Virus record (IMG/VR): IMGVR_UViG_3300010373_000004 | Location: 1 to 64,000 of that record | Length of the DNA stretch: 64,000 nucleotides | Source of the DNA: a virus | Reading direction: 5' to 3' (one strand) | Part shown: one piece after another, positions 1 through 64,000 of the stretch | Layout: each line of letters begins with the position of its first letter | Numbering within the stretch: position 1 is the first letter of the stretch | Translations under genes and position numbers: made by a program | The notes under the pieces: model-generated | Told to the model about the DNA's origin: nothing | Database searches by the model: none | What the model saw: the letters and a program-made list of their open reading frames with translations, nothing else

Positions 1-2097
1 AGTATTCACTATTTGTGTTGTAGGATATTGATCGTTTACTCCACCAGGCAGTTGCACTTGGAAATGTAAATGTATATTTCCTTTTGGATATACATTGCCT
101 AATGACCCTTCTATACCAACAGAGTCGCCAACTGTAACATGTTGGTTAGCACTTAACGTAGAAGGAGTGTTCATATGACAGTATACTACATTAAATGAAA
201 AACCGTATATAGCTGGGTCTGCTTGAATAATAACATAATGTCCCCAACCATCAATTTTATCCGTTGGGCCTGTACTTAGAACCGTTCCAGTAACACATGA
301 AACTAATGTAGTATTTGTACCTGTTGTAAGATCAACACCAGTATGTATAGGCAACTCATTATTGAAACTTGAATAGACGTCCCAATTTTGTTCAACAGAA
401 CATTGAGTATTAGCAGCAAAGACAGGAGCCTTAAGATTAGACGATAGTGGTGGAAATTGATCGTTATACGGACTATCTTTATATTCACTACCATGATTAC
501 TACTAGTTACGCCAATAACTTGTCCGCCAGGATTTGTAAGCTGAGCTTGACCTGTACCGTCTAGTTTTACAACACCTATATTTATGGCTCGTTGATTTAT
601 GTAGTTGAAAAGGTCAGCGTTTACTGGACGACCATATGTTAAATCCATATCTGTAAACCAACCTTCACCAACTTGGAAGGTATGTCTTACAGATTGAACA
701 TAGTAGCAGTTACCATTATGTGGAAGATATATAGTTGAGCCTACTTCATAAGAAGGCCATCCGAGAACTTGTACATGTCCAGCAATATTACTAGCATTTG
801 CCTTAGCCATAAATATTGTAGCATAGGCATTTAGGTAGTCAATTATTTGATTGCCGCCCTGAGCAAATACAGGATTAAGTTTTATTGCCTCTGCTGTAGT
901 ATAGTAAGCCCAAGGAGCTTCAATTTTTCTGTAACGTCTATTGTATAATAATTCTAACTGTGCTTTATTAGGAGCAGTCCATTGGTACGCTTGTCCTATG
1001 GATGCACCAGCATTTGAATTATCTAGACGTATTTCTAGCTGAGTTATTATATTTGTTGAATCTTCCCAATCCTTAAATGTTCTTATTAAAGATGGATCAA
1101 TTGTAACATCATATGTGTTGGCTGGAAGAAACATCGCACACTGACGAAAGTACAACTGTCCAAATCTGGAACAGAATAATTCACAAAAAGATATTTCACA
1201 AAGCTGAGAAATTATTGTAGACCAGTATTGATATTCATGTGTTATTTGGTTGTAGTCTGTAGGAATCTGAACACCTAAAACATTTAGACCTGTAGCTGTA
1301 GTAATCGAGTATTTAAGGTCAGTTCTTACTCCGTCTTTATACACGTCATATGATTGTCGCTGACGTAATAAAGCAAGATACTTTTCTTGATCTTGTGTAA
1401 ACGATATTTGATTCTGCGGTAAATCTAACGGACTAAAAATGTATCTGTAGTCTACGTCAGATTCAAAACAAGCATCTTGAATTAGAATTGATGGCCAGAC
1501 TGGACCTTGAAATACCTGAATAGCAGCTATTGTTGCTGGTAAGCCACCAGGATTATAAACAGTATTGACAGAAGGATCGAGAGGACGGAACTCATTTGTA
1601 ACACTGAATTTAAAGGTATTGCTGGCAAAATGAATAGTAAAACTCTTACCTAGTTGTGGGTCCCAATCACGCTCCATTCTAACAACGACACCGCTATAAA
1701 CACGATTATCTATTGCTAGAAAGGTTTCATCAAATGCAATATTAGTTGTACGCGCCAACTCTCCAGGCTGGTCAGACATATAAATATAAATTTGATCCAT
1801 AGGACCGACTGGAGGAGGATCGATTCCAGCATCTAATACGAACTGTACGGTTCCAAAAGGAATTTCATATAGTAGCGTATTATAAGTTTCTATTCTAGTA
1901 ATACCAGCTAATACAAAAAAGTCATCTGTAACCTTAGACTTAATTGTAACTATGGCAGCAGGAAGCCCGACAGTTCTTCTTGTGTCAACACTGGAGTCAT
2001 TGACGAAATTGGAAGGAACTGAATTCTGTATAAATTGTGAGGGATCGGGAGTTGTTGCTCCACTTCCTACTGATGGTTTTGTATTAGCCGGCGTCAT
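1..2097 (-). CDS. Baseplate hub/tail-associated protein with an M23 metallopeptidase domain (runs off the left edge; not in the ORF track)
   Basis: ATG at 2097 (MTPANTKPSVGSG...). The same frame near the edge reads PIHTGVDL...GWGHYVII...VYCHM...VTVGDSVGIEGSLGN...HLHFQV, matching M23 HxxxD/HxH motifs. Lies downstream of the tape measure gene. Confidence 0.8.
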   Translation of the reverse strand, partial: MTPANTKPSVGSGATTPDPSQFIQNSVPSNFVNDSSVDTRRTVGLPAAIVTIKSKVTDDFFVLAGITRIETYNTLLYEIPFGTVQFVLDAGIDPPPVGPMDQIYIYMSDQPGELARTTNIAFDETFLAIDNRVYSGVVVRMERDWDPQLGKSFTIHFASNTFKFSVTNEFRPLDPSVNTVYNPGGLPATIAAIQVFQGPVWPSILIQDACFESDVDYRYIFSPLDLPQNQISFTQDQEKYLALLRQRQSYDVYKDGVRTDLKYSITTATGLNVLGVQIPTDYNQITHEYQYWSTIISQLCEISFCELFCSRFGQLYFRQCAMFLPANTYDVTIDPSLIRTFKDWEDSTNIITQLEIRLDNSNAGASIGQAYQWTAPNKAQLELLYNRRYRKIEAPWAYYTTAEAIKLNPVFAQGGNQIIDYLNAYATIFMAKANASNIAGHVQVLGWPSYEVGSTIYLPHNGNCYYVQSVRHTFQVGEGWFTDMDLTYGRPVNADLFNYINQRAINIGVVKLDGTGQAQLTNPGGQVIGVTSSNHGSEYKDSPYNDQFPPLSSNLKAPVFAANTQCSVEQNWDVYSSFNNELPIHTGVDLTTGTNTTLVSCVTGTVLSTGPTDKIDGWGHYVIIQADPAIYGFSFNVVYCHMNTPSTLSANQHVTVGDSVGIEGSLGNVYPKGNIHLHFQVQLPGGVNDQYPTTQIVNT

Positions 2098-2938
2098 AAA
2101 ATAATGATTGTATGGTTGATCCATCCTGTGAACTTACAGGATAGTCTGAGGACCAAGATGTTACAGAAAGATGATTTACAGCTTGCATGTAAATAACTTG
2201 TGGTGATATATCTGGACCAATTTTAGAAAAATGATTTGAATACAGATACGTAGCTATTTTATTAAGGTCATTAAGTTGTGGTGAGAGTGTTATAGACTTA
2301 ACATTAGCCGCAGATACTAGTGAGGTTGAGAAATTTGGTTGCGTAATGATTTGAGCAAGGCGTTGAGTTCCGTATGCATCTGATGCTACATTAAGTACAG
2401 TTGTACTTAATTCGCGCATTACTATTGTGTAGTATTCGCCATAAGGACTTTGTGTGGCATCATACGGCATTGATGTAGAAATTATCTTTACGTTAACGCC
2501 AGGTGTACCGCTGTTAGGATTGTTACCAGTCCAACCAAAGTTTGTTTGCATTAAATATGGATATGACCATATTACGTTAGTCTGTCCATCCAACAAAGAT
2601 ATGGTTCTACGAATTGATGGACCATCAAACCCCGCATAACCAGCAATCTCCCAAATAGTTGGTTCTTCCATCCAACGATATGTATGCCACGCATTCATAG
2701 TTGGAAATTCAGATTCAACTACCTTCTTAGTTCTTCGAACTATTTGAGGATTAAGACTGAACACAAGAACTTCCTGAGAAGCCGTAGAGCTTGGTACGGT
2801 AAAGCTCATACGGCCTGCTGAGGAATTTGTTGGATTACCAGCGTTTATTATTTGCTGATTTAACGGATGCTGCGTTAAATCAGTCATTCCACTAGCTATC
2901 GTTTGTGTTGGATCGTCTGTTTGTTGCGGAGAAGGCAT
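2084..2938 (-). CDS. Putative tail tube initiator/baseplate protein
   Basis: Between tape measure and hub genes; 'LVFSLNPQIVRR' resembles tube-initiator proteins. Confidence 0.45.
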   Translation of the reverse strand: MPSPQQTDDPTQTIASGMTDLTQHPLNQQIINAGNPTNSSAGRMSFTVPSSTASQEVLVFSLNPQIVRRTKKVVESEFPTMNAWHTYRWMEEPTIWEIAGYAGFDGPSIRRTISLLDGQTNVIWSYPYLMQTNFGWTGNNPNSGTPGVNVKIISTSMPYDATQSPYGEYYTIVMRELSTTVLNVASDAYGTQRLAQIITQPNFSTSLVSAANVKSITLSPQLNDLNKIATYLYSNHFSKIGPDISPQVIYMQAVNHLSVTSWSSDYPVSSQDGSTIQSLFYDAG

Positions 2939-5325
2939 TAAGTTTTACCTGTAACGTCTTGACTTGAGTTAGTAGATGTGGGACCAGAACTTTGTGTAGA
3001 ACGACCTACAGTTTGCATCTGAGGCTTACCAGCCTGTGGGTTTGCATAAGTAACATTTACATTAACAGCTTGTTGATTGTGTCTGTCTAATTCGGCACTC
3101 AAACCATGCCATCCGTTCATAGCAAAATCACTCATAGACTTATAGTGTCCAGATAGATTGTTTAATATATCTTGCTGAGTAAGTTTAGTATTTGCTAAAG
3201 AAGGGTCATTTAAAACACCCTCAACAATATCATTTCCTACATTTCTGTGCGTAATTGCTTGCCACATAAATGTAAGTGGATTTGTTTCTGCTCGTTGTGC
3301 TTCATGTAACGATGATTGTACAGATTGACTAATTAACTGACTTCTAGTTTCTTCTGGAGACAACATACCCAAAGCTTTTCGTATTTGGTCTGGACTTCCT
3401 CCAGCAGCTAAAGCTTGATAGTCTTTTGGAGTCAAGCCCATACCAGCAGCAATAACAGGATTGTGTCCTATAGCGTTAAACCACGACTTAGCACCAGCAG
3501 CTAATTTGCTGTAGTCTCCCTTGTATGCTGCCTCTAATGTTCCTGTGAAGTCTCCGGAAAAAGCAGCGTACATCATCCAGTTACTTGGATTTCCTGCAAC
3601 ATTACTTAGCACTCCTTGAAGTGCAGGGTTTCCGTTAGGACCATAAGTACCATTATACTGTCCAAGTATAGTACCCATGTCTGTTCCAGCACCAAAAGCA
3701 TTTTGCATTGTTCCTAAATAACTGGCACCAGCAAAACCATTCGCTCCTAGCATAGAAACTAACGAATATGCATTTTTAGCACTCATTCCACCAGATATGA
3801 ATGGATTTACAATTTGACCTATTTGTGTTGGAGAAAGTCCAGATGCACTTGCACCAGCTATTTGAATACCAAACCTTGAATCTTTAATTCCTGTTGCTGA
3901 TGCTATTTGGAATGATGACTTTAACATTTCAGGACTTATACCCATATTTAAAGCTGTACCGTAAAAACCACCAATACCTAGTTCGCCTCTTGTATACTGA
4001 CTAGCTAAAGCTGATTCATTAGAAAGTCTTGTACCTTCTACCATAGCAGCTAAACCAGCGATTCCAATAGCAGCAGGCATAGCTCCCACAGGTAATTTAC
4101 CCATTAAACCATTTGCCAAAAGATTCATAGCTCCACGCTTGAATCCCTCTGTTGTTGAATATGTTGCGAATCTTTGTGTTGCTTCTAACCAACCCATTCT
4201 TTGAAATTCGTCAGAAGAATGCTTTTGTTGTTGATATTCTATGTTAGCCATAGATTCACGACTCATTTGTTCACCTGGAGCAAGTTGGTCAGCAGCTTCT
4301 TTGTATTTATTAAAACCAAAAGGAGTAGTAATACGTTCAAGTTCATCAGAACGCAATAACTTTTCTGAATCAGATAAACTTTCTAGGTATTTCTGCTTCA
4401 TTCCTTTAACTTGTGTAGCTATGTTACCAGACTTTAACATCTGATCTGTGGTCATAGTAGGTGCCGCAACAGGTTTTTGTGCTTGTTTTGCAGACGCTAT
4501 TCCAGCTTCTATGTAGTTTGGAGAGAATTGACCGCCAGCGCCAAAAAGCTTTTGTACTTCTTTTCCGTATTCTATTGTACCTTGTTGCATTGATCCTAAA
4601 GAATTTTCTATATCAAATTCTGCCTTCAAAACTTCTCTAGGATTAAATTTAGCTAAATTTTTAAGAGCATCAATTCTAGAAGTTACTTCTTTAGCCGTAA
4701 AACCTGTACCTTCAGAAGTAAGAACTCTACTTAATCGCGCTATAGCTTCTTGTGCAGACGTAGCTTCTGTCTCACCACCATACGTAGTATTGCTTAATAA
4801 ACTTGTATATGAATCTGAGAACATGCCGCCTACTGGATATGCCTTTTCTATATTAGACAAAGCCATACGTTCTTGTAGCTCTTTAAGAAAAGGACCAGCA
4901 TCTAATTCTTTTGGAGAACGCGCAGAGCCAGTAAGATTCATCAATCTACGTGGATTACGTGACTGTATATTTTCCAACTGGAGAAGTTGGTTAGGAGTAA
5001 GTTGTGTTAATCCGGTTACTATTTTGTTAGCAGCACCCATCGCACCAGAAGCTCTTGCCTGGTATTCATCTAACTCTTTCTTATATGCTTCTCTATCTCC
5101 ACCAGTCATTTCAGAGAAATACTGGTAAGAACCTGGATGCTGGTAGCGTGCTTGAATATAAGTTTCGTCAATACCTAAGCGCTCTACTATTCTACCTGCT
5201 GCTTCCATTTGAGGAAACATAGAATAGTATGACTGATACGCAGGATTGCTTGGAGACATTCCTGCGAATCTAGCCAATCTACTTAGAGAGTTTAGAGGCA
5301 TTGTGCCTCTACGTGGTACTGCCAC
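2938..5325 (-). CDS. Tape measure protein
   Basis: 795 aa, Ala/Gly-rich and helical with a hydrophobic stretch; directly after the tail chaperone pair. Confidence 0.75.
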   Translation of the reverse strand: MAVPRRGTMPLNSLSRLARFAGMSPSNPAYQSYYSMFPQMEAAGRIVERLGIDETYIQARYQHPGSYQYFSEMTGGDREAYKKELDEYQARASGAMGAANKIVTGLTQLTPNQLLQLENIQSRNPRRLMNLTGSARSPKELDAGPFLKELQERMALSNIEKAYPVGGMFSDSYTSLLSNTTYGGETEATSAQEAIARLSRVLTSEGTGFTAKEVTSRIDALKNLAKFNPREVLKAEFDIENSLGSMQQGTIEYGKEVQKLFGAGGQFSPNYIEAGIASAKQAQKPVAAPTMTTDQMLKSGNIATQVKGMKQKYLESLSDSEKLLRSDELERITTPFGFNKYKEAADQLAPGEQMSRESMANIEYQQQKHSSDEFQRMGWLEATQRFATYSTTEGFKRGAMNLLANGLMGKLPVGAMPAAIGIAGLAAMVEGTRLSNESALASQYTRGELGIGGFYGTALNMGISPEMLKSSFQIASATGIKDSRFGIQIAGASASGLSPTQIGQIVNPFISGGMSAKNAYSLVSMLGANGFAGASYLGTMQNAFGAGTDMGTILGQYNGTYGPNGNPALQGVLSNVAGNPSNWMMYAAFSGDFTGTLEAAYKGDYSKLAAGAKSWFNAIGHNPVIAAGMGLTPKDYQALAAGGSPDQIRKALGMLSPEETRSQLISQSVQSSLHEAQRAETNPLTFMWQAITHRNVGNDIVEGVLNDPSLANTKLTQQDILNNLSGHYKSMSDFAMNGWHGLSAELDRHNQQAVNVNVTYANPQAGKPQMQTVGRSTQSSGPTSTNSSQDVTGKT

Positions 5326-5698
5326 TTAAATCCTGTCTTTCTTGCTCAGTTAATTCAAAACCAAACCATTCGGGATGCATCATCTGATATTGCATCCAAC
5401 CTTCATACGCATTGACTGGAGAAGGTTCACCTGCTTCTTGATTTTGCAGATAGTTTGTAAATATAGAAGTATCTGTAAGAGCCGCTTTGAATAAAGCTAA
5501 TTGCTCCCATAAATCACGTAAATGTTGTTTACGCTCAACTTCTCTATCTTCGTAAACATTAAGAACGATAAATTGTTTACGAAGTCGAGATAGCGGTCCT
5601 TGCTGCCAATTTGTAAAATTAACAGCCTTAGATACAAGCCAAAAATCTCTTAGGCGTTTTCGTTCTTCGGACTCGCTACCTCGGTAAATTCCCCCAAA
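5309..5698 (-). CDS. Tail assembly chaperone, -1 frame extension (gpGT-like)
   Basis: Overlaps 5650..6060 in the -1 frame; slippery heptamer T TTG GGG at 5698-5692. Confidence 0.7.
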   Translation of the reverse strand, partial: FGGIYRGSESEERKRLRDFWLVSKAVNFTNWQQGPLSRLRKQFIVLNVYEDREVERKQHLRDLWEQLALFKAALTDTSIFTNYLQNQEAGEPSPVNAYEGWMQYQMMHPEWFGFELTEQERQDLSGSTT

Positions 5699-6036
5699 AC
5701 ACCAAGAACCTGCATTTCTTTTATCCACATACGCTGGTAGCAATCATATATTGCGTTAACAACAGGTTCAGGAAGTTTTAGTATTTTCTCAAACTTATCT
5801 TCGGGGAAATCGCCTAACTTGGTATCAGCGATATTTTCAATGGCGAAGGCTAGGTGCCATCGCTTTAGTACAAAATCATGTACTATTGGATCACTATGCT
5901 CACTTGCTCTCTTTAAACATTCGAGCATTTCTTCGTCATATAACGTTCTCATTAGTATAGGAACGTTCCGCACTAGTACAGAATCTTTATAAGCTGCACC
6001 AAATACTTCAAGTATAATATCTGTTTCGTTATCCAT
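5650..6036 (-). CDS. Tail assembly chaperone (gpG-like)
   Basis: Acidic ~128 aa ORF upstream of the tape measure gene; likely start MDNETD. Confidence 0.7.
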   Translation of the reverse strand: MDNETDIILEVFGAAYKDSVLVRNVPILMRTLYDEEMLECLKRASEHSDPIVHDFVLKRWHLAFAIENIADTKLGDFPEDKFEKILKLPEPVVNAIYDCYQRMWIKEMQVLGVLGEFTEVASPKNENA

Positions 6037-7138
6037 TTTCTCTAGCTTTCCAGAAATCACCTGGCTTTGCTGTATTACCTAAATCTAGGTAGATTGGTCT
6101 ATAGTTAACAAGTCCAAAATCTTCATGGACTTCAAATAAAACTTGGCTGGGTATTGTAACCCTCTTGAAGCCGGACTGGACAAAGGGTGTACTAGGAGGT
6201 AGAGCACCATTTAAGACCTGCCAGCCCCTTCCTAGCGGCAGACAAGCGGCAGTATGATGATGGCCCATGACCAAAATATCAACGCCATCAAGCATTGCTT
6301 GATACTTCATACCCGCGTTTTGAATTGGATACCAACCAATTCCACCGTAAGAACCAGTGGAAGTTTTGAAACTGGCACCATGTTCATAAGCAACACGCTG
6401 TCCAGCTATGATATCTCCATCGAAGAACGAGTTAGAGTTTCTTAAAGTCAGGCGCCCAGCTTCGATAGATTCTTTGAATATTCGTCGCTCAAATTCAGCT
6501 ATAAGCCACGCATATGTATCATGATAACCAAGTTCACCTAAGCCAGCATAACTAGCTTTCTGACTTGTTCTATCATGATTTCCACCAGTATTACGAACGT
6601 TAACTACTGGAAAAATAGTCTCACAGTTTTGAATAAACTCTACGAGAATATCTACTACGTCAATAGTTTGTTTTGTAACTAGCTCATCTATACCAGTAAC
6701 TTGGCTGGTACGCATTCCATCACCCTCAACTAGATCGCCTAATTGAAGAATCCATAAGTCTGTTACGTTAATAGACTTAGTAGCAATAGAATGTAGAAGT
6801 CGTATTGTTTTCCACAGATGTTGCATCTGCTTACGACTGATATCAGTTGATTGCTCGAACAAATGTCCTGTAGCATCAGCCGCAGTTTTTTGTCCTATGT
6901 GTAAATCGGAAAGTACAAGTACCCACGAATGATTAGGCTTATTCTTAGCCCCTCTGTACTTGTCTGGCAATTCAGGAACTTTAAGTAGCGGTGCGTATTT
7001 ATTTATTGTGTGTATGTATCTGTCTTGTGATGACTTTGCACTTAAAAGTTGTTTAAGTTCATTTATCTGTGCTGCTCGTAATGCAGCTGCTTTTTGTTCT
7101 TCTGCTAACTTATCCAGTTCATTCATAACGTTTCTCAA
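6029..7138 (-). CDS. Calcineurin-like metallophosphoesterase
   Basis: Motifs SDLH, LGDLVEG, GNHD, EHG and GHHH in canonical order. Confidence 0.85.
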   Translation of the reverse strand: MRNVMNELDKLAEEQKAAALRAAQINELKQLLSAKSSQDRYIHTINKYAPLLKVPELPDKYRGAKNKPNHSWVLVLSDLHIGQKTAADATGHLFEQSTDISRKQMQHLWKTIRLLHSIATKSINVTDLWILQLGDLVEGDGMRTSQVTGIDELVTKQTIDVVDILVEFIQNCETIFPVVNVRNTGGNHDRTSQKASYAGLGELGYHDTYAWLIAEFERRIFKESIEAGRLTLRNSNSFFDGDIIAGQRVAYEHGASFKTSTGSYGGIGWYPIQNAGMKYQAMLDGVDILVMGHHHTAACLPLGRGWQVLNGALPPSTPFVQSGFKRVTIPSQVLFEVHEDFGLVNYRPIYLDLGNTAKPGDFWKARENG

Positions 7139-7142
7139 ATAG

Positions 7143-7168
7143 AAAAAGGGAGGTTTTCACGCCTCCCT
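7143..7168 (-). terminator. Intrinsic terminator after the tail tube gene
   Basis: GGGAGG-loop-CCTCCC followed by a T-run on the minus strand. Confidence 0.75.
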
Positions 7169-7681
7169 TTAAGCTACTCCGGGGTCATTATTTGCATTGA
7201 CACTCTTGCCAATAAATGTTCCGTATTCCCTCGCTAAGGAAGTTGCATCATTTAAATTGAACCCTAGATCAGAGAACATTACACCGTAGATAGTTTCTAC
7301 TATAGGTGATCCAACCTTAGATGCGGTGCCGGGTTGAACGTCACCAGAAGCAGTTATATATTGTTCTGCGTACTGGTTCACCAACGTAAACTGATAATTT
7401 CTAAGGTCTACATTAGAGCTTGATGTATTGTTTAATCCTGCTAGTAAGTCTCTTAACTTAGCTGTGTTAATAGCCAGTCTTTCAAAACTACCCTGAACCT
7501 GGCGCATACCAAATTCAGGTTCCTTATGATCAGAACCAATCTCTGGAACCCAATGAGTTCCAAAAGATTCAGTGTATCTAACATTCTGTAATCCACCAAT
7601 AGGTACATTACCAAACAATATTGTAAAGAATCTACCAGACTGTGCGTTGTAGCCTGGTGTAAAAGTTCCTGGAGTTGGCAT
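7169..7681 (-). CDS. Tail tube protein
   Basis: 170 aa beta-rich protein directly downstream of the sheath gene. Confidence 0.75.
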   Translation of the reverse strand: MPTPGTFTPGYNAQSGRFFTILFGNVPIGGLQNVRYTESFGTHWVPEIGSDHKEPEFGMRQVQGSFERLAINTAKLRDLLAGLNNTSSSNVDLRNYQFTLVNQYAEQYITASGDVQPGTASKVGSPIVETIYGVMFSDLGFNLNDATSLAREYGTFIGKSVNANNDPGVA

Positions 7682-7691
7682 AGTTTACCTC

Positions 7692-9155
7692 TTAAAGCAC
7701 AAATTCTATTGAAAGTGTGAAATCAATTTCAGTAACTTCAACTCTAGGATTGTAGGCAAAGCTAACAGCATATCTTCCTGGCTGATTTGTTACAGGGATA
7801 ACTGATATAGTCTGTGGATTATATCCAAGAATAATATTGTTACCAGATGCAAAGTTAAGAGCATCCTTAACTCTAGCTAAGATCATTATGGCGTTACCTT
7901 GGGTAAAGGCTAGTCCTAGTAATGTCTGAGCATAGCTGTTCAAAATCTTTATTAATCTGTTTTGCTGAGCTACGATATTCTCTCGTCTATAGTTACCAGG
8001 GTTTGCGGTTGTAACACCGTCAAAGACAATAACACCTGCATTATTAACCAGAGCTACAGCACCATACTTACCTAAGTTCACAAGGTCGGTTTGCTGGAAT
8101 GTTTCTGTAAGAGAAACAAATCCATTAATAAGTTTGTGTGTTAGCGGTACAGCAGGATTATCCATAGCCTTAAGAGCAGCTAGAACAGCAGCTAAATAGA
8201 ATCCATCGTATACCTGATTTAAGTTAGTTACTGGATTTCTTCTAGTTCCACCTTGGTTAGTTAAGAAGGTAACATATTGTGAAACTACAAGATTCTGTAC
8301 TGCTGATAGTGCGTTGTTTACTACAGTAGCATAGTTATAACTGTTGTACGCTACACCTAAGAATGCTTCACAAGGCTGATTTAATGAAGCTTGTGAGTTA
8401 CAGAAATTAAGCTCTGCCTGCCATACACCTGAATCACCTGATAATACACAAACAAAATCTGGATTAGCAGCAGACACGGCTGGTAGATTTAGAGCAGCAA
8501 TCAAATCTGTTGGTGTTGCATTAAGGCCATTCTTTGCACCAGACAAAGTATATGTACCAGCTACACCGGCAGTACCAGTACCAAGTACACAAGAAGCTAA
8601 CTGTGAAATCTGATTAATTTGTTGTGCAATAGACGTTGGAGTTCCTGTATATGATTCAAGAACTGTATTCTGACCTGGAGTATTGTCGTACAAAGATACA
8701 GTCTGAACAGTAACACCAAGACCTATAGAATACAGAGATTGTGAGACAACGGCTGTAACAACATTACTACCTGCATAATGTGGAGCAGCAGTAAATGTAA
8801 ATGCTGTTCCAGTTGCTGTATCTGGAACAGAACCTACAGCTTGTGTTGCACCTGCTCTAACACAAATCATATTTAGGTTAGAGAATCTACCCTGCTGTGA
8901 ATAACATAGTTCAGCAGCAGGTTCTAGGGTATAGCCCTGCTGTATAGCATTTGCCTGTGATTGTACGAATGAACCGAATTCAGCCTGTACTTGTGCTAAA
9001 GAAGTACACAGAAATGGTTGATTAGTACCTTGTGGTGCAGTACCAACCAGAACCATAATTCCCGGTTCACCAATGTTTCCGTTACCAGCAGCAGTTGAGT
9101 TTAATACATTAAATGTAACTGCGGGTCCGTTGTAATTTGAAACAGCTTGTCCCAT
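7692..9155 (-). CDS. Tail sheath protein
   Basis: 487 aa; N-terminal 'VLVGTAPQG', C-terminal 'DGVTT...AYNPRVEVTEIDFTL' sheath-like pattern. Confidence 0.85.
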   Translation of the reverse strand: MGQAVSNYNGPAVTFNVLNSTAAGNGNIGEPGIMVLVGTAPQGTNQPFLCTSLAQVQAEFGSFVQSQANAIQQGYTLEPAAELCYSQQGRFSNLNMICVRAGATQAVGSVPDTATGTAFTFTAAPHYAGSNVVTAVVSQSLYSIGLGVTVQTVSLYDNTPGQNTVLESYTGTPTSIAQQINQISQLASCVLGTGTAGVAGTYTLSGAKNGLNATPTDLIAALNLPAVSAANPDFVCVLSGDSGVWQAELNFCNSQASLNQPCEAFLGVAYNSYNYATVVNNALSAVQNLVVSQYVTFLTNQGGTRRNPVTNLNQVYDGFYLAAVLAALKAMDNPAVPLTHKLINGFVSLTETFQQTDLVNLGKYGAVALVNNAGVIVFDGVTTANPGNYRRENIVAQQNRLIKILNSYAQTLLGLAFTQGNAIMILARVKDALNFASGNNIILGYNPQTISVIPVTNQPGRYAVSFAYNPRVEVTEIDFTLSIEFVL

Positions 9156-9164
9156 AATGAAATC

Positions 9165-9830
9165 CTATACAGGGATTTGTATAACTACAGTAATAGTTTG
9201 TGAATAGTCTATAAACATGATTGGAGGTCCAGGAACGTACTGAATCTGCAAAGCCACGTTACATTTTAAATATAAATCTCTTTGAAACAATGTTTCTATA
9301 TCTGTACGGATATTACGGTCATCACCTTCACGCTGGAGAGAATCTTGAATCTTTCGCGTAACAGGAGTCTGTCGCCATCCATGAGATATGATACCAAAAT
9401 TTTGGAGCGTTGCCAAATAAGGTTGATTGTTTACTGCGTCCCATCCTTTTTCTATGTTCATAGTAATGTAGGAAGATAAACGCTGTATCTCACGATAGAC
9501 TTTTGATTCTATGTGTATATTAATTTCACAATCATCTAAAGTACCAACAGTCTGTGTATTAATTAATACATTAGGATCAAATTGTGCCTGCATCCATAAA
9601 TCCCCAATCATTTCAGGATTTATTTCTGGCATATATGCTCTGACACCAATAAACGGATAATTAGGTTCTTGAAGCTTAGTAAACAGAGAAGCTACCTCTA
9701 CAGTCGTTACGCTGGCACCGTCACTCTGCTGTCCAGAATACTGAGACATTAAAATCTCAAATTGCTGAACAATAAATTGCTCGACAGCTTCTTCTAAACC
9801 ATACTGAGCAAATGGTACTTGACTAGCCAC
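9165..9830 (-). CDS. Putative tail terminator/completion protein
   Basis: Position upstream of the sheath gene; 'YPFIGV' motif. Confidence 0.45.
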   Translation of the reverse strand: MASQVPFAQYGLEEAVEQFIVQQFEILMSQYSGQQSDGASVTTVEVASLFTKLQEPNYPFIGVRAYMPEINPEMIGDLWMQAQFDPNVLINTQTVGTLDDCEINIHIESKVYREIQRLSSYITMNIEKGWDAVNNQPYLATLQNFGIISHGWRQTPVTRKIQDSLQREGDDRNIRTDIETLFQRDLYLKCNVALQIQYVPGPPIMFIDYSQTITVVIQIPV

Positions 9831-10095
9831 GATACACTGGTGGAGCTACATGAGTTTTAGATTCTGTCAATTCAACAGAACCTACATTATGTCTAATTTT
9901 CTTAGCATCATCACGCCATGAACGACCCTTTATAATGTCCCAAATAGTATCTGTACTTACGTTAAATTTCTGTGCCAGTTCTCTAGTTAACATCTTATTC
10001 GGCCAAGCTTTTGGTCCCTTTTCAGCATCATAATGACTTGCCCAATATGACACAATATAGGCTTTATCAACCTCTGTAATTTTATAAGCACCCAT
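9823..10095 (-). CDS. Small helix-turn-helix protein
   Basis: 'RELAQKFNVSTDTIWDIIKGRSW' HTH like those at HNH endonuclease C-termini. Confidence 0.6.
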   Translation of the reverse strand: MGAYKITEVDKAYIVSYWASHYDAEKGPKAWPNKMLTRELAQKFNVSTDTIWDIIKGRSWRDDAKKIRHNVGSVELTESKTHVAPPVYRG

Positions 10096-11195
10096 TACTT
10101 TATTATTCCTTTTTCTCTTAATACTTTTTCTACCTTAGCTGCTCTAGCTCTGGAAGAACGCTTTGGATTAGGTCCAAGAATAGCAGCTACCTCTCGCTGG
10201 AAAGCTGAATTTGCCTGATCTGGAAGCATTCCTTTAAGTTGTATACCAAAAGCATATTGTTCTAAATATGCTTCAATAGCTTCATTCTCAGCTAAAACTG
10301 CTCTACGTCTATTTTCGTTACTCGTAATTCTATGATGAAGTCTTGCTTGTGAAAGAGTGTTTTCACGCCGCATTTGTTCGTAGCGAGCACCTTCCTCTAT
10401 ATCATGAATTTCATCTTCTTCTTCGGATATATCCCACTCCAAAGGATTATACACGCTACGTAATTGTCGGCGCATATTTTGAATTCTTGATTTCTCTAAT
10501 TCAGATATTCTACGATTTTGGTGTTCCTGCGCTTGTACTAGCTCATCGTAGGTAGCATCTAACTTATTGTAATAATCGTCTATATCTTTAGTAGCAAGAG
10601 ACTTGATAAATTCTCTACAATCATCAATAGCTTTCTCTACATACATTCCAGGTGGTCGTCCAGGAATAGTAACCTTTCTAGTTACTATCTTTTGACCTTC
10701 GCTATTATAAAATACAAGCATTCCTCTGGCAGGAATATTATCCGGTTTACCGTGAACAGTGTAAGTACGCCAACCTGTAAAGTAGAAACGCAACCATTCT
10801 GGACCAGATACAGTTACGATAAGTTTACTTGATGCTTTTACATCAACATCTATTGGTCCAGCATGCCCACTACCCATATACTTTCTTATATCAGGATCAG
10901 AGTTAAGATGCTTGTAGATACCAAACTTAATCTGGCTTTCTATGTAGCTACGCACCTGGCGAGAAAGTTCTATTTCTTGTATGTTGTTTAATTCACCAAA
11001 TGTATCTAATAGAATTTCTTGTTCGTAAGTGCCGTGACTAACATCTGCTCTTTGTTCGTCATAGCGCGTATGCCAGATAGCAGAAAGCTTTTCAAGATCA
11101 TAACCATATTCAGGAACAGCATCTTGGACCATAGGATTGTCATAGACATTCCAAGGCCATTGATGTGTCCAGTCTGGTGTCTTAGGTCTTGCCAT
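10095..11195 (-). CDS. Putative neck/tail completion protein with charged C-terminal extension
   Basis: 'LVFY...IVTRKVTIPG.PP..YVEKA' resembles HK97 gp10-like proteins; neck-region position. Confidence 0.45.
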   Translation of the reverse strand: MARPKTPDWTHQWPWNVYDNPMVQDAVPEYGYDLEKLSAIWHTRYDEQRADVSHGTYEQEILLDTFGELNNIQEIELSRQVRSYIESQIKFGIYKHLNSDPDIRKYMGSGHAGPIDVDVKASSKLIVTVSGPEWLRFYFTGWRTYTVHGKPDNIPARGMLVFYNSEGQKIVTRKVTIPGRPPGMYVEKAIDDCREFIKSLATKDIDDYYNKLDATYDELVQAQEHQNRRISELEKSRIQNMRRQLRSVYNPLEWDISEEEDEIHDIEEGARYEQMRRENTLSQARLHHRITSNENRRRAVLAENEAIEAYLEQYAFGIQLKGMLPDQANSAFQREVAAILGPNPKRSSRARAAKVEKVLREKGIIK

Positions 11196-11463
11196 CTATT
11201 AAACTTTCAACAATAAAACCAATGCGTGTTCCTAACTGAGAACCAGCATATAATACTAATAGCGCTAAAACAGTTTGCCACGATAAGGCAAAATTAACAA
11301 TAACTTGTGCAAAACTTAATGCAGTTGCTATATCAGCTAAACCATCCCAATTACCAGCTAACCAAATCTTTCTTTCTTGGACTGCAAGAGTACATAGTGT
11401 ATTCAAACTATCCCTTGCAGCCATTGAAAGAAATATAATGATAAGTGGTAAAACTACTGACAT
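11182..11463 (-). CDS. Small membrane protein
   Basis: Three hydrophobic segments. Confidence 0.55.
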   Translation of the reverse strand: MSVVLPLIIIFLSMAARDSLNTLCTLAVQERKIWLAGNWDGLADIATALSFAQVIVNFALSWQTVLALLVLYAGSQLGTRIGFIVESLIDGKT

Positions 11464-12710
11464 TTTTTAATCGCGTTAATTGCTGCCTTTACAGATTCCT
11501 CTTTAAGTTTATCCCAAGTAAAATTACAATTCTTTAAACTTCTAGCAGACATTTGATGCCATAATGATTTGTTCTTTGCTATATCTACAATCTTATTGGC
11601 GGCATCTACAATGTCTATAAGTGCGTGTTCAACGCCAGAACTATGATGATAGTAATCTGAAACTCTAATTGGAGTTGCATAATCCTTTGCATACTCCCAT
11701 CCAGCGGCATACTGTGTAGTAAGAACAGGCAGCCCACATCTAGCTGCTTCCATGAGAGGTATACCAGCACCTTCAACAGCGGAAGGATGAAAGTATAAGT
11801 CTGCACAGTTGTATAACTTACACAACGAACCTTTTTTATCTGACGGTAACGTGACAAAATCCAGCGGACTTTCATCGTTAGGCTGGGAGAATATAACGTT
11901 ATTTTCGTCTAGCCCAGCTTGATAAACTTCATCGTTTAAAGCCCAACCTTCTAGCTTATAGTCATTATAAACTTTAGTGTGTGCAAGAATCTTAAAGGTA
12001 ATTTCTGGCAACATGTCCTGTGCTAATTTAATAGCTCTAAAGAAACGCGGCCACTGCTTTCTGCCAGCATTTCGCGCATTATACATTATAACAAATGTAT
12101 TGTCGCCCCATTCTTGATTACACTGAGCAGCTAGGTCAGCCTTTAACTTCTTACGATCTTCCTTATTAAACATCTGCCAATTAGCATGGTTCACACCATG
12201 ATAAGCAACAGGTGACAGTCTACCAGTCTTTTCAAAAGCCACAGCGTTAGAGTATTCTGATGGAAGTATAATTTCATCAATCTCTAACTTATTTCTAGTT
12301 TGCTTATTTCTAAAAGCATCATCAACAAACATACGTAACCAAGAGCGCATCATAGGAGCACCCTCGGTTATTAAGTAGCTAGCGTGTGGCCAATAAGATA
12401 TGAAGCTGGAGCGAAGATACTCCATTACCGAACCTACATCGTAATAGGTAAAGATAACATCAGGCTCAAACTTCTTTAACACTTCATTATTAAGTTGTGG
12501 AATTCCATGCATATTTGAAGGTTCGGTCCATGTTGCTCTTTGAACACCATAGTCAGCAAGTCCTTCAAGACACTTCTGTCCATATCCACCAGTACATAAC
12601 GCATGAATATCAAATTCAGTTGCCAGTGCTGGAACAATTTGTTGTGATACAACACCAAATCCGGTGTTAACTGTAGGAGGTTCTGCGATATATAGAAGTT
12701 TCTTTTTCAC
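11454..12710 (-). CDS. Glycosyltransferase family 4 (GT-B)
   Basis: N-terminal 'TGFGVV', 'RNAGRK' and 'PSAVEGAGIPLMEAARCGLPV' EX7E motif. Confidence 0.9.
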   Translation of the reverse strand: MKKKLLYIAEPPTVNTGFGVVSQQIVPALATEFDIHALCTGGYGQKCLEGLADYGVQRATWTEPSNMHGIPQLNNEVLKKFEPDVIFTYYDVGSVMEYLRSSFISYWPHASYLITEGAPMMRSWLRMFVDDAFRNKQTRNKLEIDEIILPSEYSNAVAFEKTGRLSPVAYHGVNHANWQMFNKEDRKKLKADLAAQCNQEWGDNTFVIMYNARNAGRKQWPRFFRAIKLAQDMLPEITFKILAHTKVYNDYKLEGWALNDEVYQAGLDENNVIFSQPNDESPLDFVTLPSDKKGSLCKLYNCADLYFHPSAVEGAGIPLMEAARCGLPVLTTQYAAGWEYAKDYATPIRVSDYYHHSSGVEHALIDIVDAANKIVDIAKNKSLWHQMSARSLKNCNFTWDKLKEESVKAAINAIKKCQ

Positions 12711-13031
12711 TTATTTTGTCTTTATTTGTACTGTATTTGTATATGTTCGGCCAGAGGCCATGTTTGCTCTTACTAGAGCTGTATAGTTAGCTTCATCGTA
12801 TGTAGAAATAATAAGTGAGTCGGCTGGAAGCGTAAATTCAAACCAATACGCATCTGTATTATTTACTGGTGGATGAGCTATAGGTGCATTAGTTGAATAG
12901 ACTAATACATTGGATGGATCATAAAGTGCTAGTGTTAAAAGTGTAGGTGTATCATTATCTGTTACAGCATAATCTGATGCCAAAAATACCTGTAACTGCA
13001 ACGTTGTCGCTGCATTAAATAATCCTGGCAT
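12711..13031 (-). CDS. Hypothetical virion protein
   Basis: Beta-rich ORF in the neck operon. Confidence 0.4.
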   Translation of the reverse strand: MPGLFNAATTLQLQVFLASDYAVTDNDTPTLLTLALYDPSNVLVYSTNAPIAHPPVNNTDAYWFEFTLPADSLIISTYDEANYTALVRANMASGRTYTNTVQIKTK

Positions 13032-13642
13032 TAGAAGTTATTAACCTGCAATACTAATTTCATTAATTGTTGTGGTCTAAGCTGTAATAGAGAAGAATAA
13101 TTGTCGTTAGATATAGGTAAACTAGCTTGCATTACAGGAACTGGAACGGTATAAATAGTGTCATCCGGAGTGGCTTGAAATACTACTATATGCCATCCTA
13201 TTTGATCGTTATTAAACGTCCAATCTCTAACATTAACTCCAACTCTATATCTTGCGCCAGTATGGTCAATTACAAGATCACCTATTTTGGGCTCTTGTAT
13301 CATTGCTATTGATAGTTTTTGATCTTGTTCAGTTCTAACAGGACCTGACTGATCCCAATCAGTAACCACAGTGTTATAAGAGAAAATACCATAAACACGC
13401 TGGTAAGGACTATTGATGCCTGTATAAGGAGAACCCCAACCACCAGCGAATCCAGTCCCATAACAAATAGGACAATTTGGGTCCGTTTCAAGTTTCTCGT
13501 CAATATCAGCGCATCTAGGACAGAAGCCATTATTAAATTCTGAGTTAAATCTTGGTAGATAGACTAGTCTTTCACCACGACCCTCTAACCACTGTAACAA
13601 GAAGTCTTTGGGTGCTTGATGAAAACTAATATCTATACTCAC
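13031..13642 (-). CDS. Putative head closure/neck protein with Zn-binding motif
   Basis: CPRC...CPICYGTGF motif; downstream of the capsid genes. Confidence 0.55.
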   Translation of the reverse strand: MSIDISFHQAPKDFLLQWLEGRGERLVYLPRFNSEFNNGFCPRCADIDEKLETDPNCPICYGTGFAGGWGSPYTGINSPYQRVYGIFSYNTVVTDWDQSGPVRTEQDQKLSIAMIQEPKIGDLVIDHTGARYRVGVNVRDWTFNNDQIGWHIVVFQATPDDTIYTVPVPVMQASLPISNDNYSSLLQLRPQQLMKLVLQVNNF

Positions 13643-14194
13643 TTAAACCACGCTTATTGCATAATAAGCACCCGAAGGTGCAGTGTACCCTGTAAAGTTA
13701 GATACTTCCTGGTTTGGAAAGCTTCGCTGAAAATCTGGATCGTGTGGTAAGACCCGACCTCTAGCGTGTGCTAACGCTACTGGAAACGTTCTTGCATAAT
13801 ATTCTGTAGATATATTAGCAAAGAAGTAATTAGCATCGCTTCTAAAGTCTGCCTTTTTCTGTTTCCAGTTTATCTGGATTCTTTTAACCCTAGCTAAGTC
13901 CTCTATTTGCTGCTCGACTGGAATGGTTATTTCCAGCCTAGAGCATAGATTAGCACAACATAAAGCTATCGTTCCAGCCTTAAACGAAGTCTGGTCAGGA
14001 TCATTTGGAGCTAATCCCATTAGTATTTGGAAATTAGCTTTTGAGACTCTTGAAATAGCTTCTGCTTCTGCCGAAGGTAAGAATTGAAGTTCGTCTATAA
14101 CTTCATCGGTTAACTGGCGACGAACATCATGGTCTAAACCTAAAGCACCACGAACACTATCGTAGTCTAACTCAGTCTTAAGAATTTGTCCCAT
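13643..14194 (-). CDS. Putative head-tail adaptor
   Basis: 'YDSVRGALG...LTDEVID' N-terminus and position. Confidence 0.5.
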   Translation of the reverse strand: MGQILKTELDYDSVRGALGLDHDVRRQLTDEVIDELQFLPSAEAEAISRVSKANFQILMGLAPNDPDQTSFKAGTIALCCANLCSRLEITIPVEQQIEDLARVKRIQINWKQKKADFRSDANYFFANISTEYYARTFPVALAHARGRVLPHDPDFQRSFPNQEVSNFTGYTAPSGAYYAISVV

Positions 14195-14739
14195 TACGGA
14201 TTCTGCGGTTCAGCAGCCTTCAAAGGTTTTGTATTAACTGTATCAACAATCTGACCAGCCTTAATAAGTTCTAAGCAGCGTTTATACTCAGCCTTCTGAT
14301 CATCATCTGTGCCAAACAGCATCGGATCAAGACGGTAAGGCTTTCTAACACGTTCTAGAATAACATCACCCTTCTTCTGCTCTGCTCTAATCTTTAGAAC
14401 AGTATTGGCGATTTCTTCAACAGACATGTTGACGCTTGGATGGCCGATCCACTTAGGTAGTGTTTCTGCTACATCTTCGCTAACTTCTAGTAGTCGTCCA
14501 GAATACTTTTCAAAAGGTTTGCCGTCCTTTTCGCTAAAGCCCATAATCTTTTCTTCATGCAAAGCATGTGTTACAGGTTGTACGTATGGAACTTGAAAGA
14601 CTGGACAAACAGGATCACCTAATTCGTCAAATCCATGAACATGGATTCTTTCATAGCCTTCTTCTGGATCACCAGAAATGTTTTCTTTTATAAAATTGAT
14701 GTGCGGTTCGACAACACGAACCCAAGCTGTTCTAGCCAT
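14194..14739 (-). CDS. Hypothetical protein
   Basis: ORF with RBS downstream of the major capsid gene. Confidence 0.5.
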   Translation of the reverse strand: MARTAWVRVVEPHINFIKENISGDPEEGYERIHVHGFDELGDPVCPVFQVPYVQPVTHALHEEKIMGFSEKDGKPFEKYSGRLLEVSEDVAETLPKWIGHPSVNMSVEEIANTVLKIRAEQKKGDVILERVRKPYRLDPMLFGTDDDQKAEYKRCLELIKAGQIVDTVNTKPLKAAEPQNP

Positions 14740-14780
14740 TGAAATCCTTTATAACTATGGTTGTATTCTTATTAGATACC

Positions 14781-14818
14781 AAGAAAGGAGGGAGAGCCGG
14801 AACTCTACCCTCCCTTTC
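14781..14818 (-). terminator. Intrinsic terminator after the major capsid gene
   Basis: Long GC-rich hairpin followed by T-rich tail. Confidence 0.65.
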
Positions 14819-14829
14819 GACGGTTTGTT

Positions 14830-16080
14830 TTAAACGTATGTTAGTGTGATACCAGATTCGTTGATGATCTTATTGAATCCAATGTTCTGTGATACTGTAA
14901 TCATGTTTGTCTGGTCGATTATGTTTCTAGCAGATTCAGTGATATTAGAGTTAACTTCAATCAACTGTTCTAGAAGCAGACTTCGATCCATACCTACAAT
15001 CAGACCACCTGGCATAAATGGCATGTAGACTAGTCTTACACTGCCCCAAATACCTTGTGCTAATTCGATAGTACCGATATTAACACCCTTCTGGTCAAAC
15101 TGAGCAAGAAGAAGCAATGGGTTGATGTTAGGGAACTGCAAAGTAAGAATCTGTAGCAATTCATATAGTCTACCGACGATTGTGCTCATCTGCATAGGCC
15201 ATATAGTAGCCTTGAATCTTAACCAAGTCTGATAATCAAATGTCTTTGAAATCGTTGATGACTGATTTGCATACCCGTACAGAACTAGATATGTATCATA
15301 AACACTTCCTGGTCCAGATGGAGCATTGCTGTTCATGGTAGTCATATTCCAGTTAGGAGCAGCGTTACCATTACCATCACCATTCAGAATAATATCCATA
15401 GCCATTGTAGCCTGGTCTAGCTTATTCTGAGCAGCAATTCTCTGTAGGAATAGAGAGAAGATATCCAGCTTTACTCTACGCATGTATTCATAAGAAGTTA
15501 CGATACGTAGACCATACTTCTTGACATACACGTTATGTTCAGAAGTCTGAATATAGACGGTAGGTAGCTCGGCTCTTTCACCAGTATGCTTTAATCTTCT
15601 CTGTTCCTGAGTATCATTCATATAGATAGTCTTGTAACCAGCGCTATCTATAGGTGTAACCTTAGCTACAAGTTCACCTAGAACATCCTGTGCCAAAGGT
15701 GTAACTCTCATCTGTCGGTTTATAAACTCAGGGAACAGAATCCATGACTGAGGATCACCAGATACGAATGTATTTGATGTATCTCTAGTTACAGATAGCT
15801 CAGGCTTCCAGAACTCGGATAGGCTAGAAGCCGGAATACCGCGCATAGCATCAGACTGAGTTCTGATGTTAAATCTTCGAAGCTGTCGCTGGAAGGCATC
15901 AGTACCGTCGTATTCTCTTTCGTTCTTAGAAGGAGTTGGATTAATTTGTTCTAGTAACTGAGAGAATGTTAACTTACGATCATTCATAGCTCGTTCATAT
16001 GACTGAACAGCAGTAGGACCGAAATCTACTTCTCTAAAGTCTGACTTTACTTCAAAGTCTGGAACAATAACGTCTGCCAT
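14830..16080 (-). CDS. Major capsid protein (HK97 fold)
   Basis: 'LFPEFINR', 'GERAELPT', 'KKYGLRIVTSYEYMRR', 'ILNGDGNGNAA'; follows the scaffold and decoration genes. Confidence 0.85.
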   Translation of the reverse strand: MADVIVPDFEVKSDFREVDFGPTAVQSYERAMNDRKLTFSQLLEQINPTPSKNEREYDGTDAFQRQLRRFNIRTQSDAMRGIPASSLSEFWKPELSVTRDTSNTFVSGDPQSWILFPEFINRQMRVTPLAQDVLGELVAKVTPIDSAGYKTIYMNDTQEQRRLKHTGERAELPTVYIQTSEHNVYVKKYGLRIVTSYEYMRRVKLDIFSLFLQRIAAQNKLDQATMAMDIILNGDGNGNAAPNWNMTTMNSNAPSGPGSVYDTYLVLYGYANQSSTISKTFDYQTWLRFKATIWPMQMSTIVGRLYELLQILTLQFPNINPLLLLAQFDQKGVNIGTIELAQGIWGSVRLVYMPFMPGGLIVGMDRSLLLEQLIEVNSNITESARNIIDQTNMITVSQNIGFNKIINESGITLTYV

Positions 16081-16084
16081 GAAA

Positions 16085-16603
16085 TTATCCTAAGTACACT
16101 AGTGCTGAAACTGGACCAGTCGCTACATTTGACGGTGGTACAATATTGCCTGCTAAGTGACTAAATTGTTCTTGATTATGATTGTATACATAACCTACAC
16201 AAACTGCGTTAGCACATAGAGCAGTAGTATCAGGAACACCGATAACTGCACCAGAACCGTCTACAGCGCATAGATGACCAATCTGAGGTAGATTACCTGA
16301 GTTTGGTGTGAAGATACAAAATCCTCTGCATTGTACTGTGCAGTAACCTTCTGCTGCAACAGTTAATACTTGTCCGAAGATTCTCTGACCTGAAACACCC
16401 TTACCAACAGAAATGCCTGTTTCAGAAACAGCATTATATGTTGATGTTGAAGTTATGGTTACAGCAGCAGATAAATCTGTTGAAACGGACAGGTTTGCTC
16501 CACCAGGACCAAATGATGGTAGGTTGATAGAGCTATCTGTGAAAACTAGCACTTCTGGGCCAGTAATGCCCTGAAATGCAATATTTACTCGTGGATCAGC
16601 CAT
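16085..16603 (-). CDS. Putative capsid decoration protein
   Basis: Small beta/Gly-rich ORF just upstream of the MCP gene. Confidence 0.55.
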   Translation of the reverse strand: MADPRVNIAFQGITGPEVLVFTDSSINLPSFGPGGANLSVSTDLSAAVTITSTSTYNAVSETGISVGKGVSGQRIFGQVLTVAAEGYCTVQCRGFCIFTPNSGNLPQIGHLCAVDGSGAVIGVPDTTALCANAVCVGYVYNHNQEQFSHLAGNIVPPSNVATGPVSALVYLG

Positions 16604-16623
16604 AAAATTTCCTTACAAGTATA

Positions 16624-17670
16624 TTATGCCTTATAAAGCTCTGGATTGTCAAATAAGCTTCGAGTCTTACCTTCTTCATCCTTTTGGACGAATTCTCTAT
16701 TGCCAATTCCAGTTGCTGGTGCTACTGTTTGTCTTTGTGGAGTTTGAACTCGCATAAAGTCAGAAATCTTCTTGTCAACAGATGGATTAACCTTGTAAAC
16801 TTCTTCTGCTTGTCGTCTTACAGAATCTACATAAGCCTTTAAATCGCTCATGCTTTCAATAGATCGCATGATTCTAAGTTGCATGTCTGGATCAGCGTTA
16901 TCTCTATCTCTAGCAACAGAATATCTAACACCGTCTAGTTCTAGCTGTCGTCTATATTCTAGACCCTGATCAGCTAGTTCCATAAGTGCTCTAATGCCTT
17001 CGCCATCAAGAGATACACGATAAGGTACAACTGGTAAATCTTCTTCACCAATCTTAAGTGTTTCATCTTTAATAGCTCGTCCACCAGATGGAACTAAACC
17101 ACCCACTGAACCAGTTGCAGTTGGCTTTCCGCCAACTAAGATATTACAATAACCCTGTGGCCATACTTCTAACGTAACATTGCCAGACTCCTGTGCAACG
17201 CCACCGTCACCCTGATGAACTTCTGGACCATCACCAATATCGCCACTACCAGTACCAATAGTAGTACCGGAAGCTTGATACATTTCACCATGAACTGGAG
17301 AAATTGGTTCTGTTCCTGGGAACATATCACCAGCGGTGTGACCCTTTCCTGGTTCCATTCCAGTAAAGTTATTTAGAGAATAGCGAAGTTCGGAAGCTGT
17401 TTTCATTAAGTCAACAATACTTCTAATATTCTTAGAAGGACCAAACACTCTATCAGTCTTTGGCTTGTTGGCTTCTTCATTTTCCATTTCTTCGTCTACC
17501 TTCTTCTGGAAGGCTTCCTTGTCTAGCTTTTCAGTTCGTTCGCCAGATTCGACTTCTCGAATATACTTTGCTAGGATATTAAAAGACTTCTTTGGAAGGG
17601 TATCACCATGCTTACGAAGATACTTCATCCAATGATCAAGTTCTTCACGCATTTCTTGAGATAGTTCCAT
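16624..17670 (-). CDS. Putative scaffold protein
   Basis: Charged helical protein between the protease and MCP genes. Confidence 0.45.
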   Translation of the reverse strand: MELSQEMREELDHWMKYLRKHGDTLPKKSFNILAKYIREVESGERTEKLDKEAFQKKVDEEMENEEANKPKTDRVFGPSKNIRSIVDLMKTASELRYSLNNFTGMEPGKGHTAGDMFPGTEPISPVHGEMYQASGTTIGTGSGDIGDGPEVHQGDGGVAQESGNVTLEVWPQGYCNILVGGKPTATGSVGGLVPSGGRAIKDETLKIGEEDLPVVPYRVSLDGEGIRALMELADQGLEYRRQLELDGVRYSVARDRDNADPDMQLRIMRSIESMSDLKAYVDSVRRQAEEVYKVNPSVDKKISDFMRVQTPQRQTVAPATGIGNREFVQKDEEGKTRSLFDNPELYKA

Positions 17671-17672
17671 AA

Positions 17673-18473
17673 TTAATCCTTCTTATGCTTACGTGCTTTT
17701 CGATAAATTCTCATAGCACGTATTAAATAAGATTCATCAGTTTCGTGCAAATCTTCTTTTAAGAACGTAATAACCTCAGCACGACGCATGTCTTTTCTGA
17801 GATTACCACCGTATGTCATATTATACCGTGCTATGTCCTTATCGTCTAATTTACCTAAAGCTCTTAATTGAGCAGCTTTAAGAGAAACTGCGTTAGAATT
17901 AGAACCTTTCCAGACATGAGATAGCTCTGCTGCATGAGCATTATAAATACCATAAGTAGCTTTTCGTAACTTACCACTTACTTCGTATTCTTTGCCTGGA
18001 AGATGTGAACATGCTCGGCTTAGAACTTCGTTATCACAAAGTTCACAAACCTGCTTACCTTCATAGAAACGAACACTCACGTCCTTATAGATACCGGCAG
18101 TAACCGCACGAATATAATCATTAGACGGTATACCAAGGTCTACGCCTCTAACAACATAAATAGAGGCTAAAGTTTCACCATCACGGTACTCACCATTATA
18201 TGTACGGCCCATGACCTTTTCTTCATCATGATTGATTAGAAAAGATCGACCAGCCTGGTAATCTTCTGCGTAATTACGTAATGTAGTATCATCCATTCTA
18301 GAATGGAAAGAATCATAGGTACGATCAGAAGCCTTAGCTGAGAATACGAAAATATCCTCGGGAGAAACATCTCCCAAGGTTTGCTTTCGTATAAGAGCCA
18401 TATCACGTTCTGTAGGATTACCTACTGTTCCTGTAATAGGGAACTTAGAAAAATCAAAGAAATTACTTCGCAT
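17673..18473 (-). CDS. Prohead protease
   Basis: 'FLINHD', 'DVSVRF', CELC..CSHLPG and 'ELSHV' motifs of HK97-type proteases. Confidence 0.75.
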   Translation of the reverse strand: MRSNFFDFSKFPITGTVGNPTERDMALIRKQTLGDVSPEDIFVFSAKASDRTYDSFHSRMDDTTLRNYAEDYQAGRSFLINHDEEKVMGRTYNGEYRDGETLASIYVVRGVDLGIPSNDYIRAVTAGIYKDVSVRFYEGKQVCELCDNEVLSRACSHLPGKEYEVSGKLRKATYGIYNAHAAELSHVWKGSNSNAVSLKAAQLRALGKLDDKDIARYNMTYGGNLRKDMRRAEVITFLKEDLHETDESYLIRAMRIYRKARKHKKD

Positions 18474-18583
18474 GAGGGTCTCTCCAAAACTCTATGTTTG
18501 CACTTTTACAATTAGGACAAACATTTGGAGCATTTAAAAGTAACTCTGTTCTGTGACAAGAGTTACAGTATACCTTGATATAG

Positions 18584-18742
18584 TTAATCATTGGTCTTTG
18601 GTGAGAATATAAACTTACACTTTAAACACTGGCGAACTTCATTTAGAGATTCCTTATATTTCTTAGGAACTCCCATAACCTTCACCATTCCGTCAGCGTA
18701 TGATTCTTCACACCGAGGACACTTTTCTTCGTCTAATTTCAT
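18584..18742 (-). CDS. Small Zn-ribbon protein (52 aa, below track cut-off)
   Basis: MKLDEEKCPRC...CLKCKFIF; start overlaps the upstream stop. Confidence 0.55.
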   Translation of the reverse strand: MKLDEEKCPRCEESYADGMVKVMGVPKKYKESLNEVRQCLKCKFIFSPKTND

Positions 18743-19089
18743 TATTGTAATTCCGCTGGTCCAGATTGTAGGACTGTTACTGTCACATTACCTGAAACCA
18801 TATTTGCTGTTCTTGTTCTAAACTGACCTAACGCTTCTGGCTTATGGTTAGCGTCCATCGTATAAACACCGGCAACTCCAGTATTTGCATACAAAGATGC
18901 ATTTCCAGCACCTTGTAGCACAACTGGAACCCAATTCTGTCCATCTATAGAACATTCAAAGAATATAGTTCCACCAAAAGTTCCAGTTACTTGAACGCCT
19001 AACGCATCATAGCCATTCAAATTAACAGTAGAGCCATTTGCATTGGCAACCTGCGCATTTTGCGTTGTAGTAACAACTGTAGGAACCAT
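18742..19089 (-). CDS. Hypothetical beta-sandwich (virion) protein
   Basis: 'VQVTGTFGGTIFFECSIDGQNW' pattern common in phage structural proteins. Confidence 0.5.
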   Translation of the reverse strand: MVPTVVTTTQNAQVANANGSTVNLNGYDALGVQVTGTFGGTIFFECSIDGQNWVPVVLQGAGNASLYANTGVAGVYTMDANHKPEALGQFRTRTANMVSGNVTVTVLQSGPAELQ

Positions 19090-19725
19090 CTAACTTAACC
19101 AAGAAAATGCCCAACCAATTTGGACATTAGCACCAGAATTATTCGGGTCGAAAAGCTGCTTAGCTGCTGTTAACAACTGAGCATCTGTATATCTATTTTG
19201 ACTAAAATCTACATGCTGACAACTATCTAAAATTCTATCGTCAACAGTAGATTCAGCAACTACAATTGTGAGAAAATGATTACTATCAATATTGACTAAA
19301 GTTTCAAGATTAACAGCAATCGTTTTAAACTGAATTGGAGTTGTTGTACCAGGAAAATTAACAGACCTTAAATCAGCAGAAGCTGTATCTGGATCAGTAA
19401 TTTCACTGATTCTAAGAGGACAGATAAGTCCTTGCTTATTTAATATTTGGTCAGAACTCTCGTATACCCAAGCATTAAACTGTTGTGCTAACGTCATTCC
19501 ATTAGCATATTCACTAATACCATGATTAACATTTGGTAGATTCCATAAAGTATCTACCAACTGCTTATCTTTATCTACATCTAAAGGCCATAATCCTGCC
19601 TTAACAGCAGCCATTGTGAGTGTTCTAACACCACAAGTTTCATCATAACCTTGTTGATTAGCATCGACTACGGCCTGATCGTCAGGCCCTACTATTGAGG
19701 CCGGAACAGTAGGGCTTAATCGAAA
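19090..19725 (-). CDS. C39-like cysteine peptidase domain, probably expressed by -1 frameshift from 19716..19913
   Basis: Frame is open upstream of ATG 19614 and encodes QQGYDETCGVRTLTMA (Cys at 19635-19633), then NHFLTIV and ILDS. Confidence 0.6.
   Translation of the reverse strand, partial: FRLSPTVPASIVGPDDQAVVDANQQGYDETCGVRTLTMAAVKAGLWPLDVDKDKQLVDTLWNLPNVNHGISEYANGMTLAQQFNAWVYESSDQILNKQGLICPLRISEITDPDTASADLRSVNFPGTTTPIQFKTIAVNLETLVNIDSNHFLTIVVAESTVDDRILDSCQHVDFSQNRYTDAQLLTAAKQLFDPNNSGANVQIGWAFSWLS
19671..19725 (-). promoter_or_regulatory. -1 frameshift signal: T_TTC + 6-nt spacer + H-type pseudoknot
   Basis: Stem 1 GCCCTACTGTT/AATAGTGGGGC (11 bp); loop CGGCCT pairs with downstream AGGCCG. 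Confidence 0.65.
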
Positions 19726-19913
19726 GAAATTGGGTCTACTGTATTAGTTAACTTATTATAAACAAGAAGCTTCTTTACCGGATTTCCGTTAGCATCTGCT
19801 ACTTGAACTTGTGCAACAGACATATCTGGAGTGAAATACTGTTCATTAGAAAGTGGAGTAGCATTGTTAGCTGTAATCCAATTTTGAAAGCCTAAGCCTA
19901 ATGTAAGAGCCAT
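19716..19913 (-). CDS. 65-aa protein; N-terminal module of the frameshift fusion
   Basis: RBS (AGGA) and ATG; ends PISFD-stop at the slip site. Confidence 0.7.
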   Translation of the reverse strand: MALTLGLGFQNWITANNATPLSNEQYFTPDMSVAQVQVADANGNPVKKLLVYNKLTNTVDPISFD

Positions 19914-19933
19914 GTTAGTATCCTATCACTTTA

Positions 19934-20230
19934 TTAGCCACCGTGCAATTTTGCTACTATTTCAAAAGTAGTGTACCCAAGGTTAACAAGAATTGCTATA
20001 GCTGGAAGAATCATTGTTTTTAAAGACAATGATCTCTTTTTATCACTCTTTAATTCATCAACATCAGTACGTAATTCTTTAATATCTCTAGTAGCTTCTT
20101 CCTTAAAAGAAAGAAATCCTTGCTGAGCTTGTAGAATCAAATCTACTTTAGCTTCAACTTTAGCTACTAGCTCTTTAACGGTATAACGAACAGTAGGTTG
20201 GTCGTCAGGACTAGCCATCATTTCCTGCAT
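19934..20230 (-). CDS. Coiled-coil protein with C-terminal TM (holin/XhlA-like)
   Basis: Heptad region followed by one hydrophobic helix. Confidence 0.5.
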   Translation of the reverse strand: MQEMMASPDDQPTVRYTVKELVAKVEAKVDLILQAQQGFLSFKEEATRDIKELRTDVDELKSDKKRSLSLKTMILPAIAILVNLGYTTFEIVAKLHGG

Positions 20231-20471
20231 CTTTTTCCTCGTCCCAAGTAATGTTCAAGCTGCCATCATTACCTACTAAAAGCATTAAACTTGGATTTGA
20301 TTCAATTTTTTCATAGTCCTCTGCCGAAAGAATATCTTTTATGATATTTTCTTTTGTCCAAGCAGCAAGTTTAACTTGCTCCTGTATAATTGTACTTTCG
20401 ATGACTTGATTAGCAGCATCTTTTTTCATATTCCAGGCTAGCGTATGACCTGAATCTACTTTTACTTTCAT
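20211..20471 (-). CDS. Hypothetical protein
   Basis: Coupled ORF in the operon. Confidence 0.5.
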   Translation of the reverse strand: MKVKVDSGHTLAWNMKKDAANQVIESTIIQEQVKLAAWTKENIIKDILSAEDYEKIESNPSLMLLVGNDGSLNITWDEEKDAGNDG

Positions 20472-21031
20472 TATACTGTTCCTTGAATCGTTGCTCTAGA
20501 ACCTGCAACTAGATTTGTACTTAAATTAGTCTGTACCTTTATTGTATTTATGGCTGCCGTGCTTCGCCAGCTTGCACTGGTTAGACTTACAGCCATATTT
20601 GCCTGTGTAGTATCTGCGCAACCACTACTTCCTGTAACACCTTTATTAAGGGTAGTACTGGCATAATCGAGAAACATCGCACGACAAACACCAACAATAC
20701 CGGATGCCGTACTAGTACCACATGAACCCCATTGAAACTGAATTACAGTATCCGATGGAACCACACCCGTGCCAGGTGCGCTACTACTTGTTGTATTGAT
20801 ACTCTGATATCCATAGTGCGAGGCTGTATCAGAGTTTATAATAACTTGTAAATTCTCATTAGTATGCGCTCCATCTCCTCTTAAAGAGGTTAGGAGTTCA
20901 GCATCTTTATAAGAACCACTTAAGGAGCTAAAAGTAATGTTTGCAACGGACGAACCTAACACGCTATCTGCTAAGTTCTGCATACCGACTCCACCACTAA
21001 TCTGTGAAGTTTTTAATAGTGGTTGAGACAT
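20471..21031 (-). CDS. Fibre/receptor-binding-type protein, paralog 2
   Basis: 'MQNLADSVLGSSVANITFSS...WRSTAAINTI...GSR' closely parallels the upstream gene. Confidence 0.6.
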   Translation of the reverse strand: MSQPLLKTSQISGGVGMQNLADSVLGSSVANITFSSLSGSYKDAELLTSLRGDGAHTNENLQVIINSDTASHYGYQSINTTSSSAPGTGVVPSDTVIQFQWGSCGTSTASGIVGVCRAMFLDYASTTLNKGVTGSSGCADTTQANMAVSLTSASWRSTAAINTIKVQTNLSTNLVAGSRATIQGTV

Positions 21032-21585
21032 TAGTTTATTCCTTGAAGTGTGAATCTAGAACCTGTGACGAAATTTCCTCCGGCAATACTTTTGATTGCC
21101 GTGATAGCGGCGGTACTTCGCCAACTTCCAGCCACCGTTCTGGCATACGTATTAGTAGCGGTCGAATCAGCGTAGCCAACAGTTGACACGTAGCACTTCT
21201 CGGCCGTTGTCCCCGTGTAGTTGGGAATAAGAATATGAGCAACCCCGAACGTATTAGCTCTAGGAGCATTAGCGTCCGGGATAGTTGCCCATATGGCGAA
21301 GGACGTTTGCCCAAGGCTGTTTCCACCGACCGCCGATGCGTTGTTTCCCGCTACGTACTGCGTGTCGTAATTGGCGCCCGTATCGCTGTTGAATTGGCCT
21401 GACACATTTTCTGCGGTTGCTGCCTGATCGCCACGAGCATCAAGGATATACACCATATCCTTATACACTTGACTAATAGATGAAAATGTAATAGAAGCTG
21501 CTGACGATCCTAAGGTAGTGTCCGCTAGGTTCTGCATACCGACACCACCGCTCACCTGAGAAACAGGAACTTGATTAACACTCAT
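21031..21585 (-). CDS. Fibre/receptor-binding-type protein, paralog 1
   Basis: 'MQNLADTTLGSSAASITFSSI...WRSTAAITAI...GSRFTLQG'. Confidence 0.6.
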   Translation of the reverse strand: MSVNQVPVSQVSGGVGMQNLADTTLGSSAASITFSSISQVYKDMVYILDARGDQAATAENVSGQFNSDTGANYDTQYVAGNNASAVGGNSLGQTSFAIWATIPDANAPRANTFGVAHILIPNYTGTTAEKCYVSTVGYADSTATNTYARTVAGSWRSTAAITAIKSIAGGNFVTGSRFTLQGIN

Positions 21586-21586
21586 A

Positions 21587-22147
21587 TTAAAGATACCTAT
21601 TCAAACGTGCGGAAGCTAAGACTAAATCACGATCACTGGAATTAGAATCGCGCAAAATAGCCTTATCTCTTTCATCCTGCTCGTCTTGTAATTTCTTAGC
21701 CTCAGCAGCCTTATCCTCTGCCTCTTGTGCTAAACGTTTCTGCTCCATCGCAGCATCATGTTCCTCTTGTGTGTACTCATGCCACACAACAAAAGCACGA
21801 CCACTAGCACGACCACTACCATCACAATCATCACAACCATTATGTTGCACTAATTTACCGAAGATATGAGCACCTAATAGTTTCGTAGTCCCTGGATAAT
21901 CTGGATCAGGAACAATCTGTCCACCACCACAAGTAGGGCAGGGACCAGAAGCATCAATATCGATACCAACTAATCTACCTGATGCAGAAGTATTACCTCC
22001 ACAATCAGGACATGGAACGCCATCAGTAACTTTATCTAGACAATGTTCTAAGTGAGAGCAGTGGGCGGTGCCGTCAGCTTGAACAACACCGTGCCCACCA
22101 CATGTCTGACAAAGATTGTAATGACTTGGATGAGGATTATGATACAT
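21587..22147 (-). CDS. Cys-rich protein with DnaJ-like CxxCxGxG repeats and coiled-coil C-terminus
   Basis: CQTCGGHG, CPDCGGNT, CPTCGGGQ, CDDCDGSG. Confidence 0.6.
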   Translation of the reverse strand: MYHNPHPSHYNLCQTCGGHGVVQADGTAHCSHLEHCLDKVTDGVPCPDCGGNTSASGRLVGIDIDASGPCPTCGGGQIVPDPDYPGTTKLLGAHIFGKLVQHNGCDDCDGSGRASGRAFVVWHEYTQEEHDAAMEQKRLAQEAEDKAAEAKKLQDEQDERDKAILRDSNSSDRDLVLASARLNRYL

Positions 22148-22148
22148 A

Positions 22149-24014
22149 TTAGACCGCCTTACTATATGCGTATATAATTGCTATTCCAGCAGCGCCAGTG
22201 TTACCAACACCGTTACTACTATTAGGGCCTGTTGTGCCACCTTGACCACCACCACCAACACTAGGTAAACCACTTGCTGTTCCACCAGCACCCATTGAAG
22301 ATGTACCGCCAGGACCGCCTCCGTAAATTCCACCGCTAGGCATGATAACTCCCGGTCCTCCAGCTTGGCCTGATATTGTAATATCGCCTGTACTACTACC
22401 ACCACTACCACCAACACCACCTGTAGCACCAAACGCCGGAGTGGAAACAGCAACACCTGAATTCCCTCCAGTGCCGCCTTTAGCTACACACGTTGTAGAA
22501 TTAAATGTTGAATCATTACCATTATTTCCAGCAGCGCCTGCACTACCTGTAGTACCGCCAGCACCTACAACTACTGTATAATTGCCTGTCGGATTAGCAA
22601 ACCACTTCTGCGCAAACGCACCGCCACCGCCACCACCGCCTGCTGCTCCTTGATTAGTGCTTGTAGCAGCAAATCCTCCACCAGCACCACCGCCGCCAAT
22701 AAGTTGAATTAATAAAGCGTCCGCGCCTGCTGGAGTAGTATAAGTATTAGAACCTGATGTATATACTGTTGGAGCACCAATTAACTTATAGTTTGATCCT
22801 AACTTACCACTAGCATCAGTAACAGGAATAGTATTAGCTGTAATAGACGGAGATAATGCTGTATTATACCCATTTAGAGAGGACGCATTGCCTGCGCCTG
22901 TGCCTTGCGAACCATAGCCAATAATTACATTTGTCACACCATCAAATGCCGACGTAAATGTAAGGACACTACCAGCAATCGTGTAATCTGTGCCTGCACG
23001 CTGAATCCCCGAACCTCTGGCAACAAATAAGACTGTGCCAGGAGTCTGTGATAACGTGACAGTTGTTGCAGTATTTGCTGGTGTATATTCCTCATGCTGG
23101 AACGTTACTGCACCGCTGAATGTACTAGAAGTAGTGTAGACGATAAAGATAGTATCGGTAGATAACGCCGTAGTAAATGTGACTGTACTACCTACAACAG
23201 TTACATCTGTTCCAATCGCTAAACCAGAACCATTCTTTCCAACGTATAGTAACGTTACACCAGAATCATTTAATGTAACAGTAGTTCCTGTAACACTTGC
23301 ATTATAGAAAGTTTTAAATACAGATACCCCACCCTGGCTACCCGCATTCGCTTGAAATGTTGGTAAACTACCTGGACCATTATCAGTTAACACGTAACCT
23401 GCTGAAACAGGTTTAGCTATTGCTACTTGCGTAGCATTTGGACCTTGACCTAACAAAACACCAATAGGTATGTTGTAGTAACCTGTTCCACCGTATAAGG
23501 CAGACAGCGGTGTAGACAACAACAGTGTGTTAATGTTTGCTGTATTAAGAACAGAAAAAGTACGTGTTGCTACGTTTCCGTTAACAAATAATGAATTACC
23601 AATAGTAGCGGCTTCACTTATTGCAATAGTAGAAACATTAAGATTTGTAACACTTTCTGCATATGTAGAAATATTTTGTCCTACACTTACAGAAGATGAA
23701 ACATTTAATGAAGAAGTAAAACTACCAGCAACACCAGAAAATGTATCTGTGCCGACTGAATAGGTAGATATTGAATTTGCTGTTACAGTACCTAAATTAG
23801 ATGTACCATAAGCAGAAATATTATCAAATGATCCATTTGTTGCATTTATAGTAGCAGCAACTAACGGTCCACCTAGCTGGAGAGATTGACCAATAAACTC
23901 AGTAGCAGATACTTCATATGAAGAAATGTTACCTGATATATTAACATTTCCTGTTTGTGTACCAGAAGGGTTTAATAAAACCGCATTGGCAAAGAAAACA
24001 CCACCGTGTCTCAT
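22149..24014 (-). CDS. Fibre protein with Gly-rich C-terminal domain
   Basis: Ser/Thr/Asn-rich N-terminus, two internal 'GTD(V/Y)T..GS..TFT.A' repeats, 'YTTPAGA...IGGGGAGG' Gly-rich domain. Confidence 0.75.
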   Translation of the reverse strand: MRHGGVFFANAVLLNPSGTQTGNVNISGNISSYEVSATEFIGQSLQLGGPLVAATINATNGSFDNISAYGTSNLGTVTANSISTYSVGTDTFSGVAGSFTSSLNVSSSVSVGQNISTYAESVTNLNVSTIAISEAATIGNSLFVNGNVATRTFSVLNTANINTLLLSTPLSALYGGTGYYNIPIGVLLGQGPNATQVAIAKPVSAGYVLTDNGPGSLPTFQANAGSQGGVSVFKTFYNASVTGTTVTLNDSGVTLLYVGKNGSGLAIGTDVTVVGSTVTFTTALSTDTIFIVYTTSSTFSGAVTFQHEEYTPANTATTVTLSQTPGTVLFVARGSGIQRAGTDYTIAGSVLTFTSAFDGVTNVIIGYGSQGTGAGNASSLNGYNTALSPSITANTIPVTDASGKLGSNYKLIGAPTVYTSGSNTYTTPAGADALLIQLIGGGGAGGGFAATSTNQGAAGGGGGGGAFAQKWFANPTGNYTVVVGAGGTTGSAGAAGNNGNDSTFNSTTCVAKGGTGGNSGVAVSTPAFGATGGVGGSGGSSTGDITISGQAGGPGVIMPSGGIYGGGPGGTSSMGAGGTASGLPSVGGGGQGGTTGPNSSNGVGNTGAAGIAIIYAYSKAV

Positions 24015-24473
24015 TTAAGACCACGCACGTACTACAACACTTGTTGGAGTAACACACCACAAATGTATCTTAGTTGTATTAACAGAAGTTATAATTTGAG
24101 CGCCAGCAGGTATCTGCGGAGAAGCAGAATTGCTGGAAGGAGTATCAGCAAATTCTACATATACAGGATTTGAATTTCTAGTATTGTCAATCAATACCTG
24201 ATGTACTGTTGCACTAAATGTAATAGTCTGATCTGTAGATGGAGAATTTGTTGGAGAAGGTGTCTGATAACTATTTGCCAATGAAAACAAATTATAAAGA
24301 TCGTTATCTTTTACACCTAATTCAGCAAAATATCCTGTACCATCATCAGAATCAACATTAGATACTGTATAGGTATTATAAGGTCTTATTCCGTAGAATC
24401 TGGTGCCATCCTCGGCGCCAAATACTGGTAAGTTTGAAGCGTCCTTAATAAGGACGTATTTTCGTACTGGCAT
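24015..24473 (-). CDS. Hypothetical virion protein
   Basis: Beta-rich ORF next to the fibre gene. Confidence 0.45.
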   Translation of the reverse strand: MPVRKYVLIKDASNLPVFGAEDGTRFYGIRPYNTYTVSNVDSDDGTGYFAELGVKDNDLYNLFSLANSYQTPSPTNSPSTDQTITFSATVHQVLIDNTRNSNPVYVEFADTPSSNSASPQIPAGAQIITSVNTTKIHLWCVTPTSVVVRAWS

Positions 24474-24474
24474 G

Positions 24475-24810
24475 TTATAAGTCCCTCACTAGGGTTGCAC
24501 CAGGAAAATTTATCTGAGAAATTGCTGTAACTAAATTACTAATAGTATTTACATTATTACCTTCAACAGAAATACGACCAGTATCATTAGTTGTTATCGT
24601 ATTTGACGGTAGCAATGCAGAAAGGGCGTTGGCTGCCTGCATATTTGACGCATTTATAGTCAACGCCCCAAAGGGATCAAGAGACACCTGAGCTAAGGAA
24701 CCACTACCTGCTGGTATATTCCATGCTAGCTCAGATGCCAATGAAGAAGCCTGAAAGCCTGCTATGTAACCATTATCTTCTAAATGATATCGTAAAGTTA
24801 CAACACTCAT
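24475..24810 (-). CDS. Hypothetical protein
   Basis: ORF in the operon. Confidence 0.45.
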   Translation of the reverse strand: MSVVTLRYHLEDNGYIAGFQASSLASELAWNIPAGSGSLAQVSLDPFGALTINASNMQAANALSALLPSNTITTNDTGRISVEGNNVNTISNLVTAISQINFPGATLVRDL

Positions 24811-24817
24811 GCTTCAA

Positions 24818-25870
24818 TTATATCAATGTTTCAAAGAAATGTCGAATTTGTTTCGCTTCCCTTTCAAAATCAACATACATCTTATACCGTAGTTGTGTTT
24901 GCTTACAAAGATATTGATAGAACTCTGGATTTTCGGCACGTCGTATAAAGTCTACAATCCACTCAATATTGCGTCCATCAAGATTACAGCCAGTTTCTTC
25001 ATCTACTAATAAGTCTCTAGCCTGTCTATCTCTATAAGCTTCGTAACTTGCTATTACAGGACGACCACAAGCAAACCAATTATGAATTATATGACCGTAA
25101 CCATCTACTGTCTTATAATGCCATCCAAACCTAGAGTCGTGCATTATCTTAGCAATATTACTAATTCCCGTTATTTGAGGGTGGTCACAAGGCGGAGAGT
25201 ACCCATAAGATACGAAATTATAGTCTGGAAGAAGTTGCTTAGCTGCTTCAAACAGATGATGCTGTTCTGGAAACAAAATCATAGAAGTTACATTCTTTGA
25301 ATCTGTTGGTTCTCCAGGATAAAACACTTCTTCTTCGAATTTCTGGTGATATCTTAGATAGTTATACGCTCTACGTTGTTCATCCCTAATCATCCCAACC
25401 GAGTCAAGAATATTAGGATACTTCCCAATTTCAGGTAAAGACCATCCAGGATTGCCAATCTGATATATAAGTTTGGCTCTCGGCTGAAACGTATTGCGTA
25501 ATCCATAGAATTTCTCTAAATCATAGGGTATTGTACAAATAATAACATCAAAGTCTGTATTGGCGAAAGTTTCGAAACTAATAGCATATGTCCGACTTTC
25601 ATGAGCAATATCGTTAGCAACAAACACAGAATCGGTACGTAGGCTTCCGTAATTAATAGAAGGAACAAGATCATGCATTGGAACAGAATCGAATTCGAGA
25701 AACTGTCTAACAGTCTCAATAGCATTACCATACGGCTCTGCAATACCAAAATATCCATTATTAAACCAATCCATACCTACAGGTCTGTATATTTCTGCTC
25801 CTAAATCATCCGCCATCAACTGGAGAGAATGATACAGACCGCCATGATGATAATCAGCAAATATCTTCAT
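24818..25870 (-). CDS. Glycosyltransferase (GT-B)
   Basis: Likely start MKIFADYHH; 'DGYGHIIHNWFACGRPVI' GT-B C-terminal motif. Confidence 0.75.
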   Translation of the reverse strand: MKIFADYHHGGLYHSLQLMADDLGAEIYRPVGMDWFNNGYFGIAEPYGNAIETVRQFLEFDSVPMHDLVPSINYGSLRTDSVFVANDIAHESRTYAISFETFANTDFDVIICTIPYDLEKFYGLRNTFQPRAKLIYQIGNPGWSLPEIGKYPNILDSVGMIRDEQRRAYNYLRYHQKFEEEVFYPGEPTDSKNVTSMILFPEQHHLFEAAKQLLPDYNFVSYGYSPPCDHPQITGISNIAKIMHDSRFGWHYKTVDGYGHIIHNWFACGRPVIASYEAYRDRQARDLLVDEETGCNLDGRNIEWIVDFIRRAENPEFYQYLCKQTQLRYKMYVDFEREAKQIRHFFETLI

Positions 25871-25892
25871 TCCGCCAGACTCGCCCAATAAT

Positions 25893-26918
25893 TTAACCAA
25901 GAAGTTCTTTCCACAAAGGTTCAACTGCCTTTGGGCTAAAATGCTTCATTGCGAACTTTCTGTTGTCCTCTGAGATAGTCTGCAACCAATCTGGATGCTC
26001 CAGAAGTCTCTTTAACATTTCAGCACCTTCTAAGTTATTGACCATAACTTCATCAGGTATCCAGTTACAAACATCGAACATTCCTTTAGGAACCCAATGT
26101 TCATGTCCCTTGCGCCACCAATCATCTGTAAAAGTAAGAATCGGTGTTCCTACCATCATAGCTTCAATTGGTACTAATGTGTATGCAGCAGGGATAGTGC
26201 CAGAGTAAAGAAGAATCTCCGAATGAGCGAATCCCCACAGTAAACCACTGTATTCTGGACATTGAACCGCAATTCTATCGGCCAATCCTTCATTTGAGGG
26301 ACCAAATAGAACCCTATTCGGTATGTTAGCTTCTTCTGTAACAGCAAATAAATCATTGAATTTAAGCCAACTTCCTCTCTGCTCAGCACTTTGAGCGCAA
26401 AATGCTACGTCAAACATACAATCATCAGAATTCCATGTATAAGGAATGTCCTTATAGAACGGAATTATGCAGTCTGCACCAGCATTATTAGGCCATAGAA
26501 GTTCATTCTTAGAATACTTAACTATCTTCAATTGATCTCCGAGGACCAATTTCATATTGTTAAGTTGCTGTTCAACTAGTTCAGAGCTTTGTCCAATGCT
26601 TCTAAAGACGACAGTACCGCCCCACTGCTTTAATTTCGCTAGTTGACCTTGAATCCAATCGGGCATATGCATAAATACAACTACGTCTGCCCAATCTAGG
26701 TGTTCTTGATGCAAATTATCTTGGTGGAATCTATTTGAAATGTCAATATGCTGTAGATTTTGCTCCATCGACATAATAGGTGGTCTTTTAGGGTCTCCAG
26801 GACTGTGGGGATTCGTATACGACCCAATAGCTCGAACATTATACCCAGCTTCTGAAAGTAACTTACATTCATCATATTCTAATATCGCATGACAACTTAA
26901 ATATAAAACATTTTTCAT
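25893..26918 (-). CDS. Glycosyltransferase (GT-B)
   Basis: 'YTLVPIEAMMVGTPIL' motif. Confidence 0.75.
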   Translation of the reverse strand: MKNVLYLSCHAILEYDECKLLSEAGYNVRAIGSYTNPHSPGDPKRPPIMSMEQNLQHIDISNRFHQDNLHQEHLDWADVVVFMHMPDWIQGQLAKLKQWGGTVVFRSIGQSSELVEQQLNNMKLVLGDQLKIVKYSKNELLWPNNAGADCIIPFYKDIPYTWNSDDCMFDVAFCAQSAEQRGSWLKFNDLFAVTEEANIPNRVLFGPSNEGLADRIAVQCPEYSGLLWGFAHSEILLYSGTIPAAYTLVPIEAMMVGTPILTFTDDWWRKGHEHWVPKGMFDVCNWIPDEVMVNNLEGAEMLKRLLEHPDWLQTISEDNRKFAMKHFSPKAVEPLWKELLG

Positions 26919-27481
26919 CTAACTATACCTTTGAATATACCAACACACTGAACACCAATTTCTTCATTATAGACAACAGAAACAGCTTTCGATTCTGTTA
27001 CCTCTAACCAAGGCTGATGTACTCCATTTGGTGTTTCACAATAAAAATACTGTGTGCTGAAACTAAACTTATCTAATAAAACACCATAAAAATCTATAAG
27101 ATTTTCTAGCGTTATACATTTAAATCCAGTTCCTTCTCCTTTTCCTACAGGAAACGACACGTAAATAGCCTTATCAGAAAGGTCTATTGCAGCTTTAAGA
27201 ATTTCTAACGGCTTGTCTACATGTTCAATAACAGATACGCATGTAACTAGATTATATTTACTGTAGAATTCATGCGCACAAACATCATCTTGAATAAACT
27301 TATCTATATAGACTACTTCATCACCAATAGGAAGTAAGTCTATACCTGTGTAAACACCATATTTTATCAGATGTTTAGCATAGAAAGCTGAATCATGACA
27401 ACCTATGTCTAAAATATTGAACGGCAGCACCCTATGAACAAATTTAACTAATTCTGGTATTTCTATTGTTCTTTCAGACAT
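26915..27481 (-). CDS. Class I SAM-dependent methyltransferase
   Basis: 'ILDIGC', 'YTGIDL', 'LVTCVSVIEHV'. Confidence 0.8.
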   Translation of the reverse strand: MSERTIEIPELVKFVHRVLPFNILDIGCHDSAFYAKHLIKYGVYTGIDLLPIGDEVVYIDKFIQDDVCAHEFYSKYNLVTCVSVIEHVDKPLEILKAAIDLSDKAIYVSFPVGKGEGTGFKCITLENLIDFYGVLLDKFSFSTQYFYCETPNGVHQPWLEVTESKAVSVVYNEEIGVQCVGIFKGIVR

Positions 27482-27980
27482 GAATATTAGCTGCAAAACT
27501 TTCTAGTTTCTTTATATCTTTGAGTTTTAAGCCTCTATGAGGGTTAGGTTGGATAAAAATCGTATTTAAACGGTCTGCAACCCAATCCTCAATATGCTGT
27601 CCACCCTTGTCATCCACTACAGCACAAGGTCTGTCACCAGCAAATCGCCTTATTTCGTCCAATTTCTCTGGTAACATTTCATCATTCTTATAATCTTCGG
27701 GATTTCCGGGCAACGGAAGCTGTTTTAGTGCAGTCGGTAGACTAAATATGGGCGATAAATAGGTATCTTCTCGTCCGCGCCAGCCTTTAGAAGCCCATAC
27801 AATCTCAAATATTTCCGATAATTCAGGTAATTTGTCAACAACTGACAAGTCATAGACGAACTTATGTCCATCAACCTTAGTTTTAACTCTAGATTTAAAG
27901 TGTTCACGCGGTTTTTGAAGGTTTAAAACACCATCTACGTCTAAAAACAGGAATGGTTTACCAGATTTTGAATCTGTCAT
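27474..27980 (-). CDS. HAD-superfamily phosphatase-like protein
   Basis: 'FLDVDGVLN' motif I, 'VVDD' motif IV. Confidence 0.8.
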   Translation of the reverse strand: MTDSKSGKPFLFLDVDGVLNLQKPREHFKSRVKTKVDGHKFVYDLSVVDKLPELSEIFEIVWASKGWRGREDTYLSPIFSLPTALKQLPLPGNPEDYKNDEMLPEKLDEIRRFAGDRPCAVVDDKGGQHIEDWVADRLNTIFIQPNPHRGLKLKDIKKLESFAANIHV

Positions 27981-28692
27981 TACGCTTTATCCACAAACTC
28001 TGCTGTCCATCCATTACGCAAGCCCAAAACTCTGATAAAAGATACTCTTTTGTAAGCTTACACTTGCCACCATAAGGTAAATCATTGTCATCTAACAATA
28101 AAACCTTAAACGGAGCCTTGTCATCGAATAACTGGAGAGCAATCTTGGCTTCACAAAGCTGATGTTTCTGCGATTCTTCTGTAGTTTCCTTGCCTTCGGG
28201 TACTCTTGGGTCACAATCCATAGAATCTAGATATATTCCAGTAAATCTAGTGTCATTTCCAGAAGGCAATGTCAGCATATTTCCCAAAATAGCTAACGAA
28301 TCACCGCAAATAGGCTTCCAATCAAAGTTTTCAGACCCATTTCTAAACACTAAATTCTTAACTGCATAATCCGCACAAGCTAAATTCTGTGCAACTATGT
28401 CTACAGAAACTAAAGTACCGCCTGGTACATAGTTTTGCATGAAATCTGATATTACCCATGAAGAACAGCCGCCACCCCAATCATCAAAAAGACGCATGCA
28501 CCCTGTTTCTAAGATTGAAACTGGAACACCAGGTAAACCTGCTGATACTAAGTTAAGAAAAGCCTTCATAGAAGCAGAGCGGCCGCTTAAATTAGCACCG
28601 AATTTCTGCTCCCAATCACTATGTACGTTTACAAAATCTGTTTTTATATTCATTTCTTTATCTCTTTGCTTAATTATTGGGCGTAATAACAC
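27958..28692 (-). CDS. Class I SAM-dependent methyltransferase
   Basis: 'ILETGC', 'VSVDI', 'GDSL', 'IYLDS', 'LLDD'. Confidence 0.75.
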   Translation of the reverse strand: MLLRPIIKQRDKEMNIKTDFVNVHSDWEQKFGANLSGRSASMKAFLNLVSAGLPGVPVSILETGCMRLFDDWGGGCSSWVISDFMQNYVPGGTLVSVDIVAQNLACADYAVKNLVFRNGSENFDWKPICGDSLAILGNMLTLPSGNDTRFTGIYLDSMDCDPRVPEGKETTEESQKHQLCEAKIALQLFDDKAPFKVLLLDDNDLPYGGKCKLTKEYLLSEFWACVMDGQQSLWIKRNDRFKIW

Positions 28693-29033
28693 CCAGCGAC
28701 TTCTTTTGGTTGATTATCCATGGACCTTACAGTACAGACATAGACAATTGGACCGTCTTGGTCTGAGCCTGTAAGCTTAAAAGTTACGATTTCACTAGCG
28801 CCGACTTTAGTATCATCTAGTAATTCTGGATTTCCTAATGATAGATGGTACTGCTGAACCAATGCTTTAAATTGAGGATCAGCAACAACTAGATTTAGAT
28901 CATCTTGGCTTGGTTGTAGGTTATGTGGAGAGGACGCAGTTCCATGTACTGTGTATCCTTCGTAAAAACCAAAACCTAAAGCACAACATGTGATGATAAG
29001 AAATCCAATTAGTAATTTAGTAAGACTTCGCAT
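28674..29033 (-). CDS. Membrane-anchored protein
   Basis: N-terminal hydrophobic helix. Confidence 0.5.
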   Translation of the reverse strand: MRSLTKLLIGFLIITCCALGFGFYEGYTVHGTASSPHNLQPSQDDLNLVVADPQFKALVQQYHLSLGNPELLDDTKVGASEIVTFKLTGSDQDGPIVYVCTVRSMDNQPKEVAGCYYAQ

Positions 29034-29268
29034 TGTTCAAATCCACGGTGTAATTCGTTGGTGTGACTGCTGTACTGTCTCCACCTTTGGCTACGAAGAT
29101 CACGCCAGCCGTAGTCAGCATGGCCATCACAGCCCCTTGAAGTGCCCCAGCCCACACAGGAGCCCCTAGAGCAGCTACAGGGCCAAGAGCCGTCAATCCT
29201 ACGAAGGTTAGTAAGATAACTAACAAAACCCAAGGTGAAACAGGTATATGAAAATTAGCTACTTTCAT
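29017..29268 (-). CDS. Putative holin
   Basis: 83 aa with two TM helices. Confidence 0.45.
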   Translation of the reverse strand: MKVANFHIPVSPWVLLVILLTFVGLTALGPVAALGAPVWAGALQGAVMAMLTTAGVIFVAKGGDSTAVTPTNYTVDLNNAKSY

Positions 29269-31114
29269 GGTCAGGTCCTTCCATTCCTAATAATTCTGCA
29301 TGTTGCATGCAGTAATCGCCATTTGAAATTTTCTTTTTACAATCTTTGTAATTACAATCATTTCCTAAGTCCATAGGGAACAAAGGCCAAGACTGCTGAG
29401 CATCTGAGTTAAAGTCTCTTGCATTCTTGGACTTTGTACTTCCCTTTCCGGACGTTACTTGTGATGTATTCTTATCTCTACCAGATGCAACCTCTCCAGT
29501 ACCACCTTGCTTCTGTGAAACAAGATGTTCCCAATCAGGTTGTGCTTTTGCAGCTTTAGTACCAGTTACCTTCAAAGAAGCCTGGTCCTGTGTCTGCCAG
29601 CCATTATCTCTAATCATCTGGTGATTGCCAATCTCAACTCTATGAGCCTGCGCATCTTGTAATCGCTGAGTTGATCTAATAGCATCCCAAGAAGAAACAA
29701 CGCGCAAATCATGATATCCAAGTAAGAAAGCATTTAATACAAGATGCTTCTTAATATGGTCAGATATTACATCACGATATGCTTCTACATCATGAACATA
29801 CATTTCAAACTGATTAGCAGTAAGTTCTGAATTACCGGTATCCTCTACGTCCATGAACTGAGGGATTTCTTTAAGTGCAGTAACAATTTCTCTTTTTACA
29901 GCACTTATAATTTTATCAATACCAGTAAGGTCTGCGCCTTTAACATCTTGCGTTACTTCAAGATAATCAGGATGAACAAACGCATCCCTAGGCTGGAGAG
30001 CACCATATTGAGACTGAACTTCACTAATTCTGTCGTTTATGAATGACGCTAACTTAGCAGCACTATTCATTTCATTTGGTGAAATCTGTGCCATTAACTT
30101 CATTAAGATTTCAGACTTTAGACTAAAATCAGTGTGGCCCCATGCCTGGTTTTCAACAACCCTTTGAAGATCACGAAATAGTTGTGCCGCAAAGAAGATA
30201 ACCTGTAAGGCAGGCCAAGCTGGAGAGCGGCCATACGGATCATCAATACCGGGATCAAAAGGGGTATATGCAAAACTAGCAAGATTCATTTCCCTAAAAG
30301 GAAGTGTATTCATCTGGTGCATATCATGATACAGTTCTGGAAGATTCATTCCCCACAGATACTGTAACTGAAATGGTCTTGGAAACTGATTAGCATCCCG
30401 CTCAAAATAGATTGTATCAGGACAAACAGGAAAGATATTTCCAGTTCCCTTCAAATCTGGCATGATTTCAGAATCATGACATGCAGCGCCCCAACAGAAT
30501 ATAGAAAACACCAACTGCTTTATAATCATGTTGATGCCACCATAGAAAGGATTGATTCTTGTTATACAATCATCAATCATTCCTTGACCGCGTGGGTCCT
30601 CTGAACCATCTTTCTTAACAGCCTTGAAAGTTACTTTGGTTCCAACCATTCGTAACTTATTATTCAATGCCTTAGCAATTTCAGGAGAAACATCAGCTAA
30701 AACATTAAGTAATCCGCCTGGTGTCCAACCATAAGCGTTAAGGTCTTGAATATCAATTTGCTGAGGGTTTTTTTTCGGTATCCAAAAATAACCGTGTGTA
30801 TAACCCGACGCAGCAGCAAATGGATTATAATTAGTAGGTTGTGATTGACGACCTACAGCAAGACCGAAACCTTGCGCTCCACGTAATGCTGTCCAAATTG
30901 ATTCTGCTGTTGGTGACACAGGTAATTGAGCCATTTCCACTTTTTCAAGTGGAGGCGTCATTATCTTACCCGGTGATGACTTTGGATGCCCAAAAGCATC
31001 TTTTGTCAGTTCACCAGAACCTTCTGATTGTGGCTTATTAAAACTGGAATTATCTGGCACCAGTCGCTTGTAAAGAGCATCCAGAACTGCTACATGAAAT
31101 TTATCTAATTGCAT
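29255..31114 (-). CDS. Portal protein
   Basis: 619 aa downstream of terminase; 'DDPYGRSP' portal motif. Confidence 0.8.
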   Translation of the reverse strand: MQLDKFHVAVLDALYKRLVPDNSSFNKPQSEGSGELTKDAFGHPKSSPGKIMTPPLEKVEMAQLPVSPTAESIWTALRGAQGFGLAVGRQSQPTNYNPFAAASGYTHGYFWIPKKNPQQIDIQDLNAYGWTPGGLLNVLADVSPEIAKALNNKLRMVGTKVTFKAVKKDGSEDPRGQGMIDDCITRINPFYGGINMIIKQLVFSIFCWGAACHDSEIMPDLKGTGNIFPVCPDTIYFERDANQFPRPFQLQYLWGMNLPELYHDMHQMNTLPFREMNLASFAYTPFDPGIDDPYGRSPAWPALQVIFFAAQLFRDLQRVVENQAWGHTDFSLKSEILMKLMAQISPNEMNSAAKLASFINDRISEVQSQYGALQPRDAFVHPDYLEVTQDVKGADLTGIDKIISAVKREIVTALKEIPQFMDVEDTGNSELTANQFEMYVHDVEAYRDVISDHIKKHLVLNAFLLGYHDLRVVSSWDAIRSTQRLQDAQAHRVEIGNHQMIRDNGWQTQDQASLKVTGTKAAKAQPDWEHLVSQKQGGTGEVASGRDKNTSQVTSGKGSTKSKNARDFNSDAQQSWPLFPMDLGNDCNYKDCKKKISNGDYCMQHAELLGMEGPDHESS

Positions 31115-31407
31115 TATCTAAAGTAGTGATAGGTTCTACCTCGATTATTGCCTCGCATGCGTTCCATACCAACACCCATACGTGCCTGCCACTCTTGGAC
31201 AGTTTCTCTTTGTTCTGATGACATTCCATCATCAGGGATACAACATTGTTCTAATTCTTCACGACCTATATGCGTGATACCCACTGGAGAACTATTAACT
31301 CCATTTCCAATATCACGTAATTGGCCTGGAGCCTTACTTAATTCTTCCTGAGTGTATATAGGTTCTTTGTAGACCGCGTTAGGATCATACTCATTTGTTT
31401 CAGGCAT
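31114..31407 (-). CDS. Hypothetical protein
   Basis: RBS; coupled to the portal gene. Confidence 0.5.
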   Translation of the reverse strand: MPETNEYDPNAVYKEPIYTQEELSKAPGQLRDIGNGVNSSPVGITHIGREELEQCCIPDDGMSSEQRETVQEWQARMGVGMERMRGNNRGRTYHYFR

Positions 31408-31424
31408 ACAATACTCCGTACCTA

Positions 31425-31634
31425 TTATACAGCCGCTTCTGGTTCTGCGCTACTCTTACGCTGATTATTGAACCACTCAATGAAGTTATCATCAAATGTT
31501 AACTTTCCGCAAGACGCGCACAGAAATCCTCCGTAGGCTGGAAGGAAACGTATCTGATGATCTTGTAATAAACACTGTTCAAACCAACGCTTGTATAGGT
31601 ATTGAAATTCTGGCTTAACCTGTGCAAAGTCCAT
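31425..31634 (-). CDS. Small Zn-binding hypothetical protein
   Basis: C..H / CASC. Confidence 0.4.
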   Translation of the reverse strand: MDFAQVKPEFQYLYKRWFEQCLLQDHQIRFLPAYGGFLCASCGKLTFDDNFIEWFNNQRKSSAEPEAAV

Positions 31635-31940
31635 TCATTATATCCCAATCAGCTACTTCTCTACCACAAGAAACGCACCGTGTGCTTTGAACATGTATAT
31701 CTCTTATTACAGTATGATCGTCTCTGATACATGACCCAAACAGCAAAAACAATGCTGTAGCCCACCTATCATTAAAAGGAAGCATTTTAGATTCCATATA
31801 CTTTTTCTATTCCTCTGACTCTAACTTTTGTAGAACCGCATTTACACTGCCATTGTTTCGGATGATATTCATCCTGGCTCCAGAAATTATGGCAGATAGC
31901 ACAATACAGAGTGAAACACAAAAGAACCGCTTTTGGTTTC

Positions 31941-33914
31941 TTAGTACCCTGTAGGGCGGCTTTGAGTCGTTCCTTGTCTGTATTGTCCATAAAAACCACG
32001 TTGTTGTTGATTTCCTCTGATAACACCTAATCCTGGAAAGACTGGAGCAGATTTCTCCGGGGCCGCGCTTTTAACTCCAAAGAAAAGATCTTGAAGTGCA
32101 GTTTCTACCGGGATTGATGAATTATCAAGTCTAGTAGCTTTAGCCGCTACTAAAGCGTATGTTAATGAATGAGCAAAATGATCATCACCAGTATTTATGT
32201 ATATAACTTTACCTGTTGGTACTTGCTTCTTTAATTGTCCATTTTGAAGCGTCTGGACGGAACCATCGTCTACAATTCTAGTAAGCGCCATTAAGTGACG
32301 CGGAAACTGTCCGAACCCGCTGTCATCTTCCAAACCGCCAACTCTATGGATAGGGTAGGGCAAAACAATGTTTTTCTTAAATACATAGTCGAACATAAGC
32401 TCCAAGCATTCCGAACGGCCCATTGTAACTGAGTAGGTAAATTCTTTGGAAGATTCCAAATCATCTTCATCATAGACGTATAGATTAGCACCTTTATTGG
32501 CCCAACCTGGAGCGTAGTGTCCAGCATAAATGCGATACGGAAATGCTTTACACAATTCCATTGTTTTACGATATTCTGGATGATTGTCAATTACGCCTCG
32601 TAGACAGTCGTATTTTTTGAATATAGGAGGTAGTTCTTCAAACTCCTTAGGACTACCAGCAAATAATAATACAGGTACATCACGACCTCCGGTCATTTCG
32701 TATAGTGATGCATTATCTCTAGGATAACCAATCACTGTAACATGTAGAATGTTTTGTCCTACATCAACTCCCATGAAACAACGCTTCCAGTCACCATCAT
32801 AGGCAGTATAAAATTGATTAAACACAGGTGAAGCATTATTGGCAGGTTGGCAGGCTTGTAAATGTTCAAGAGAACACTGAACTCCTTGGGGAGCCCTAGG
32901 AAGTCCACAGACAGAATTATAGAATTCTTGTGTCGCAGCCTCACTTAATTTACCTTCTCTTTCTCTTTCTACTGTCTTAGCTATTGAATCAAACAACTCA
33001 CCAGCAAGCCTGTTAGAGAATAGCTTAGGTAAGTGATAGCCTTCATGGTCCACGTTAGGACTAGATAATTCACGTTGATTAACCCAACGACCATTCCAAA
33101 CATTACTGATATGAGCACAAGAAGGACACCCAACGTAATAGTCTTTACCACGATGAAAGTTCGTACCAATTTTTTCATCAGCATAGTCTATTGTTAATTG
33201 TGATTGCTTAACGCCACTAAGCGGTCTAATCCAATCGTGGACCAGGGCCAAATCATGCTCATAGCCGCAACGTGAGCATTTAACCATCCAGGTTTTGTTG
33301 GTGCTCCGCTGAATGAGGGAATCAATCCCCCTATTTGGATATTTTGGTGTTGATCCGCCACGATAAAAAGGGTGCAGTGAGGACTGTGCTCTAATCTTAC
33401 CAGCTTCGATGACGGTATCAGCCATTTCGTCAACTTCATCGAAAATAACAACATCAGCATCAACAGATATGACCTGGCGTCTATTTTGCGATCCTCGGAA
33501 GTATATAAATCCATCACCAACTTGTTTAATTTGAACATTTTGTTTTGTCTTTACTTTCTTTTGGTTTATAACCCTATTAGCGGTTCGCTGGGCGAGATAA
33601 GGATTAGAAGATATCTCGGGATCAAGTCTGGCAATAGAATAGTCATTTAGCTGCTTTTCAGATGGGAAGTAATAAGCAACAACGCCTCTATCGCCCCATT
33701 TAACATCAGCAGCAAAAAATGCTAACGTAATGAGATATTCTGAGAAGAATAACTGAGCCGCTTTTTCAACATACATTTCCATCGACTGGTCACGATAGAT
33801 TGCTTTGTATGGTGGAATTATACTAAAAGGTTTCCCTTTAAGTGTTCTACGATTCAAAGACCAAGTATAAAGGTCTATCTTCTCTAAGGGACTAAGTGGT
33901 CCTACAAGTGGCAT
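31941..33914 (-). CDS. terL: Terminase large subunit (lambda GpA-like)
   Basis: 'VEKAAQL' Walker A variant, 'IFDEVDE' Walker B, 'GSTP', Zn fingers, 'MGVDVG' nuclease, 'DDHFAHS'. Confidence 0.85.
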   Translation of the reverse strand: MPLVGPLSPLEKIDLYTWSLNRRTLKGKPFSIIPPYKAIYRDQSMEMYVEKAAQLFFSEYLITLAFFAADVKWGDRGVVAYYFPSEKQLNDYSIARLDPEISSNPYLAQRTANRVINQKKVKTKQNVQIKQVGDGFIYFRGSQNRRQVISVDADVVIFDEVDEMADTVIEAGKIRAQSSLHPFYRGGSTPKYPNRGIDSLIQRSTNKTWMVKCSRCGYEHDLALVHDWIRPLSGVKQSQLTIDYADEKIGTNFHRGKDYYVGCPSCAHISNVWNGRWVNQRELSSPNVDHEGYHLPKLFSNRLAGELFDSIAKTVEREREGKLSEAATQEFYNSVCGLPRAPQGVQCSLEHLQACQPANNASPVFNQFYTAYDGDWKRCFMGVDVGQNILHVTVIGYPRDNASLYEMTGGRDVPVLLFAGSPKEFEELPPIFKKYDCLRGVIDNHPEYRKTMELCKAFPYRIYAGHYAPGWANKGANLYVYDEDDLESSKEFTYSVTMGRSECLELMFDYVFKKNIVLPYPIHRVGGLEDDSGFGQFPRHLMALTRIVDDGSVQTLQNGQLKKQVPTGKVIYINTGDDHFAHSLTYALVAAKATRLDNSSIPVETALQDLFFGVKSAAPEKSAPVFPGLGVIRGNQQQRGFYGQYRQGTTQSRPTGY

Positions 33915-34290
33915 ATATGACCTCCATACATGTATGACCAGTAACAGGATCATACATAACTCCACAATTAAGGCACTTTGTTAAACTTGTGCTAATGTAA
34001 GGAGCAGTAACAGTACACGAATGCGTTTGTCCATGAGGAACCCATGAACCACACAAGGAACACCTGTAACCAGTTATATATACTGGAGCAGAAGGAACTG
34101 TCCACATATTTCTGTTTTGGTAAAGTGCGATTAAAATTTCAGCTAAATCATAATCTGCATCATTTAAATGCACTAATTGAACATAATCTTCCTTATTCTT
34201 GTCGATTGGCTGGACGCCAAGCGCCGTAACGATGCTGGAGAGCATTAACTGATTTCTTTCTTTTCTATCAATCTTGAACATTGAACTCAC
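33892..34290 (-). CDS. Hypothetical Zn-finger protein
   Basis: Two CxxC...HxC motifs. Confidence 0.45.
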   Translation of the reverse strand: MSSMFKIDRKERNQLMLSSIVTALGVQPIDKNKEDYVQLVHLNDADYDLAEILIALYQNRNMWTVPSAPVYITGYRCSLCGSWVPHGQTHSCTVTAPYISTSLTKCLNCGVMYDPVTGHTCMEVIYATCRTT

Positions 34291-34915
34291 CTTCTAGTGC
34301 CTCTATCTGTGCCAAACGATCTTCTGGATTGTTGGCCTGGTGGAATTTAGCTGTTACTTGTTGTTGTGAAGCTGTTATAGATTCTAAATTAGCTTCACCT
34401 GGGCGAATCGCCTCAAATGGATTCGTTTTATCTGGAAGGATTCCTACTGACTGCATGTGCTTTAACTTCTTTTCCCTGATCTCGGCTCTACCTTTAATAG
34501 CCGATAGCTTGACAGCCGAACCCTTCCCTGCTTCCTCTATGAAATCCGTAAGTGCTTTTAAGTCCTCATCATACCCAAATACACCAGCACCAACTAAATG
34601 GTCTGGATTCATGTGGCGAACTGATAATTTTGTGGTTAATAATTCACCAATTGAACGTTCGTCATACTTGGGAAAGCGATTACATAGCTGGCGGACTGAT
34701 GCTCCGGCTACATATAGCTCAACAATCTTATTTTCTATCTTTTCAAGTTCTACTGCATATTCTTCTTCGGGAGTCATAACTTGAAGATGTGTTTCTTGTT
34801 GAGCCTCTAAAGGATCATCAATGTCATCTGCCTCTTGTAATAGGGCTTCCAGGTCATTTTCGGAGGACATACTGGCAGAATACCTGATTTTGTTGACAAT
34901 TGCAAGAGGGTACAT
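34268..34915 (-). CDS. Putative terminase small subunit
   Basis: HTH-like segment followed by helical region; first gene of the late arm. Confidence 0.5.
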   Translation of the reverse strand: MYPLAIVNKIRYSASMSSENDLEALLQEADDIDDPLEAQQETHLQVMTPEEEYAVELEKIENKIVELYVAGASVRQLCNRFPKYDERSIGELLTTKLSVRHMNPDHLVGAGVFGYDEDLKALTDFIEEAGKGSAVKLSAIKGRAEIREKKLKHMQSVGILPDKTNPFEAIRPGEANLESITASQQQVTAKFHQANNPEDRLAQIEALEGEFNVQD

Positions 34916-34944
34916 ATACTGATTGCTCCGCGCCGCCAGGTAAG

Positions 34945-35310
34945 TCCTATTAGTATCACTGTAAAAGCTGTAATCTTGACAGGCATGGTATAATTAAAGG
35001 TGAGAGATACTAACATAAAGGGAAGTCCTATTGGTATTCTAGAAATGAAAAATATAAATTTCTGGTTAGAATCATGCTTTTCTGCAAAATCTAATAATAT
35101 TATTTTCAGAAAGGGGAGAAAATTCTTTGCGACACCAGTCCCCTCGGATTGTGGACGGCGCTATTAGGGCGCGGTAACATGGGGTCTTAGGTAATACTAA
35201 CATTTGTTGTTAGGTCGGGATAAACCACGATGTTAGGGGATGCTAATAATTGCGGTGAGGGTACTAATAGATTGGAAGTTAGCGTCCTATTACCGACCAG
35301 GACCTATTTC
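34945..35310. repeat. Dispersed TACTAAYA/CCTATT motif array in the divergent intergenic region
   Basis: gtcctattagta 34944, tactaacat 35008 and 35195, gtcctattggta 35024, tactaatag 35262, gtcctatt 35285, gacctatt 35301 (approximate starts). Confidence 0.5.
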
Positions 35311-35408
35311 CTATATGTTTTGGCAGTCGCCTATCACGCGCGATACTTCCCCTGGCGGCAGGAACCGCCACGAAAAAACGCATGCCTAAAAGGCAGGAGG
35401 GACTATCA

Positions 35409-36227
35409 ATGGCCACTGATAACGAATCCACAAACAATGAGACGGAAAGCACGCAAAGGGAACGCGTATGCCCGGTGAACGTCTACAAGAAGGGCCTTAT
35501 TAAACCGTTCATTATCGGCAACGGTTTCATTACCGTATGGCCCACTTTCACGGTTGAAACTGCCAAGGAACAAACCGCCGAGGATATCCTGTCTGAGCGT
35601 TTCGCGGGAAAGGTTGATGCGCTCAAAACGGCAGGGGCATATGACGCCATATTGGAAATGATCAAGGGTGAGATTGCGGCCAGGAAGAATAGCGGCAGCA
35701 ATAAGCTTCCCGAATCCATCAATGGTGACGATCTGAGGGCATTTCCAGCAGTGCGTATCTACTCGGCACTCGGGCGATATGACCTGTCTGTGATGGCAGT
35801 CAATTCGGTATCGCAGGATGACACCGAAACCCTTACCGAATTCGCCGAGCTAATCATCCGTCGCATGAACGGCAAGGTTGCCTCCTCCGATTTTGCGGTG
35901 ATGTGGAAGATCGAAACCCTTGAAGCGATGATCAAGATCGCGGGATGCGCAAAGCTGACTGCCGTGGAAATGAGCCAGGATGACAAAAAGGCTCGGGATA
36001 AGGCTCGCAAGGAAAAGGCAGACAAGATGATTGCTGATTGCGGTTTCACGGCCGACCAATTGAAGATCGATGCGATCAAGAAGATCGTTACCGATGCTTC
36101 CCGAGAGGGCGAATCCGGGCAAGCTTTCACGGTTGAGGGCAAGTGGGACAATGACAAGCTTTGGGCAGAGGTGATCAAAGCGAATCCCCGTACTGCTGGC
36201 GCCAAGGAACCTGCTAATCAACAGTAG
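35409..36227 (+). CDS. Hypothetical early protein (GC-rich gene)
   Basis: Strong RBS GGAGG; likely start MATDNE. Confidence 0.7.
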   Translation: MATDNESTNNETESTQRERVCPVNVYKKGLIKPFIIGNGFITVWPTFTVETAKEQTAEDILSERFAGKVDALKTAGAYDAILEMIKGEIAARKNSGSNKLPESINGDDLRAFPAVRIYSALGRYDLSVMAVNSVSQDDTETLTEFAELIIRRMNGKVASSDFAVMWKIETLEAMIKIAGCAKLTAVEMSQDDKKARDKARKEKADKMIADCGFTADQLKIDAIKKIVTDASREGESGQAFTVEGKWDNDKLWAEVIKANPRTAGAKEPANQQ

Positions 36228-36232
36228 GAACA

Positions 36233-36324
36233 GTCGAAACAGGGAGTGTCTGAGCAGACTTACTGATACGCCGAAACGTGCCCTCCCATCGGCAACGGTG
36301 GGAGGGTTTCGGCATTTCTGAGAC
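36233..36324 (+). ncRNA. Type II hammerhead-like RNA with hairpin inserted in the CUGAnGA core
   Basis: GTC-GAAAC...GTC-[TGAG caga CTTA]-CTGA-[53-nt hairpin]-GA-GAC. Confidence 0.5.
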
Positions 36325-36698
36325 ATGAAAGACCTGGAAATACTTTACTTTCTAAAGTATCAATGCCGGCACGGTCTGAATACCCTACCAGGGTATCCTA
36401 TGACTGATGCCCTCGTTTCATGCATGGGAAGCACCATAAGCGAGAGCTATCATTCCTGCCATTTTGAGGGCCATACAGGCGATTTTCGGCGACGTCCGAT
36501 AACTGATGCGTTGAGGGCTAGAATCGCCCGTAGAATCGGCTCAAATCAGGTTTGTATTATTGTCAAGTGGAGCACGGCGGTCGCCTGGCCAGAAAAGCGA
36601 CCGGCCTTCATAAATAACATCAATGTTTTGGATTGTGTTATCTATGTGGGCGCTCTAGTCCTAGTCCACTAAAATCAAAAACAGAAAGGGAAGTCCTA

Positions 36699-36932
36699 AT
36701 GTCACTCGATCAACAATTGGCCGCATTCAGAACAGACTGGAGCAATGTCAATCGCAAATTGTCATTTGCGCAAAGGGATGGCCGTAAGTCTAAGACGGCT
36801 GAATTGTCCTTGCGAAAGACAATCATCGAGAACATGATCGAAAAGATTAATCTCGATATCAACAAGTGCATCGCATCTAGCGACCACTCCAAAGCTTTCT
36901 GCAACAATTGCGGGATGCAGGTCGAACGATGA
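36699..36932 (+). CDS. Hypothetical protein
   Basis: RBS; start MSLDQQ. Confidence 0.55.
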   Translation: MSLDQQLAAFRTDWSNVNRKLSFAQRDGRKSKTAELSLRKTIIENMIEKINLDINKCIASSDHSKAFCNNCGMQVER

Positions 36933-37111
36933 TCAAAATCAACGTCAAAGAAGTCACAAGCATAGGTGTTTCCCACAACATCATCACCGTCACTGAACAA
37001 CAAGCCATTGTTTTAATCAAAGCTTTGGTCGATGTGATGACTGGTGGTGAGAATATGATGGGCTCTCATCTGCCTGGACGCGATTTCGAGGTTTCAGTAG
37101 AGCGCAAATAA
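36929..37111 (+). CDS. Hypothetical protein
   Basis: ATGA coupling to the upstream gene. Confidence 0.5.
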   Translation: MIKINVKEVTSIGVSHNIITVTEQQAIVLIKALVDVMTGGENMMGSHLPGRDFEVSVERK

Positions 37112-37112
37112 C

Positions 37113-37184
37113 GTCGAAATTACTGGTGGTAAATAGCCGCCAGTAATATAGTGGATTGACATTCCACTACTGATGAGACTGTCA
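37113..37184 (+). ncRNA. Type II hammerhead ribozyme
   Basis: GTC-GAAA-TTACTGG..CCAGTAA-TA-TAGTGGA..TCCACTA-CTGATGA-GAC; 3' TGTCA can pair with loop-I TGACA. Confidence 0.9.
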
Positions 37185-37206
37185 CAATTTAGCAGAAAGG
37201 ACAATC

Positions 37207-38529
37207 ATGGCAGGTAGAAAGTGCGCTGAATGCGGTGGGCCGGGTCATAACTCGGCTACTTGCGGACAGTATGCACATTACAAATGTCCAGAATGTGGGC
37301 TTACATTTAGTAAATGGCCCGCTCCTAGGTGGCGCGCAGAGGCGTACTGCAAAGGTGACGAAGTAAATCCACACAATGAAACAGAGGTTGTGGAATTCGA
37401 CGGCCGCCCAACACCGAGCGCACGACCTACTAGCAATAGTGGATTCGACCTTGATAAATTAGTCGAGCAAATATCCACTGCTGTAGTCGCCGCCAGTGGT
37501 TTGTCAAATGTTGAATATGACAAGCTACATAACTGGATCAAAGAAGAAGCGGATTCAAGACTGGAAGCGTATGATACGCAGCATATCCAGCTTGTTAATG
37601 AACTGCGAGAGTTTACAAACACTCTCAATGATCTCCGCAACAAAGTAGCGGCTACACAAACTCACACCCACACTTTGCAACTGGCAGAGAATAAGGGTGA
37701 GTATAAGTTCGCTACTAATGAGGCGCCCTCTGCAATCTTGCAGGATTTGGTGAAGTATTACAAGATTCGCCAGCTTGCGATGATTTGGGGACCGTCGGGC
37801 AGTGGTAAATCATTCGCCGTCGAACAAGCCTACAAAGTAATTAAGGCTCAGTTCGGATTCAGTGATGATGAATTCATCTTTGTACCACTGTCAATGACTC
37901 TTGGCATTAATGAGGCTGACCTTTATGGTCGCATGTTGCCGGATGGCTCATTTGTTGAGTCTAAGCTTTGTGTGGCCTATGAGAAAGGTGGGCTGGTGCT
38001 GTGGGATGAAATGGACGGTGCCGACCAAAACTTGTTACTTGTCATTAATAGGATTGTGGAGTATGACGATTTCTACAACCCAAAGAACGGCAAGACTTAC
38101 AAGAGACACAAAAACTTCCATTCATTTGCTGCAACCAACACAAACGGTCGTGGACCGACAGCAGCATACAATAGCCGCAATCGGCTAGATATGGCAACAC
38201 TTACACGGTTCAACCAAGCTGTGTATCTCTCTTACAATGAAGATGTGGAGAGGGCCATTCTTTCCGATGAAACATTGCTGAATGTGGCATGGAAGATCAG
38301 AGAATATCTGATGAATAACAATGCACAGGAAGTAATGTCAACCCGACATATCCGGGATATCGCTAAAGGTCTGGCAGAATTCGATGCTAAGACTCTTTTT
38401 GAACGCATGATTTCTACGTGGGCTCCTAATCTGCGCGAGGGCATCGTGCGCCTGCCAGAGTGGGGATATCTCGCTGCATATAAGGCTAATGTAAATCTGG
38501 ATTTTCTCTATGAAGAAGTCGAGAACTAG
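37207..38529 (+). CDS. MoxR/CbbQ/CobS-type AAA+ ATPase with N-terminal Zn fingers
   Basis: GPSGSGKS Walker A, LWDEMD Walker B, ATNTNG sensor, 'LDMATLTRF' Arg finger. Confidence 0.85.
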   Translation: MAGRKCAECGGPGHNSATCGQYAHYKCPECGLTFSKWPAPRWRAEAYCKGDEVNPHNETEVVEFDGRPTPSARPTSNSGFDLDKLVEQISTAVVAASGLSNVEYDKLHNWIKEEADSRLEAYDTQHIQLVNELREFTNTLNDLRNKVAATQTHTHTLQLAENKGEYKFATNEAPSAILQDLVKYYKIRQLAMIWGPSGSGKSFAVEQAYKVIKAQFGFSDDEFIFVPLSMTLGINEADLYGRMLPDGSFVESKLCVAYEKGGLVLWDEMDGADQNLLLVINRIVEYDDFYNPKNGKTYKRHKNFHSFAATNTNGRGPTAAYNSRNRLDMATLTRFNQAVYLSYNEDVERAILSDETLLNVAWKIREYLMNNNAQEVMSTRHIRDIAKGLAEFDAKTLFERMISTWAPNLREGIVRLPEWGYLAAYKANVNLDFLYEEVEN

Positions 38530-38770
38530 ATTTACCTGCCTCGATTGTGGCGTGGACACAAGCAGGATCGGGGAGTATTATATGCTCTCCGATTCTACTT
38601 GGAGTCTAATACACAATAGCAATAAAGGCATGTTGTGTATTGGCTGCGCTGAAAATCGTTTAGGTCGCAAGCTGGTAGCATCCGACTTCCATGTTTGTAC
38701 TCTCAACGATTTTCACCATAGCTGTTATATGCGTTCACAAAGATTAGTTGATAGGATGACTAATGGCTGA
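38510..38770 (+). CDS. Small Zn-finger protein
   Basis: CLDC...YML..W...LCIGCAE.RLGR.L. Confidence 0.6.
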   Translation: MKKSRTRFTCLDCGVDTSRIGEYYMLSDSTWSLIHNSNKGMLCIGCAENRLGRKLVASDFHVCTLNDFHHSCYMRSQRLVDRMTNG

Positions 38771-39608
38771 TTTTGAATACGAACACACTCTCGAAGAAAT
38801 AAAAGAGTGGGTTCGGAGCGATGATTTGCGGACGGCTATCAAATTAGATAGCAATAAGCGGAACATGGATTCAAATGTCATACGGCCTAATGATCCATCA
38901 TTCTATGGTGCATCATATAAAGAGTCCGTAAGACAGTTATTCGACGGTGTTGATAACTTCAATGATTGGTTGTCTAGTTCACCGCCGATGGACATTCCCA
39001 CAAAATCAATCCGGCGCCGTCGTGTTTATAGCGATAGTTCTGGTGAGATTGATATGGACCGCCGATGGGATGATTATCCTTTTGAAACATTCCATCATGT
39101 GCGCTTTGATAATCCGATTGTCAAGGTCTACATTAATGGTGGTTTTAGAGGGATGGTTCACCAACGCCATATAAATGCGTATGGAATGAAGATTTATTCC
39201 ATCATCAACGCATTAGAGACTGCGGGTAAGATGTGTGAGATTTATCTCTACTACAATACCCTCGGGATTACTGGTGGAAATGAACTCACATTCACAACAG
39301 TGAAGATTAAAGGTTCTGATGAATACGTGGACGGCAAAGTATTAGCTACATGTTTCACCAGTTTCTTCTATCGTCGTTTCATATTTGCTCTACGTATTAA
39401 GGATGCGGACAGCCGCAACGAAACAGCATCGTGGGGCATGGGTTCGTCACAACTTTATAAGCACACTCTTTTACAAATATCAGAGGCAGGAGATACTATT
39501 TGGTTGGAGGCCACCGACCCGGCTAATTTTGATGGGTCCACATACACAAAGGCAGTCGATGAAATCCTAGAAAAGGTTATCAAAGGAAGGGACGAGATAA
39601 GCGAATGA
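38763..39608 (+). CDS. Putative AAA+ partner protein (VWA/CobT-like)
   Basis: 'SGEIDMDR' and 'IINALETAG..CEIY' pattern; adjacent to the AAA ATPase. Confidence 0.55.
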   Translation: MADFEYEHTLEEIKEWVRSDDLRTAIKLDSNKRNMDSNVIRPNDPSFYGASYKESVRQLFDGVDNFNDWLSSSPPMDIPTKSIRRRRVYSDSSGEIDMDRRWDDYPFETFHHVRFDNPIVKVYINGGFRGMVHQRHINAYGMKIYSIINALETAGKMCEIYLYYNTLGITGGNELTFTTVKIKGSDEYVDGKVLATCFTSFFYRRFIFALRIKDADSRNETASWGMGSSQLYKHTLLQISEAGDTIWLEATDPANFDGSTYTKAVDEILEKVIKGRDEISE

Positions 39609-39963
39609 AGGCAGTCACTATAACTGTTGCTTTCACAGCAACTGTGCCTGACGATGTGGAAACCGGGTATTTAGCTGTTGATTTAGATGTTGACAGAATA
39701 AAGCTTGTCAATCATCGGTTTAATTCTTTGTCTAGTGCTAATTGCATTAGTCATTTATCTCTGGAACCGTATCTAATAGTCGAAACATATCTTGACAGCT
39801 ATGTTAAGATATGTCTGTGGGAGTCGCCTACCTACACTGATGATGACAGGCGAGAAAGATAAAACAATTATCACTTTCTATGTTTCCAATAGGGAACAAG
39901 GTCGGGCCGTTCTGCGCATGCTCAATAAGATGCGCGTTAAGGCTTTCATTGTGAGGCCGTGTT

Positions 39964-40182
39964 ATGCCTAATCTCACTGAATATCTGGATGCGACCATGC
40001 CAGATGTAATCGAGGAAGAACAACTGGAAGAAATGAATCGTGAAGTAACGATTATGCTTCCACCAATGGAAAAGAAGGATAGGCGTCCTAAGTGCAAGGT
40101 CTGCAATAAGACCAACATTTATGGTCGTACAATCAAATTTAGCTATTGCGAACAGCACTGGCCAATGAAAGCGGAAGGATAA
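39964..40182 (+). CDS. Hypothetical Zn-finger protein
   Basis: CKVC...YCEQHW. Confidence 0.45.
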   Translation: MPNLTEYLDATMPDVIEEEQLEEMNREVTIMLPPMEKKDRRPKCKVCNKTNIYGRTIKFSYCEQHWPMKAEG

Positions 40183-40429
40183 ACAAATGCCACGTAAGAA
40201 CGGACCCACTCATAAGAGGAACGAACGCAAGTATAAGAATAAGAGTCGCCCAGCTTGTCCTGGTGGAAGTTGTGGCTCTCTTACATGCACTGTTTGTCGA
40301 TCACCTTGGAACAATCGTAGTTCCAATAAGTAGACGCAGATGGGACTGGAGAGAAATCTCCAGTTTAATGCGGCAGTTCCGAATTCCAAAGCACGGAACA
40401 AATAACAACCGCAGAAGAAAGGAACAGTA

Positions 40430-41227
40430 ATGTTCTCAAACCTTCCTAAGACTCAAAAGACCGCGCAGGAGCAAGTGCTGGATGCTATGGCAGTCAGTCG
40501 TTTTGTTTTCCATCTGACAGGTTCTCGCTTTTTCGGAACTAATCGTGAGGACAGCGATTACGATTTCTTTGTCGAGGATGATCATTATTCGCCTTTCGTT
40601 GGAAATGTTCGCTCATGGCTCATAAGTGAGGCTTTCTATTTGATGGATAAGAGTGATTATCTGTCAACTGTTCAGGGCATCAATGATGTTTACCAGCATG
40701 TTAGTGCGAACATTCAGGTCCAGGTTGTTCAGGATGCTACTAAGAAGCAGCGCATTCAAGACGGGATCAAGAACAGTCCTGAATGCATGAACGTCATTAA
40801 GCAGTGTGACAAGTCTCGCAATAAGGGTTTGTGGGAAGCTCTTTACATCATGGATGCTTTCAAGCCTGCTCCAAAGACTCCCGTAAACAAGATTCTCATG
40901 ATCAAGAATGTTCGTGAGTTGTCTGGATGCGGATTGAAGGAGGCCAAGGATTTCGTTGAGGGAGTTTTGATTCCCAATTTCAATGGAACGCCTGCAACAA
41001 TGGAAGTAAACGCAACAAAGAGCGTTGTTCCTGTTGTGAATTCTTCTCCACTTCCAGTTATCGCATGTGGTCGTTGCGGACTGTCACTAACGCGGTTCGC
41101 CTGTTATCGACAAGATTACCGAAACAATAAGCCGCTGTGCTTTAATTGCTGGATTAATGAACGGACATATGTTGATCCGATCTTTGTTTCAGACTGGATA
41201 AGCACACGCAACACAACCACCGTTTAG
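40430..41227 (+). CDS. Pol-beta-type nucleotidyltransferase fused to a bL12 C-terminal-like domain and a Zn finger
   Basis: 'LTGSRFFG...SDYDF' NTase motif; 'NKILMIKNVRELSGCGLKEAKDFVE' L7/L12 signature; CGRC...CFNC. Confidence 0.75.
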   Translation: MFSNLPKTQKTAQEQVLDAMAVSRFVFHLTGSRFFGTNREDSDYDFFVEDDHYSPFVGNVRSWLISEAFYLMDKSDYLSTVQGINDVYQHVSANIQVQVVQDATKKQRIQDGIKNSPECMNVIKQCDKSRNKGLWEALYIMDAFKPAPKTPVNKILMIKNVRELSGCGLKEAKDFVEGVLIPNFNGTPATMEVNATKSVVPVVNSSPLPVIACGRCGLSLTRFACYRQDYRNNKPLCFNCWINERTYVDPIFVSDWISTRNTTTV

Positions 41228-41293
41228 CAGAGTGGGCCGAGAGTTTAATCTCTCGGTTTAATGCGGTAAGGTCGTCACAAGCCCGACCTAAAT
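41222..41293 (+). ncRNA. Twister ribozyme, P5-permuted (variant)
   Basis: GCA-GAGTG-[P1 GGCCGAGAG/CTCTCGGTT]-TAA-TGC...GGTCG-TCACAAGCC-CGACC; P5 GTTTA/TAAAT. Confidence 0.6.
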
Positions 41294-41314
41294 ACAAACG
41301 CATTAGGAGTATTT

Positions 41315-41551
41315 ATGCTAGAGGAAGTTCTAGCGGCATCAGAGATTCAACTGAATATGTGCATTGAAAAAGGCATCTATTCATTTGAGGATTTGATGAA
41401 TCTGAGTCTGTGGGAGCGAGATACAGCTTATGCTTGTCATTTCCAGAGACAATTCGGAGTCCATTATCACAAAGCTGGCGTCCAGTACATCAAAGATGGT
41501 GCAAAGATGCCTCCGATAAATCCTGATAAGGAGATTGGTGATGCCTCTTGA
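41315..41551 (+). CDS. Hypothetical protein
   Basis: RBS AGGAG. Confidence 0.55.
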   Translation: MLEEVLAASEIQLNMCIEKGIYSFEDLMNLSLWERDTAYACHFQRQFGVHYHKAGVQYIKDGAKMPPINPDKEIGDAS

Positions 41552-41917
41552 TAAAGAGGGACAACGAATGATGAAGGATTACCTTGATGAATTAATCAAG
41601 GGAAACGTTATCACAATTCCGCGCGAAGTAAATGTTTTTCGCTCAATTTATGAGCGTGCTTATAACGACGGAAAACAGATGCAGCGCATCCGTGAGAATC
41701 AACAACTGGAAGGATTGGAAATAGCTCTCGCATTAGTATGAGGACTTATACTTCTCATGAACTTGAAACCGATGTTCTCATTGATGAATATGAGGAAGAT
41801 ATCGTTGTCAAATGGAAGATTGATGGATTCCGAAAGCGTATGACATTCCGTGAAGGTATGGAGTGGACTGCACAAACATATGTGGACACTGGCGAAAGCT
41901 TCCATCTAGTAAAGTAA

Positions 41918-42307
41918 ATGGCGAAGCAGAGTAGAAAGAGGTACGGTTTCGGCCGTGCAAGAGTAGTTCGAGAATTCCTTTACATGCTCCAAAGTGGTCG
42001 CTGCGCAAGATGCGGCGGTCAAATGCTGGCAGACAAAGTTTCTATTGATCATATCAAGCCTTGGAGCATCTACAAAAATGGTGATATCCGCAATTTATGT
42101 GCGATGCATCCACGATGTAACACTCGGAAGGGTGCTATGGAGATTGAGCCGCCATTTGTAGTGCATGTTTCCATGCAAGATTGGTTCGGATGGCTAGCAA
42201 AATGCTGGTCTAATGATCCAGATCGCTATTGGAGCCACAAAGAGCAAGAAAACATCTTCCAGCATAATAATTATAGGACGTGGTCGAGGCGTGCTATTGC
42301 TGGTTGA
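41918..42307 (+). CDS. HNH endonuclease
   Basis: CARC...IDHIKP...NL..MHPRCN.RKG. Confidence 0.85.
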   Translation: MAKQSRKRYGFGRARVVREFLYMLQSGRCARCGGQMLADKVSIDHIKPWSIYKNGDIRNLCAMHPRCNTRKGAMEIEPPFVVHVSMQDWFGWLAKCWSNDPDRYWSHKEQENIFQHNNYRTWSRRAIAG

Positions 42308-42408
42308 GTTTGTTGCGTGGGCTGTATTCACAGCAGGGTTAGCTGTTGCAATCCTGTTTTATGTGATGATAGTCATTCGTAACCTAGTAAGAGAATTTAT
42401 CCGCATTC

Positions 42409-42443
42409 GAGAAGAAAGAGAAGAAAGAGAAGAAAGAGAAGAA
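42409..42443 (+). repeat. 9-bp tandem repeat encoding (REE)4 in a small membrane protein gene
   Basis: GAGAAGAAA repeated about four times. Confidence 0.7.
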
Positions 42444-42444
42444 T

Positions 42445-42693
42445 ATGATTATAACGGCAGGTAAGCTGCGAGAACTGATTAGTGATGTGGAGAATGATGA
42501 GCTTCTTCATATCACCGCACACTCAATCACCATAAAGAAGGAACTCTTTAAGTCAGATACATCACATCTTGGACGACCTACTGCTCCTAAGAAGTACGAG
42601 TCTTATGAAGAAAAGAAGCACGCTTTTCTGGAGGCCATCAATGGCTCCTATGAGTATGAGATTTTAAATAACACAGGAGGAAAGAATGATTAG
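42445..42693 (+). CDS. Hypothetical protein
   Basis: ORF in the early operon. Confidence 0.5.
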   Translation: MIITAGKLRELISDVENDELLHITAHSITIKKELFKSDTSHLGRPTAPKKYESYEEKKHAFLEAINGSYEYEILNNTGGKND

Positions 42694-42846
42694 GTGGGTA
42701 TCTGCTATTTCTGGAGGAATACTGCTTTGTTTTCTACCAGAAATAGTTGATCAGTTTGTGTATCCAGTGTCTTATACTGTAACAATGGCTACACTTATGG
42801 CGGCTCTCGGTCTTATTATTTGGCCATTTGTTGATTGGGTGCTACA

Positions 42847-43646
42847 TGGCTGAAAAATTTGAGGTAGGAGATCATGTCTCCTTCAAAGGCTGGGAGAGAT
42901 ATAAGCGTTCTAGCCGCGAATTAGATGCATTGTCAGTGCTGCAATTAGTTCGTGGACAAGTAGAGCGCGTGGACAAAAAGACCATCATTGTTCGGTGGGG
43001 CGGTAATGTCTACAAACTAGACGCAGGTGATTTCGTTATAGAGAACCGGAAGGGTTTTCTAGCAGAAATGTATCCAGAAGAAATTGAAAAGGTGATAAAT
43101 GAGTCCGTTACAGAGACAGTTGAAGATCAAGAAGTTGAGGACGAAGAAGTTGGAGAAAGTGAAGAAAATCAACCAACTCCTACGGCACCTGAACGAAATC
43201 AACAAACAAATCAGCCAACTGGAAATGTCGAACAAATCGAGTTTCTCTCCAAGAACGCACTTAAGTTTGATCCAGCCAGCAAGATTTTCATAGGAACTGC
43301 CTATAAGAAAATCCGACTTCTAGACGGCACCTTCTATCAAGTGCAAGAAGGTAATGTTGTTGATGCAGCAATTGTCCAAGATGCTTTCAAGTTGTGGCGA
43401 CTTGGCAAGGTTTGCTATGATCGTCTGAATATCCTGTTTAGAAATGGTCAACACTTTGGCCGTGTTGAAGATTTCTTGCGAGATATTCATCACTCATGGG
43501 AACGGTGGGGTTCATGGTCGCCAGGACAAGTAGCAGCTTGTTACAAGCATATCAATAAGTACCAAGACGAAATCAAGAGATTACAAAAGGATGATTACCG
43601 TTCCATAAAGAATGGATGGGGAGTCATCGAACCAAAGGATGAATAA
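42847..43646 (+). CDS. Hypothetical protein with SH3-like N-terminus and acidic linker (start approximate)
   Basis: 'FEVGDHV...GQVERVDKKTIIVRW'. Confidence 0.55.
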
Positions 43647-43951
43647 ATGACAGCTATAATTTCAGTAGTTATCTGCCTTGCAGGAAGCATTACTCTTTTG
43701 TGGGTTTTGCCTTTCATGATTGGCTACACAATAAATGAAGTTCGTAATTCCTTTATGTGTGGTCTTACAGGTATTCCCTCGTCGAGGCGTAAGCATCGGT
43801 AAATAAAGGTAAACATTTGTCAGTAGGTGCTAGAGGGCCGTTGGTCGAGCGTGATCAGCCCTCTAGACCACTACTAAATCCTGTTTGCAAAAGTAAAACA
43901 GTATCCAGTAGTGGTATTCCCTCCCTCCCTAGGACCGTAAGGATCGGTCAC

Positions 43952-44056
43952 TATCGGTAAGAGAGAGGTAAATATGAAGGTAAACATCTGTAAGTATCGG
44001 TTAATTACATTTGCTTACACATGTTTACCCTCATATTTACCGTTCTTTTACCGATA
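43952..44056. repeat. 45-bp imperfect inverted repeat built from GGTAAAYAT units (candidate origin)
   Basis: Arms 43952-43996 and 44012-44056; extra units near 43808 and 44175-44189. Confidence 0.75.
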
Positions 44057-44193
44057 TTTACATCGTATTACGATATATCTCTCGACTCGTTTACGCTTAG
44101 AGGCTATGTATTCCCTCTGATAAGCAGGTGGTTATGTCTACCAGGGTATGTGCTCAGCGGAGGGTAAAATCGTGTTACACATGTTTACCTATC

Positions 44194-44223
44194 TTGACAC
44201 ATGCTCTCCAGTCGGCATACCAT
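44194..44223 (+). promoter_or_regulatory. Sigma70-type promoter
   Basis: TTGACA-18-TACCAT. Confidence 0.5.
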
Positions 44224-44434
44224 AGAGCCGAGGGAGCGCGCCTGGAAGTCCTATAAATAGAAATTGAAAGGGTAGTAATGTCAGTTAGAAAACCAGAAGA
44301 TGAACAACCTTCTTGGATACTTAGAACACGCAGCTTTAAAAGAGCAGTTATGTCAGATGCTCGCCATAATAGGCTGCGCCCACCAGAGAAAAAGAGAATT
44401 TTTGCTAAACATTTTTGTCGAATAGTGTGGTGGA

Positions 44435-44830
44435 ATGATTAACGCCAACTTTATTCGTCGTGTTGAAAACAATCCACGAAACATTCAATCAATAGATTTA
44501 TACATTCCGCAGACAACACTCAAAATCGAGTGGCCAGAATATGCTAGTCATTTCATGTTGAATAACATTTCTGGTTTTTCAGATTGGTTTGCGACAACTG
44601 TCACAGACATTGTGTCTGATGATAACTTTTGGGAAGAAATCTATTATATTCCTTCTAATATTCCTAACGGTCGAGCATGTTGGCTAACACTAGTCAATAG
44701 ACTTAGAAAAGAAACAGGTCGTCCAGTCATTACTTTTGAAGAAGATGAGTGGATGACGTTTCTATGGAATATGACTGGTACACGAAAACATCAAGATTGG
44801 AGAAATATGTGGCTATCCAAAGTTGGGTAA
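44435..44830 (+). CDS. Hypothetical protein
   Basis: ORF downstream of the repeat region. Confidence 0.5.
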   Translation: MINANFIRRVENNPRNIQSIDLYIPQTTLKIEWPEYASHFMLNNISGFSDWFATTVTDIVSDDNFWEEIYYIPSNIPNGRACWLTLVNRLRKETGRPVITFEEDEWMTFLWNMTGTRKHQDWRNMWLSKVG

Positions 44831-45324
44831 ATGAAGATACACTTATTCTTCTTCACCAGATGGGCATCGACTCTAACCACAAGTTAAAAGAATTAGCTAA
44901 AACATACATTAGTCGGCGTCCATCAAATTCAATTCATGGTCTAGATGTTTTCTCTCCCAGGTATTTCTTCTTAGTCGCAGCGACTATTGATGAAGGAACT
45001 ACCCAAGAACTCGTAGATCGAGCAGTTTATCTTTATCTTTCTCATTGGAAGCAAAATAATACTGATGTTCAGCGAGGATTGCAACAATTCAACACTCTAG
45101 TCGTTGCTGACTTGCGGCGATATTGTGAGCGTCATCCAGATTTTGTTAAATTCAATAACAATAGTCCTAAGTTCTCAGTCTCTCTAGTCGATAAAGAGTT
45201 TTCGTGGGAAGATTTTGAAAGAGCAAACGGAGAGCCTCTTATAGATTTGTATGCACACTGCAAAGATAAAGAACCAGAATTAAACGAAGTTCCAGATTGG
45301 AGTTGGACGGAAGAAAATGATTAA
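44749..45324 (+). CDS. Hypothetical protein (start uncertain)
   Basis: Overlapping ORF. Confidence 0.5.
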   Translation: MDDVSMEYDWYTKTSRLEKYVAIQSWVNEDTLILLHQMGIDSNHKLKELAKTYISRRPSNSIHGLDVFSPRYFFLVAATIDEGTTQELVDRAVYLYLSHWKQNNTDVQRGLQQFNTLVVADLRRYCERHPDFVKFNNNSPKFSVSLVDKEFSWEDFERANGEPLIDLYAHCKDKEPELNEVPDWSWTEEND

Positions 45325-45552
45325 GGTGCCAGAAATTTGTCCTTGTGCGCCACTTAGAGAAGAAAGACGTTGGGTTAATTCTGACAGTAACACAGGACTT
45401 CACGGACAAGGTACAGGACATATTGAACTTACTACTGCGCCAGGTTATCATGAATGGAGATATGGTGGATACAAATCAACAATCGCAAGTACATATGATT
45501 GGTTTTACTGTATTTATTGCTTAGAAAGAAAATCAGTGTAATACCTTTAGTC

Positions 45553-45581
45553 TTGACAAGGTATTCCCTTTGTGGTACAAT
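45553..45581 (+). promoter_or_regulatory. Sigma70 promoter with extended -10
   Basis: TTGACA-17-TACAAT with TG. Confidence 0.8.
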
Positions 45582-45588
45582 AGCGCGC

Positions 45589-45765
45589 ATGGAGAATCTT
45601 ACATTTCCGCTGCGCGCTAAGATTGCTCCGTCAGTAATGAAATCTATAGATGACATTGCAGATGATTTTGGTTTAAATCGTTCGGAAGCAATAAGGGCAG
45701 CTTTAAAACTGTTTATCAAACTAAGTGGAAAGCTTACACAGGAGCAAATACAAAAGTTGATTTGA
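45589..45765 (+). CDS. Ribbon-helix-helix (CopG-like) regulator
   Basis: 'IDDIADDFGLNRSEAIRAALKLFI'. Confidence 0.75.
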   Translation: MENLTFPLRAKIAPSVMKSIDDIADDFGLNRSEAIRAALKLFIKLSGKLTQEQIQKLI

Positions 45766-45978
45766 AATGGCCATTAATTTCTCAGGAATTACAATGAAGT
45801 GGTCAGGTAATTTCGTAGAATTCTACACTAGATTGTTTTGTCCTGAGTGTACGAAAATAACTCCGTGTGCATTCAGAAGTAACAAGTCATTTTTAGGAAT
45901 AGAATGTCTAGAATGTAAATATATTGTTATGTCTACAGTAATGAACGGAGAGCGCATCGTGAAGATGTTTCAAGATAC

Positions 45979-46440
45979 GTGAACCTAAAAGTATTTAGTG
46001 ACGGCGGCTCTAAGGGAAATCCAGGGCCGTCTGGTTACGGTGTGGTTATTCGTGATGATGCGAAAAATACGCTCTGCACATTCGGTAATTTTATTGGCAT
46101 TACAGGCAATAATATTGCTGAATATGTAGGAGCTATTATGGCATTACGAAAAGCTGCTGAATTTGAAGCTGAATCTGTCCAGCTTTTCTCAGATTCACAA
46201 TTAGTTGTTTGCCAAGTCAATGGTTTGTACCGCGTGCATCCAAAGTACGCGCCATACTATAGGATGCTTCTTGAATTGAAAGAGAAGTTGGCAGCTACTG
46301 TTGATTGGATACCAAGAGGCGCTAATCAATTAGCAGATAAGGAATGTGATTATGCCATTCGAAAACGAGTTACGTGTGACCCAAGAGGAATCCCAAACGA
46401 TCCTTTCTCAAATCCGTGCATCGTTTCATTCGCGGCCTAG
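45979..46440 (+). CDS. rnhA: Ribonuclease HI
   Basis: 'FSDGGSKGNPGPSGYG', 'NNIAEY', 'SDSQLVV', 'WIPRGANQLAD'. Confidence 0.9.
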   Translation: MNLKVFSDGGSKGNPGPSGYGVVIRDDAKNTLCTFGNFIGITGNNIAEYVGAIMALRKAAEFEAESVQLFSDSQLVVCQVNGLYRVHPKYAPYYRMLLELKEKLAATVDWIPRGANQLADKECDYAIRKRVTCDPRGIPNDPFSNPCIVSFAA

Positions 46441-46550
46441 CCACACGTTAGATAAAAGTATTTTAGATGAAAAAGGATGCTGCAAGTTTTGCGGAATGCC
46501 CAAAATAGAAGCGAAATGGGAAAAGCGAAAATTGCAGTGTAATTGGCCGT

Positions 46551-46781
46551 ATGGCAATTTATGAGGTAGAGCACACTAATTGGGTAGCAGTCAGAGAATA
46601 TACACTGGTTGATGCTGATTCTAAGGAAGAAGCACAACGTATATTTGAAGATAGATATGACGCCCATGCGATGGAATGGCCGCATGCTGTTCCAGAATTT
46701 ATAAATGTCCAGGTGGATAACGTTGAAAGATATCCACTTAAGAATGCAAAAAATCTTGATGCTTTTGAGATACTAGATTGA
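46551..46781 (+). CDS. Hypothetical protein
   Basis: 'VDADSKEEA' common small phage protein motif. Confidence 0.55.
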   Translation: MAIYEVEHTNWVAVREYTLVDADSKEEAQRIFEDRYDAHAMEWPHAVPEFINVQVDNVERYPLKNAKNLDAFEILD

Positions 46782-46964
46782 GTAGAATGATACTCATTGA
46801 TGATCTGCCATTGTTGGAGCACAATGAGGTAAAAGAATACACAGATGATAAGGCTGTGGTTCTTAAATACATGCTTATTCGTCAACAACACCCAATGTGG
46901 CATGTTGCAGTCGTGCCGTTTGAACCTGAAAACAAATTCAACTGCCAAAAGATAGGAACCAATC

Positions 46965-47846
46965 GTGCCAACAGAGTTACCCAAGCTAGCGACACTCCAG
47001 CCGGATAAAAATGATCCGACTTTTCCAACAAATCATGAGGCTTATATCTATGAGCCAAAGTTTGATGGAATCAGAACGCTAGTTTACTTCAACGGTGAAG
47101 ATATTAAACTGGTTTCTAGAACAGAAAAGAATGTAGATGTATCAATTAAGTTTAGAAATGCAGTCACCGAACAGCTTAAGAATACAGGCTGCCGCAACGC
47201 GATCATTGATTGCGAACTTATTGCCATTGATACTGAACACCTTACCGGAAATTTCGAGGCTTTACAAAATCGAAAGCGCTATCCTTGTATCCTACAATTA
47301 CGGGCATTTGATGTGCTCTATTACAACGGAGTGGATATTAGAGGGTACTCTACAATGGAGCGGAAAAAGGTTCTCGCAGCGAAATTCGACATTAAAAGTG
47401 TCCCATTCAAATTGGTCCCATTCGCTGACTCAGTTGATGGACTCCCTGTCTACTCCAACATTGAAGGACATGTTGCTAAGCAACGTAAAGCTAAATATGA
47501 GAGTGGACGACAGCGAACTTGGGTCAAAATTAAACCCTTCGAAACAGAGATTGTACGAGTCACTGGATACATCGAGGGTTTGGGAAAGTTCGAGAATAAT
47601 GTCGGCGCGTTAAACATCGAATGGATCATCGTTGATCCAAAAACTAAAGAAATCTCAACAAAAGATGCAGGTCAAGTAGGGAGTTTTCACATTGATGATT
47701 CTAAGCGCAAAGAAATCTGGGATAAGATTCAACTCATGGGCGAAAAGTTTAAACCATTTTTCGCAGAAGTTTATTATCTTAGAAAGACAGCAGCAGGCAA
47801 GATTTATCACGGAGTATTTCTCAGAGAAGTAGAATTAGATGTTTAA
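46965..47846 (+). CDS. ATP-dependent DNA ligase
   Basis: EPKFDGIR (motif I), IDCEL, AFDVLY, EGHVAK, WVKIK. Confidence 0.9.
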   Translation: MPTELPKLATLQPDKNDPTFPTNHEAYIYEPKFDGIRTLVYFNGEDIKLVSRTEKNVDVSIKFRNAVTEQLKNTGCRNAIIDCELIAIDTEHLTGNFEALQNRKRYPCILQLRAFDVLYYNGVDIRGYSTMERKKVLAAKFDIKSVPFKLVPFADSVDGLPVYSNIEGHVAKQRKAKYESGRQRTWVKIKPFETEIVRVTGYIEGLGKFENNVGALNIEWIIVDPKTKEISTKDAGQVGSFHIDDSKRKEIWDKIQLMGEKFKPFFAEVYYLRKTAAGKIYHGVFLREVELDV

Positions 47847-48046
47847 ACCAAATTTAGAAGATTGTTGTCATCATTGCCCTAAGTGTGACGGGTGCGGTAA
47901 TTTCTTTGATGATGAAGAACACTTTACAAAAATAATGCTTTCTATTCACACATATTGGAATCTGTGTCATAGATGCCTAGCACCTTTTCTTTTAGAGTGT
48001 GAAAAGCTTACATTAAAAATTAAAACCAGCAATCCAGACTTTTTCA

Positions 48047-48316
48047 ATGGCGATTCCTGATCCTAAAAAACTGGATATTAACTTATCTAGTAAGGCAAAG
48101 ATGCCGCCCTCCGACGCTCAGATAGCCTTAGTGGATGCTCTGTGCCGAGAGAATAAGGGCCTACGCCGCCCCGAAATGAACGCTCTAGCCGTCTCTAGGT
48201 GGCTAGATGACGTTCTAGACCGCCTGGAGCCGGACGAACCGGCCACCGTGATCCATGAGGATTTCGGCCAGTGGTCCGAATACTACGGGGAAAATTTCAC
48301 AGAATTTGGGTGTTGA
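48047..48316 (+). CDS. Hypothetical protein
   Basis: 'PPSDAQIA' small ORF. Confidence 0.45.
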   Translation: MAIPDPKKLDINLSSKAKMPPSDAQIALVDALCRENKGLRRPEMNALAVSRWLDDVLDRLEPDEPATVIHEDFGQWSEYYGENFTEFGC

Positions 48317-48341
48317 CAGGCACCGCAGGCTATGGTAGTAT
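48313..48341 (+). promoter_or_regulatory. Sigma70 promoter with extended -10
   Basis: TTGACA-17-TAGTAT with TG. Confidence 0.75.
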
Positions 48342-48420
48342 GGTTGTAGACGGTGAGGCGGCCAGCCTGACGCCGCCAGCCAACAAAAAACAAAAATTTA
48401 GGAATTTAAGGCACAAACAA

Positions 48421-48969
48421 ATGGCAAAGCTTTCAAAGGCAAATAAGGACACTCTCGAAATTCTTAAGAAGGGTCTTGCAGGCAAGGAAGGTCTACCTGA
48501 TGACTTGATGCAGCTTCTTGAAAAGACTATTATCGACATTAAGGAAGATGCATCTTCAAGTCGTGAGCGCAAGCCTCGATCTATTAGCAATATCTTCTCT
48601 CCGACTGCTGCAAAGATTTTCCGTATGCGAATTGTGGACGGCAAGTCTCAGCCCGATGTTGAGAAGGAACTTGATCTAGAGGCTCAGAAGGTAGCTTCCG
48701 GTGTTCGTGAAGTCGGATACAAGTTGGTGGCTCATCTTTTGAAGGATGAAAACATCGGCGAGGCAGTTAGCAAGGCAGTAGACGAACTGCTTGTTAAGTA
48801 TGCCACTGGTAAGGAACGAGGTTCTAAGGATGACACCGTAGAAACTCCTTCCGCTGATGGAGCTACAGAAGGTGAGGGCGATTCCACTGATGCTGATGCA
48901 GAGGTTGGTGAGGAACCCGGCACCGAGCCTGATGATGACGAACTAGCGGCACTTTTGGCTGCTGAGTAA
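48421..48969 (+). CDS. HTH (sigma region 4-like) protein with acidic tail
   Basis: 'SPTAAKIFRMRIVDGKSQPDVEKELDL'; Asp/Glu-rich C-terminus. Confidence 0.55.
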   Translation: MAKLSKANKDTLEILKKGLAGKEGLPDDLMQLLEKTIIDIKEDASSSRERKPRSISNIFSPTAAKIFRMRIVDGKSQPDVEKELDLEAQKVASGVREVGYKLVAHLLKDENIGEAVSKAVDELLVKYATGKERGSKDDTVETPSADGATEGEGDSTDADAEVGEEPGTEPDDDELAALLAAE

Positions 48970-48984
48970 ATCTCACAAAACTTT

Positions 48985-49029
48985 ACTATACCTTTAGCCA
49001 GGAGAAACACTCCTGGCTAATTGTATAGT
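48985..49029 (+). terminator. Long hairpin after 48969 (terminator or processing site)
   Basis: ACTATAC..TTAGCCAGGAG-aaaca-CTCCTGGCTAA..GTATAGT. Confidence 0.55.
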
Positions 49030-49334
49030 TTGGACCGAACGAAATGAAAATCAAAGGTTTATCTCGGTCTAAAAAGCTTGAAGCAAAGAAAGCGCGGATT
49101 CCAAAACATGGTCGCAGCTTTATCAAGTATTATTTAGAGGAAGAATGGAAGCGTGAGTCTAGACAGATACGACTTGGATTATTGCCAACCACCAGATGAT
49201 CTTCCTGAAAAGCCAGAACTAGATGGTTTTGCGCTGGACAGAAAGATTCAAATGTCGCGTGAAGAAAGAGATAGAAAGGATTGGGAAGACTATCAGCGTT
49301 TTGAAAGCTGGCGTGAACATCAAAGGATGCATTC

Positions 49335-49613
49335 ATGAACTGTGATTTTTGCGGCCGAGAAACTGGTGATGATTATACTGTTAAGTATTGCGATCCTTTC
49401 ATTATTTCCACGCCACTCAGTACATTTATTGATGGTGGAGAGTGGTCGGCGTGTGAAGATTGTGCTCCCTTGGTGGATGACGATAATATAGGAGAACTTC
49501 TCCAGCGTGCATACCGCCAAAATGGCGTCGCAATGAAGAATGATTCACATTCTATGCATTTGAAAGCACATTATCAGTTCTTGTTTACTGCTTTTCTTAT
49601 GCACAAGAGGTAA
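49335..49613 (+). CDS. Small Zn-finger protein
   Basis: CDFC...WSACEDC. Confidence 0.55.
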   Translation: MNCDFCGRETGDDYTVKYCDPFIISTPLSTFIDGGEWSACEDCAPLVDDDNIGELLQRAYRQNGVAMKNDSHSMHLKAHYQFLFTAFLMHKR

Positions 49614-49615
49614 TT

Positions 49616-49888
49616 ATGAGTACAGATGTTGCAGAAAGAAACTTCAAGCCTGGATTATGGTACGGACCAAAAGAGTTATGCTCTCCAGCAACGAAGTGTG
49701 ATTGGTGTGGATGCGATGATTCTCCGTGTACGCGATTTACTGTGCAGGGTTTGCGTAACCAAACTGAAAACGTATGTGCAGAATGTGAAAAGCTAGCGCG
49801 TCGAATCAGTATTGGATCATTTCGTATCAATCCTAAGCATAAAGCTTTGATTGCTAAAGCAAGATTGCAGCGTAAAAATAGGACTTGA
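49616..49888 (+). CDS. Small Zn-finger protein
   Basis: CDWC...CAEC. Confidence 0.55.
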   Translation: MSTDVAERNFKPGLWYGPKELCSPATKCDWCGCDDSPCTRFTVQGLRNQTENVCAECEKLARRISIGSFRINPKHKALIAKARLQRKNRT

Positions 49889-49913
49889 CACGCTCCTGCT
49901 GATGTGGTAGTAT
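49885..49913 (+). promoter_or_regulatory. Sigma70 promoter driving the tRNA cluster
   Basis: TTGACA-17-TAGTAT with TG. Confidence 0.8.
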
Positions 49914-50048
49914 AGATGAGTCGCTTCGGTGACTCTCCTTTCTCCCTCAATTCAAGACATGCTTTGCTGATTTTAGACACTTGAATCCAAATAAAACGGT
50001 TTAATAAATTAGCTCCAAAGGACCGAATTAGATACTCGGTCTTACTAT

Positions 50049-50123
50049 TGGGGATTAAGATCAGTCAGGTAGATGGCTCGGCCTGGAACCGAGAGGTCGC
50101 GAGTTCGAATCTCGCATCCCCAA
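50049..50123 (+). tRNA. tRNA-Pro(TGG)
   Basis: Cloverleaf; anticodon loop CC-TGG-AA. Confidence 0.85.
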
Positions 50124-50292
50124 CAACTACTTCTATTTTAGAATAAAGAGAAAGATAATGAAGCGATTTGAATTGACTGGATGGAAGGGAGCTATTGCAT
50201 CTTGGTATGTGATTTTGTCCCTTGTTTTTGGAGTTGCTACAGAAGTTTATGTAGTTGCAACTCATGCTGTTCCAGCAGCAAATGCAGTTCAT

Positions 50293-50367
50293 AGCCTAGT
50301 GGCCAAGCGGTAAGGCAGGAGACTGTTAATCTTCTATGCGTAGGTTCGAATCCTACCTGGGCTGCCA
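50293..50367 (+). tRNA. tRNA-Asn(GTT), CCA encoded
   Basis: Cloverleaf. Confidence 0.9.
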
Positions 50368-50369
50368 AT

Positions 50370-50444
50370 CCTCTGTTAGTCGAACGGTTTAAGATACCGC
50401 CCTGTCAAGGCGTGTGATTACGGGTTCAAATCCCGTACAGAGGG
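50370..50444 (+). tRNA. tRNA-Asp(GTC)
   Basis: Cloverleaf. Confidence 0.85.
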
Positions 50445-50499
50445 CTGTCGTTAAACTTTAAGATTTGTGGAAGTTCATCGTTATAAACAAATCACTGAT

Positions 50500-50570
50500 G
50501 GCGCATTCATCTAATGGCAGGATAAGTGACTTTCAATCATTTCGCAGGGGTTCGATCCCCCTATGCGCTA
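50500..50570 (+). tRNA. tRNA-Glu(TTC)
   Basis: Cloverleaf. Confidence 0.9.
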
Positions 50571-50571
50571 C

Positions 50572-50661
50572 TCCGAACCGCCGGTCTAGAACGGTCATAG
50601 TGTATGGTATTGCACGTTAGCTGCGCGAGCTAAAAGTAGAGTTCGAATCTCTTGGAACGGA
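50572..50661 (+). ncRNA. Aberrant tRNA-like RNA (nominal anticodon CGC; interrupted acceptor stem)
   Basis: D arm, TTAGC/GCTAA anticodon stem and GTTCGAATC T loop present; acceptor split by a hairpin. Confidence 0.6.
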
Positions 50662-50666
50662 AACAT

Positions 50667-50737
50667 GCCCTGATAGTTAAATGGTATAACAGTAGTCTTG
50701 TAAACTTCTGTTCTCAGTTCGATTCTGAGTCGGGGCT
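50667..50737 (+). tRNA. tRNA-Thr(TGT)
   Basis: Cloverleaf. Confidence 0.85.
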
Positions 50738-50739
50738 CG

Positions 50740-50937
50740 ATGTTAATAGTAACATTTCACAATCAAGGTATGGATATAAACCTTCCACCAGATGAACAGT
50801 TTTGCGACTATAACGTAGAAGTTATGGTTACTACTAGTCCTACATCTGTAAAAACTATCTATAAAGGTAAAGTTAAGAAACACTATCGAAAAGATGGCTG
50901 GAAGAAATTGCTAGAGTTGGCAACAAAGCAACTCTGA
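50740..50937 (+). CDS. Hypothetical protein
   Basis: Fills the gap between tRNAs. Confidence 0.55.
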   Translation: MLIVTFHNQGMDINLPPDEQFCDYNVEVMVTTSPTSVKTIYKGKVKKHYRKDGWKKLLELATKQL

Positions 50938-50939
50938 AC

Positions 50940-51012
50940 GCTCCTGTGGTATAAAGGTCAATTATACTTGGTCTACACCCAAGTGATTCTAGTTCGAATC
51001 TAGACGGGAGTA
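50940..51012 (+). tRNA. tRNA-Val(TAC)
   Basis: Cloverleaf; loop TC-TAC-AC. Confidence 0.8.
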
Positions 51013-51077
51013 CAGTGACTCAGCCATCATGCACTTGATAATTTCTATCACAGTGGAACATTATAAGGATAACCATA

Positions 51078-51162
51078 GGAAATATGCTGGAGTGGTTTAA
51101 CAGGCACGCCTGCTAAGCGTGTGACCGTAACTGGTCCCTGAGTTCGAATCTCAGTATTTCCG
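51078..51162 (+). tRNA. tRNA-Ser(GCT)
   Basis: Cloverleaf with long variable arm. Confidence 0.9.
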
Positions 51163-51270
51163 CAGAGTCTTAGGGTTCGTGGTATAGAGGGCAGACTCTT
51201 TCAAAACACAGCATACTTACTGATAGTTTTAAGTTCGCGTGAGTTCTATCATTAAAAACTCTACGAAAAT

Positions 51271-51357
51271 GGAATTGTGGCCGAGTGGTTTAAGGCAATA
51301 GTCTTGAAAACTATCGACCGCGCGAGCGGTCCTAGGGTTCGAATCCCTACAATTCCT
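51271..51357 (+). tRNA. tRNA-Ser(TGA)
   Basis: Cloverleaf with long variable arm. Confidence 0.9.
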
Positions 51358-51374
51358 CTTGACAAATAAGTCAT

Positions 51375-51445
51375 GTGGTGCTAAGATAATGGTAGTCCCG
51401 CAGTTTGTGACACTGCGCGTTCCCGTTCGAACCGGGAGCATCACT
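51375..51445 (+). tRNA. tRNA-His(GTG)
   Basis: Cloverleaf; no encoded G-1. Confidence 0.8.
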
Positions 51446-51462
51446 CTTTTAAGGTTTATTGA

Positions 51463-51711
51463 ATGTCTAACGCATGGGATTTAACAACATCTGGTGCCTT
51501 AACCAGATTTAATAGTAATGTGAATACAAAAAGCACTTATGGACCGTCAACAGCGAGTATCGGTCCCAACAGTCTCAGTGCTTCTGGATATGTTGATCCT
51601 ACTATTGTAACAGCGAGTTTAGTTGAACCTTCTCAATATACTAGTCCGGCGGATAACGTCGCCAAAAAGTCATACCCCGGTTTCGAAATCGACGGAGTTA
51701 ATTACATTTAG
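51463..51711 (+). CDS. Hypothetical protein
   Basis: ORF with RBS. Confidence 0.5.
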   Translation: MSNAWDLTTSGALTRFNSNVNTKSTYGPSTASIGPNSLSASGYVDPTIVTASLVEPSQYTSPADNVAKKSYPGFEIDGVNYI

Positions 51712-51914
51712 AAGTTGGTCGTATTGTTGGTCCGACCATCCTCTTGGTAAAGTTCATATAGCTTGGTCGGATGATAGAAGCATTGCTTGTAAGAATATTT
51801 ATTTTGTTCCGCAACATTTTAGAGTTGGGGTTCTAGGATATCTTCCTATGGAAAAGCAAAAGAATCTTTGCAAGCATTGCGCCAAGGCTCTTGAATTAGA
51901 AAGAAGGAATATGT

Positions 51915-52052
51915 ATGCCCCTTCAAACAGGCACTTCACAGAAAGCAATTAGTAGTAATATAGCGACAGAAGTCAAGGCAGGAAAGCCACAAAAGCAAGC
52001 TGTGGCAATTGCAATGAGTAAAGCTGGTAAGAGCACTTCTAAAAAGAAGTAA
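51915..52052 (+). CDS. Small basic protein (45 aa, below track cut-off)
   Basis: [39 protein letters not shown], a pattern common in phages; RBS AAGGA. Confidence 0.7.
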
Positions 52053-52062
52053 CTTACCTCAT

Positions 52063-52133
52063 GCGCCTGTGATTAAATGGTATAATGGGTGCCTTCCAAG
52101 CATCATTTGAGAGTTCGATTCTCTCCAGACGCA
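52063..52133 (+). tRNA. tRNA-Gly(TCC)
   Basis: Cloverleaf. Confidence 0.85.
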
Positions 52134-52237
52134 CAATGGTTTACTAGTGACAAACAACGCTTTGCAATGATTAGGAACTAGTCGTCTAAGTAGCCTGTGA
52201 GTCGCGCATAAAGACGTTAATTGTGGAGACTCTTAAA

Positions 52238-52320
52238 GCCGCTGTGGTGGAACAGTAGACACGCTTGCCTTAGAAGCAAGTATTCTTATGAATGTACGAG
52301 TGCGAATCTTGTCAGCGGTA
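52238..52320 (+). tRNA. tRNA-Leu(TAG)
   Basis: Cloverleaf with long variable arm. Confidence 0.85.
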
Positions 52321-52321
52321 C

Positions 52322-52594
52322 ATGAGAACTATTAAAGATTCTGAGAGAGATAGAAGGAACGCTGATCTTAAAAGAAATGTAGTTGATGCTTTTAAACTAG
52401 CTAAAGGTTGCATTGATTGTGGGTACAAGGAAAATGCAGCAGCACTAGAATTTGATCACTTACCAGGCTTTAGGAAAAATGCTACAGTAGCTTCTCTAAT
52501 GTATAGAAGTCTTAAAGTAATTGTTGAAGAAATAAAGAAATGTGAAGTTGTATGCGCTAATTGTCATGCAATAAGAACGTATAATAGACGATAA
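52322..52594 (+). CDS. HNH endonuclease
   Basis: CIDCG...ALEFDH...EIKKCEVVCANCH; track start 52292 lies inside the tRNA. Confidence 0.85.
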   Translation: MRTIKDSERDRRNADLKRNVVDAFKLAKGCIDCGYKENAAALEFDHLPGFRKNATVASLMYRSLKVIVEEIKKCEVVCANCHAIRTYNRR

Positions 52595-52595
52595 T

Positions 52596-52678
52596 GCTTC
52601 CTTGGTGGAACGGTAGACACCCTGGACTTAAAATCCAGTGTTCGAAAGGACGTGTCGGTTCGAATCCGACAGGAAGTA
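52596..52678 (+). tRNA. tRNA-Leu(TAA)
   Basis: Cloverleaf. Confidence 0.9.
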
Positions 52679-52708
52679 CGGGTTTAATAAACCTAAATTA
52701 AAATTATA

Positions 52709-52930
52709 ATGGAGGCCCATGTAGTGGCTAAGTTATGTTCAAGCAACCTAGAAAGTTGCGAATTTGATTCCGAAACTGGAGTCTTAGTAATAGATTTTGT
52801 TGCAGGTTCTACTTATAAGTATAAGAATGTTCCTGCTAACATTTATCACGGCTTATTAGCTGCTGAGTCTCATGGAAAATTCTTCCATGAAAATATTAGG
52901 GATAAGTTCCCTTATCATAGAGTAGCTTAG
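52709..52930 (+). CDS. KTSC domain protein
   Basis: 'SSNL...L.IDF..GSTY.Y.NVP..IY.GLLAAESHGKFF..NIRD'. Confidence 0.85.
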   Translation: MEAHVVAKLCSSNLESCEFDSETGVLVIDFVAGSTYKYKNVPANIYHGLLAAESHGKFFHENIRDKFPYHRVA

Positions 52931-52942
52931 TCTACTCTTAGT

Positions 52943-53016
52943 GCTTCAATAGCCAAGTGATCTAAGGCGCTTGTCTGCAAAACAAGTATTCGTCGGTTTG
53001 AATCCGACTTGAAGCT
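52943..53016 (+). tRNA. tRNA-Cys(GCA)
   Basis: Cloverleaf. Confidence 0.9.
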
Positions 53017-53090
53017 CATTGGTTTGTTAGTTTTCCAAAAGACACATAGTCTCTTTGTGATTTACACGGTCTAGAAAAACTAACACAAAT

Positions 53091-53163
53091 GCCTCATTGG
53101 TCTAATGGACAGGGCGGCAGCCTTCTAAGCTGTTCGGTACAGGTTCGAATCCTGTATGAGGTA
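53091..53163 (+). tRNA. tRNA-Arg(TCT)
   Basis: Cloverleaf. Confidence 0.9.
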
Positions 53164-53193
53164 TATTAGCTAATCAAGGACTCAATTAGGTCA

Positions 53194-53583
53194 ATGAACA
53201 GCAATGAGCAAAAAGCTTTGCAATTAGGAATGCCTTTTGGTACAGCCTGTAATAGATTAAGAAAAAATATACTTTTTAAACTTCTAGTAGATTTTAAATT
53301 AAATGTATGTTTTCATTGTAATAGAGATATTACTAATGTAGACGAACTGAGTATTGAACACAAACAACCTTGGTTTAAAACAAATGCTGATTTATTTTGG
53401 GATTTAGATAATATAGCATTTAGTCACTACTCATGTAATTCAGGTGCTGCAAATCATGACAATCAGAGAATACTTAAAACCCATTGTATAAATGGGCATG
53501 AATATACAGAAGCAAATACGTCTAGGGTACTAATTCGCGGTAAAGTAACTCGTCGATGTAAAAAGTGTTTAAGTAATCGTTAA
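53194..53583 (+). CDS. HNH endonuclease with C-terminal Zn finger
   Basis: CFHC...SIEHKQPW...NIAFSHYSCN; KTHCINGH...CKKC. Confidence 0.8.
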   Translation: MNSNEQKALQLGMPFGTACNRLRKNILFKLLVDFKLNVCFHCNRDITNVDELSIEHKQPWFKTNADLFWDLDNIAFSHYSCNSGAANHDNQRILKTHCINGHEYTEANTSRVLIRGKVTRRCKKCLSNR

Positions 53584-53598
53584 ATTATCGTATGACAC

Positions 53599-53826
53599 AT
53601 GACAGAAAAGCAATTTAAAGATAATAGTATTGTCTGGTGGAGTTGGGTCTTTCTTTGGTTAATACTGGAAGGATTGGGATTCTCACGGAAAACTCCGTGG
53701 GCGCCACTTACTGAGTATGTTTGGGCCATCGAAGATAGAAATCACTTGGCGCAGTACGGTTTCTTAGTTCTATTTGCGGCTCTGTTAGTCCACTTTGTCG
53801 GTAGGTGGACTGGACACAACGATTAA
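53599..53826 (+). CDS. Small membrane protein
   Basis: Two TM helices. Confidence 0.6.
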   Translation: MTEKQFKDNSIVWWSWVFLWLILEGLGFSRKTPWAPLTEYVWAIEDRNHLAQYGFLVLFAALLVHFVGRWTGHND

Positions 53827-53828
53827 AT

Positions 53829-53902
53829 GGTCCTGTGGTGTACGGGTGCGTGCATAAGTGTCTTATAAACACCAGGTTCTAGTTCGACTCTAGGCAGGAC
53901 TA
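53829..53902 (+). tRNA. tRNA-Ile(TAT)
   Basis: Cloverleaf; loop CT-TAT-AA. Confidence 0.8.
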
Positions 53903-53907
53903 CGTAT

Positions 53908-53980
53908 GCTCCGATAGCTCAGATGGTAGAGCGCATGTCTGAAAAACATGAGGTCGTCGGATCGATACCGACTCGGAGCA
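53908..53980 (+). tRNA. tRNA-Phe(GAA)
   Basis: Cloverleaf. Confidence 0.9.
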
Positions 53981-53986
53981 CTTATT

Positions 53987-54058
53987 GCTCGCTTACGCTA
54001 ATGGTTGGCGACAGTTCTGATAAAGCTGTGTGAGGTAGTCCGATTCTACCAGCGAGTA
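53987..54058 (+). tRNA. tRNA-Ile(GAT)
   Basis: Cloverleaf. Confidence 0.8.
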
Positions 54059-54075
54059 CAAAGCTAAAATAGCAC

Positions 54076-54104
54076 TTGACATCGTTCCTCCAGTATGGTA
54101 TTAT
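54076..54104 (+). promoter_or_regulatory. Sigma70 promoter inside the tRNA cluster
   Basis: TTGACA-17-TATTAT with TG. Confidence 0.8.
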
Positions 54105-54118
54105 AGATAGGTCGTTGA

Positions 54119-54190
54119 GCGCCTCTGACGTAACGGTAGCGTAGCGGACTTTTAATCCGACAAGTAAGAGTTCGAATCTCTTGGGGCGTA
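54119..54190 (+). tRNA. tRNA-Lys(TTT)
   Basis: Cloverleaf. Confidence 0.9.
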
Positions 54191-54199
54191 CAAAAAGAA

Positions 54200-54433
54200 A
54201 TGCTAAAAACAAAAGAAGCAGTAAAAAGAACAGCTACCTTCAAAGCTTTTGAAATTGAAGGTCTTTGGTATCGTGAAACCTGTAATTTCTGTGGTAAGGA
54301 AATAGATCACTTCTATAAATTAGAGTTTGACGATACATATCCAATAAAGGAAAATCAGGATGGTCCTAATAGACCATACATTTATCTTTGTTTGGAACAT
54401 TACGAACGGTTAACACATGCTCCAGTAGCATAA
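54200..54433 (+). CDS. Small Zn-finger protein
   Basis: CNFC...LCLEH. Confidence 0.55.
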   Translation: MLKTKEAVKRTATFKAFEIEGLWYRETCNFCGKEIDHFYKLEFDDTYPIKENQDGPNRPYIYLCLEHYERLTHAPVA

Positions 54434-54491
54434 TGGAAAGTGTCTCTGCCTTCGAAGCAGGTGGGTACGGGTTCGAATCCTGTCTGGAGTA
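54419..54491 (+). tRNA. tRNA-Arg(TCG)
   Basis: Cloverleaf; loop CT-TCG-AA. Confidence 0.85.
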
Positions 54492-54535
54492 CGCAAATGG
54501 TTACTCAATAGACTCTCGTTTGATGGAATTAGAAT

Positions 54536-54606
54536 GGGCCATTAAGTTAATGGGAAACTTCCTGCTTTGCACGCAGGGTTTGAGAGTTCGATTCTCTCAT
54601 GGTCCA
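54536..54606 (+). tRNA. tRNA-Ala(TGC)
   Basis: Cloverleaf; G3-U70. Confidence 0.9.
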
Positions 54607-54607
54607 C

Positions 54608-54680
54608 TGCGGGATAGTGTAATAGCAACATGCCAGCCTCATAAGCTGTGCGACTATGGGTGCAAATCCCATTTCCGCTA
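54608..54680 (+). tRNA. tRNA-Met(CAT), initiator-like
   Basis: Cloverleaf; 1:72 mismatch. Confidence 0.8.
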
Positions 54681-54818
54681 CTGAGTTGTCAGAGTCTTTA
54701 AAACTGTCTGTCAGTTACCAATCTGACATTAATTAAAATTGGGTGCGCGAATAGAATTAACGAGGCGTCGCTACACGCCTACACAGCGAGTAATGTCGGT
54801 GAGCTATTCCGGTAAAAT

Positions 54819-54889
54819 TGCCGAGTGTTGTAATGGTAGCAAAAGTGACTTTGAATCATTTAGTCTGGGTTCGAAACCTAGCTCGGCAG
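54819..54889 (+). tRNA. tRNA-Gln(TTG)
   Basis: Cloverleaf. Confidence 0.85.
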
Positions 54890-54963
54890 CTACACAGTAG
54901 TCGAATAATAGACAGCCTGACAAAGGTAAATGTGCAAGAATGAGAGAATCTTGCCTGTGGTAG
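54890..54963 (+). ncRNA. Degenerate tRNA-like RNA
   Basis: CTACACAG/CTGTGGTAG acceptor, D-like arm, GCCT/AGGT arm, GCAAGA/TCTTGC arm without TTC. Confidence 0.5.
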
Positions 54964-55059
54964 GAAGCCAGTAATCCTTATTCCAAACTGGTTGTACATA
55001 AATGAATTGGTGCCTTAACCTTTAGGTAAAAGCTTAATGTCTAGAACGCCAATTCTTAT

Positions 55060-55132
55060 TACCGAATGGTGTAATAGGTAACACAACTGTCTCTGAAACA
55101 GTAGAGTAGTGGTTCGAAGCCACTTTCGGTAG
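55060..55132 (+). tRNA. tRNA-Gln(CTG)
   Basis: Cloverleaf. Confidence 0.9.
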
Positions 55133-55190
55133 CCGCGCCCTCAAACATGCCAAACAGTTCACTAGCTCTGTATAAAAAGCTAGTTTTATT

Positions 55191-56198
55191 TTGTCTATGA
55201 GTTTATCACTTCTTTCTTTTAATAATCAAGTAGCTTCCGGCGCTGTAGTTAACGCCGTTAAGCTTGCACGACCTAGAGCCATACTTGTTATGGACGTAAA
55301 TAATAAGCCGTATCTTGAAGATTTGCGTGCAGCTAATCCTAATATGTGGGTCATTGCGCGTAATTATCAATTTGACGGAAACTATGATGGTCCAGCAGCG
55401 TATCAAACTGGACAGCAACATGGTGAAGCAGCACTAAATATTGAAGCAAATGGATTTAAGTTTGATCGCTGGACGAGTATAAATGAGCCAATATCTGATT
55501 GGGAACCTAATTGGTCTTGGTATGATAGTTATGCTGCTGGGTTTTATGATACTGTGGGTGACAGGGCGTTGGCGTTCAATACTGCAACGGGTAACTTTCC
55601 TAAAGTATCGTCTCCTGGACAATTTGTAGAGGATGACTTTGACCGTTTTACCCAAATTCAACAACGTTACCACAAATTTGCATTTCATGCCTACGGTCAT
55701 CCTAGATTTGATGCCAATTCGGTTCCCTGGTGGATCGGTCGTTACCAGCATTTTATTCATGATCCGCTGGCGGAGATTCACCTTACTGAGGTCGGATATC
55801 ATACGGTTAGTGGCAATCCCACTCCAGATAAGGGTTACAAATACGACGGTGTAACCGAAGATGATTACTGGAACCAAATGGTTTGGCTTGATGATTTTCA
55901 TATCGCCGATCCTAGGGTTGAGGATTTATGTGTGTTTATCGTTGGAGGGAACTCTGGCTGGTCATCTTTTGAAATACTAGGAACATCAATCATTCAGCGA
56001 CTTGCTGACAGGAATAATGAATTGGATCAAACAATTGGGCAGCAGTTGGCTGCATTTCAAACACAATTTCAAACACAAAATGATATGTTAGGTCATGGTC
56101 TGTCTGATTTTGTAAAGGCTAATCCTAGTCTAGAAACACAAGAGCTAAAGACATGGTTGAAGGCAATGTCACCAGATGCTCCGTGGGCGCAATTTTAA
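55191..56198 (+). CDS. Putative glycoside hydrolase (GH-A-like TIM barrel)
   Basis: 'INEP' acid/base, 'AFHAY', 'LTEVG' nucleophile. Confidence 0.65.
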   Translation: MSMSLSLLSFNNQVASGAVVNAVKLARPRAILVMDVNNKPYLEDLRAANPNMWVIARNYQFDGNYDGPAAYQTGQQHGEAALNIEANGFKFDRWTSINEPISDWEPNWSWYDSYAAGFYDTVGDRALAFNTATGNFPKVSSPGQFVEDDFDRFTQIQQRYHKFAFHAYGHPRFDANSVPWWIGRYQHFIHDPLAEIHLTEVGYHTVSGNPTPDKGYKYDGVTEDDYWNQMVWLDDFHIADPRVEDLCVFIVGGNSGWSSFEILGTSIIQRLADRNNELDQTIGQQLAAFQTQFQTQNDMLGHGLSDFVKANPSLETQELKTWLKAMSPDAPWAQF

Positions 56199-56453
56199 AT
56201 GCTACCTGAGAATGAAAGAGAGCAGATAAAACGAGCAGTCATAGGGTTTGCTGTTGATTTAACTAGAGCACTTCAAGAGTTTAAGTTTAGTTCTATGGCT
56301 TCTGATGAAGCTGAGGCTGTTTGGAATCTTATTGGTGCAACTTCAAATAATTACCTAGAAGTCATCGCTAGACCTAAGAAGCAAATCCATGCCAGCAAGC
56401 AAACGAAGTCTGCTGGTGAAACATTAAATACAAATACAGTAGTGACAGAATAA
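56199..56453 (+). CDS. Hypothetical protein
   Basis: Abutting ORF. Confidence 0.5.
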   Translation: MLPENEREQIKRAVIGFAVDLTRALQEFKFSSMASDEAEAVWNLIGATSNNYLEVIARPKKQIHASKQTKSAGETLNTNTVVTE

Positions 56454-56939
56454 ATGAAAGTATACGTAGCTGGCTCATGGGATGCCAGACAAACATGCAG
56501 AGAAATCGCTAACCATGTAGCTAGCAAAGGACACGTTGTTCTTTCTAACTGGTTGTATTGGGAACCACCAGAGGACGTTCTTGCTAATTCTAAGAAGCTT
56601 AATATGCTTATTAAGAAGATGGACTGCGACGGCGTTAGAAATGCTGATGCAATTATCGTCTTTACAGAAGTACCTTCAACTAAGCATGGTTTCTATTTTG
56701 AAACAGGAATGGCGGAAGGCTGGAACGCTCTAGTTCGTTACATGGGTAGCCAGATGGCGAATCTAGAGAAAATCATCTATATGATAGGTAAGCAGCCAGA
56801 AGATTTGTGTGCTTTCTTGGCAGGCTATAGAACCTATCCAACGCTGGACGATTTCTATCATCATTGGCCTAAGATGGGTGATTCCAATGAGATTGATCTG
56901 ACAGCTATTACTCCACTTATTGGTCCTAGTGATAACTAG
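56454..56939 (+). CDS. Nucleoside 2-deoxyribosyltransferase-like protein
   Basis: 'KVYVAG', 'D..GVRNADAII', 'G..FETGMA'. Confidence 0.75.
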   Translation: MKVYVAGSWDARQTCREIANHVASKGHVVLSNWLYWEPPEDVLANSKKLNMLIKKMDCDGVRNADAIIVFTEVPSTKHGFYFETGMAEGWNALVRYMGSQMANLEKIIYMIGKQPEDLCAFLAGYRTYPTLDDFYHHWPKMGDSNEIDLTAITPLIGPSDN

Positions 56940-56946
56940 GACTTTA

Positions 56947-57018
56947 CCCGACAAGATGTTAAGGCGGCATACACGACTCTTAATCGTAGAAGTGAGGGTT
57001 CGAATCCCTCTGTCGGGA
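56947..57018 (+). tRNA. tRNA-Lys(CTT)
   Basis: Cloverleaf. Confidence 0.8.
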
Positions 57019-57245
57019 CGATATTATGGCTAATAAAAGAATATCACATGACTGGACTGGACAACTTGGTGGTGTTTTCAAGTGTTCAGTTTGCAGAACA
57101 ACATTAACAGATAAAACACTAAACAGTGGTTGTCAAGGTACACGGCATCGGAGTGATAATGAACATGTTTCATTTGGAGAGCCGTTAAGAAATATAGGAC
57201 AGATAATGCAAGCCTTGTCTCCAGAAACAGTAAAAGCACTTAAAA

Positions 57246-58133
57246 ATGCAGCGTAATCAAAAGATTATATTCATGCGAGGACTGCCAGGTTCTGGTAAGT
57301 CCACATGGGCAAAAGCAAAGGTACAAGAAGAACCAAACATCTGGTATCGTATCAATCGAGATACGCTGCGAGAAATGATTGTAGAACCAAAGCTATCCAT
57401 TCAAGAGAAGAAGGTAGCGAAGTGTCGTGACGCTCTAATTGTTCATGCAATTCAAGATGGTCAAAATGTAATCATTGATGATACTAATCTTGATATAGAT
57501 TCTATTCAGGCTCATGTAAAAGACTTGTTGGTGAATACTGTCCATACATTTACGGTGGATTTTGAAGTTCAAGATTTTACATGGGTTCCACTGGAGGAAT
57601 GTATAAAGCGTGATAAGAATAGACGTGGTGAGAGTGTTGGTGAGCACGTTATCAGGCGCATGCATCACCAGTATCTTGCTCCAAAACAAGATAAGCCTGC
57701 ATATAATCCTTCACTGCCGTGGGCTATTATCTGTGATCTGGATGGAACCTTAGCTAAGATTATAGATAGAAGTCCTTATGAAGCAAAGTATGAGACTGAC
57801 GTTCCACGGGAATCACTTACTAGTTTATTGCGAGCGCATTACTTCCACTATAACGATAAGATTGTATTTGTTTCGGCACGCGAAGATCAGTACAGAGAAA
57901 AGACTATTGACTGGCTACGGAATACAGCTAATTTTTGGGACCTCGCCTTCGATCTTATCATGCGAAAGACAGAGGACTTTCGTAACGATGCAATCGTCAA
58001 AGAAGAAATATACGAAAATCAAATAAAGCCTAATTACAATGTTAGGTTTGTGTTAGATGACAGGGATAGAGTTGTACAAATGTGGAGAGATAAGGGACTA
58101 GATTGTCTCCAGGTTGATTATGGCGAATTTTAA
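57246..58133 (+). CDS. pseT: Polynucleotide 5'-kinase/3'-phosphatase (T4 Pnk-like)
   Basis: GLPGSGKST, RINRD, IIDDTNL kinase; CDLDGTL, VSAR, VLDDR HAD phosphatase. Confidence 0.9.
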   Translation: MQRNQKIIFMRGLPGSGKSTWAKAKVQEEPNIWYRINRDTLREMIVEPKLSIQEKKVAKCRDALIVHAIQDGQNVIIDDTNLDIDSIQAHVKDLLVNTVHTFTVDFEVQDFTWVPLEECIKRDKNRRGESVGEHVIRRMHHQYLAPKQDKPAYNPSLPWAIICDLDGTLAKIIDRSPYEAKYETDVPRESLTSLLRAHYFHYNDKIVFVSAREDQYREKTIDWLRNTANFWDLAFDLIMRKTEDFRNDAIVKEEIYENQIKPNYNVRFVLDDRDRVVQMWRDKGLDCLQVDYGEF

Positions 58134-58319
58134 TTCAGTTGTAGCTTGGGATAAAGACTCAATGGCTACATTAAATAGAATTGTTGGTAATTTGGAGAAC
58201 AAACTGTCATCACTAAAGAGACTTCGCCTCCAGTGTCATGAACAAACTCCTGATGTTAAGAAACCTGTCGTTGATCTAAACGACATACTAAAAGAAATAC
58301 TAATGAGAGATATAACTTA

Positions 58320-59249
58320 GTGCTAGCTATACCAAGTTACGTAAAGATAGCTCACGCTGGTGATGGTATTGCTGCTAATGCTTTTATCGGCACCGAAATT
58401 ATCATTCAAGAAAAGATAGATGGTTCGCAATTCGGCTTCGGTTGGAACGAGAATGGAGATTTGACTTGCCGGTCTAAAGGTAAAGTTCAAGATATCGACG
58501 CTCCTGATAAGATGTTCACACTAGCAGTAGAGTATTGTCGAGGACTGGAAACACGACTTCCGGACACATATTTCTACTGTGAGTATTTGAATAAACCAAA
58601 GCACAATGTTCTTTGCTACGACCATACACCAAAGCACAATTTAGTTCTTTTTGATGTACTTCAACCAGATGGACAGTTTATTGGCAAAGATAGAAAATCA
58701 CTAGAGTATTCAGCAGAGGTTCTTGGAATAGATGTTGTTCCAGAACTGTATCGTGGTCCAGTTGATTTACAACTGATCAAGGATATGACTGAAACTCCAC
58801 CTGAAAGTTTCTTAGGTCGAGAAAAGATTGAAGGTGTTGTCTGCAAGAACTATGATCAAGTAGTAAACTTCTATGGCCATCTTTTTCCTTTAATGGTAAA
58901 GCATGTTCGTGAAGCATTTAAGGAAAAGCACTCTATTGAGTGGTCATCACCAGAGAAGGCATCCACTAGACTTAATGCACAGACATTCGTCCAGTCTTTT
59001 AAAACAGATGGTCGCTGGCAGAAGGCAATCATCCATGCCAGAGAGAATGGAACGTTAACCAACTCTCCAAAGGATATCGGTCCTCTTATTAGAATTATTC
59101 AAGAGGATATCAAGGAAGAAGAACGAGAATATATAAAGGCAACACTGTATAGTCTTTATATAGATGATGTTCTTAGAAATGCTATATCAGGATTTCCTGA
59201 GTGGTACAAGAATAAACTATTAGAAGGTGCGTTTGAAAAAGTAGCATGA
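58320..59249 (+). CDS. RNA ligase (Rnl2-like)
   Basis: QEKIDGSQF (motif I), YCEY, LFDV, EGVVCKN. Confidence 0.85.
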   Translation: MLAIPSYVKIAHAGDGIAANAFIGTEIIIQEKIDGSQFGFGWNENGDLTCRSKGKVQDIDAPDKMFTLAVEYCRGLETRLPDTYFYCEYLNKPKHNVLCYDHTPKHNLVLFDVLQPDGQFIGKDRKSLEYSAEVLGIDVVPELYRGPVDLQLIKDMTETPPESFLGREKIEGVVCKNYDQVVNFYGHLFPLMVKHVREAFKEKHSIEWSSPEKASTRLNAQTFVQSFKTDGRWQKAIIHARENGTLTNSPKDIGPLIRIIQEDIKEEEREYIKATLYSLYIDDVLRNAISGFPEWYKNKLLEGAFEKVA

Positions 59250-59593
59250 AAGAAGGTTTTGGAGCAGTAGCAACATTTTTAGTTGTCGCTGTATTTCTAA
59301 CAGCATTAGGTATAGGAGGTGTGTTCCTGTGGGCTAAGATGGAACGTCCACTGAATGATATTCATAGACAGGCAACAGAATGTAGTCTTGAATATGTAAA
59401 TAGTACACAGGCAACACTACAAGCACAGATTACGCAGTATAACGGATTTGGACCCGATACTACTGAGGGACAGAAGCGAGCACTTATTAGTCAGATGCAC
59501 GCTGAAATCAATGTAATTGATACTTGTAGTGACAATAACAATCCTGTTCCTCCAGCAATCCGGTCGTTTATTAACGCCCATCCAGTTAATTAA
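59247..59593 (+). CDS. Membrane protein (start approximate)
   Basis: N-terminal TM helix. Confidence 0.6.
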
Positions 59594-59609
59594 CAAAAGA
59601 TAAAGAGAT

Positions 59610-60221
59610 ATGAAAAGAAACATTTTCGGCATCCTGGGTATTCTCGCTCTTATTACTACGATTTTCCTTAATGCTTGTAGTGCGGAAGCACAGTCTACGA
59701 GTAAAGCTAACGTAGCAGAAAATCAAGTAGTGCTCAATCAACAAGATCACTATAACAAGACTCAACCAGTTCCCTACTTTGATTTCAGCTTGAAGCGACA
59801 GATTCTGATTGACTACTATAAGGCAGCTAATTCAGCAGTCAGTACATTTAGTTATGTTTTGACGCAGTTCCCACAGCCACAAATGCATCTTATTTGTCCA
59901 TCCGTAAGCTTTCCTATTCAGGGTGGTACACAGTTAACAAATGGACAGCAAGCAACTGAATACGCTGCTGATGGCACTAGAGCATGTTATAATGGTTGCT
60001 CACTCGCAACAATTGGACAAGCTGAACCTGACGGCTCATTCTCTCCAGCTAATGGACAAGGAACAATTGTTTTGTGTTTGAACGATGACGGAACTGCTGC
60101 TCCAGTTTATCAAGAAGGTGAAGTTTATACGTATCCGTATAAGTTAGCTAACGCAGATGAAAAACTTATGGCGCGTAGTGGAAAGTCTAGTATAAATCTT
60201 GACACCAAACAGCACGAATAA
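59610..60221 (+). CDS. Lipoprotein
   Basis: Signal peptide with lipobox LNA-C. Confidence 0.7.
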   Translation: MKRNIFGILGILALITTIFLNACSAEAQSTSKANVAENQVVLNQQDHYNKTQPVPYFDFSLKRQILIDYYKAANSAVSTFSYVLTQFPQPQMHLICPSVSFPIQGGTQLTNGQQATEYAADGTRACYNGCSLATIGQAEPDGSFSPANGQGTIVLCLNDDGTAAPVYQEGEVYTYPYKLANADEKLMARSGKSSINLDTKQHE

Positions 60222-60891
60222 AACAAATATACTAAAGGTTCTTGTGGGTAGCCACGCTCATGGACTGGCTACTCCAGAATCTGACTACGATTATCGTGGT
60301 GTGTTTGTTGTACCAACGAGAGAAATCCTCTCTCTTGGTAGTAGAATTAAGAACACTAATTGGATCGAAGGTAATGTCGATGATACTTCTTGGGAGGTCG
60401 GACATTTTCTTAACTTGGCGGTCCACTGCAATCCAACTATTCTAGAAGTATTTGCTGCTCCTAAAACACCTAAAGATTGTGATCCTTATTGGGGAGATCA
60501 ACTGGCGGAACTGTTTGATTATTTGTGGAATCCAAATGACGTTAAAAATGCGTTTATGGGTTATTCACATAACCAACAGAAGAAGTTTCTGGATGGTAAG
60601 GATGCCAAGTCAGCTAAATTTGCTTGCGCTTATCTAAGAGTTTTAGTTCAAGCAGATTTTCTCTTGACTTATCAAAAAATGCTTGTTGACTTTCGCGACA
60701 CGCCGGTGTATAATACATTGGTACGTTGGAAAGCCTGGAAGCAAGAAGATATAGACTACGGTGAAGTTATGTCTATATGCAAATATTGGGAAGGGAAAGT
60801 CCTTGAAGCGTATGATCGATGCAAATCTCATACCCCGGATATAAACAAGGTTAACGATTACCTTCTTAGAGTGCGCCAGAGATTCTGGTAG
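60199..60891 (+). CDS. Nucleotidyltransferase (Pol-beta superfamily)
   Basis: 'LVGSHAHGLATPESDYDYRGVF', 'NPTILE'. Confidence 0.85.
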   Translation: MTPNSTNKTNILKVLVGSHAHGLATPESDYDYRGVFVVPTREILSLGSRIKNTNWIEGNVDDTSWEVGHFLNLAVHCNPTILEVFAAPKTPKDCDPYWGDQLAELFDYLWNPNDVKNAFMGYSHNQQKKFLDGKDAKSAKFACAYLRVLVQADFLLTYQKMLVDFRDTPVYNTLVRWKAWKQEDIDYGEVMSICKYWEGKVLEAYDRCKSHTPDINKVNDYLLRVRQRFW

Positions 60892-60898
60892 CACTATT

Positions 60899-60969
60899 AG
60901 GGGCTTAGGCTAGAGGTAAACTGAGGGTCTCCAAAACCCAAGTCGAGAGTTCGATTCTCTCAGCCCCTG
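60899..60969 (+). tRNA. tRNA-Trp(CCA)
   Basis: Cloverleaf. Confidence 0.85.
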
Positions 60970-61236
60970 CGATGAACATTCTTATATTAGAAGAAGCTAA
61001 TGACGTTTTCATTAAACCATTCTATCTTTTACAAACCCGAGAATCAGTCTCCTTACCTGTCGCTAGCGCGTTATCCAGAAACAGGTCAAATCATTTTTAT
61101 ATGGTTCGTGAAGTTCCTAGATTTCGCTCCACTTTCTGGATGGCGGATATACTTTGGTGGCGTCCTGAGTATGTGGTAAACATAGCTGATTGGGAAGTAT
61201 GGGTAGATTTCAATAAATATTTATTAGGTAAAGGCC

Positions 61237-61680
61237 GTGACTAAACGAGCACAGATTATTGACGAAGGTCATGAACAAACACAATTTGTGACTGGTGGAC
61301 GCAGAGAGATTATCCCAGGTAAAGGACGCTTTGATCTTATTCCTCCAGAACCAATTACAGAATCATCACAGCATTTTGAGGCTGGTGCAAATAAGTATGC
61401 AGAACGTAATTGGGAACAAGGCTTACCTTTAAGTACATTTTATAACTCACTCAGTCGTCATCTACGTGACTGGTATATGTATGGTAAGACAGATGAAAAT
61501 CATTTAGCTGCACTTGTATGGAATGCTATGTGTGCTTTAGCAACACAACGACGTATTGATGCAGGAACATTACCAGCATCATTAGATACGCGACCAGCTA
61601 CAGCGATAACAAATTGGAATTGCTCTCTTGGTGGAACGGTAGACACAGCAGATTCAAAACCTGCCGCTCTAACAGCGTGA
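61237..61680 (+). CDS. dATP/dGTP diphosphohydrolase-like protein (DUF5664-type)
   Basis: 'GKGRFDLIP...GANKYAERNWEQG...SLSRHL...HLAALVWN'. Confidence 0.75.
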   Translation: MTKRAQIIDEGHEQTQFVTGGRREIIPGKGRFDLIPPEPITESSQHFEAGANKYAERNWEQGLPLSTFYNSLSRHLRDWYMYGKTDENHLAALVWNAMCALATQRRIDAGTLPASLDTRPATAITNWNCSLGGTVDTADSKPAALTA

Positions 61681-61703
61681 GAGTTCGAATCTCTCAGAGA
61701 GTA
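61622..61703 (+). tRNA. tRNA-Leu(CAA)
   Basis: Leu-type D loop and variable arm; loop TT-CAA-AA. Confidence 0.85.
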
Positions 61704-61707
61704 CAAT

Positions 61708-61778
61708 GCGGTTGTGGTATAGTGGTAGAATGCGACCTTGCCAAGGTTGAGACGCGAGTTCAATTCTCGCCAGCCGCA
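61708..61778 (+). tRNA. tRNA-Gly(GCC)
   Basis: Cloverleaf. Confidence 0.9.
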
Positions 61779-61789
61779 CGGAGTAAATA

Positions 61790-62245
61790 ATGATACACGC
61801 AACACAGATAAGAGATAGACTTTGGATAGGTTCACACCAGGCTTATGATGAAGTTGCTAATGGTAATCCAGATAATATAACAGCTATACTTAATGTGGCA
61901 ATGGATTATGTTCCTAAGCATACAATTCATCCACACAACGTTAAGTATGCTAAAATCAATCTTGGTGATGGATTAGACAATCCACAAGAACAAATAGATT
62001 TAGCCGTGTTGGTTGGATACATTTACTACACTAACGGTAATAATCTTCTTATTCACTGTATTTCTGGTGTAAGTCGTAGTCCGCACATCGCAACCAAAAT
62101 TCTTCTTCGTGATGACTTTTTGTTTGGTGCTACTTATGATAGTATTTATCAAGAGATAAAGTATAAGCGTCCAGAAGTACAGGTTCCTAGTTTCATGGAT
62201 GCTCGTCCTGAAAGTCTTAAAATTAGAATGTTAAACGAAGTATAG
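61790..62245 (+). CDS. Dual-specificity (CX5R) phosphatase
   Basis: 'IHCISGVSRS' P-loop. Confidence 0.85.
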   Translation: MIHATQIRDRLWIGSHQAYDEVANGNPDNITAILNVAMDYVPKHTIHPHNVKYAKINLGDGLDNPQEQIDLAVLVGYIYYTNGNNLLIHCISGVSRSPHIATKILLRDDFLFGATYDSIYQEIKYKRPEVQVPSFMDARPESLKIRMLNEV

Positions 62246-62494
62246 ATGGCTGGTTATGTTAGTCCTCCTACGGACGTTAGATACAAAAGACCCATTGACG
62301 GCGACACGTTCCAAGAGTTGGTAAGACAACTTAATGCTGGAGAAAGATTAGCTATTCTTGCAGATGCTCGACACAATCGTACCGGGTATTCTGCACATGT
62401 ATGTCCTATTATAGAGACTCAGGAAGAATTTGATTCTTGGATGCTGAAATGGACAGACGAAGGATACTACATAATTCATCCATATGCAGTATAA
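62246..62494 (+). CDS. Hypothetical protein
   Basis: Abutting ORF. Confidence 0.5.
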   Translation: MAGYVSPPTDVRYKRPIDGDTFQELVRQLNAGERLAILADARHNRTGYSAHVCPIIETQEEFDSWMLKWTDEGYYIIHPYAV

Positions 62495-62637
62495 GATAAT
62501 TAGTTACACGTGGCCTGCTCATTTAGAAGAAGAAATAAATACGCTTGCTAAAGAAGGCTGGCGACTTATGAACCCAGGTGTACAAATGAGTTGTGTAGGA
62601 ACAGATATTTACTACTACTGCACACTTTGGAAATCAG

Positions 62638-63555
62638 ATGGAACCCATTAGAGTAGACGTATCTGGAATGAAGCTTTGGCGCGACTGCCAATTAGCTCAT
62701 TATCTTAGCTATGTTCGTAAGCTTCAACCTAAAGGCTCTAGTAATCCTAAAAGTCCGCTCATTTATGGCTCTATAGGTCATGATGGGCTGGAGGGATGGT
62801 ATACGCCATCTACCTATCATGATGACCAAGCCTCTGTTCTCGCCAGCACTAAATCTTGGGCCAGATATCGCGCAACAGATGAACGCGCAGAAGAAAACAA
62901 ACTTGAATGGGGAACACTTCTTGCTGGTGTAACAGGGAACCTTGTTAACTACCATAAGTTTTATCGTGAAGAAGATGTGCATCCTCTTAATCCAGAGCAA
63001 CCATTTGAGTTAGAATTAACTTCCGATGTTTCACTATATGGCAAGATTGACTCCTTCATTGAATATAAAGGTAGTAATGATCTGGACTATAAGATTTGGA
63101 TTCTTGAACACAAGTTTTATAAGACCATTCCAAATGATCTTACTTACCTCAATTGGGATTTTCAAACGTCGGTTTACTCCTTTGTGGGCCGCGCGTTGTT
63201 TGGGGAACGGTTCGGTGGAGTTCTATACAATTTTATCCGTAAAGTAGTTCCCAAAGACCCTGAGAATCCACAATTCCTAAGACAAGAAATAACCAGACCA
63301 AAAGAACTTCTTAAGTCTATTGCTAAGTTCGTTGTTGTGCAAGCACGACAAATGAATATGGTTTATGAACGTGGTCCTATTTGGTTAGTTCCCAAGTTAG
63401 ATTCAAGCCCAATGTATAACAACACCTGTAAAGGGTGTATGTTTAATCGTGATGCCTGTAAAGCCTTTAGAGAAGGTGGCGATTGGGAAGGCATCCTAGA
63501 AAACAATTATATGGCTCGTCCAGAATATGCGAACCATGAAGAAGCAGATTTATAA
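62638..63555 (+). CDS. PD-(D/E)xK Cas4/RecB-like exonuclease
   Basis: C...GSIGH...GKID...ILEHK...Q...Y...CKGC.F...C. Confidence 0.85.
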   Translation: MEPIRVDVSGMKLWRDCQLAHYLSYVRKLQPKGSSNPKSPLIYGSIGHDGLEGWYTPSTYHDDQASVLASTKSWARYRATDERAEENKLEWGTLLAGVTGNLVNYHKFYREEDVHPLNPEQPFELELTSDVSLYGKIDSFIEYKGSNDLDYKIWILEHKFYKTIPNDLTYLNWDFQTSVYSFVGRALFGERFGGVLYNFIRKVVPKDPENPQFLRQEITRPKELLKSIAKFVVVQARQMNMVYERGPIWLVPKLDSSPMYNNTCKGCMFNRDACKAFREGGDWEGILENNYMARPEYANHEEADL

Positions 63556-63980
63556 TGGTACAAGAAGAATTAGATAAGTTAGTGGCTGGTGTCACTCCTT
63601 CCAGCTATATTAAAGACGCGATGCGCACAAACAGTCTTGCTGGTAATGACCCTGAGACATTGGTAGGTGCTATCAATCATCCTACGTTTGGAGTACGTTA
63701 CGTTACCGTTGGTGACTTGATGCTTCAAGATGCTGGATGGGGAATTACAGGTGAAGCTGGAGAGGTTGCTGATTTGATAAAGAAGCAATACTCTATGAAT
63801 CATCCAACAGACGATGACAAGCTTGCTAAAGAAACTGGTGATGTTCTTTGGTATGTAGCAGAGATTTGTTTAGTTAAGGGTTGGACATTCAAGCAGCTAA
63901 TGGCTGCAAACGTTAAGAAGTTGGCAGAAAGATATGGCGACAAGTTTACAACAGAAAAGTCTCTCAACAGAGCAGCATGA
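63555..63980 (+). CDS. MazG-like NTP pyrophosphohydrolase
   Basis: 'GITGEAGEVADLIKK...KETGDVLWY...NVKKLAERY'. Confidence 0.85.
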   Translation: MVQEELDKLVAGVTPSSYIKDAMRTNSLAGNDPETLVGAINHPTFGVRYVTVGDLMLQDAGWGITGEAGEVADLIKKQYSMNHPTDDDKLAKETGDVLWYVAEICLVKGWTFKQLMAANVKKLAERYGDKFTTEKSLNRAA

Positions 63981-64000
63981 AGATTATAGAGACAACGATC

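Follow-up and report, generated by a model that had tools for sequence, protein, structure and literature searches.

The DNA analysed here (the window) comprises 64,000 nucleotides, positions 1 to 64,000 of the IMG/VR virus record IMGVR_UViG_3300010373_000004. On its minus strand a short ORF, ORF65 (P0002, 65 aa), is followed in the -1 frame by an ORF for a peptidase that has no canonical start codon ahead of its putative catalytic cysteine, which raises the question of how this enzyme is made. ORF65 begins with the ATG at 19913 and runs to 19716, ending TCT TTC GAT TAA, just as an earlier reading of this DNA (the sequence-only reading) had described. The same reading had noticed that the -1 frame opens only a few codons before the putative shift site, and indeed the last -1-frame stop, the TAA at 19746-19744, lies six codons before the slip codon. 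A frame change would have to fall between 19743 and 19719, the interval bounded by this TAA and the 0-frame TAA (Table 1). The 43 codons between the TAA at 19746-19744 and the ATG at 19614 contain no ATG, GTG or TTG, and the sole near-cognate start before that ATG is the ATA at 19695-19693. An in-frame GTG near 19692, which the sequence-only reading had named as a possible start, is absent, the codon there being GTA. The product called from the ATG at 19614 (P0003, 174 aa) would lack the Gln, the Cys and the start of the core helix, and the Cys codon (19635-19633) does lie upstream of this ATG as had been claimed. The call also leaves a 101-nt "gap" after ORF65, which is unusual where most operon neighbours touch or overlap.

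Table 1. Positions of the features of the locus in the window (arms and loop are read 5' to 3' on the minus strand).
Feature	Position	Strand	Remarks
Whole putatively recoded gene	19090..19913	(-)	0 frame 19913-19716, then -1 frame to TAG 19092-19090
Predicted fusion, 274 aa			residues 1-64 of ORF65 + residues 8-217 of P0001
ORF65 (P0002), 0-frame product	19716..19913	(-)	65 aa
0-frame stop TAA	19716..19718	(-)	two codons past slip codon; final 3 letters of the spacer GATTAA
Last upstream -1-frame stop TAA	19744..19746	(-)	six codons before slip codon
-1 frame, stop to stop (P0001)	19090..19743	(-)	217 aa; papain-like peptidase part
First canonical -1-frame start, ATG	19612..19614	(-)	Met44 of P0001; 7 codons past Cys codon
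Putative slip motif U_UUC (0 frame TCT TTC)	19722..19725	(-)	tetramer, tested class in E. coli
Stem 1 hairpin	19686..19715	(-)	11 bp, 8-nt loop; hairpin alone -15.6 kcal/mol
Stem 1 5' arm	19715-19705	(-)	GCCCTACTGTT
Stem 1 loop, 8 nt	19704-19697	(-)	CCGGCCTC
Stem 1 3' arm	19696-19686	(-)	AATAGTAGGGC
Loop hexamer CGGCCT	19698..19703	(-)	proposed 5' arm of pseudoknot stem 2
AGGCCG	19671..19676	(-)	proposed 3' arm of stem 2; 9 nt past stem 1
Upstream neighbour	19934..20230	(-)	98 aa; "holin-like" gene of the sequence-only reading

A HMMER search of 1.84 billion representative proteins returned five proteins at E values up to 0.001. One of these, P0005 (1179 aa, repetitive, matched in 8 short stretches at E 2.8e-5), was dropped before alignment as a presumably repeat-driven match, and the peptidase family counts 4-5 members among the representatives. 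The homolog P0006 is a 250-aa protein encoded by a single ORF, and its residues 79-242 align with the -1 frame while its residues 2-58 align with ORF65 (39% identity, E 2e-11). LLVY and TCG lie 41 residues apart in P0006, against 40 in the predicted fusion. Because this one protein aligns with both, ORF65 and the -1 frame ORF are, judged from the alignment, the two halves of one gene that is unsplit in P0006, and the earlier proposal of a single gene split by a -1 frame change is upheld. The stretch upstream of the ATG at 19614 is the best-conserved part of the protein (NQQGYDETCG in the window, NQQGYDDTCG in P0007 and FQGFDDTCG in P0006), the overall identity being 26-29%. The closest relatives, P0004 and P0008 (42% identity, on two contigs), are both called from the equivalent of Met44, which is what a frame break upstream would lead one to expect in them too. 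In unsplit homologs a Glu takes this position, the Met being specific to the split lineage, and the Met start shared by P0004 and P0008 is an indirect sign that the frame split may be old.

Further searches added no members to this set. Word-indexed protein searches returned only the window's own proteins, P0006 and P0007. No related locus was obtained in viral contigs with P0001 or with the alignment (A1), in metagenome contigs with A1 or in genome contigs with P0007, and the protease-like neighbour used as a query likewise gave no related loci. Neither blastn of positions 18700-20300 nor tblastn of P0006 matched any phage GenBank record. Scanning for the degenerate motif QG[YF]D[DE]TCG yielded 0 stretches in viral contigs (and 0 again in a second motif scan of these), 23 in metagenome contigs and 19 in genome contigs, and none of these 42 loci was a relative by tblastn at E values up to 1e-3.

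To what kind of enzyme does the -1 frame belong? It reads QQGYDETCG, with Gln31 and Cys37 in P0001 numbering, and the NHF and ILDS motifs that the sequence-only reading had placed downstream are present, His156 being encoded at 19278-19276 and Asp173 at 19227-19225. In the fusion these residues would be Gln88, Cys94, His213 and Asp230. The Gln stands six residues before the Cys, the Cys opens a helix, and the His is followed 17 residues on by the Asp, the two lying on neighbouring strands; all four are conserved in every alignment row that covers them. Because the AF2 model of the window's own P0001 was too poor to use (pLDDT 48.8), the fold assignment rests on the homolog P0006 (pLDDT 74.3), the model of which was compared with 999 chains by VIA-align. 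The top match was PeiR, a C71 pseudomurein endoisopeptidase (Z 14.3, rmsd 2.5, 134 aligned), followed by the C83-like Alr0975 (Z 12.5), the C39-like 3erv (Z 12.2), the C39 domain of PCAT1 (Z 10.4), 3zua (Z 9.3) and cathepsins (about Z 9), at sequence identities of 8-15%. The predicted fold and the conserved Gln/Cys/His/Asp residues thus support a papain-like cysteine peptidase. It resembles the clan CA families C39, C71 and C83 in fold (Z 10.4-14.3) and in the layout of these residues; unlike them, neither the peptidase nor ORF65 matches any Pfam, NCBIfam or PHROGs model. All fold matches start at model residue 91-92, immediately ahead of Cys94, with which helix 94-105 opens. A product started at Met44 would be without its nucleophile, because the Cys lies upstream of the ATG at 19614 and the fold begins there.

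The sequence-only reading had called the enzyme C39-like, which held for the papain-like fold and failed for C39 membership by sequence. The C39 models PF03412 and PF13529 gave no match at E values up to 10 for P0001, P0004, P0006 and P0007, and a six-frame search of the whole record with PF13529 was empty at the same limit. ESM-feature leads toward C39 scored 0.92-0.93 with 125-138 shared features, under the mark of 170, and the PDB sequence profile search returned S100 noise alone (E 0.06 or worse). The Gln/Cys/His/Asp papain-like fold is common to other clan CA families and does not point to C39 specifically. As a side observation, SGG occurs about 12 residues into two upstream paralogs, a lead toward double-glycine leader cleavage.

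We then asked what the interval between the two stops could offer a ribosome. It holds U_UUC, a tetramer of the Z_ZZN type and not an X_XXY_YYZ heptamer, on which tRNA-Phe can leave UUC and pair with UUU in the -1 frame; the P-site tRNA-Ser (UCU -> UUC) would re-pair poorly. A weak C_CCA lies 9 nt upstream of U_UUC, and no Shine-Dalgarno-like stimulator is visible upstream of the slip site. Stem 1 follows after a spacer of 6 nt (GATTAA), the distance expected for bacterial tetramers with a 3' structure being about 5-9 nt after the motif. It consists of ten Watson-Crick pairs and one G-U pair, and the four pairs closest to the ribosome are G-C. The 11-bp stem six nt past U_UUC was as the sequence-only reading had given it, except that the 3' arm, written as AATAGTGGGGC, contained one mistyped letter and should be AATAGTAGGGC. 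Stem 1 is present in the minimum-energy structure of the 101-nt region computed with ViennaRNA, and this region has a fold z-score of -1.67 (12 of 200 shuffles fold equally well). The 64,000-nt minus-sense sequence holds just three hairpins of 11 or more contiguous pairs with no more than one G-U pair and a loop of 3-9 nt, stem 1 among them, and in a ranking of 32-nt segments by stability it takes 10th place. The hairpin sits in linker-coding sequence that is poorly conserved at the protein level, and an Rfam search over 19400-20000 gave nothing meaningful, the best match (E 2.4) being far under the gathering score. The locus thus combines the features of a frameshift site, namely a short overlap without a start of its own before the essential residues, an in-frame Z_ZZN motif and a stable structure.

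The ViennaRNA folds exclude pseudoknots, and stem 2 was judged from complementarity and duplex energy. The loop hexamer CGGCCT has, as the sequence-only reading proposed, an exact 6-nt complement in the AGGCCG downstream (duplex -9.9 kcal/mol), and this pair could close stem 1 into an H-type pseudoknot. When the downstream 40 nt were shuffled 20,000 times, a 6-nt complement to the loop arose in 235 cases; among 20,000 random 40-nt pieces of the window, 27 had one. The AGGCCG arm can also serve a rival 7-bp hairpin, GGCCTGA-CGA-TCAGGCC (-10.7 kcal/mol), which overlaps the end of stem 1. With this complementarity a pseudoknot may form.

We consider it probable that a programmed -1 frameshift at this locus yields both a 65-aa product and a 274-aa fusion. 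Most ribosomes would finish ORF65 at the TAA at 19718-19716 and release a free 65-aa N-terminal module. A minority, as we propose, would be held up with UUC (19724-19722) in the A site by the G-C-based 11-bp stem that starts 6 nt downstream, possibly closed into an H-type pseudoknot by CGGCCT and AGGCCG; tRNA-Phe would slip back one base onto UUU and translation would go on in the -1 frame, giving the N-module, a linker of roughly 30 residues and the peptidase domain. From the motif and the structure beside it we infer that ribosomes shift at this site, and by analogy with related signals the rate would be at most a few percent.

This product logic is that of IS3 OrfA/OrfAB, where translation by default gives a small N-terminal product and the shift a catalytic-domain fusion. 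According to the available part of PMC4066793, U_UUC with a pseudoknot is a tested class of bacterial -1 frameshift signal found in IS1/IS3 elements, with A_AAG and U_UU[U,C] as the predominant motifs at the 87 tetramer sites in the IS1/IS3 set. The same part of that source gives, for E. coli with the IS3 pseudoknot, the order A_AAG >> U_UUC > U_UUU, U_UUC thus being second, and low rates of 0.26-5.6% shifting for the six best tetramers. The statement in the sequence-only reading that U_UUC and a 3' pseudoknot drive -1 shifts in IS3 elements agrees with this part of PMC4066793. The window's gene and IS3 OrfA/OrfAB are alike in that a tested-class tetramer is followed, after a short spacer, by a G-C-rich stem that could enter a pseudoknot (PMC4066793, available part). 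The spacer is 6 nt here, where it is known from sequence alone, versus 5 nt in the IS3 test construct (same part of PMC4066793). In contrast, one gene encodes a transposase and the other a peptidase of a phage structural region, and there is no sequence relation between them.

The main alternative is that a one-base deletion split an ordinary single-ORF peptidase gene, with the hairpin next to it by coincidence. The deletion could be real in the phage population, in which case the gene would be decaying or dispensable, or it could be a consensus error. We regard such an unprogrammed break as unlikely, though it deserves weight. The window's sequence is a consensus drawn from a metagenome at a depth of about 12x, and the sequence-only reading had itself named a single-base assembly error as a threat to its proposal. 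Over 19400-20000 a Logan contig of run X1 (word depth 12) matches the window letter for letter, without any indel; the comparison was made at contig level with a contig that is probably from the same sample and not independent. The split is not an assembler artefact, since the two assemblies agree. No RNA dataset is listed among the datasets carrying the stretch. A break would also be in keeping with the unsplit state seen in P0006 and with the short T run that the split adjoins, and a recent break would likewise leave a conserved Cys motif ahead of the ATG. Four IMG/VR relatives, found via the major head protein (47% identity) and 31-71% complete, gave no peptidase homolog in a profile search (0 of 4; best tblastn E 0.15), and hence the gene may be dispensable. 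However, a break would make coincidences of the rare stem placed 6 nt past the only good slip motif of the 28-nt shift interval (a chance we estimate at roughly 1 in 1000), of the 6-nt pseudoknot complement (0.1-1.2% by chance) and of the 0-frame stop two codons past the slip. Moreover the same Met start in P0004 and P0008, at 42% identity, would make the break an old one, in which case the Cys region, if untranslated, would have decayed.

Improbable in our view is an arrangement with no recoding at all, in which ORF65 would be a stand-alone gene, the hairpin a transcript-end, processing or stability signal, and the downstream protein would be initiated at the ATG at 19614, as a 174-aa Cys-less pseudo-peptidase, or at the rare start codon ATA at 19695-19693. 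Gene callers did choose Met44 in the window and the equivalent Met in P0004 and P0008, and a Met confined to the split lineage, where unsplit homologs have Glu, would suit a genuine start. Yet this start cuts the core helix, the fold matches start one residue ahead of the Cys, and the 43 open codons ahead of Met44 hold the most conserved motif of the family (Gln-x5-Cys), which would be hard to keep untranslated; the 101-nt gap also speaks against it. The ATA is in frame before the Cys but lies within the 3' arm of the stem and has no Shine-Dalgarno motif. The hairpin does look like a terminator, being stable and directly 3' of a stop, as is a similar terminator-like hairpin 3' of the major head gene. 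An intrinsic terminator was nevertheless rejected, because no T run follows the stem and a terminator scan did not return stem 1. Transcriptional slippage, which needs a run longer than T3, was rejected for the shortness of the T3 run. A +1 shift and stop read-through are ruled out, the +1 frame closing at a TGA within 15 codons and the 0 frame beyond the TAA at a TAG 9 codons further.

If the programmed shift is accepted, the function of its two products has to be considered. That the enzyme cuts a cell-wall peptide bond, and is thus a lysin, is our leading guess and a tentative one. This unproven role rests on the fold neighbours and on the lack of a classical endolysin among the wall-hydrolase families searched. 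PeiR is an archaeal-virus lysin, but non-lytic papain-like enzymes score nearly as well, and BFVD neighbours named 'Lysozyme' or 'Peptidase' were found at E 3e-4 to 1e-2 with a TM of about 0.44. Of nine wall-hydrolase Pfam families searched, one had a match in the 83,776-bp record, namely Peptidase_M23, which lies where a large tail-region ORF ends. For ORF65, the Pfam scan gave only sub-threshold Ig-like matches and no wall-binding domain model was matched; an ESM lead pointed to the fibre-type N-terminal domain Mtd_N (score 0.91). A predicted complex of two ORF65 copies scored 0.04 against a mark of 0.42, which has no bearing either way. The 98-aa upstream neighbour has a polar N-terminal part, one C-terminal hydrophobic stretch (residues 74-92) and no family match, and its unproven "holin-like" label in the sequence-only reading rests on that one stretch.

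Co-assembly of the short and long products is a conjecture. In its fullest form, the shift would be old and conserved in the window and in P0004/P0008, it would hold the 65-aa fibre-type or wall-binding module and the module-peptidase fusion at a fixed low ratio, and both products would assemble through their shared module into a hetero-oligomeric lytic or virion-borne enzyme. We see this complete picture as a long shot. If true, it would be the first lysin-type phage enzyme with a subunit ratio set by recoding and not by an internal start.

The locus is a credible but unproven candidate for a known recoding trick in a new setting, the peptidase gene of an uncultured soil phage. Most known tetramer-plus-pseudoknot signals belong to IS3-type transposases, and most known phage frameshifting concerns tail chaperones and capsid genes; if real, the case would bring tetramer-plus-pseudoknot -1 frameshifting to a tailed phage's gene for an enzyme. 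It would further provide a natural pair, the P0006 lineage with a single ORF and the other lineage with a ribosome-set ratio, and a comparison of the two could reveal why throttling or diluting a cysteine peptidase should suit a phage. P0006 shows the family working as a plain single ORF, and no need for two products is demonstrated. The papain-like group is an orphan one with few members among the representatives searched, and by cutting the gene to a Cys-less protein gene callers would have made an annotation error that frameshift-aware callers should catch.

In a literature survey judged partly from titles and abstracts, neither an endolysin nor a phage papain-like peptidase expressed by frameshifting came to light. 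The word 'endolysin' has 0 occurrences in the available part of the review PMC5009743, and 'frameshift' is absent from that of PMC9430671. Two-polypeptide endolysins, as described in the available part of PMC9430671, resemble the window's gene in that one gene gives two products with a common module. In contrast, their second product comes from an internal start in the same frame, and both products have the C-terminal domain and the stop codon in common, whereas in the window the common part is N-terminal, the frames differ and the second product is a candidate for recoding; the locus has neither the in-frame internal start nor the common C-terminal domain by which such endolysins are recognized. 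Lambda gpG/gpGT is likewise from a dsDNA phage and comprises two N-terminally identical products made at a set ratio by a low-level -1 shift (PMC5009743, available part). Tail-assembly chaperones differ, however, in using heptamer-like motifs, usually without a strong pseudoknot, and in joining two chaperone parts, whereas here an enzyme domain would be added. The window itself seems to hold a pair of the tail-assembly-chaperone type, at 5650-6060 and 5309-5743, with the motif GGGGGAA.

The split frame is confirmed and non-random. On re-reading the minus strand we found the frame arrangement, the T_TTC motif, the 6-nt spacer from this motif to the stem, the 11-bp stem and the loop complement as the sequence-only reading had described them. 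The first ATG, GTG or TTG of the -1 frame (P0001, the peptidase part) is ATG 19614, corresponding to Met44. Among the 43 codons ahead of it the sole near-cognate start is ATA 19695-19693, and the in-frame GTG that had been proposed near 19692 is actually a GTA. A word-indexed protein search returned no match beyond the window's own 174-aa call from ATG 19614. A full HMMER search, run against 1.84 billion cluster representatives, gave five proteins at E <=0.001, the window's own among them. The matches include P0004 (166 aa, 42% identity, E 2.9e-17), P0006 (250 aa, a single ORF) and P0007 (198 aa); P0005 (1179 aa, repetitive) was left out of the comparison as a presumed repeat-driven match. Residues 79-242 of P0006 align with the -1 frame and residues 2-58 with ORF65, the 65-aa ORF of the 0 frame (39% identity, E 2e-11). 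The shared LLVY is separated from the shared TCG by 41 residues in P0006 and by 40 in the 274-aa fusion predicted for a shift at U_UUC, so a shift at this site would restore the P0006 architecture without loss; the upstream C_CCA is a less likely shift site than U_UUC. That ORF65 and the -1 frame belong to one gene is well supported at the sequence level.

Features of the split gene and of the surrounding phage genome
Feature	Position	Strand	Remarks
ORF65	ATG 19913, stop 19718-19716	-	ends ...TCT TTC GAT TAA
-1 frame (P0001)	upstream TAA 19746-19744, open to TAG 19092-19090	-	217 codons
Slip motif T_TTC	19725-19722	-	
Weaker slip candidate C_CCA			9 nt upstream of U_UUC; 15-nt spacer to stem
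Stem 1	19715-19705 with 19696-19686	-	11 bp, one G-U; loop CCGGCCTC
Potential stem 2	19676-19671 (AGGCCG)	-	exact complement of loop CGGCCT; 9 nt past stem 1
Tail sheath	7692-9155	-	PHROG scan
Major head protein	14830-16080	-	PHROG scan
Fibre-like glycine-rich protein	22149-24014		PHROG 'tail fiber assembly', 1.6e-28
Portal	29255-31114	-	PHROG scan
Terminase large subunit	31941-33965	-	PHROG scan

In the four-protein alignment NQQGYDETCG of the window corresponds to NQQGYDDTCG in P0007 and FQGFDDTCG in P0006. By manual count 11 of the 23 positions around the Cys motif are identical to P0007, the overall identity being 26-29%, and all four rows share His156, Asp173 and Ser174 (P0001 numbering). 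The Cys lies six residues after the Gln and the Asp 17 after the His, distances which we take to be the papain spacing pattern. The segment upstream of ATG 19614 must presumably be translated; as modelled, the 174-aa product starting at Met44 would lack both the Gln and the Cys, and its core helix would be short of its opening turns.

Because P0001's own model was poor (pLDDT 48.8), the fold was assigned on the homolog P0006, whose AF2 model (six-row alignment) reached a mean pLDDT of 74.3 and a pTM of 0.59. In this model Cys94 lies where helix 94-105 begins and His195 where strand 194-200 begins, with Asp212 immediately past strand 207-211. Foldseek against the PDB placed papain-like proteins at the top, namely Alr0975 (E 3.6e-4), CtaG and the C39-like 3erv. 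With VIA-align on 999 chains the best match was PeiR (Z 14.3, rmsd 2.5 over 134), and P210 CD lyase (Z 12.6), Alr0975 (Z 12.5), 3erv (Z 12.2), CDI papain-like toxins (Z 11.7-12.0), staphopains (Z 10.5-11.0), the C39 domain of PCAT1 (Z 10.4) and cathepsins (about Z 9) were also aligned, every alignment starting at model residue 91 or 92. The predicted fold is that of a clan CA papain-like peptidase, beginning just ahead of the Cys. No family member matched a Pfam, PHROG or NCBIfam model, and a six-frame search of the whole record with Peptidase_C39_2 gave nothing at E <=10, so the C39 label does not hold by sequence. ESM-Atlas features pointed to C39-type clusters (0.92-0.93) with 125-138 shared features, under the 170 mark. 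Given these sub-mark features and the missing family matches, we class the modelled peptidase as a papain-like orphan family that resembles C39 only in its shape.

Stem 1 has four G-C pairs at its ribosome-facing end. Its 11 bp had been described correctly, but not the letters of its 3' arm, which reads AATAGTAGGGC. The stem forms part of the lowest-energy ViennaRNA fold for the 101-nt region (pseudoknots not modelled), and the isolated hairpin, at -15.6 kcal/mol, ranks tenth for stability when every 32-nt window of the minus-sense sequence is scanned. Taken as a whole, the 101-nt fold is unexceptional (z -1.67; 12 of 200 shuffles fold as well). Hairpins with no fewer than 11 contiguous pairs, of which one at most is G-U, and a loop of 3-9 nt occur three times in the 64,000 nt, stem 1 included. 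When the downstream sequence was shuffled, the 5-30 nt that follow offered the loop a 6-nt complement in 235 out of 20,000 trials; random window pieces did so in 27 out of 20,000. A 7-bp hairpin (GGCCTGA-CGA-TCAGGCC, -10.7 kcal/mol) competes for the 3' arm of the potential stem 2 and also reaches into the final three pairs of stem 1. The candidate pseudoknot (11-bp stem 1, 6-bp stem 2, 1-nt first loop, 9-nt last loop) resembles what we take to be the minimal IBV-type pseudoknot.

A programmed -1 frameshift, read here from a single sequence, is probably the best explanation of this arrangement. The shift would occur with UUC as the A-site codon and a 6-nt spacer ahead of stem 1, in no more than a few percent of cases, which would leave the 65-aa module in large excess over the fusion. 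The premise that U_UUC tetramers with a 3' pseudoknot are an established -1 signal is backed by the accessible part of Sharma et al. (2014, PMC4066793). There, Z_ZZN tetramers alone are barely shifty in E. coli, and with the IS3 pseudoknot six out of 16 shift at 0.26-5.6%, in the order A_AAG >> U_UUC > U_UUU > C_CCU = C_CCC > A_AAA. The same part counts 87 tetramer versus 403 heptamer sites in IS1/IS3 elements, A_AAG and U_UU[U,C] being the commonest tetramers, and gives the IS3 test construct a spacer of 5 nt, against 6 nt in the window.

An unprogrammed loss of one base, real or in the consensus, appears unlikely: it would account for the conserved motif, but it would make coincidences of the rare stem and its spacing, of the stem-2 complement and of the 0-frame stop close by. 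The Logan assembly of the only sequencing run holding the stretch, which is labelled soil metagenome and may be the sample from which the window contig was assembled, contains 19400-20000 whole within a single 33,290-nt record, identical in every letter and free of indels, at a mean word depth of 12. With regard to the single-base assembly error considered in the sequence-only reading, this rules out an assembler quirk and is still compatible with something peculiar to the reads or to the population sampled. One-base loss also leaves unexplained P0004 and its cluster mate P0008 (98% identical; 4 differences in 166), which come from two Logan contigs (8,902 and 2,112 nt) and both begin at a Met aligned with Met44 of P0001, where the unsplit homologs have Glu. 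On the simplest reading the Cys-bearing part of this sister lineage would likewise be out of frame with any start codon, in which case the split is older than 58% protein divergence and the intact Cys motif in the window would mean that selection still acts on the upstream part. An old split with a retained Cys motif would fit programmed recoding rather than decay. A reading as two separate proteins divided by a transcript signal would fit the gene calls and the hairpin after the stop (a terminator-like hairpin likewise follows the major head gene), but this is quite improbable as it leaves unexplained an open, highly conserved, start-less 43-codon leader carrying the nucleophile.

Programmed -1 frameshifting, tetramer sites, pseudoknot stimulators and phage genes using frameshifting are all known, as the accessible parts of PMC4066793 and PMC5009743 describe. 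What would be new is an orphan papain-like peptidase gaining its catalytic domain by frameshift. Judged from listings and abstract starts, the literature gave no frameshift-expressed endolysin or phage cysteine peptidase, and the word 'endolysin' does not occur in the accessible 300,000 characters of PMC5009743. Known two-product endolysins use in-frame internal starts (accessible part of PMC9430671), whereas a frameshift is proposed here. The window's ORFs 5650-6060 and 5309-5743 (minus strand), a tail-chaperone-like pair with a 94-nt overlap and the second ORF in the -1 frame, look like the usual tail-assembly-chaperone frameshift. GGGGGAA, named a common phage motif in the PRFect paper, is found at 5695-5689 (minus strand), where the 0 frame divides it as G_GGG_GAA; the 795-aa ORF 2938-5325 follows shortly downstream.

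The wall-cutting (lysin) role of the product is a conjecture. In its favour, the best structural match, PeiR, is an archaeal-virus lysin, among the viral model neighbours are proteins with the name Peptidase or Lysozyme as well as hydrolase parts of tail proteins (E 3e-4 to 5e-2, TM about 0.4), and just one out of nine wall-hydrolase Pfam families, Peptidase_M23, was matched in the whole record, at the end of ORF 1-2124. Against this, non-lytic papain-like enzymes match equally well, the product is without a wall-binding domain and the gene sits among fibre and head genes. The 98-aa neighbour described as holin-like matches no family and shows just one hydrophobic stretch, in its C-terminal part (residues 74-92), a further point against wall cutting; its holin identity is conjectural, as is a two-component assembly of the short and fusion products. 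For ORF65 there were weak leads to N-terminal domains of the fibre type (Mtd_N, carried by 43% of a 58-member cluster, score 0.91; Phage_tail_C, 0.90) and sub-threshold Ig-like Pfam matches, which would suit a virion-anchored enzyme. Just upstream, two tandem paralogs (20471-21031 and 21031-21585, minus strand; 40% identical, no family match) have about 12 residues and then SGG-VGMQNLAD. C39 peptidases remove double-glycine leaders and, as an idea only, this double glycine could mark a leader that is cleaved off by the C39-like peptidase, whose gene lies 0.6-1.7 kb downstream. On the other side, ATG 19089 of a 115-aa beta-rich protein lies directly 3' of the peptidase stop (minus strand), which suggests translational coupling of the two genes.

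The IMG/VR record has 83,776 bp, direct terminal repeats and a completeness rating of 100%, the window being its first 64 kb. Judged by the terminase, portal, major head protein and tail sheath matches, its source is a tailed phage with a contractile tail. The Peptidase_M23 domain (E 1.3e-13; 49-348, minus strand), at the C-end of the large tail-region ORF 1-2124 (open frame 711 aa), suggests a host with peptidoglycan. The split gene is flanked by the fibre-like gene and a head-maturation block that runs from a 266-aa protein through a 348-aa protein to the major head protein. The four nearest IMG/VR relatives (L045-L048), with major head proteins 47% identical to the window's, share with it the portal, the 266-aa protease-like protein, a 172-aa protein and the head protein. 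Their portal and protease-like genes are about 6 kb apart, versus about 11 kb in the window, and none of the tested fibre, paralog, peptidase and 115-aa genes was found in them; by gene content this block of the window (18.5-29 kb) looks accessory. Between the fibre-like gene and the paralogs lies a 186-aa cysteine-rich protein (21587-22147, minus strand) with a charged C-terminal helix and weak sub-threshold matches to DnaJ CXXCXGXG and Anti-TRAP zinc fingers. Two small CxxC...CxxC proteins (52 and 42 aa; 18463-18742, minus strand) are encoded in the head module, between the 115-aa and protease-like genes. In the 90-nt gap directly after the major head gene stop, a very stable hairpin with a T-rich end (about 14816-14785, minus strand; -19.2 kcal/mol) looks like a terminator or attenuator.

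What the first reader, a model, noticed from the sequence alone, without database searches (positions are those of the whole stretch)
40430..41227. Nucleotidyltransferase fused to a ribosomal bL12 C-terminal-like domain
Seen: a GS..DxD NTase domain, a Pro/Lys linker, then KILMIKNVRELSGCGLKEAKDFVE, closely matching the L7/L12 motif, then a Zn finger. Established: the bL12 CTD binds translational GTPases (EF-Tu, EF-G, IF2), and a related fold occurs in ClpS. Inference: an early effector using ribosomal mimicry to deliver nucleotidylation to translation factors or their bound tRNAs.
Basis: partly seen in the sequence, partly recalled or inferred. Interest (0 to 1): 0.7.

Follow-up and report, generated by a model that had tools for sequence, protein, structure and literature searches.

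The report
Phage nucleotidyltransferase carrying a bL12 hairpin
An uncultured phage joins a small nucleotide-transferring enzyme domain to a 28-residue copy of the part of ribosomal protein bL12 that grips translation factors; the pairing recurs in related phages, which hints at an untested way of acting on host translation.

Summary
Residues 10-148 form a minimal Pol-beta-type nucleotidyltransferase (NTase) fold. G31-S32 and D43-x-D45 are conserved, but the presumed third carboxylate is Gln96. Residues 152-179 match Pfam Ribosomal_L12 above its cut-off, but only profile positions 10-37 of 67. That stretch is helices 4-5, the site that binds translational GTPases, not the whole C-terminal domain. 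The Cys4 tail (C213xxC216...C237xxC240) occurs only in this protein.

New here:
- The N-domain belongs to an unannotated, virus-restricted family, usually about 140 aa and stand-alone.
- 11 of 118 family members examined carry the same hairpin at the C-terminus. In at least 6 further loci a hairpin-bearing small ORF lies next to the NTase gene on the same strand.
- Family genes often sit within 650 bp of phage tRNA genes (21 of 80 metagenome loci, 4 of 13 viral records).
- This gene is bracketed by two Twister-P5 ribozyme matches.

Binding to a translation factor, catalysis and the target are all untested. Interest is moderate: a new variant of known kinds.

The parts
40430..41227 (+). CDS of the 265-aa protein (P0001), stop codon included
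   Evidence: ORF list and sequence. A 53%-identical homologue, P0002, exists.
40419..40423 (+). Shine-Dalgarno-like AAGGA, 6 nt before the ATG
   Evidence: Read directly from the sequence.
40457..40873 (+). Minimal Pol-beta-type nucleotidyltransferase fold, residues 10-148
   Evidence: AF2 pLDDT is mostly above 90. VIA-align gives Z 7.5 and 6.5 to GrpB domains, 5.8 to a CCA-adding enzyme, about 5.3 to TUTases and 5.0 to MenT1. Foldseek rows 1-10 are NTase-fold proteins, but the best E is only 0.02. 29 of 118 family members hit PF01909 at E <= 0.01.
40520..40525 (+). G31-S32 of the hG[GS] motif
   Evidence: Invariant in 118 of 118 family members.
40556..40564 (+). D43-Y-D45 metal-binding DxD
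   Evidence: D43 is kept in 117 of 118 members and D45 in 118 of 118.
40715..40723 (+). Q96-V-Q98 on strand 95-100. Q96 sits where a third carboxylate is expected (inferred). Q98 is nearly invariant.
   Evidence: Column 96 is H in 64, D in 43 and Q in 10 of 118 members. Q98 is kept in 116 of 118. The strand is from the AF2 model.
40859..40882 (+). Pro/Lys linker FKPAPKTP, residues 144-151
   Evidence: Sequence. pLDDT dips here.
40883..40966 (+). bL12 helix 4-5 hairpin, residues 152-179
   Evidence: PF00542 at 32.2 bits, profile positions 10-37 of 67. PDB bL12 chains match at E 0.0024-0.018. Two helices, 154-165 and 169-179/185, with pLDDT 86-97.
41066..41149 (+). Cys4 motif C213xxC216-x20-C237xxC240 (putative zinc knuckle or ribbon)
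   Evidence: Cysteine positions. pLDDT is below 60. The motif is absent from the closest homologue, P0002, which ends at 207 aa with a stop codon inside its contig.
40335..40396 (+). Twister-P5-like ribozyme just upstream of the gene
   Evidence: Rfam RF02684 at 37.1 bits (gathering score 37.6), E 3.6e-5. It aligns with the downstream copy, with stems that differ but still pair.
41226..41286 (+). Twister-P5 ribozyme overlapping the stop codon
   Evidence: Rfam RF02684 at 39.7 bits, above the gathering score of 37.6. A sub-threshold match at the equivalent place follows the P0002 gene, at L018 916-977 (27.2 bits, E 0.0022).

Best explanation
The protein is a phage accessory enzyme built from three modules.
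1. A minimal Pol-beta-type nucleotidyltransferase domain. It belongs to a virus-restricted, unannotated family whose genes often lie beside phage tRNA genes.
2. A free-standing copy of bL12 helices 4-5, the surface with which the ribosomal stalk captures EF-Tu, EF-G, IF2 and RF3.
3. A lineage-specific Cys4 tail.

Most likely the hairpin is a docking module. It would bring the NTase to a translational GTPase, with EF-Tu and its tRNA cargo the prime candidate, so that the enzyme transfers a nucleotide to the factor or to a tRNA end during infection.

Shown: the modules, their homology, the recurrence of the NTase/hairpin pairing, and the tRNA-gene linkage.
Inferred: docking to a GTPase, catalytic activity, and the identity of the substrate.
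For: Hairpin homology:
- PF00542 above its cut-off, profile positions 10-37 only. bL12 chains are the only significant PDB sequence hits.
- Query residues 151-179 align to residues 62-90 of the E. coli chain 1rqu, which are helices 4-5. PMC6753160 (passage) states that bL12 binds IF2, EF-Tu, EF-G and RF3 through a conserved, positively charged site in helices 4 and 5.
- K154, K159, R162, K170 and K173 are the majority residues in the hairpins of the fusion proteins.

Non-accidental pairing:
- 11 of the 118 N-domain proteins among the best 150 hits carry a C-terminal hairpin. Three more turned up (P0154, P0155, P0180).
- On an N-domain tree, a fusion label set on 10 rows needs 6 changes, and at least 2 are forced by well-supported branches.
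- In 6 distinct further loci (L046, L051, L081, L096/L097, L043, L095) a separate same-strand ORF 23-970 bp from the NTase gene carries a hairpin-like motif. 5 of these 6 hit PF00542 below threshold over profile positions 9-41.
- Controls: only the target hits among the window's 387 frames, and reversed sequences give 0 hits.

Enzyme-like conservation:
- G31, S32 and D45 are invariant. R33, S42, D43, Y77, Q98, K106, Q110 and W135 are kept in at least 90% of members.
- The NTase fold is supported.

tRNA link:
- 29 of 80 metagenome loci hold a same-strand tRNA, and in 21 of 80 it lies within 650 bp.
- In 4 of 13 IMG/VR records a tRNA lies within 650 bp, although those genomes have only 2-4 tRNAs each.
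- The closest homologue's gene starts 56 bp after a tRNA-Leu(UAA).

Precedents, seen as abstracts in the listing:
- MenT NTases extend tRNA acceptor stems (PMC10435456).
- A CDI toxin uses EF-Tu to cleave tRNAs (PMC5737660).
Against: - No experiment or computation here shows binding to any GTPase.
- The hairpin lacks the beta-sheet and helix 6 of the bL12 CTD, so it may not present the same surface.
- Q96 replaces the presumed third carboxylate in this protein and in P0002. The family is split H 64, D 43, Q 10 at that column, so activity is uncertain.
- PF01909 is below its cut-off for this protein (13.7 bits against 21), and the structural Z scores are modest (at most 7.5).
- In this genome the nearest tRNA is 8.8 kb away. 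6 of 13 IMG/VR records with the family have no tRNA at all.
- tRNA adjacency might reflect RNA processing 'punctuation' rather than a substrate, because here twisters occupy the flanks.
- In an EF-Tu ternary complex the tRNA 3' end is aminoacylated and buried (recalled knowledge), which argues against that end as the substrate.
- Bacterial membrane-anchored proteins made of hairpin-only repeats show that the module is used in other, unknown settings.
Confidence: 0.4

Rival explanations
1. Antitoxin mimic or anti-defence enzyme. The domain is an MntA-like minimal NTase that nucleotidylylates and so neutralises a host translation-targeting toxin, such as a HEPN RNase or anticodon nuclease. The hairpin serves as bait or as an address to the place where such toxins act.
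For: - The best sequence-level hits outside the family are MntA: PDB 7ae2 at E 0.055 with the family profile, and NCBIfam MntA_antitoxin at E 0.18.
- One 144-kb phage carries at least 7 tandem paralogues, a pattern typical of arms-race genes.
- This phage also carries 26 tRNAs, PNKP, an RNA ligase and an RlaP NTase. PMC7824862 (passages) describes that toolkit as a counter to tRNA-cleaving host immunity.
Against: - The MntA matches are not significant and cover only the GS...DxD motif.
- No HEPN or other toxin family was found among the neighbours scanned with Pfam.
- PADLOC gave no match.
- This reading does not explain why the hairpin in particular recurs.
Confidence: 0.2
2. The hairpin descends from bL12 but now serves only as a structural, oligomerisation or nucleic-acid-binding helix pair. 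The NTase acts on RNA or tRNA ends, in maturation or repair, without touching a GTPase.
For: - Only two helices are present.
- Fold searches with the C-terminal model give nothing significant. bL12 rows are mixed with HU/IHF-type helix pairs, and the highest VIA-align Z is 4.1.
- Bacterial proteins contain 3-4 hairpin-only repeats behind a membrane anchor.
- tRNA genes beside family genes mostly lack an encoded CCA end (2 of 26 have one; 1 of 26 in the window).
Against: - Identity to real bL12 is high (19 of 31 residues), and the charged residues of the GTPase site are retained. A mere scaffold would not be expected to keep them.
- At about 140 aa the domain lacks the neck and body of CCA-adding enzymes, and no CCA-adding-enzyme family appeared among the four Pfam families listed at E <= 10.
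Confidence: 0.15
3. Non-catalytic protein. With Gln at the third metal-ligand position, the NTase fold only binds a nucleotide or serves as a scaffold. The protein acts as a stalk mimic that titrates or relocates a translation factor.
For: - Q96 is found in P0001 and P0002.
- PMC6375957 (passages) reports phage proteins with bL12 domains and suggests that they provide interfaces for translation factors.
Against: - G31, S32, D43 and D45 and several other polar residues are kept across the family, as expected of an active site.
- His is the commonest residue at column 96 and can bind metal.
- A single hairpin of probably low affinity is a poor titrant (inference).
Confidence: 0.15
4. Chance resemblance, or not a real gene.
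For: None found.
Against: - Pfam E 1.3e-7, above the cut-off.
- A homologue 53% identical along the NTase domain and the hairpin.
- 1134 family hits at E <= 0.001.
- A confident fold.
Confidence: 0.02

Closest known systems
Phage proteins containing a bL12 domain (Mizuno et al. 2019, PMC6375957; passages read)
   Same: A bL12-derived segment sits inside a larger phage polypeptide. Homologues without the segment exist, and acquisition appears to have happened repeatedly. The authors suggested a link to translation factors.
   Different: Those are described as bL12 domains, about 60-70 aa by the coverage values in their Table 1. Here only helices 4-5 (28 aa) are present, and the partner is an NTase domain, which the passages I saw do not mention. 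Their supplementary architecture figures could not be opened.
Ribosomal protein bL12 C-terminal domain (Pfam PF00542; PDB 1dd3, 1ctf, 1rqu)
   Same: 19 of 31 residues are identical to 1dd3 over helices 4-5, and the Lys/Arg residues of the factor-binding site are kept.
   Different: There is no N-terminal uL10-binding domain, no hinge, no beta-strands and no helix 6. The segment is attached to an enzyme, so the protein is not a stalk protein.
Minimal nucleotidyltransferases: NTP_transf_2 (PF01909), the MntA antitoxin, and GrpB-type domains
   Same: The hG[GS]-x10-DxD signature, a size of about 140 aa, and the alpha/beta NTase fold.
   Different: This protein scores below the Pfam cut-off. The third carboxylate position is H, D or Q. 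There is no HEPN partner. The family is viral and is absent from PHROGs (3 of 118 members hit phrog_388).
MenT/AbiEii NTase toxins that extend tRNA acceptor stems (PMC10435456, abstract seen in the listing)
   Same: An NTase fold (MenT1 at Z 5.0, rmsd 4.5, 109 residues aligned) and a link to tRNA.
   Different: No sequence match, no antitoxin partner, phage-encoded, and the tRNA link here is by gene neighbourhood only.
CDI toxin CdiA-CT(NC101), which uses EF-Tu to reach tRNA (PMC5737660, abstract seen in the listing)
   Same: The concept of an enzyme that reaches tRNA through EF-Tu.
   Different: An unrelated fold. According to its abstract, that toxin binds domain 2 of EF-Tu. The bL12-type contact is with helix D of the G domain (title of Kothe et al. 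2004, seen in the reference list).
RlaP NTase (PF10127) of RNA-repair modules
   Same: A phage Pol-beta NTase next to tRNA genes. This genome has one at 60199-60891.
   Different: A profile-profile comparison finds only the 19-residue GS...DxD motif in common (probability 28%).
   Same: A bL12 factor-binding piece attached to a nucleic-acid enzyme of a large phage. The fusion is conserved but often lost.
   Different: A different enzyme (kinase) and a different genome. That note was not checked here.

Membership tests
Pol-beta superfamily nucleotidyltransferase (NTP_transf_2 / MNT-like) | hG[GS] motif at the end of strand 1 | tested here: met
   L29-T30-G31-S32. G and S are invariant in 118 of 118 members.
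Pol-beta superfamily nucleotidyltransferase (NTP_transf_2 / MNT-like) | DxD/E pair on strand 2, about 10 residues after GS | tested here: met
   D43-Y-D45. D43 is kept in 117 of 118 members and D45 in 118 of 118.
Pol-beta superfamily nucleotidyltransferase (NTP_transf_2 / MNT-like) | Third carboxylate on a later strand | tested here: not met
   The candidate column, residue 96 on strand 95-100, is Q in this protein. Across the family it is H 64, D 43, Q 10 of 118. The choice of column is my inference from the strand pattern and spacing; it was not checked on a residue-level structural alignment.
Pol-beta superfamily nucleotidyltransferase (NTP_transf_2 / MNT-like) | Alpha/beta NTase fold | tested here: met
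   VIA-align gives Z 7.5 (6n39 GrpB domain, 133 aligned, rmsd 4.2), 6.5 (2nrk) and 5.8 (4x4n). Foldseek rows are NTases, but with E >= 0.02. These scores are modest.
Pol-beta superfamily nucleotidyltransferase (NTP_transf_2 / MNT-like) | Pfam PF01909 gathering score | tested here: not met
   13.7 bits against 21. 29 of 118 relatives reach E <= 0.01.
Ribosomal protein bL12 C-terminal domain (PF00542) | Pfam gathering score | tested here: met
   32.2 bits against 25.9. 33.1 bits in the six-frame genome search.
Ribosomal protein bL12 C-terminal domain (PF00542) | Complete alpha/beta domain (all 67 profile positions, three helices and a three-stranded sheet) | tested here: not met
   Only profile positions 10-37 match. 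The models show two helices followed by low-confidence coil. In most fusion relatives the protein ends right after the hairpin.
Ribosomal protein bL12 (whole protein) | N-terminal dimerisation and uL10-binding domain plus a hinge | tested here: not met
   The N-terminus is the NTase domain. No other ribosomal family appears in Pfam at E <= 10. TIGR00855 scores 25.2 bits against 84.4.
Type VII toxin-antitoxin MntA antitoxin | Equivalog score, and an adjacent HEPN (HepT) toxin gene | tested here: not met
   NF047752 scores 11.7 bits against 60. No HEPN family was found in the 10 neighbouring ORFs scanned.
CCA-adding enzyme (tRNA nucleotidyltransferase) | Head plus neck and body domains, and family signature motifs | tested here: not met
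   The domain has only about 140 aa. No CCA-adding-enzyme family is among the four Pfam families listed at E <= 10. Structural similarity is limited to the head domain (Z 5.8, 4.5, 4.3).
MenT/AbiEii NTase toxins | Family-specific sequence profile and a cognate antitoxin | tested here: inconclusive
   Only a fold-level match to MenT1 (Z 5.0). No Pfam or PADLOC hit.
Phage bL12-domain proteins sensu Mizuno et al. 2019 | A PF00542 match inside a larger phage-encoded polypeptide | tested here: met
   The genome is a complete viral record with direct terminal repeats.
Zinc ribbon / zinc knuckle | Four metal ligands in two CxxC knuckles, with a supporting fold | tested here: inconclusive
   The CxxC-x20-CxxC pattern is present. 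The model is low-confidence. No family or homologue was found.

The most novel reading that the evidence does not exclude
A virus-only family of minimal nucleotidyltransferases has repeatedly recruited a detachable 28-residue copy of the ribosomal stalk's GTPase-binding hairpin, either fused or as a neighbouring gene. With it the enzyme hijacks EF-Tu or another translational GTPase and nucleotidylates the factor or its tRNA. This would be a new phage strategy for reprogramming or protecting translation. In this phage the gene is expressed from an mRNA cut out by two flanking twister ribozymes.
Probability: 0.2. Interest if true: 0.8.

Novelty: new variant of a known kind. Interest (0 to 1): 0.55.

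Why it matters
If the hairpin does dock on a translational GTPase, it would be the smallest natural 'stalk mimic' known, and a portable address tag that phages attach to enzymes. It would also define a large, unannotated, virus-specific NTase family (1134 hits at E <= 0.001) whose genes lie beside tRNA genes. That would open a testable route to learning how phages modify or protect the tRNA and elongation-factor pool during infection. Even without a known function, the recurrence of the pairing as both fusions and neighbouring genes gives a clear hypothesis, and the 28-residue peptide is easy to test.

Tried and rejected
- Complex prediction of E. coli EF-Tu with residues 140-200. The tool returned 'no answer' (score 0.01, mark 0.32). 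I use it neither for nor against binding.
- Public sequencing runs. No RNA holder was listed, so expression could not be examined.
- tblastn and megablast against the phage collection found no match. PADLOC found no match.
- Fold searches with the C-terminal half model gave nothing significant. Foldseek's best E was 0.61, for bL12 chain 2zjq_5. The highest VIA-align Z was 4.1. The piece is too small for these methods, so this says nothing about the fold.
- A specific relationship to the genome's RlaP NTase was rejected: only the shared 19-residue motif aligns.
- A paralogue of the Cys4 tail in the window was not found.
- A strict twister-P5 pattern on all fetched loci found only the window's two copies, the copy in L018, and one two-mismatch match in L007. 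Rfam at its gathering scores found only tRNAs in the 13 IMG/VR loci.
- Hammerhead ribozymes proposed by earlier notes in 36233-37184 gave no Rfam match at E <= 0.1. This does not prove they are absent.
- Neighbour genes of the 12 IMG/VR loci scanned (150 ORFs, PHROGs) showed no single conserved partner. Helicases matched 4+3 ORFs, RNA ligases 2+1, and several ORFs were HNH endonucleases.
- Literature searches and a term search inside PMC7824862 ('L12': 0 occurrences) turned up no description of an NTase-bL12 fusion.
- The genome-contig scan found 2 relatives, both in MAG contigs labelled Candidatus Saccharibacteria. Only one peptide pattern was used, so absence elsewhere is not shown.
Full report
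**Setting.** The window is bases 1-64000 of a complete 83,776-bp viral record with direct terminal repeats. Long ORFs on the - strand fill 1-34.9 kb. The + strand block from about 35.4 kb onward holds:
- a CobS-like AAA_5 ATPase (37207-38529) and a DUF7192 protein (38763-39608);
- an HNH endonuclease (41918-42307), an RNase H and a DNA ligase;
- 26 tRNA genes (50.0-61.8 kb);
- a PNKP, an RNA ligase, an RlaP NTase and a dual-specificity phosphatase.

The finding lies in this non-structural block. Whether it is an 'early' gene is not shown. The only positional hint is a near-consensus promoter-like site at 34893-34920, and promoter-like sites in that scan were no more frequent than in shuffled sequence.

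**The observation.** ORF 40430-41227 (+) encodes 265 aa and has an AAGGA site 6 nt before the ATG.
- G31-S32 and D43-Y-D45;
- the linker FKPAPKTP (residues 144-151);
- the stretch KILMIKNVRELSGCGLKEAKDFVE (residues 154-177);
- C213xxC216-x20-C237xxC240.

Pfam Ribosomal_L12 matches residues 152-179 at E 1.3e-7 and 32.2 bits (cut-off 25.9), but only over profile positions 10-37 of 67. A six-frame search of the whole genome finds this one site. phmmer against PDB sequences returns bL12 chains as the only hits below E 0.1. With chain 1dd3, 19 of 31 aligned residues are identical, and residues 151-179 align to residues 62-90 of the E. coli chain 1rqu. On this protein alone the NTase signal is weak (PF01909 E 0.082).

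**Anatomy.** An AlphaFold2 model built on 118 aligned sequences (mean pLDDT 77) gives three regions:
- a confident alpha/beta domain over residues 10-148;
- two helices, 154-165 and 169-185, with pLDDT 86-90;
- a C-terminus of low confidence.

A separate model of residues 140-265 again gives just two confident helices, 154-165 and 169-179 (pLDDT 90-97). The cysteine-rich tail stays below 60. The bL12-like part is therefore helices 4-5 alone, not the alpha/beta C-terminal domain and not a ClpS-like fold.

The N-domain matches NTase-fold structures consistently but modestly:
- GrpB domains at Z 7.5 (133 aligned, rmsd 4.2) and 6.5;
- a CCA-adding enzyme at 5.8, TUTases at about 5.3, MenT1 at 5.0 and ANT(2'') at 4.8;
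- Foldseek rows 1-10 are NTase-fold proteins, but the best E is 0.02;
- the ESM Atlas structural neighbours include GrpB and NTP_transf_2 clusters.

**The N-domain family.** A profile search of 1.84 billion representatives found 1134 proteins at E <= 0.001, of which I saw the best 150.
- 118 of the 150 contain the N-domain, with a median length of 144.5 aa. The other 32 contain only bL12-like segments.
- In the 118-sequence alignment, G31, S32 and D45 are invariant. F27, L29, T30, R33, F35, S42, D43, F46, F47, L64, F69, Y77, Q98, K106, Q110 and W135 are kept in at least 90%.
- 29 of 118 members hit PF01909 and 17 of 118 hit Polbeta at E <= 0.01. The family profile's best PDB hit is the MntA antitoxin 7ae2, at E 0.055.
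- The column I take to be the third carboxylate (residue 96, on the strand I-x-V-Q-h-V) is H in 64, D in 43 and Q in 10 members. P0001 and P0002 have Q. This placement is inferred from the hDh pattern and from the spacing of about 50 residues recalled for poly(A) polymerases. It was not verified residue by residue.
- The family is not in PHROGs: 3 of 118 members hit phrog_388.
- The sources give it no informative name. In a search of 5.8 billion proteins, all 47 hits came from metagenome sources. The only names were 'hypothetical protein' and, once, 'ribosomal protein L7/L12'.
- The nearest Atlas clusters are 91-100% viral. A pattern scan of 185,579 species genomes found only 2 relatives. BFVD holds structurally similar small uncharacterised proteins from Rhizobium, Agrobacterium, Pseudomonas LKA1 and Xanthomonas phages, with target-normalised TM scores of 0.45-0.64.

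**The pairing recurs.**
- Fusions. Of the 118 members, 11 carry a C-terminal hairpin: P0001, P0002, P0004, P0009, P0037, P0040, P0060, P0074 (two hairpins), P0084, P0137 and P0147. My own hairpin HMM and Pfam (11 of 118) agree. P0154, P0155 and the degenerate P0180 add three more.
- No room for the rest of the domain. In most of these proteins the chain ends a few residues after the hairpin.
- Tree. On a poorly resolved N-domain tree, the fusion label (10 rows; P0147 was not yet labelled) needs 6 changes, and at least 2 are forced by starred branches. The fusion has therefore been gained or lost more than once.
- Neighbouring genes. Among 80 metagenome loci, one is the fusion P0002 (L018). In 7 loci, 6 of them distinct, a separate same-strand ORF next to the NTase gene carries a hairpin-like motif, in three cases with an insertion of about 20 aa between the two helices. 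These are L046, L051, L081, L096/L097, L043 and L095, with gaps of 23-970 bp.
- Independent check. Pfam places PF00542 below threshold on 5 of these 6 ORFs (E 5.6e-5 to 0.018), always over profile positions 9-41.
- Controls. Only the target hits among the window's 387 frames, and reversed sequences give none.
- All 13 IMG/VR loci encode the stand-alone form.

Finding the same two parts fused in some genomes and as neighbouring genes in others argues that the NTase and the hairpin work together.

[quoted passage not shown] From memory, not from any call: the N-terminal helices of EF-Ts carry a similar motif (Wieden et al. 2001), so a bare helical motif of this kind can contact EF-Tu. The lysines and arginine of the site (K154, K159, R162, K170, K173) are the majority residues in the hairpins of the fusions.

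Mizuno et al. (PMC6375957, passages) already reported bL12 domains inside larger phage proteins, with homologues lacking them, and suggested interfaces for translation factors. I did not check that note.

**A link to tRNA genes.**
- Among the 80 metagenome loci (296,977 bases), 29 hold at least one tRNA gene, 44 in all, every one on the strand of the NTase gene. In 21 of 80 the tRNA lies within 650 bp.
- 27 of the 44 are Leu(UAA) (12), Lys(UUU) (8) or Ile(UAU) (7).
- Among the 13 IMG/VR records, 7 have any tRNA and 6 have none. In 4 of them a tRNA lies within 650 bp of the NTase gene, although those records hold only 4, 4, 4 and 2 tRNAs in 144, 170, 98 and 23 kb.
- In the 144-kb phage, 2 of its 4 tRNAs are interleaved with at least 7 tandem N-domain paralogues.
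- Only 2 of 26 of these neighbouring tRNA genes encode a CCA end. In the window, 1 of 26 does.
- The P0002 gene starts 56 bp after a tRNA-Leu(UAA).
- In the window itself the nearest tRNA is 8.8 kb downstream.

**Ribozymes on both flanks.** Rfam finds a Twister-P5 at 41226-41286, overlapping the stop codon (39.7 bits, gathering score 37.6). A second lies at 40335-40396, 34 nt before the start codon (37.1 bits, just under the gathering score, E 3.6e-5). A third, sub-threshold match follows the P0002 gene (L018 916-977, 27.2 bits). The three share the core and differ in their stems in ways that keep the pairing: 6 of 18 predicted pairs have changes on both sides.

The gene thus appears to be released as a separate RNA unit. 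This offers a second reading of the tRNA adjacency: tRNAs may mark RNA processing points rather than being substrates.

**Interpretation.** The shown facts are the modules, their homology, the recurrent pairing and the tRNA linkage. The best-supported mechanism, at about 0.4, is that the hairpin docks the NTase on a translational GTPase, with EF-Tu and tRNA as prime candidates, for nucleotidyl transfer to the factor or a tRNA.

NTase-fold enzymes that AMPylate proteins, including a GTPase (DrrA on Rab1; GlnE), are recalled precedents and come from no call. tRNA-extending MenT toxins and an EF-Tu-dependent CDI tRNase were seen as abstracts.

Against this reading:
- no binding or activity has been shown;
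- the rest of the CTD is missing;
- Q96 sits at the presumed third ligand position;
- bacterial proteins built of hairpin-only repeats behind a membrane anchor show that the module has other, unknown uses.

The rivals are an MntA-like anti-defence enzyme (0.2), a purely structural hairpin on an RNA-end enzyme (0.15) and a non-catalytic stalk mimic (0.15).

**Novelty and verdict.** Phage bL12-domain proteins and minimal NTases are both known. What my searches did not find described (supplements closed) is:
- this virus-restricted NTase family;
- its repeated pairing with a helix 4-5-only module;
- its position beside tRNA genes;
- the twister-bracketed gene.

I class it as a new variant of known kinds, of moderate interest, with function unproven.

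Noticed in passing
window 40335-40396 and 41226-41286; L018 916-977: Two Twister-P5 matches bracket the NTase-hairpin gene: 37.1 bits (just under the gathering score of 37.6) and 39.7 bits. A weaker copy (27.2 bits) follows the closest homologue's gene on another contig. The stems differ but keep their pairing. The upstream copy overlaps the mechanical ORF 40146-40430, which is therefore probably not coding.
   Followed up: partly
L002 1651-6485 (144-kb IMG/VR phage): At least 7 tandem paralogues of the stand-alone NTase domain. Two tRNA-Lys(UUU) genes (2880-2953, 3575-3650) are interleaved with them. The whole genome has only 4 tRNAs.
   Followed up: partly
L046 3618-3983, L051 84-533, L096 5424-5801: Small ORFs next to NTase genes carry a 'split' bL12-like hairpin. 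An insertion of about 20 residues separates the NKIxAIK helix from the GLxEAKD helix.
   Followed up: partly
proteins P0006, P0011, P0055, P0105 and others: Bacterial proteins with an N-terminal membrane anchor followed by 3-4 repeats of the hairpin alone, spaced about 60 residues apart. The Atlas neighbours are from Chloroflexota and Actinomycetota, and some carry DUF6793. Other hits (P0003, P0005, P0007) contain 4-6 tandem segments that look like complete bL12 CTDs.
   Followed up: no
window 50049-61779: 26 tRNA genes on the + strand. Only one (50293-50367) ends in CCA, so the phage tRNAs need CCA to be added after transcription.
   Followed up: partly
window 57246-62245: An RNA-repair-type cluster: PNKP (kinase plus HAD phosphatase) at 57246-58133, RNA ligase at 58320-59249, RlaP NTase at 60199-60891 (followed 8 nt later by tRNA-Trp), and a dual-specificity phosphatase at 61790-62245.
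   Followed up: partly
window 37207-39608: A CobS-like AAA_5 ATPase (phrog_249) with an N-terminal Cys-rich stretch, a small Cys-rich ORF (phrog_6053) and a DUF7192 protein form a conserved-looking trio upstream of the finding.
   Followed up: no
window 36233-37184: The hammerhead ribozymes proposed by earlier notes of this scan gave no Rfam match at E <= 0.1 in 35900-41400. This is not proof that they are absent.
   Followed up: partly
L098, L099 (genome collection): The only two cellular-genome hits of the NTase family lie on 153-kb and 304-kb contigs of MAGs labelled Candidatus Saccharibacteria. These could be binned phage contigs.
   Followed up: no
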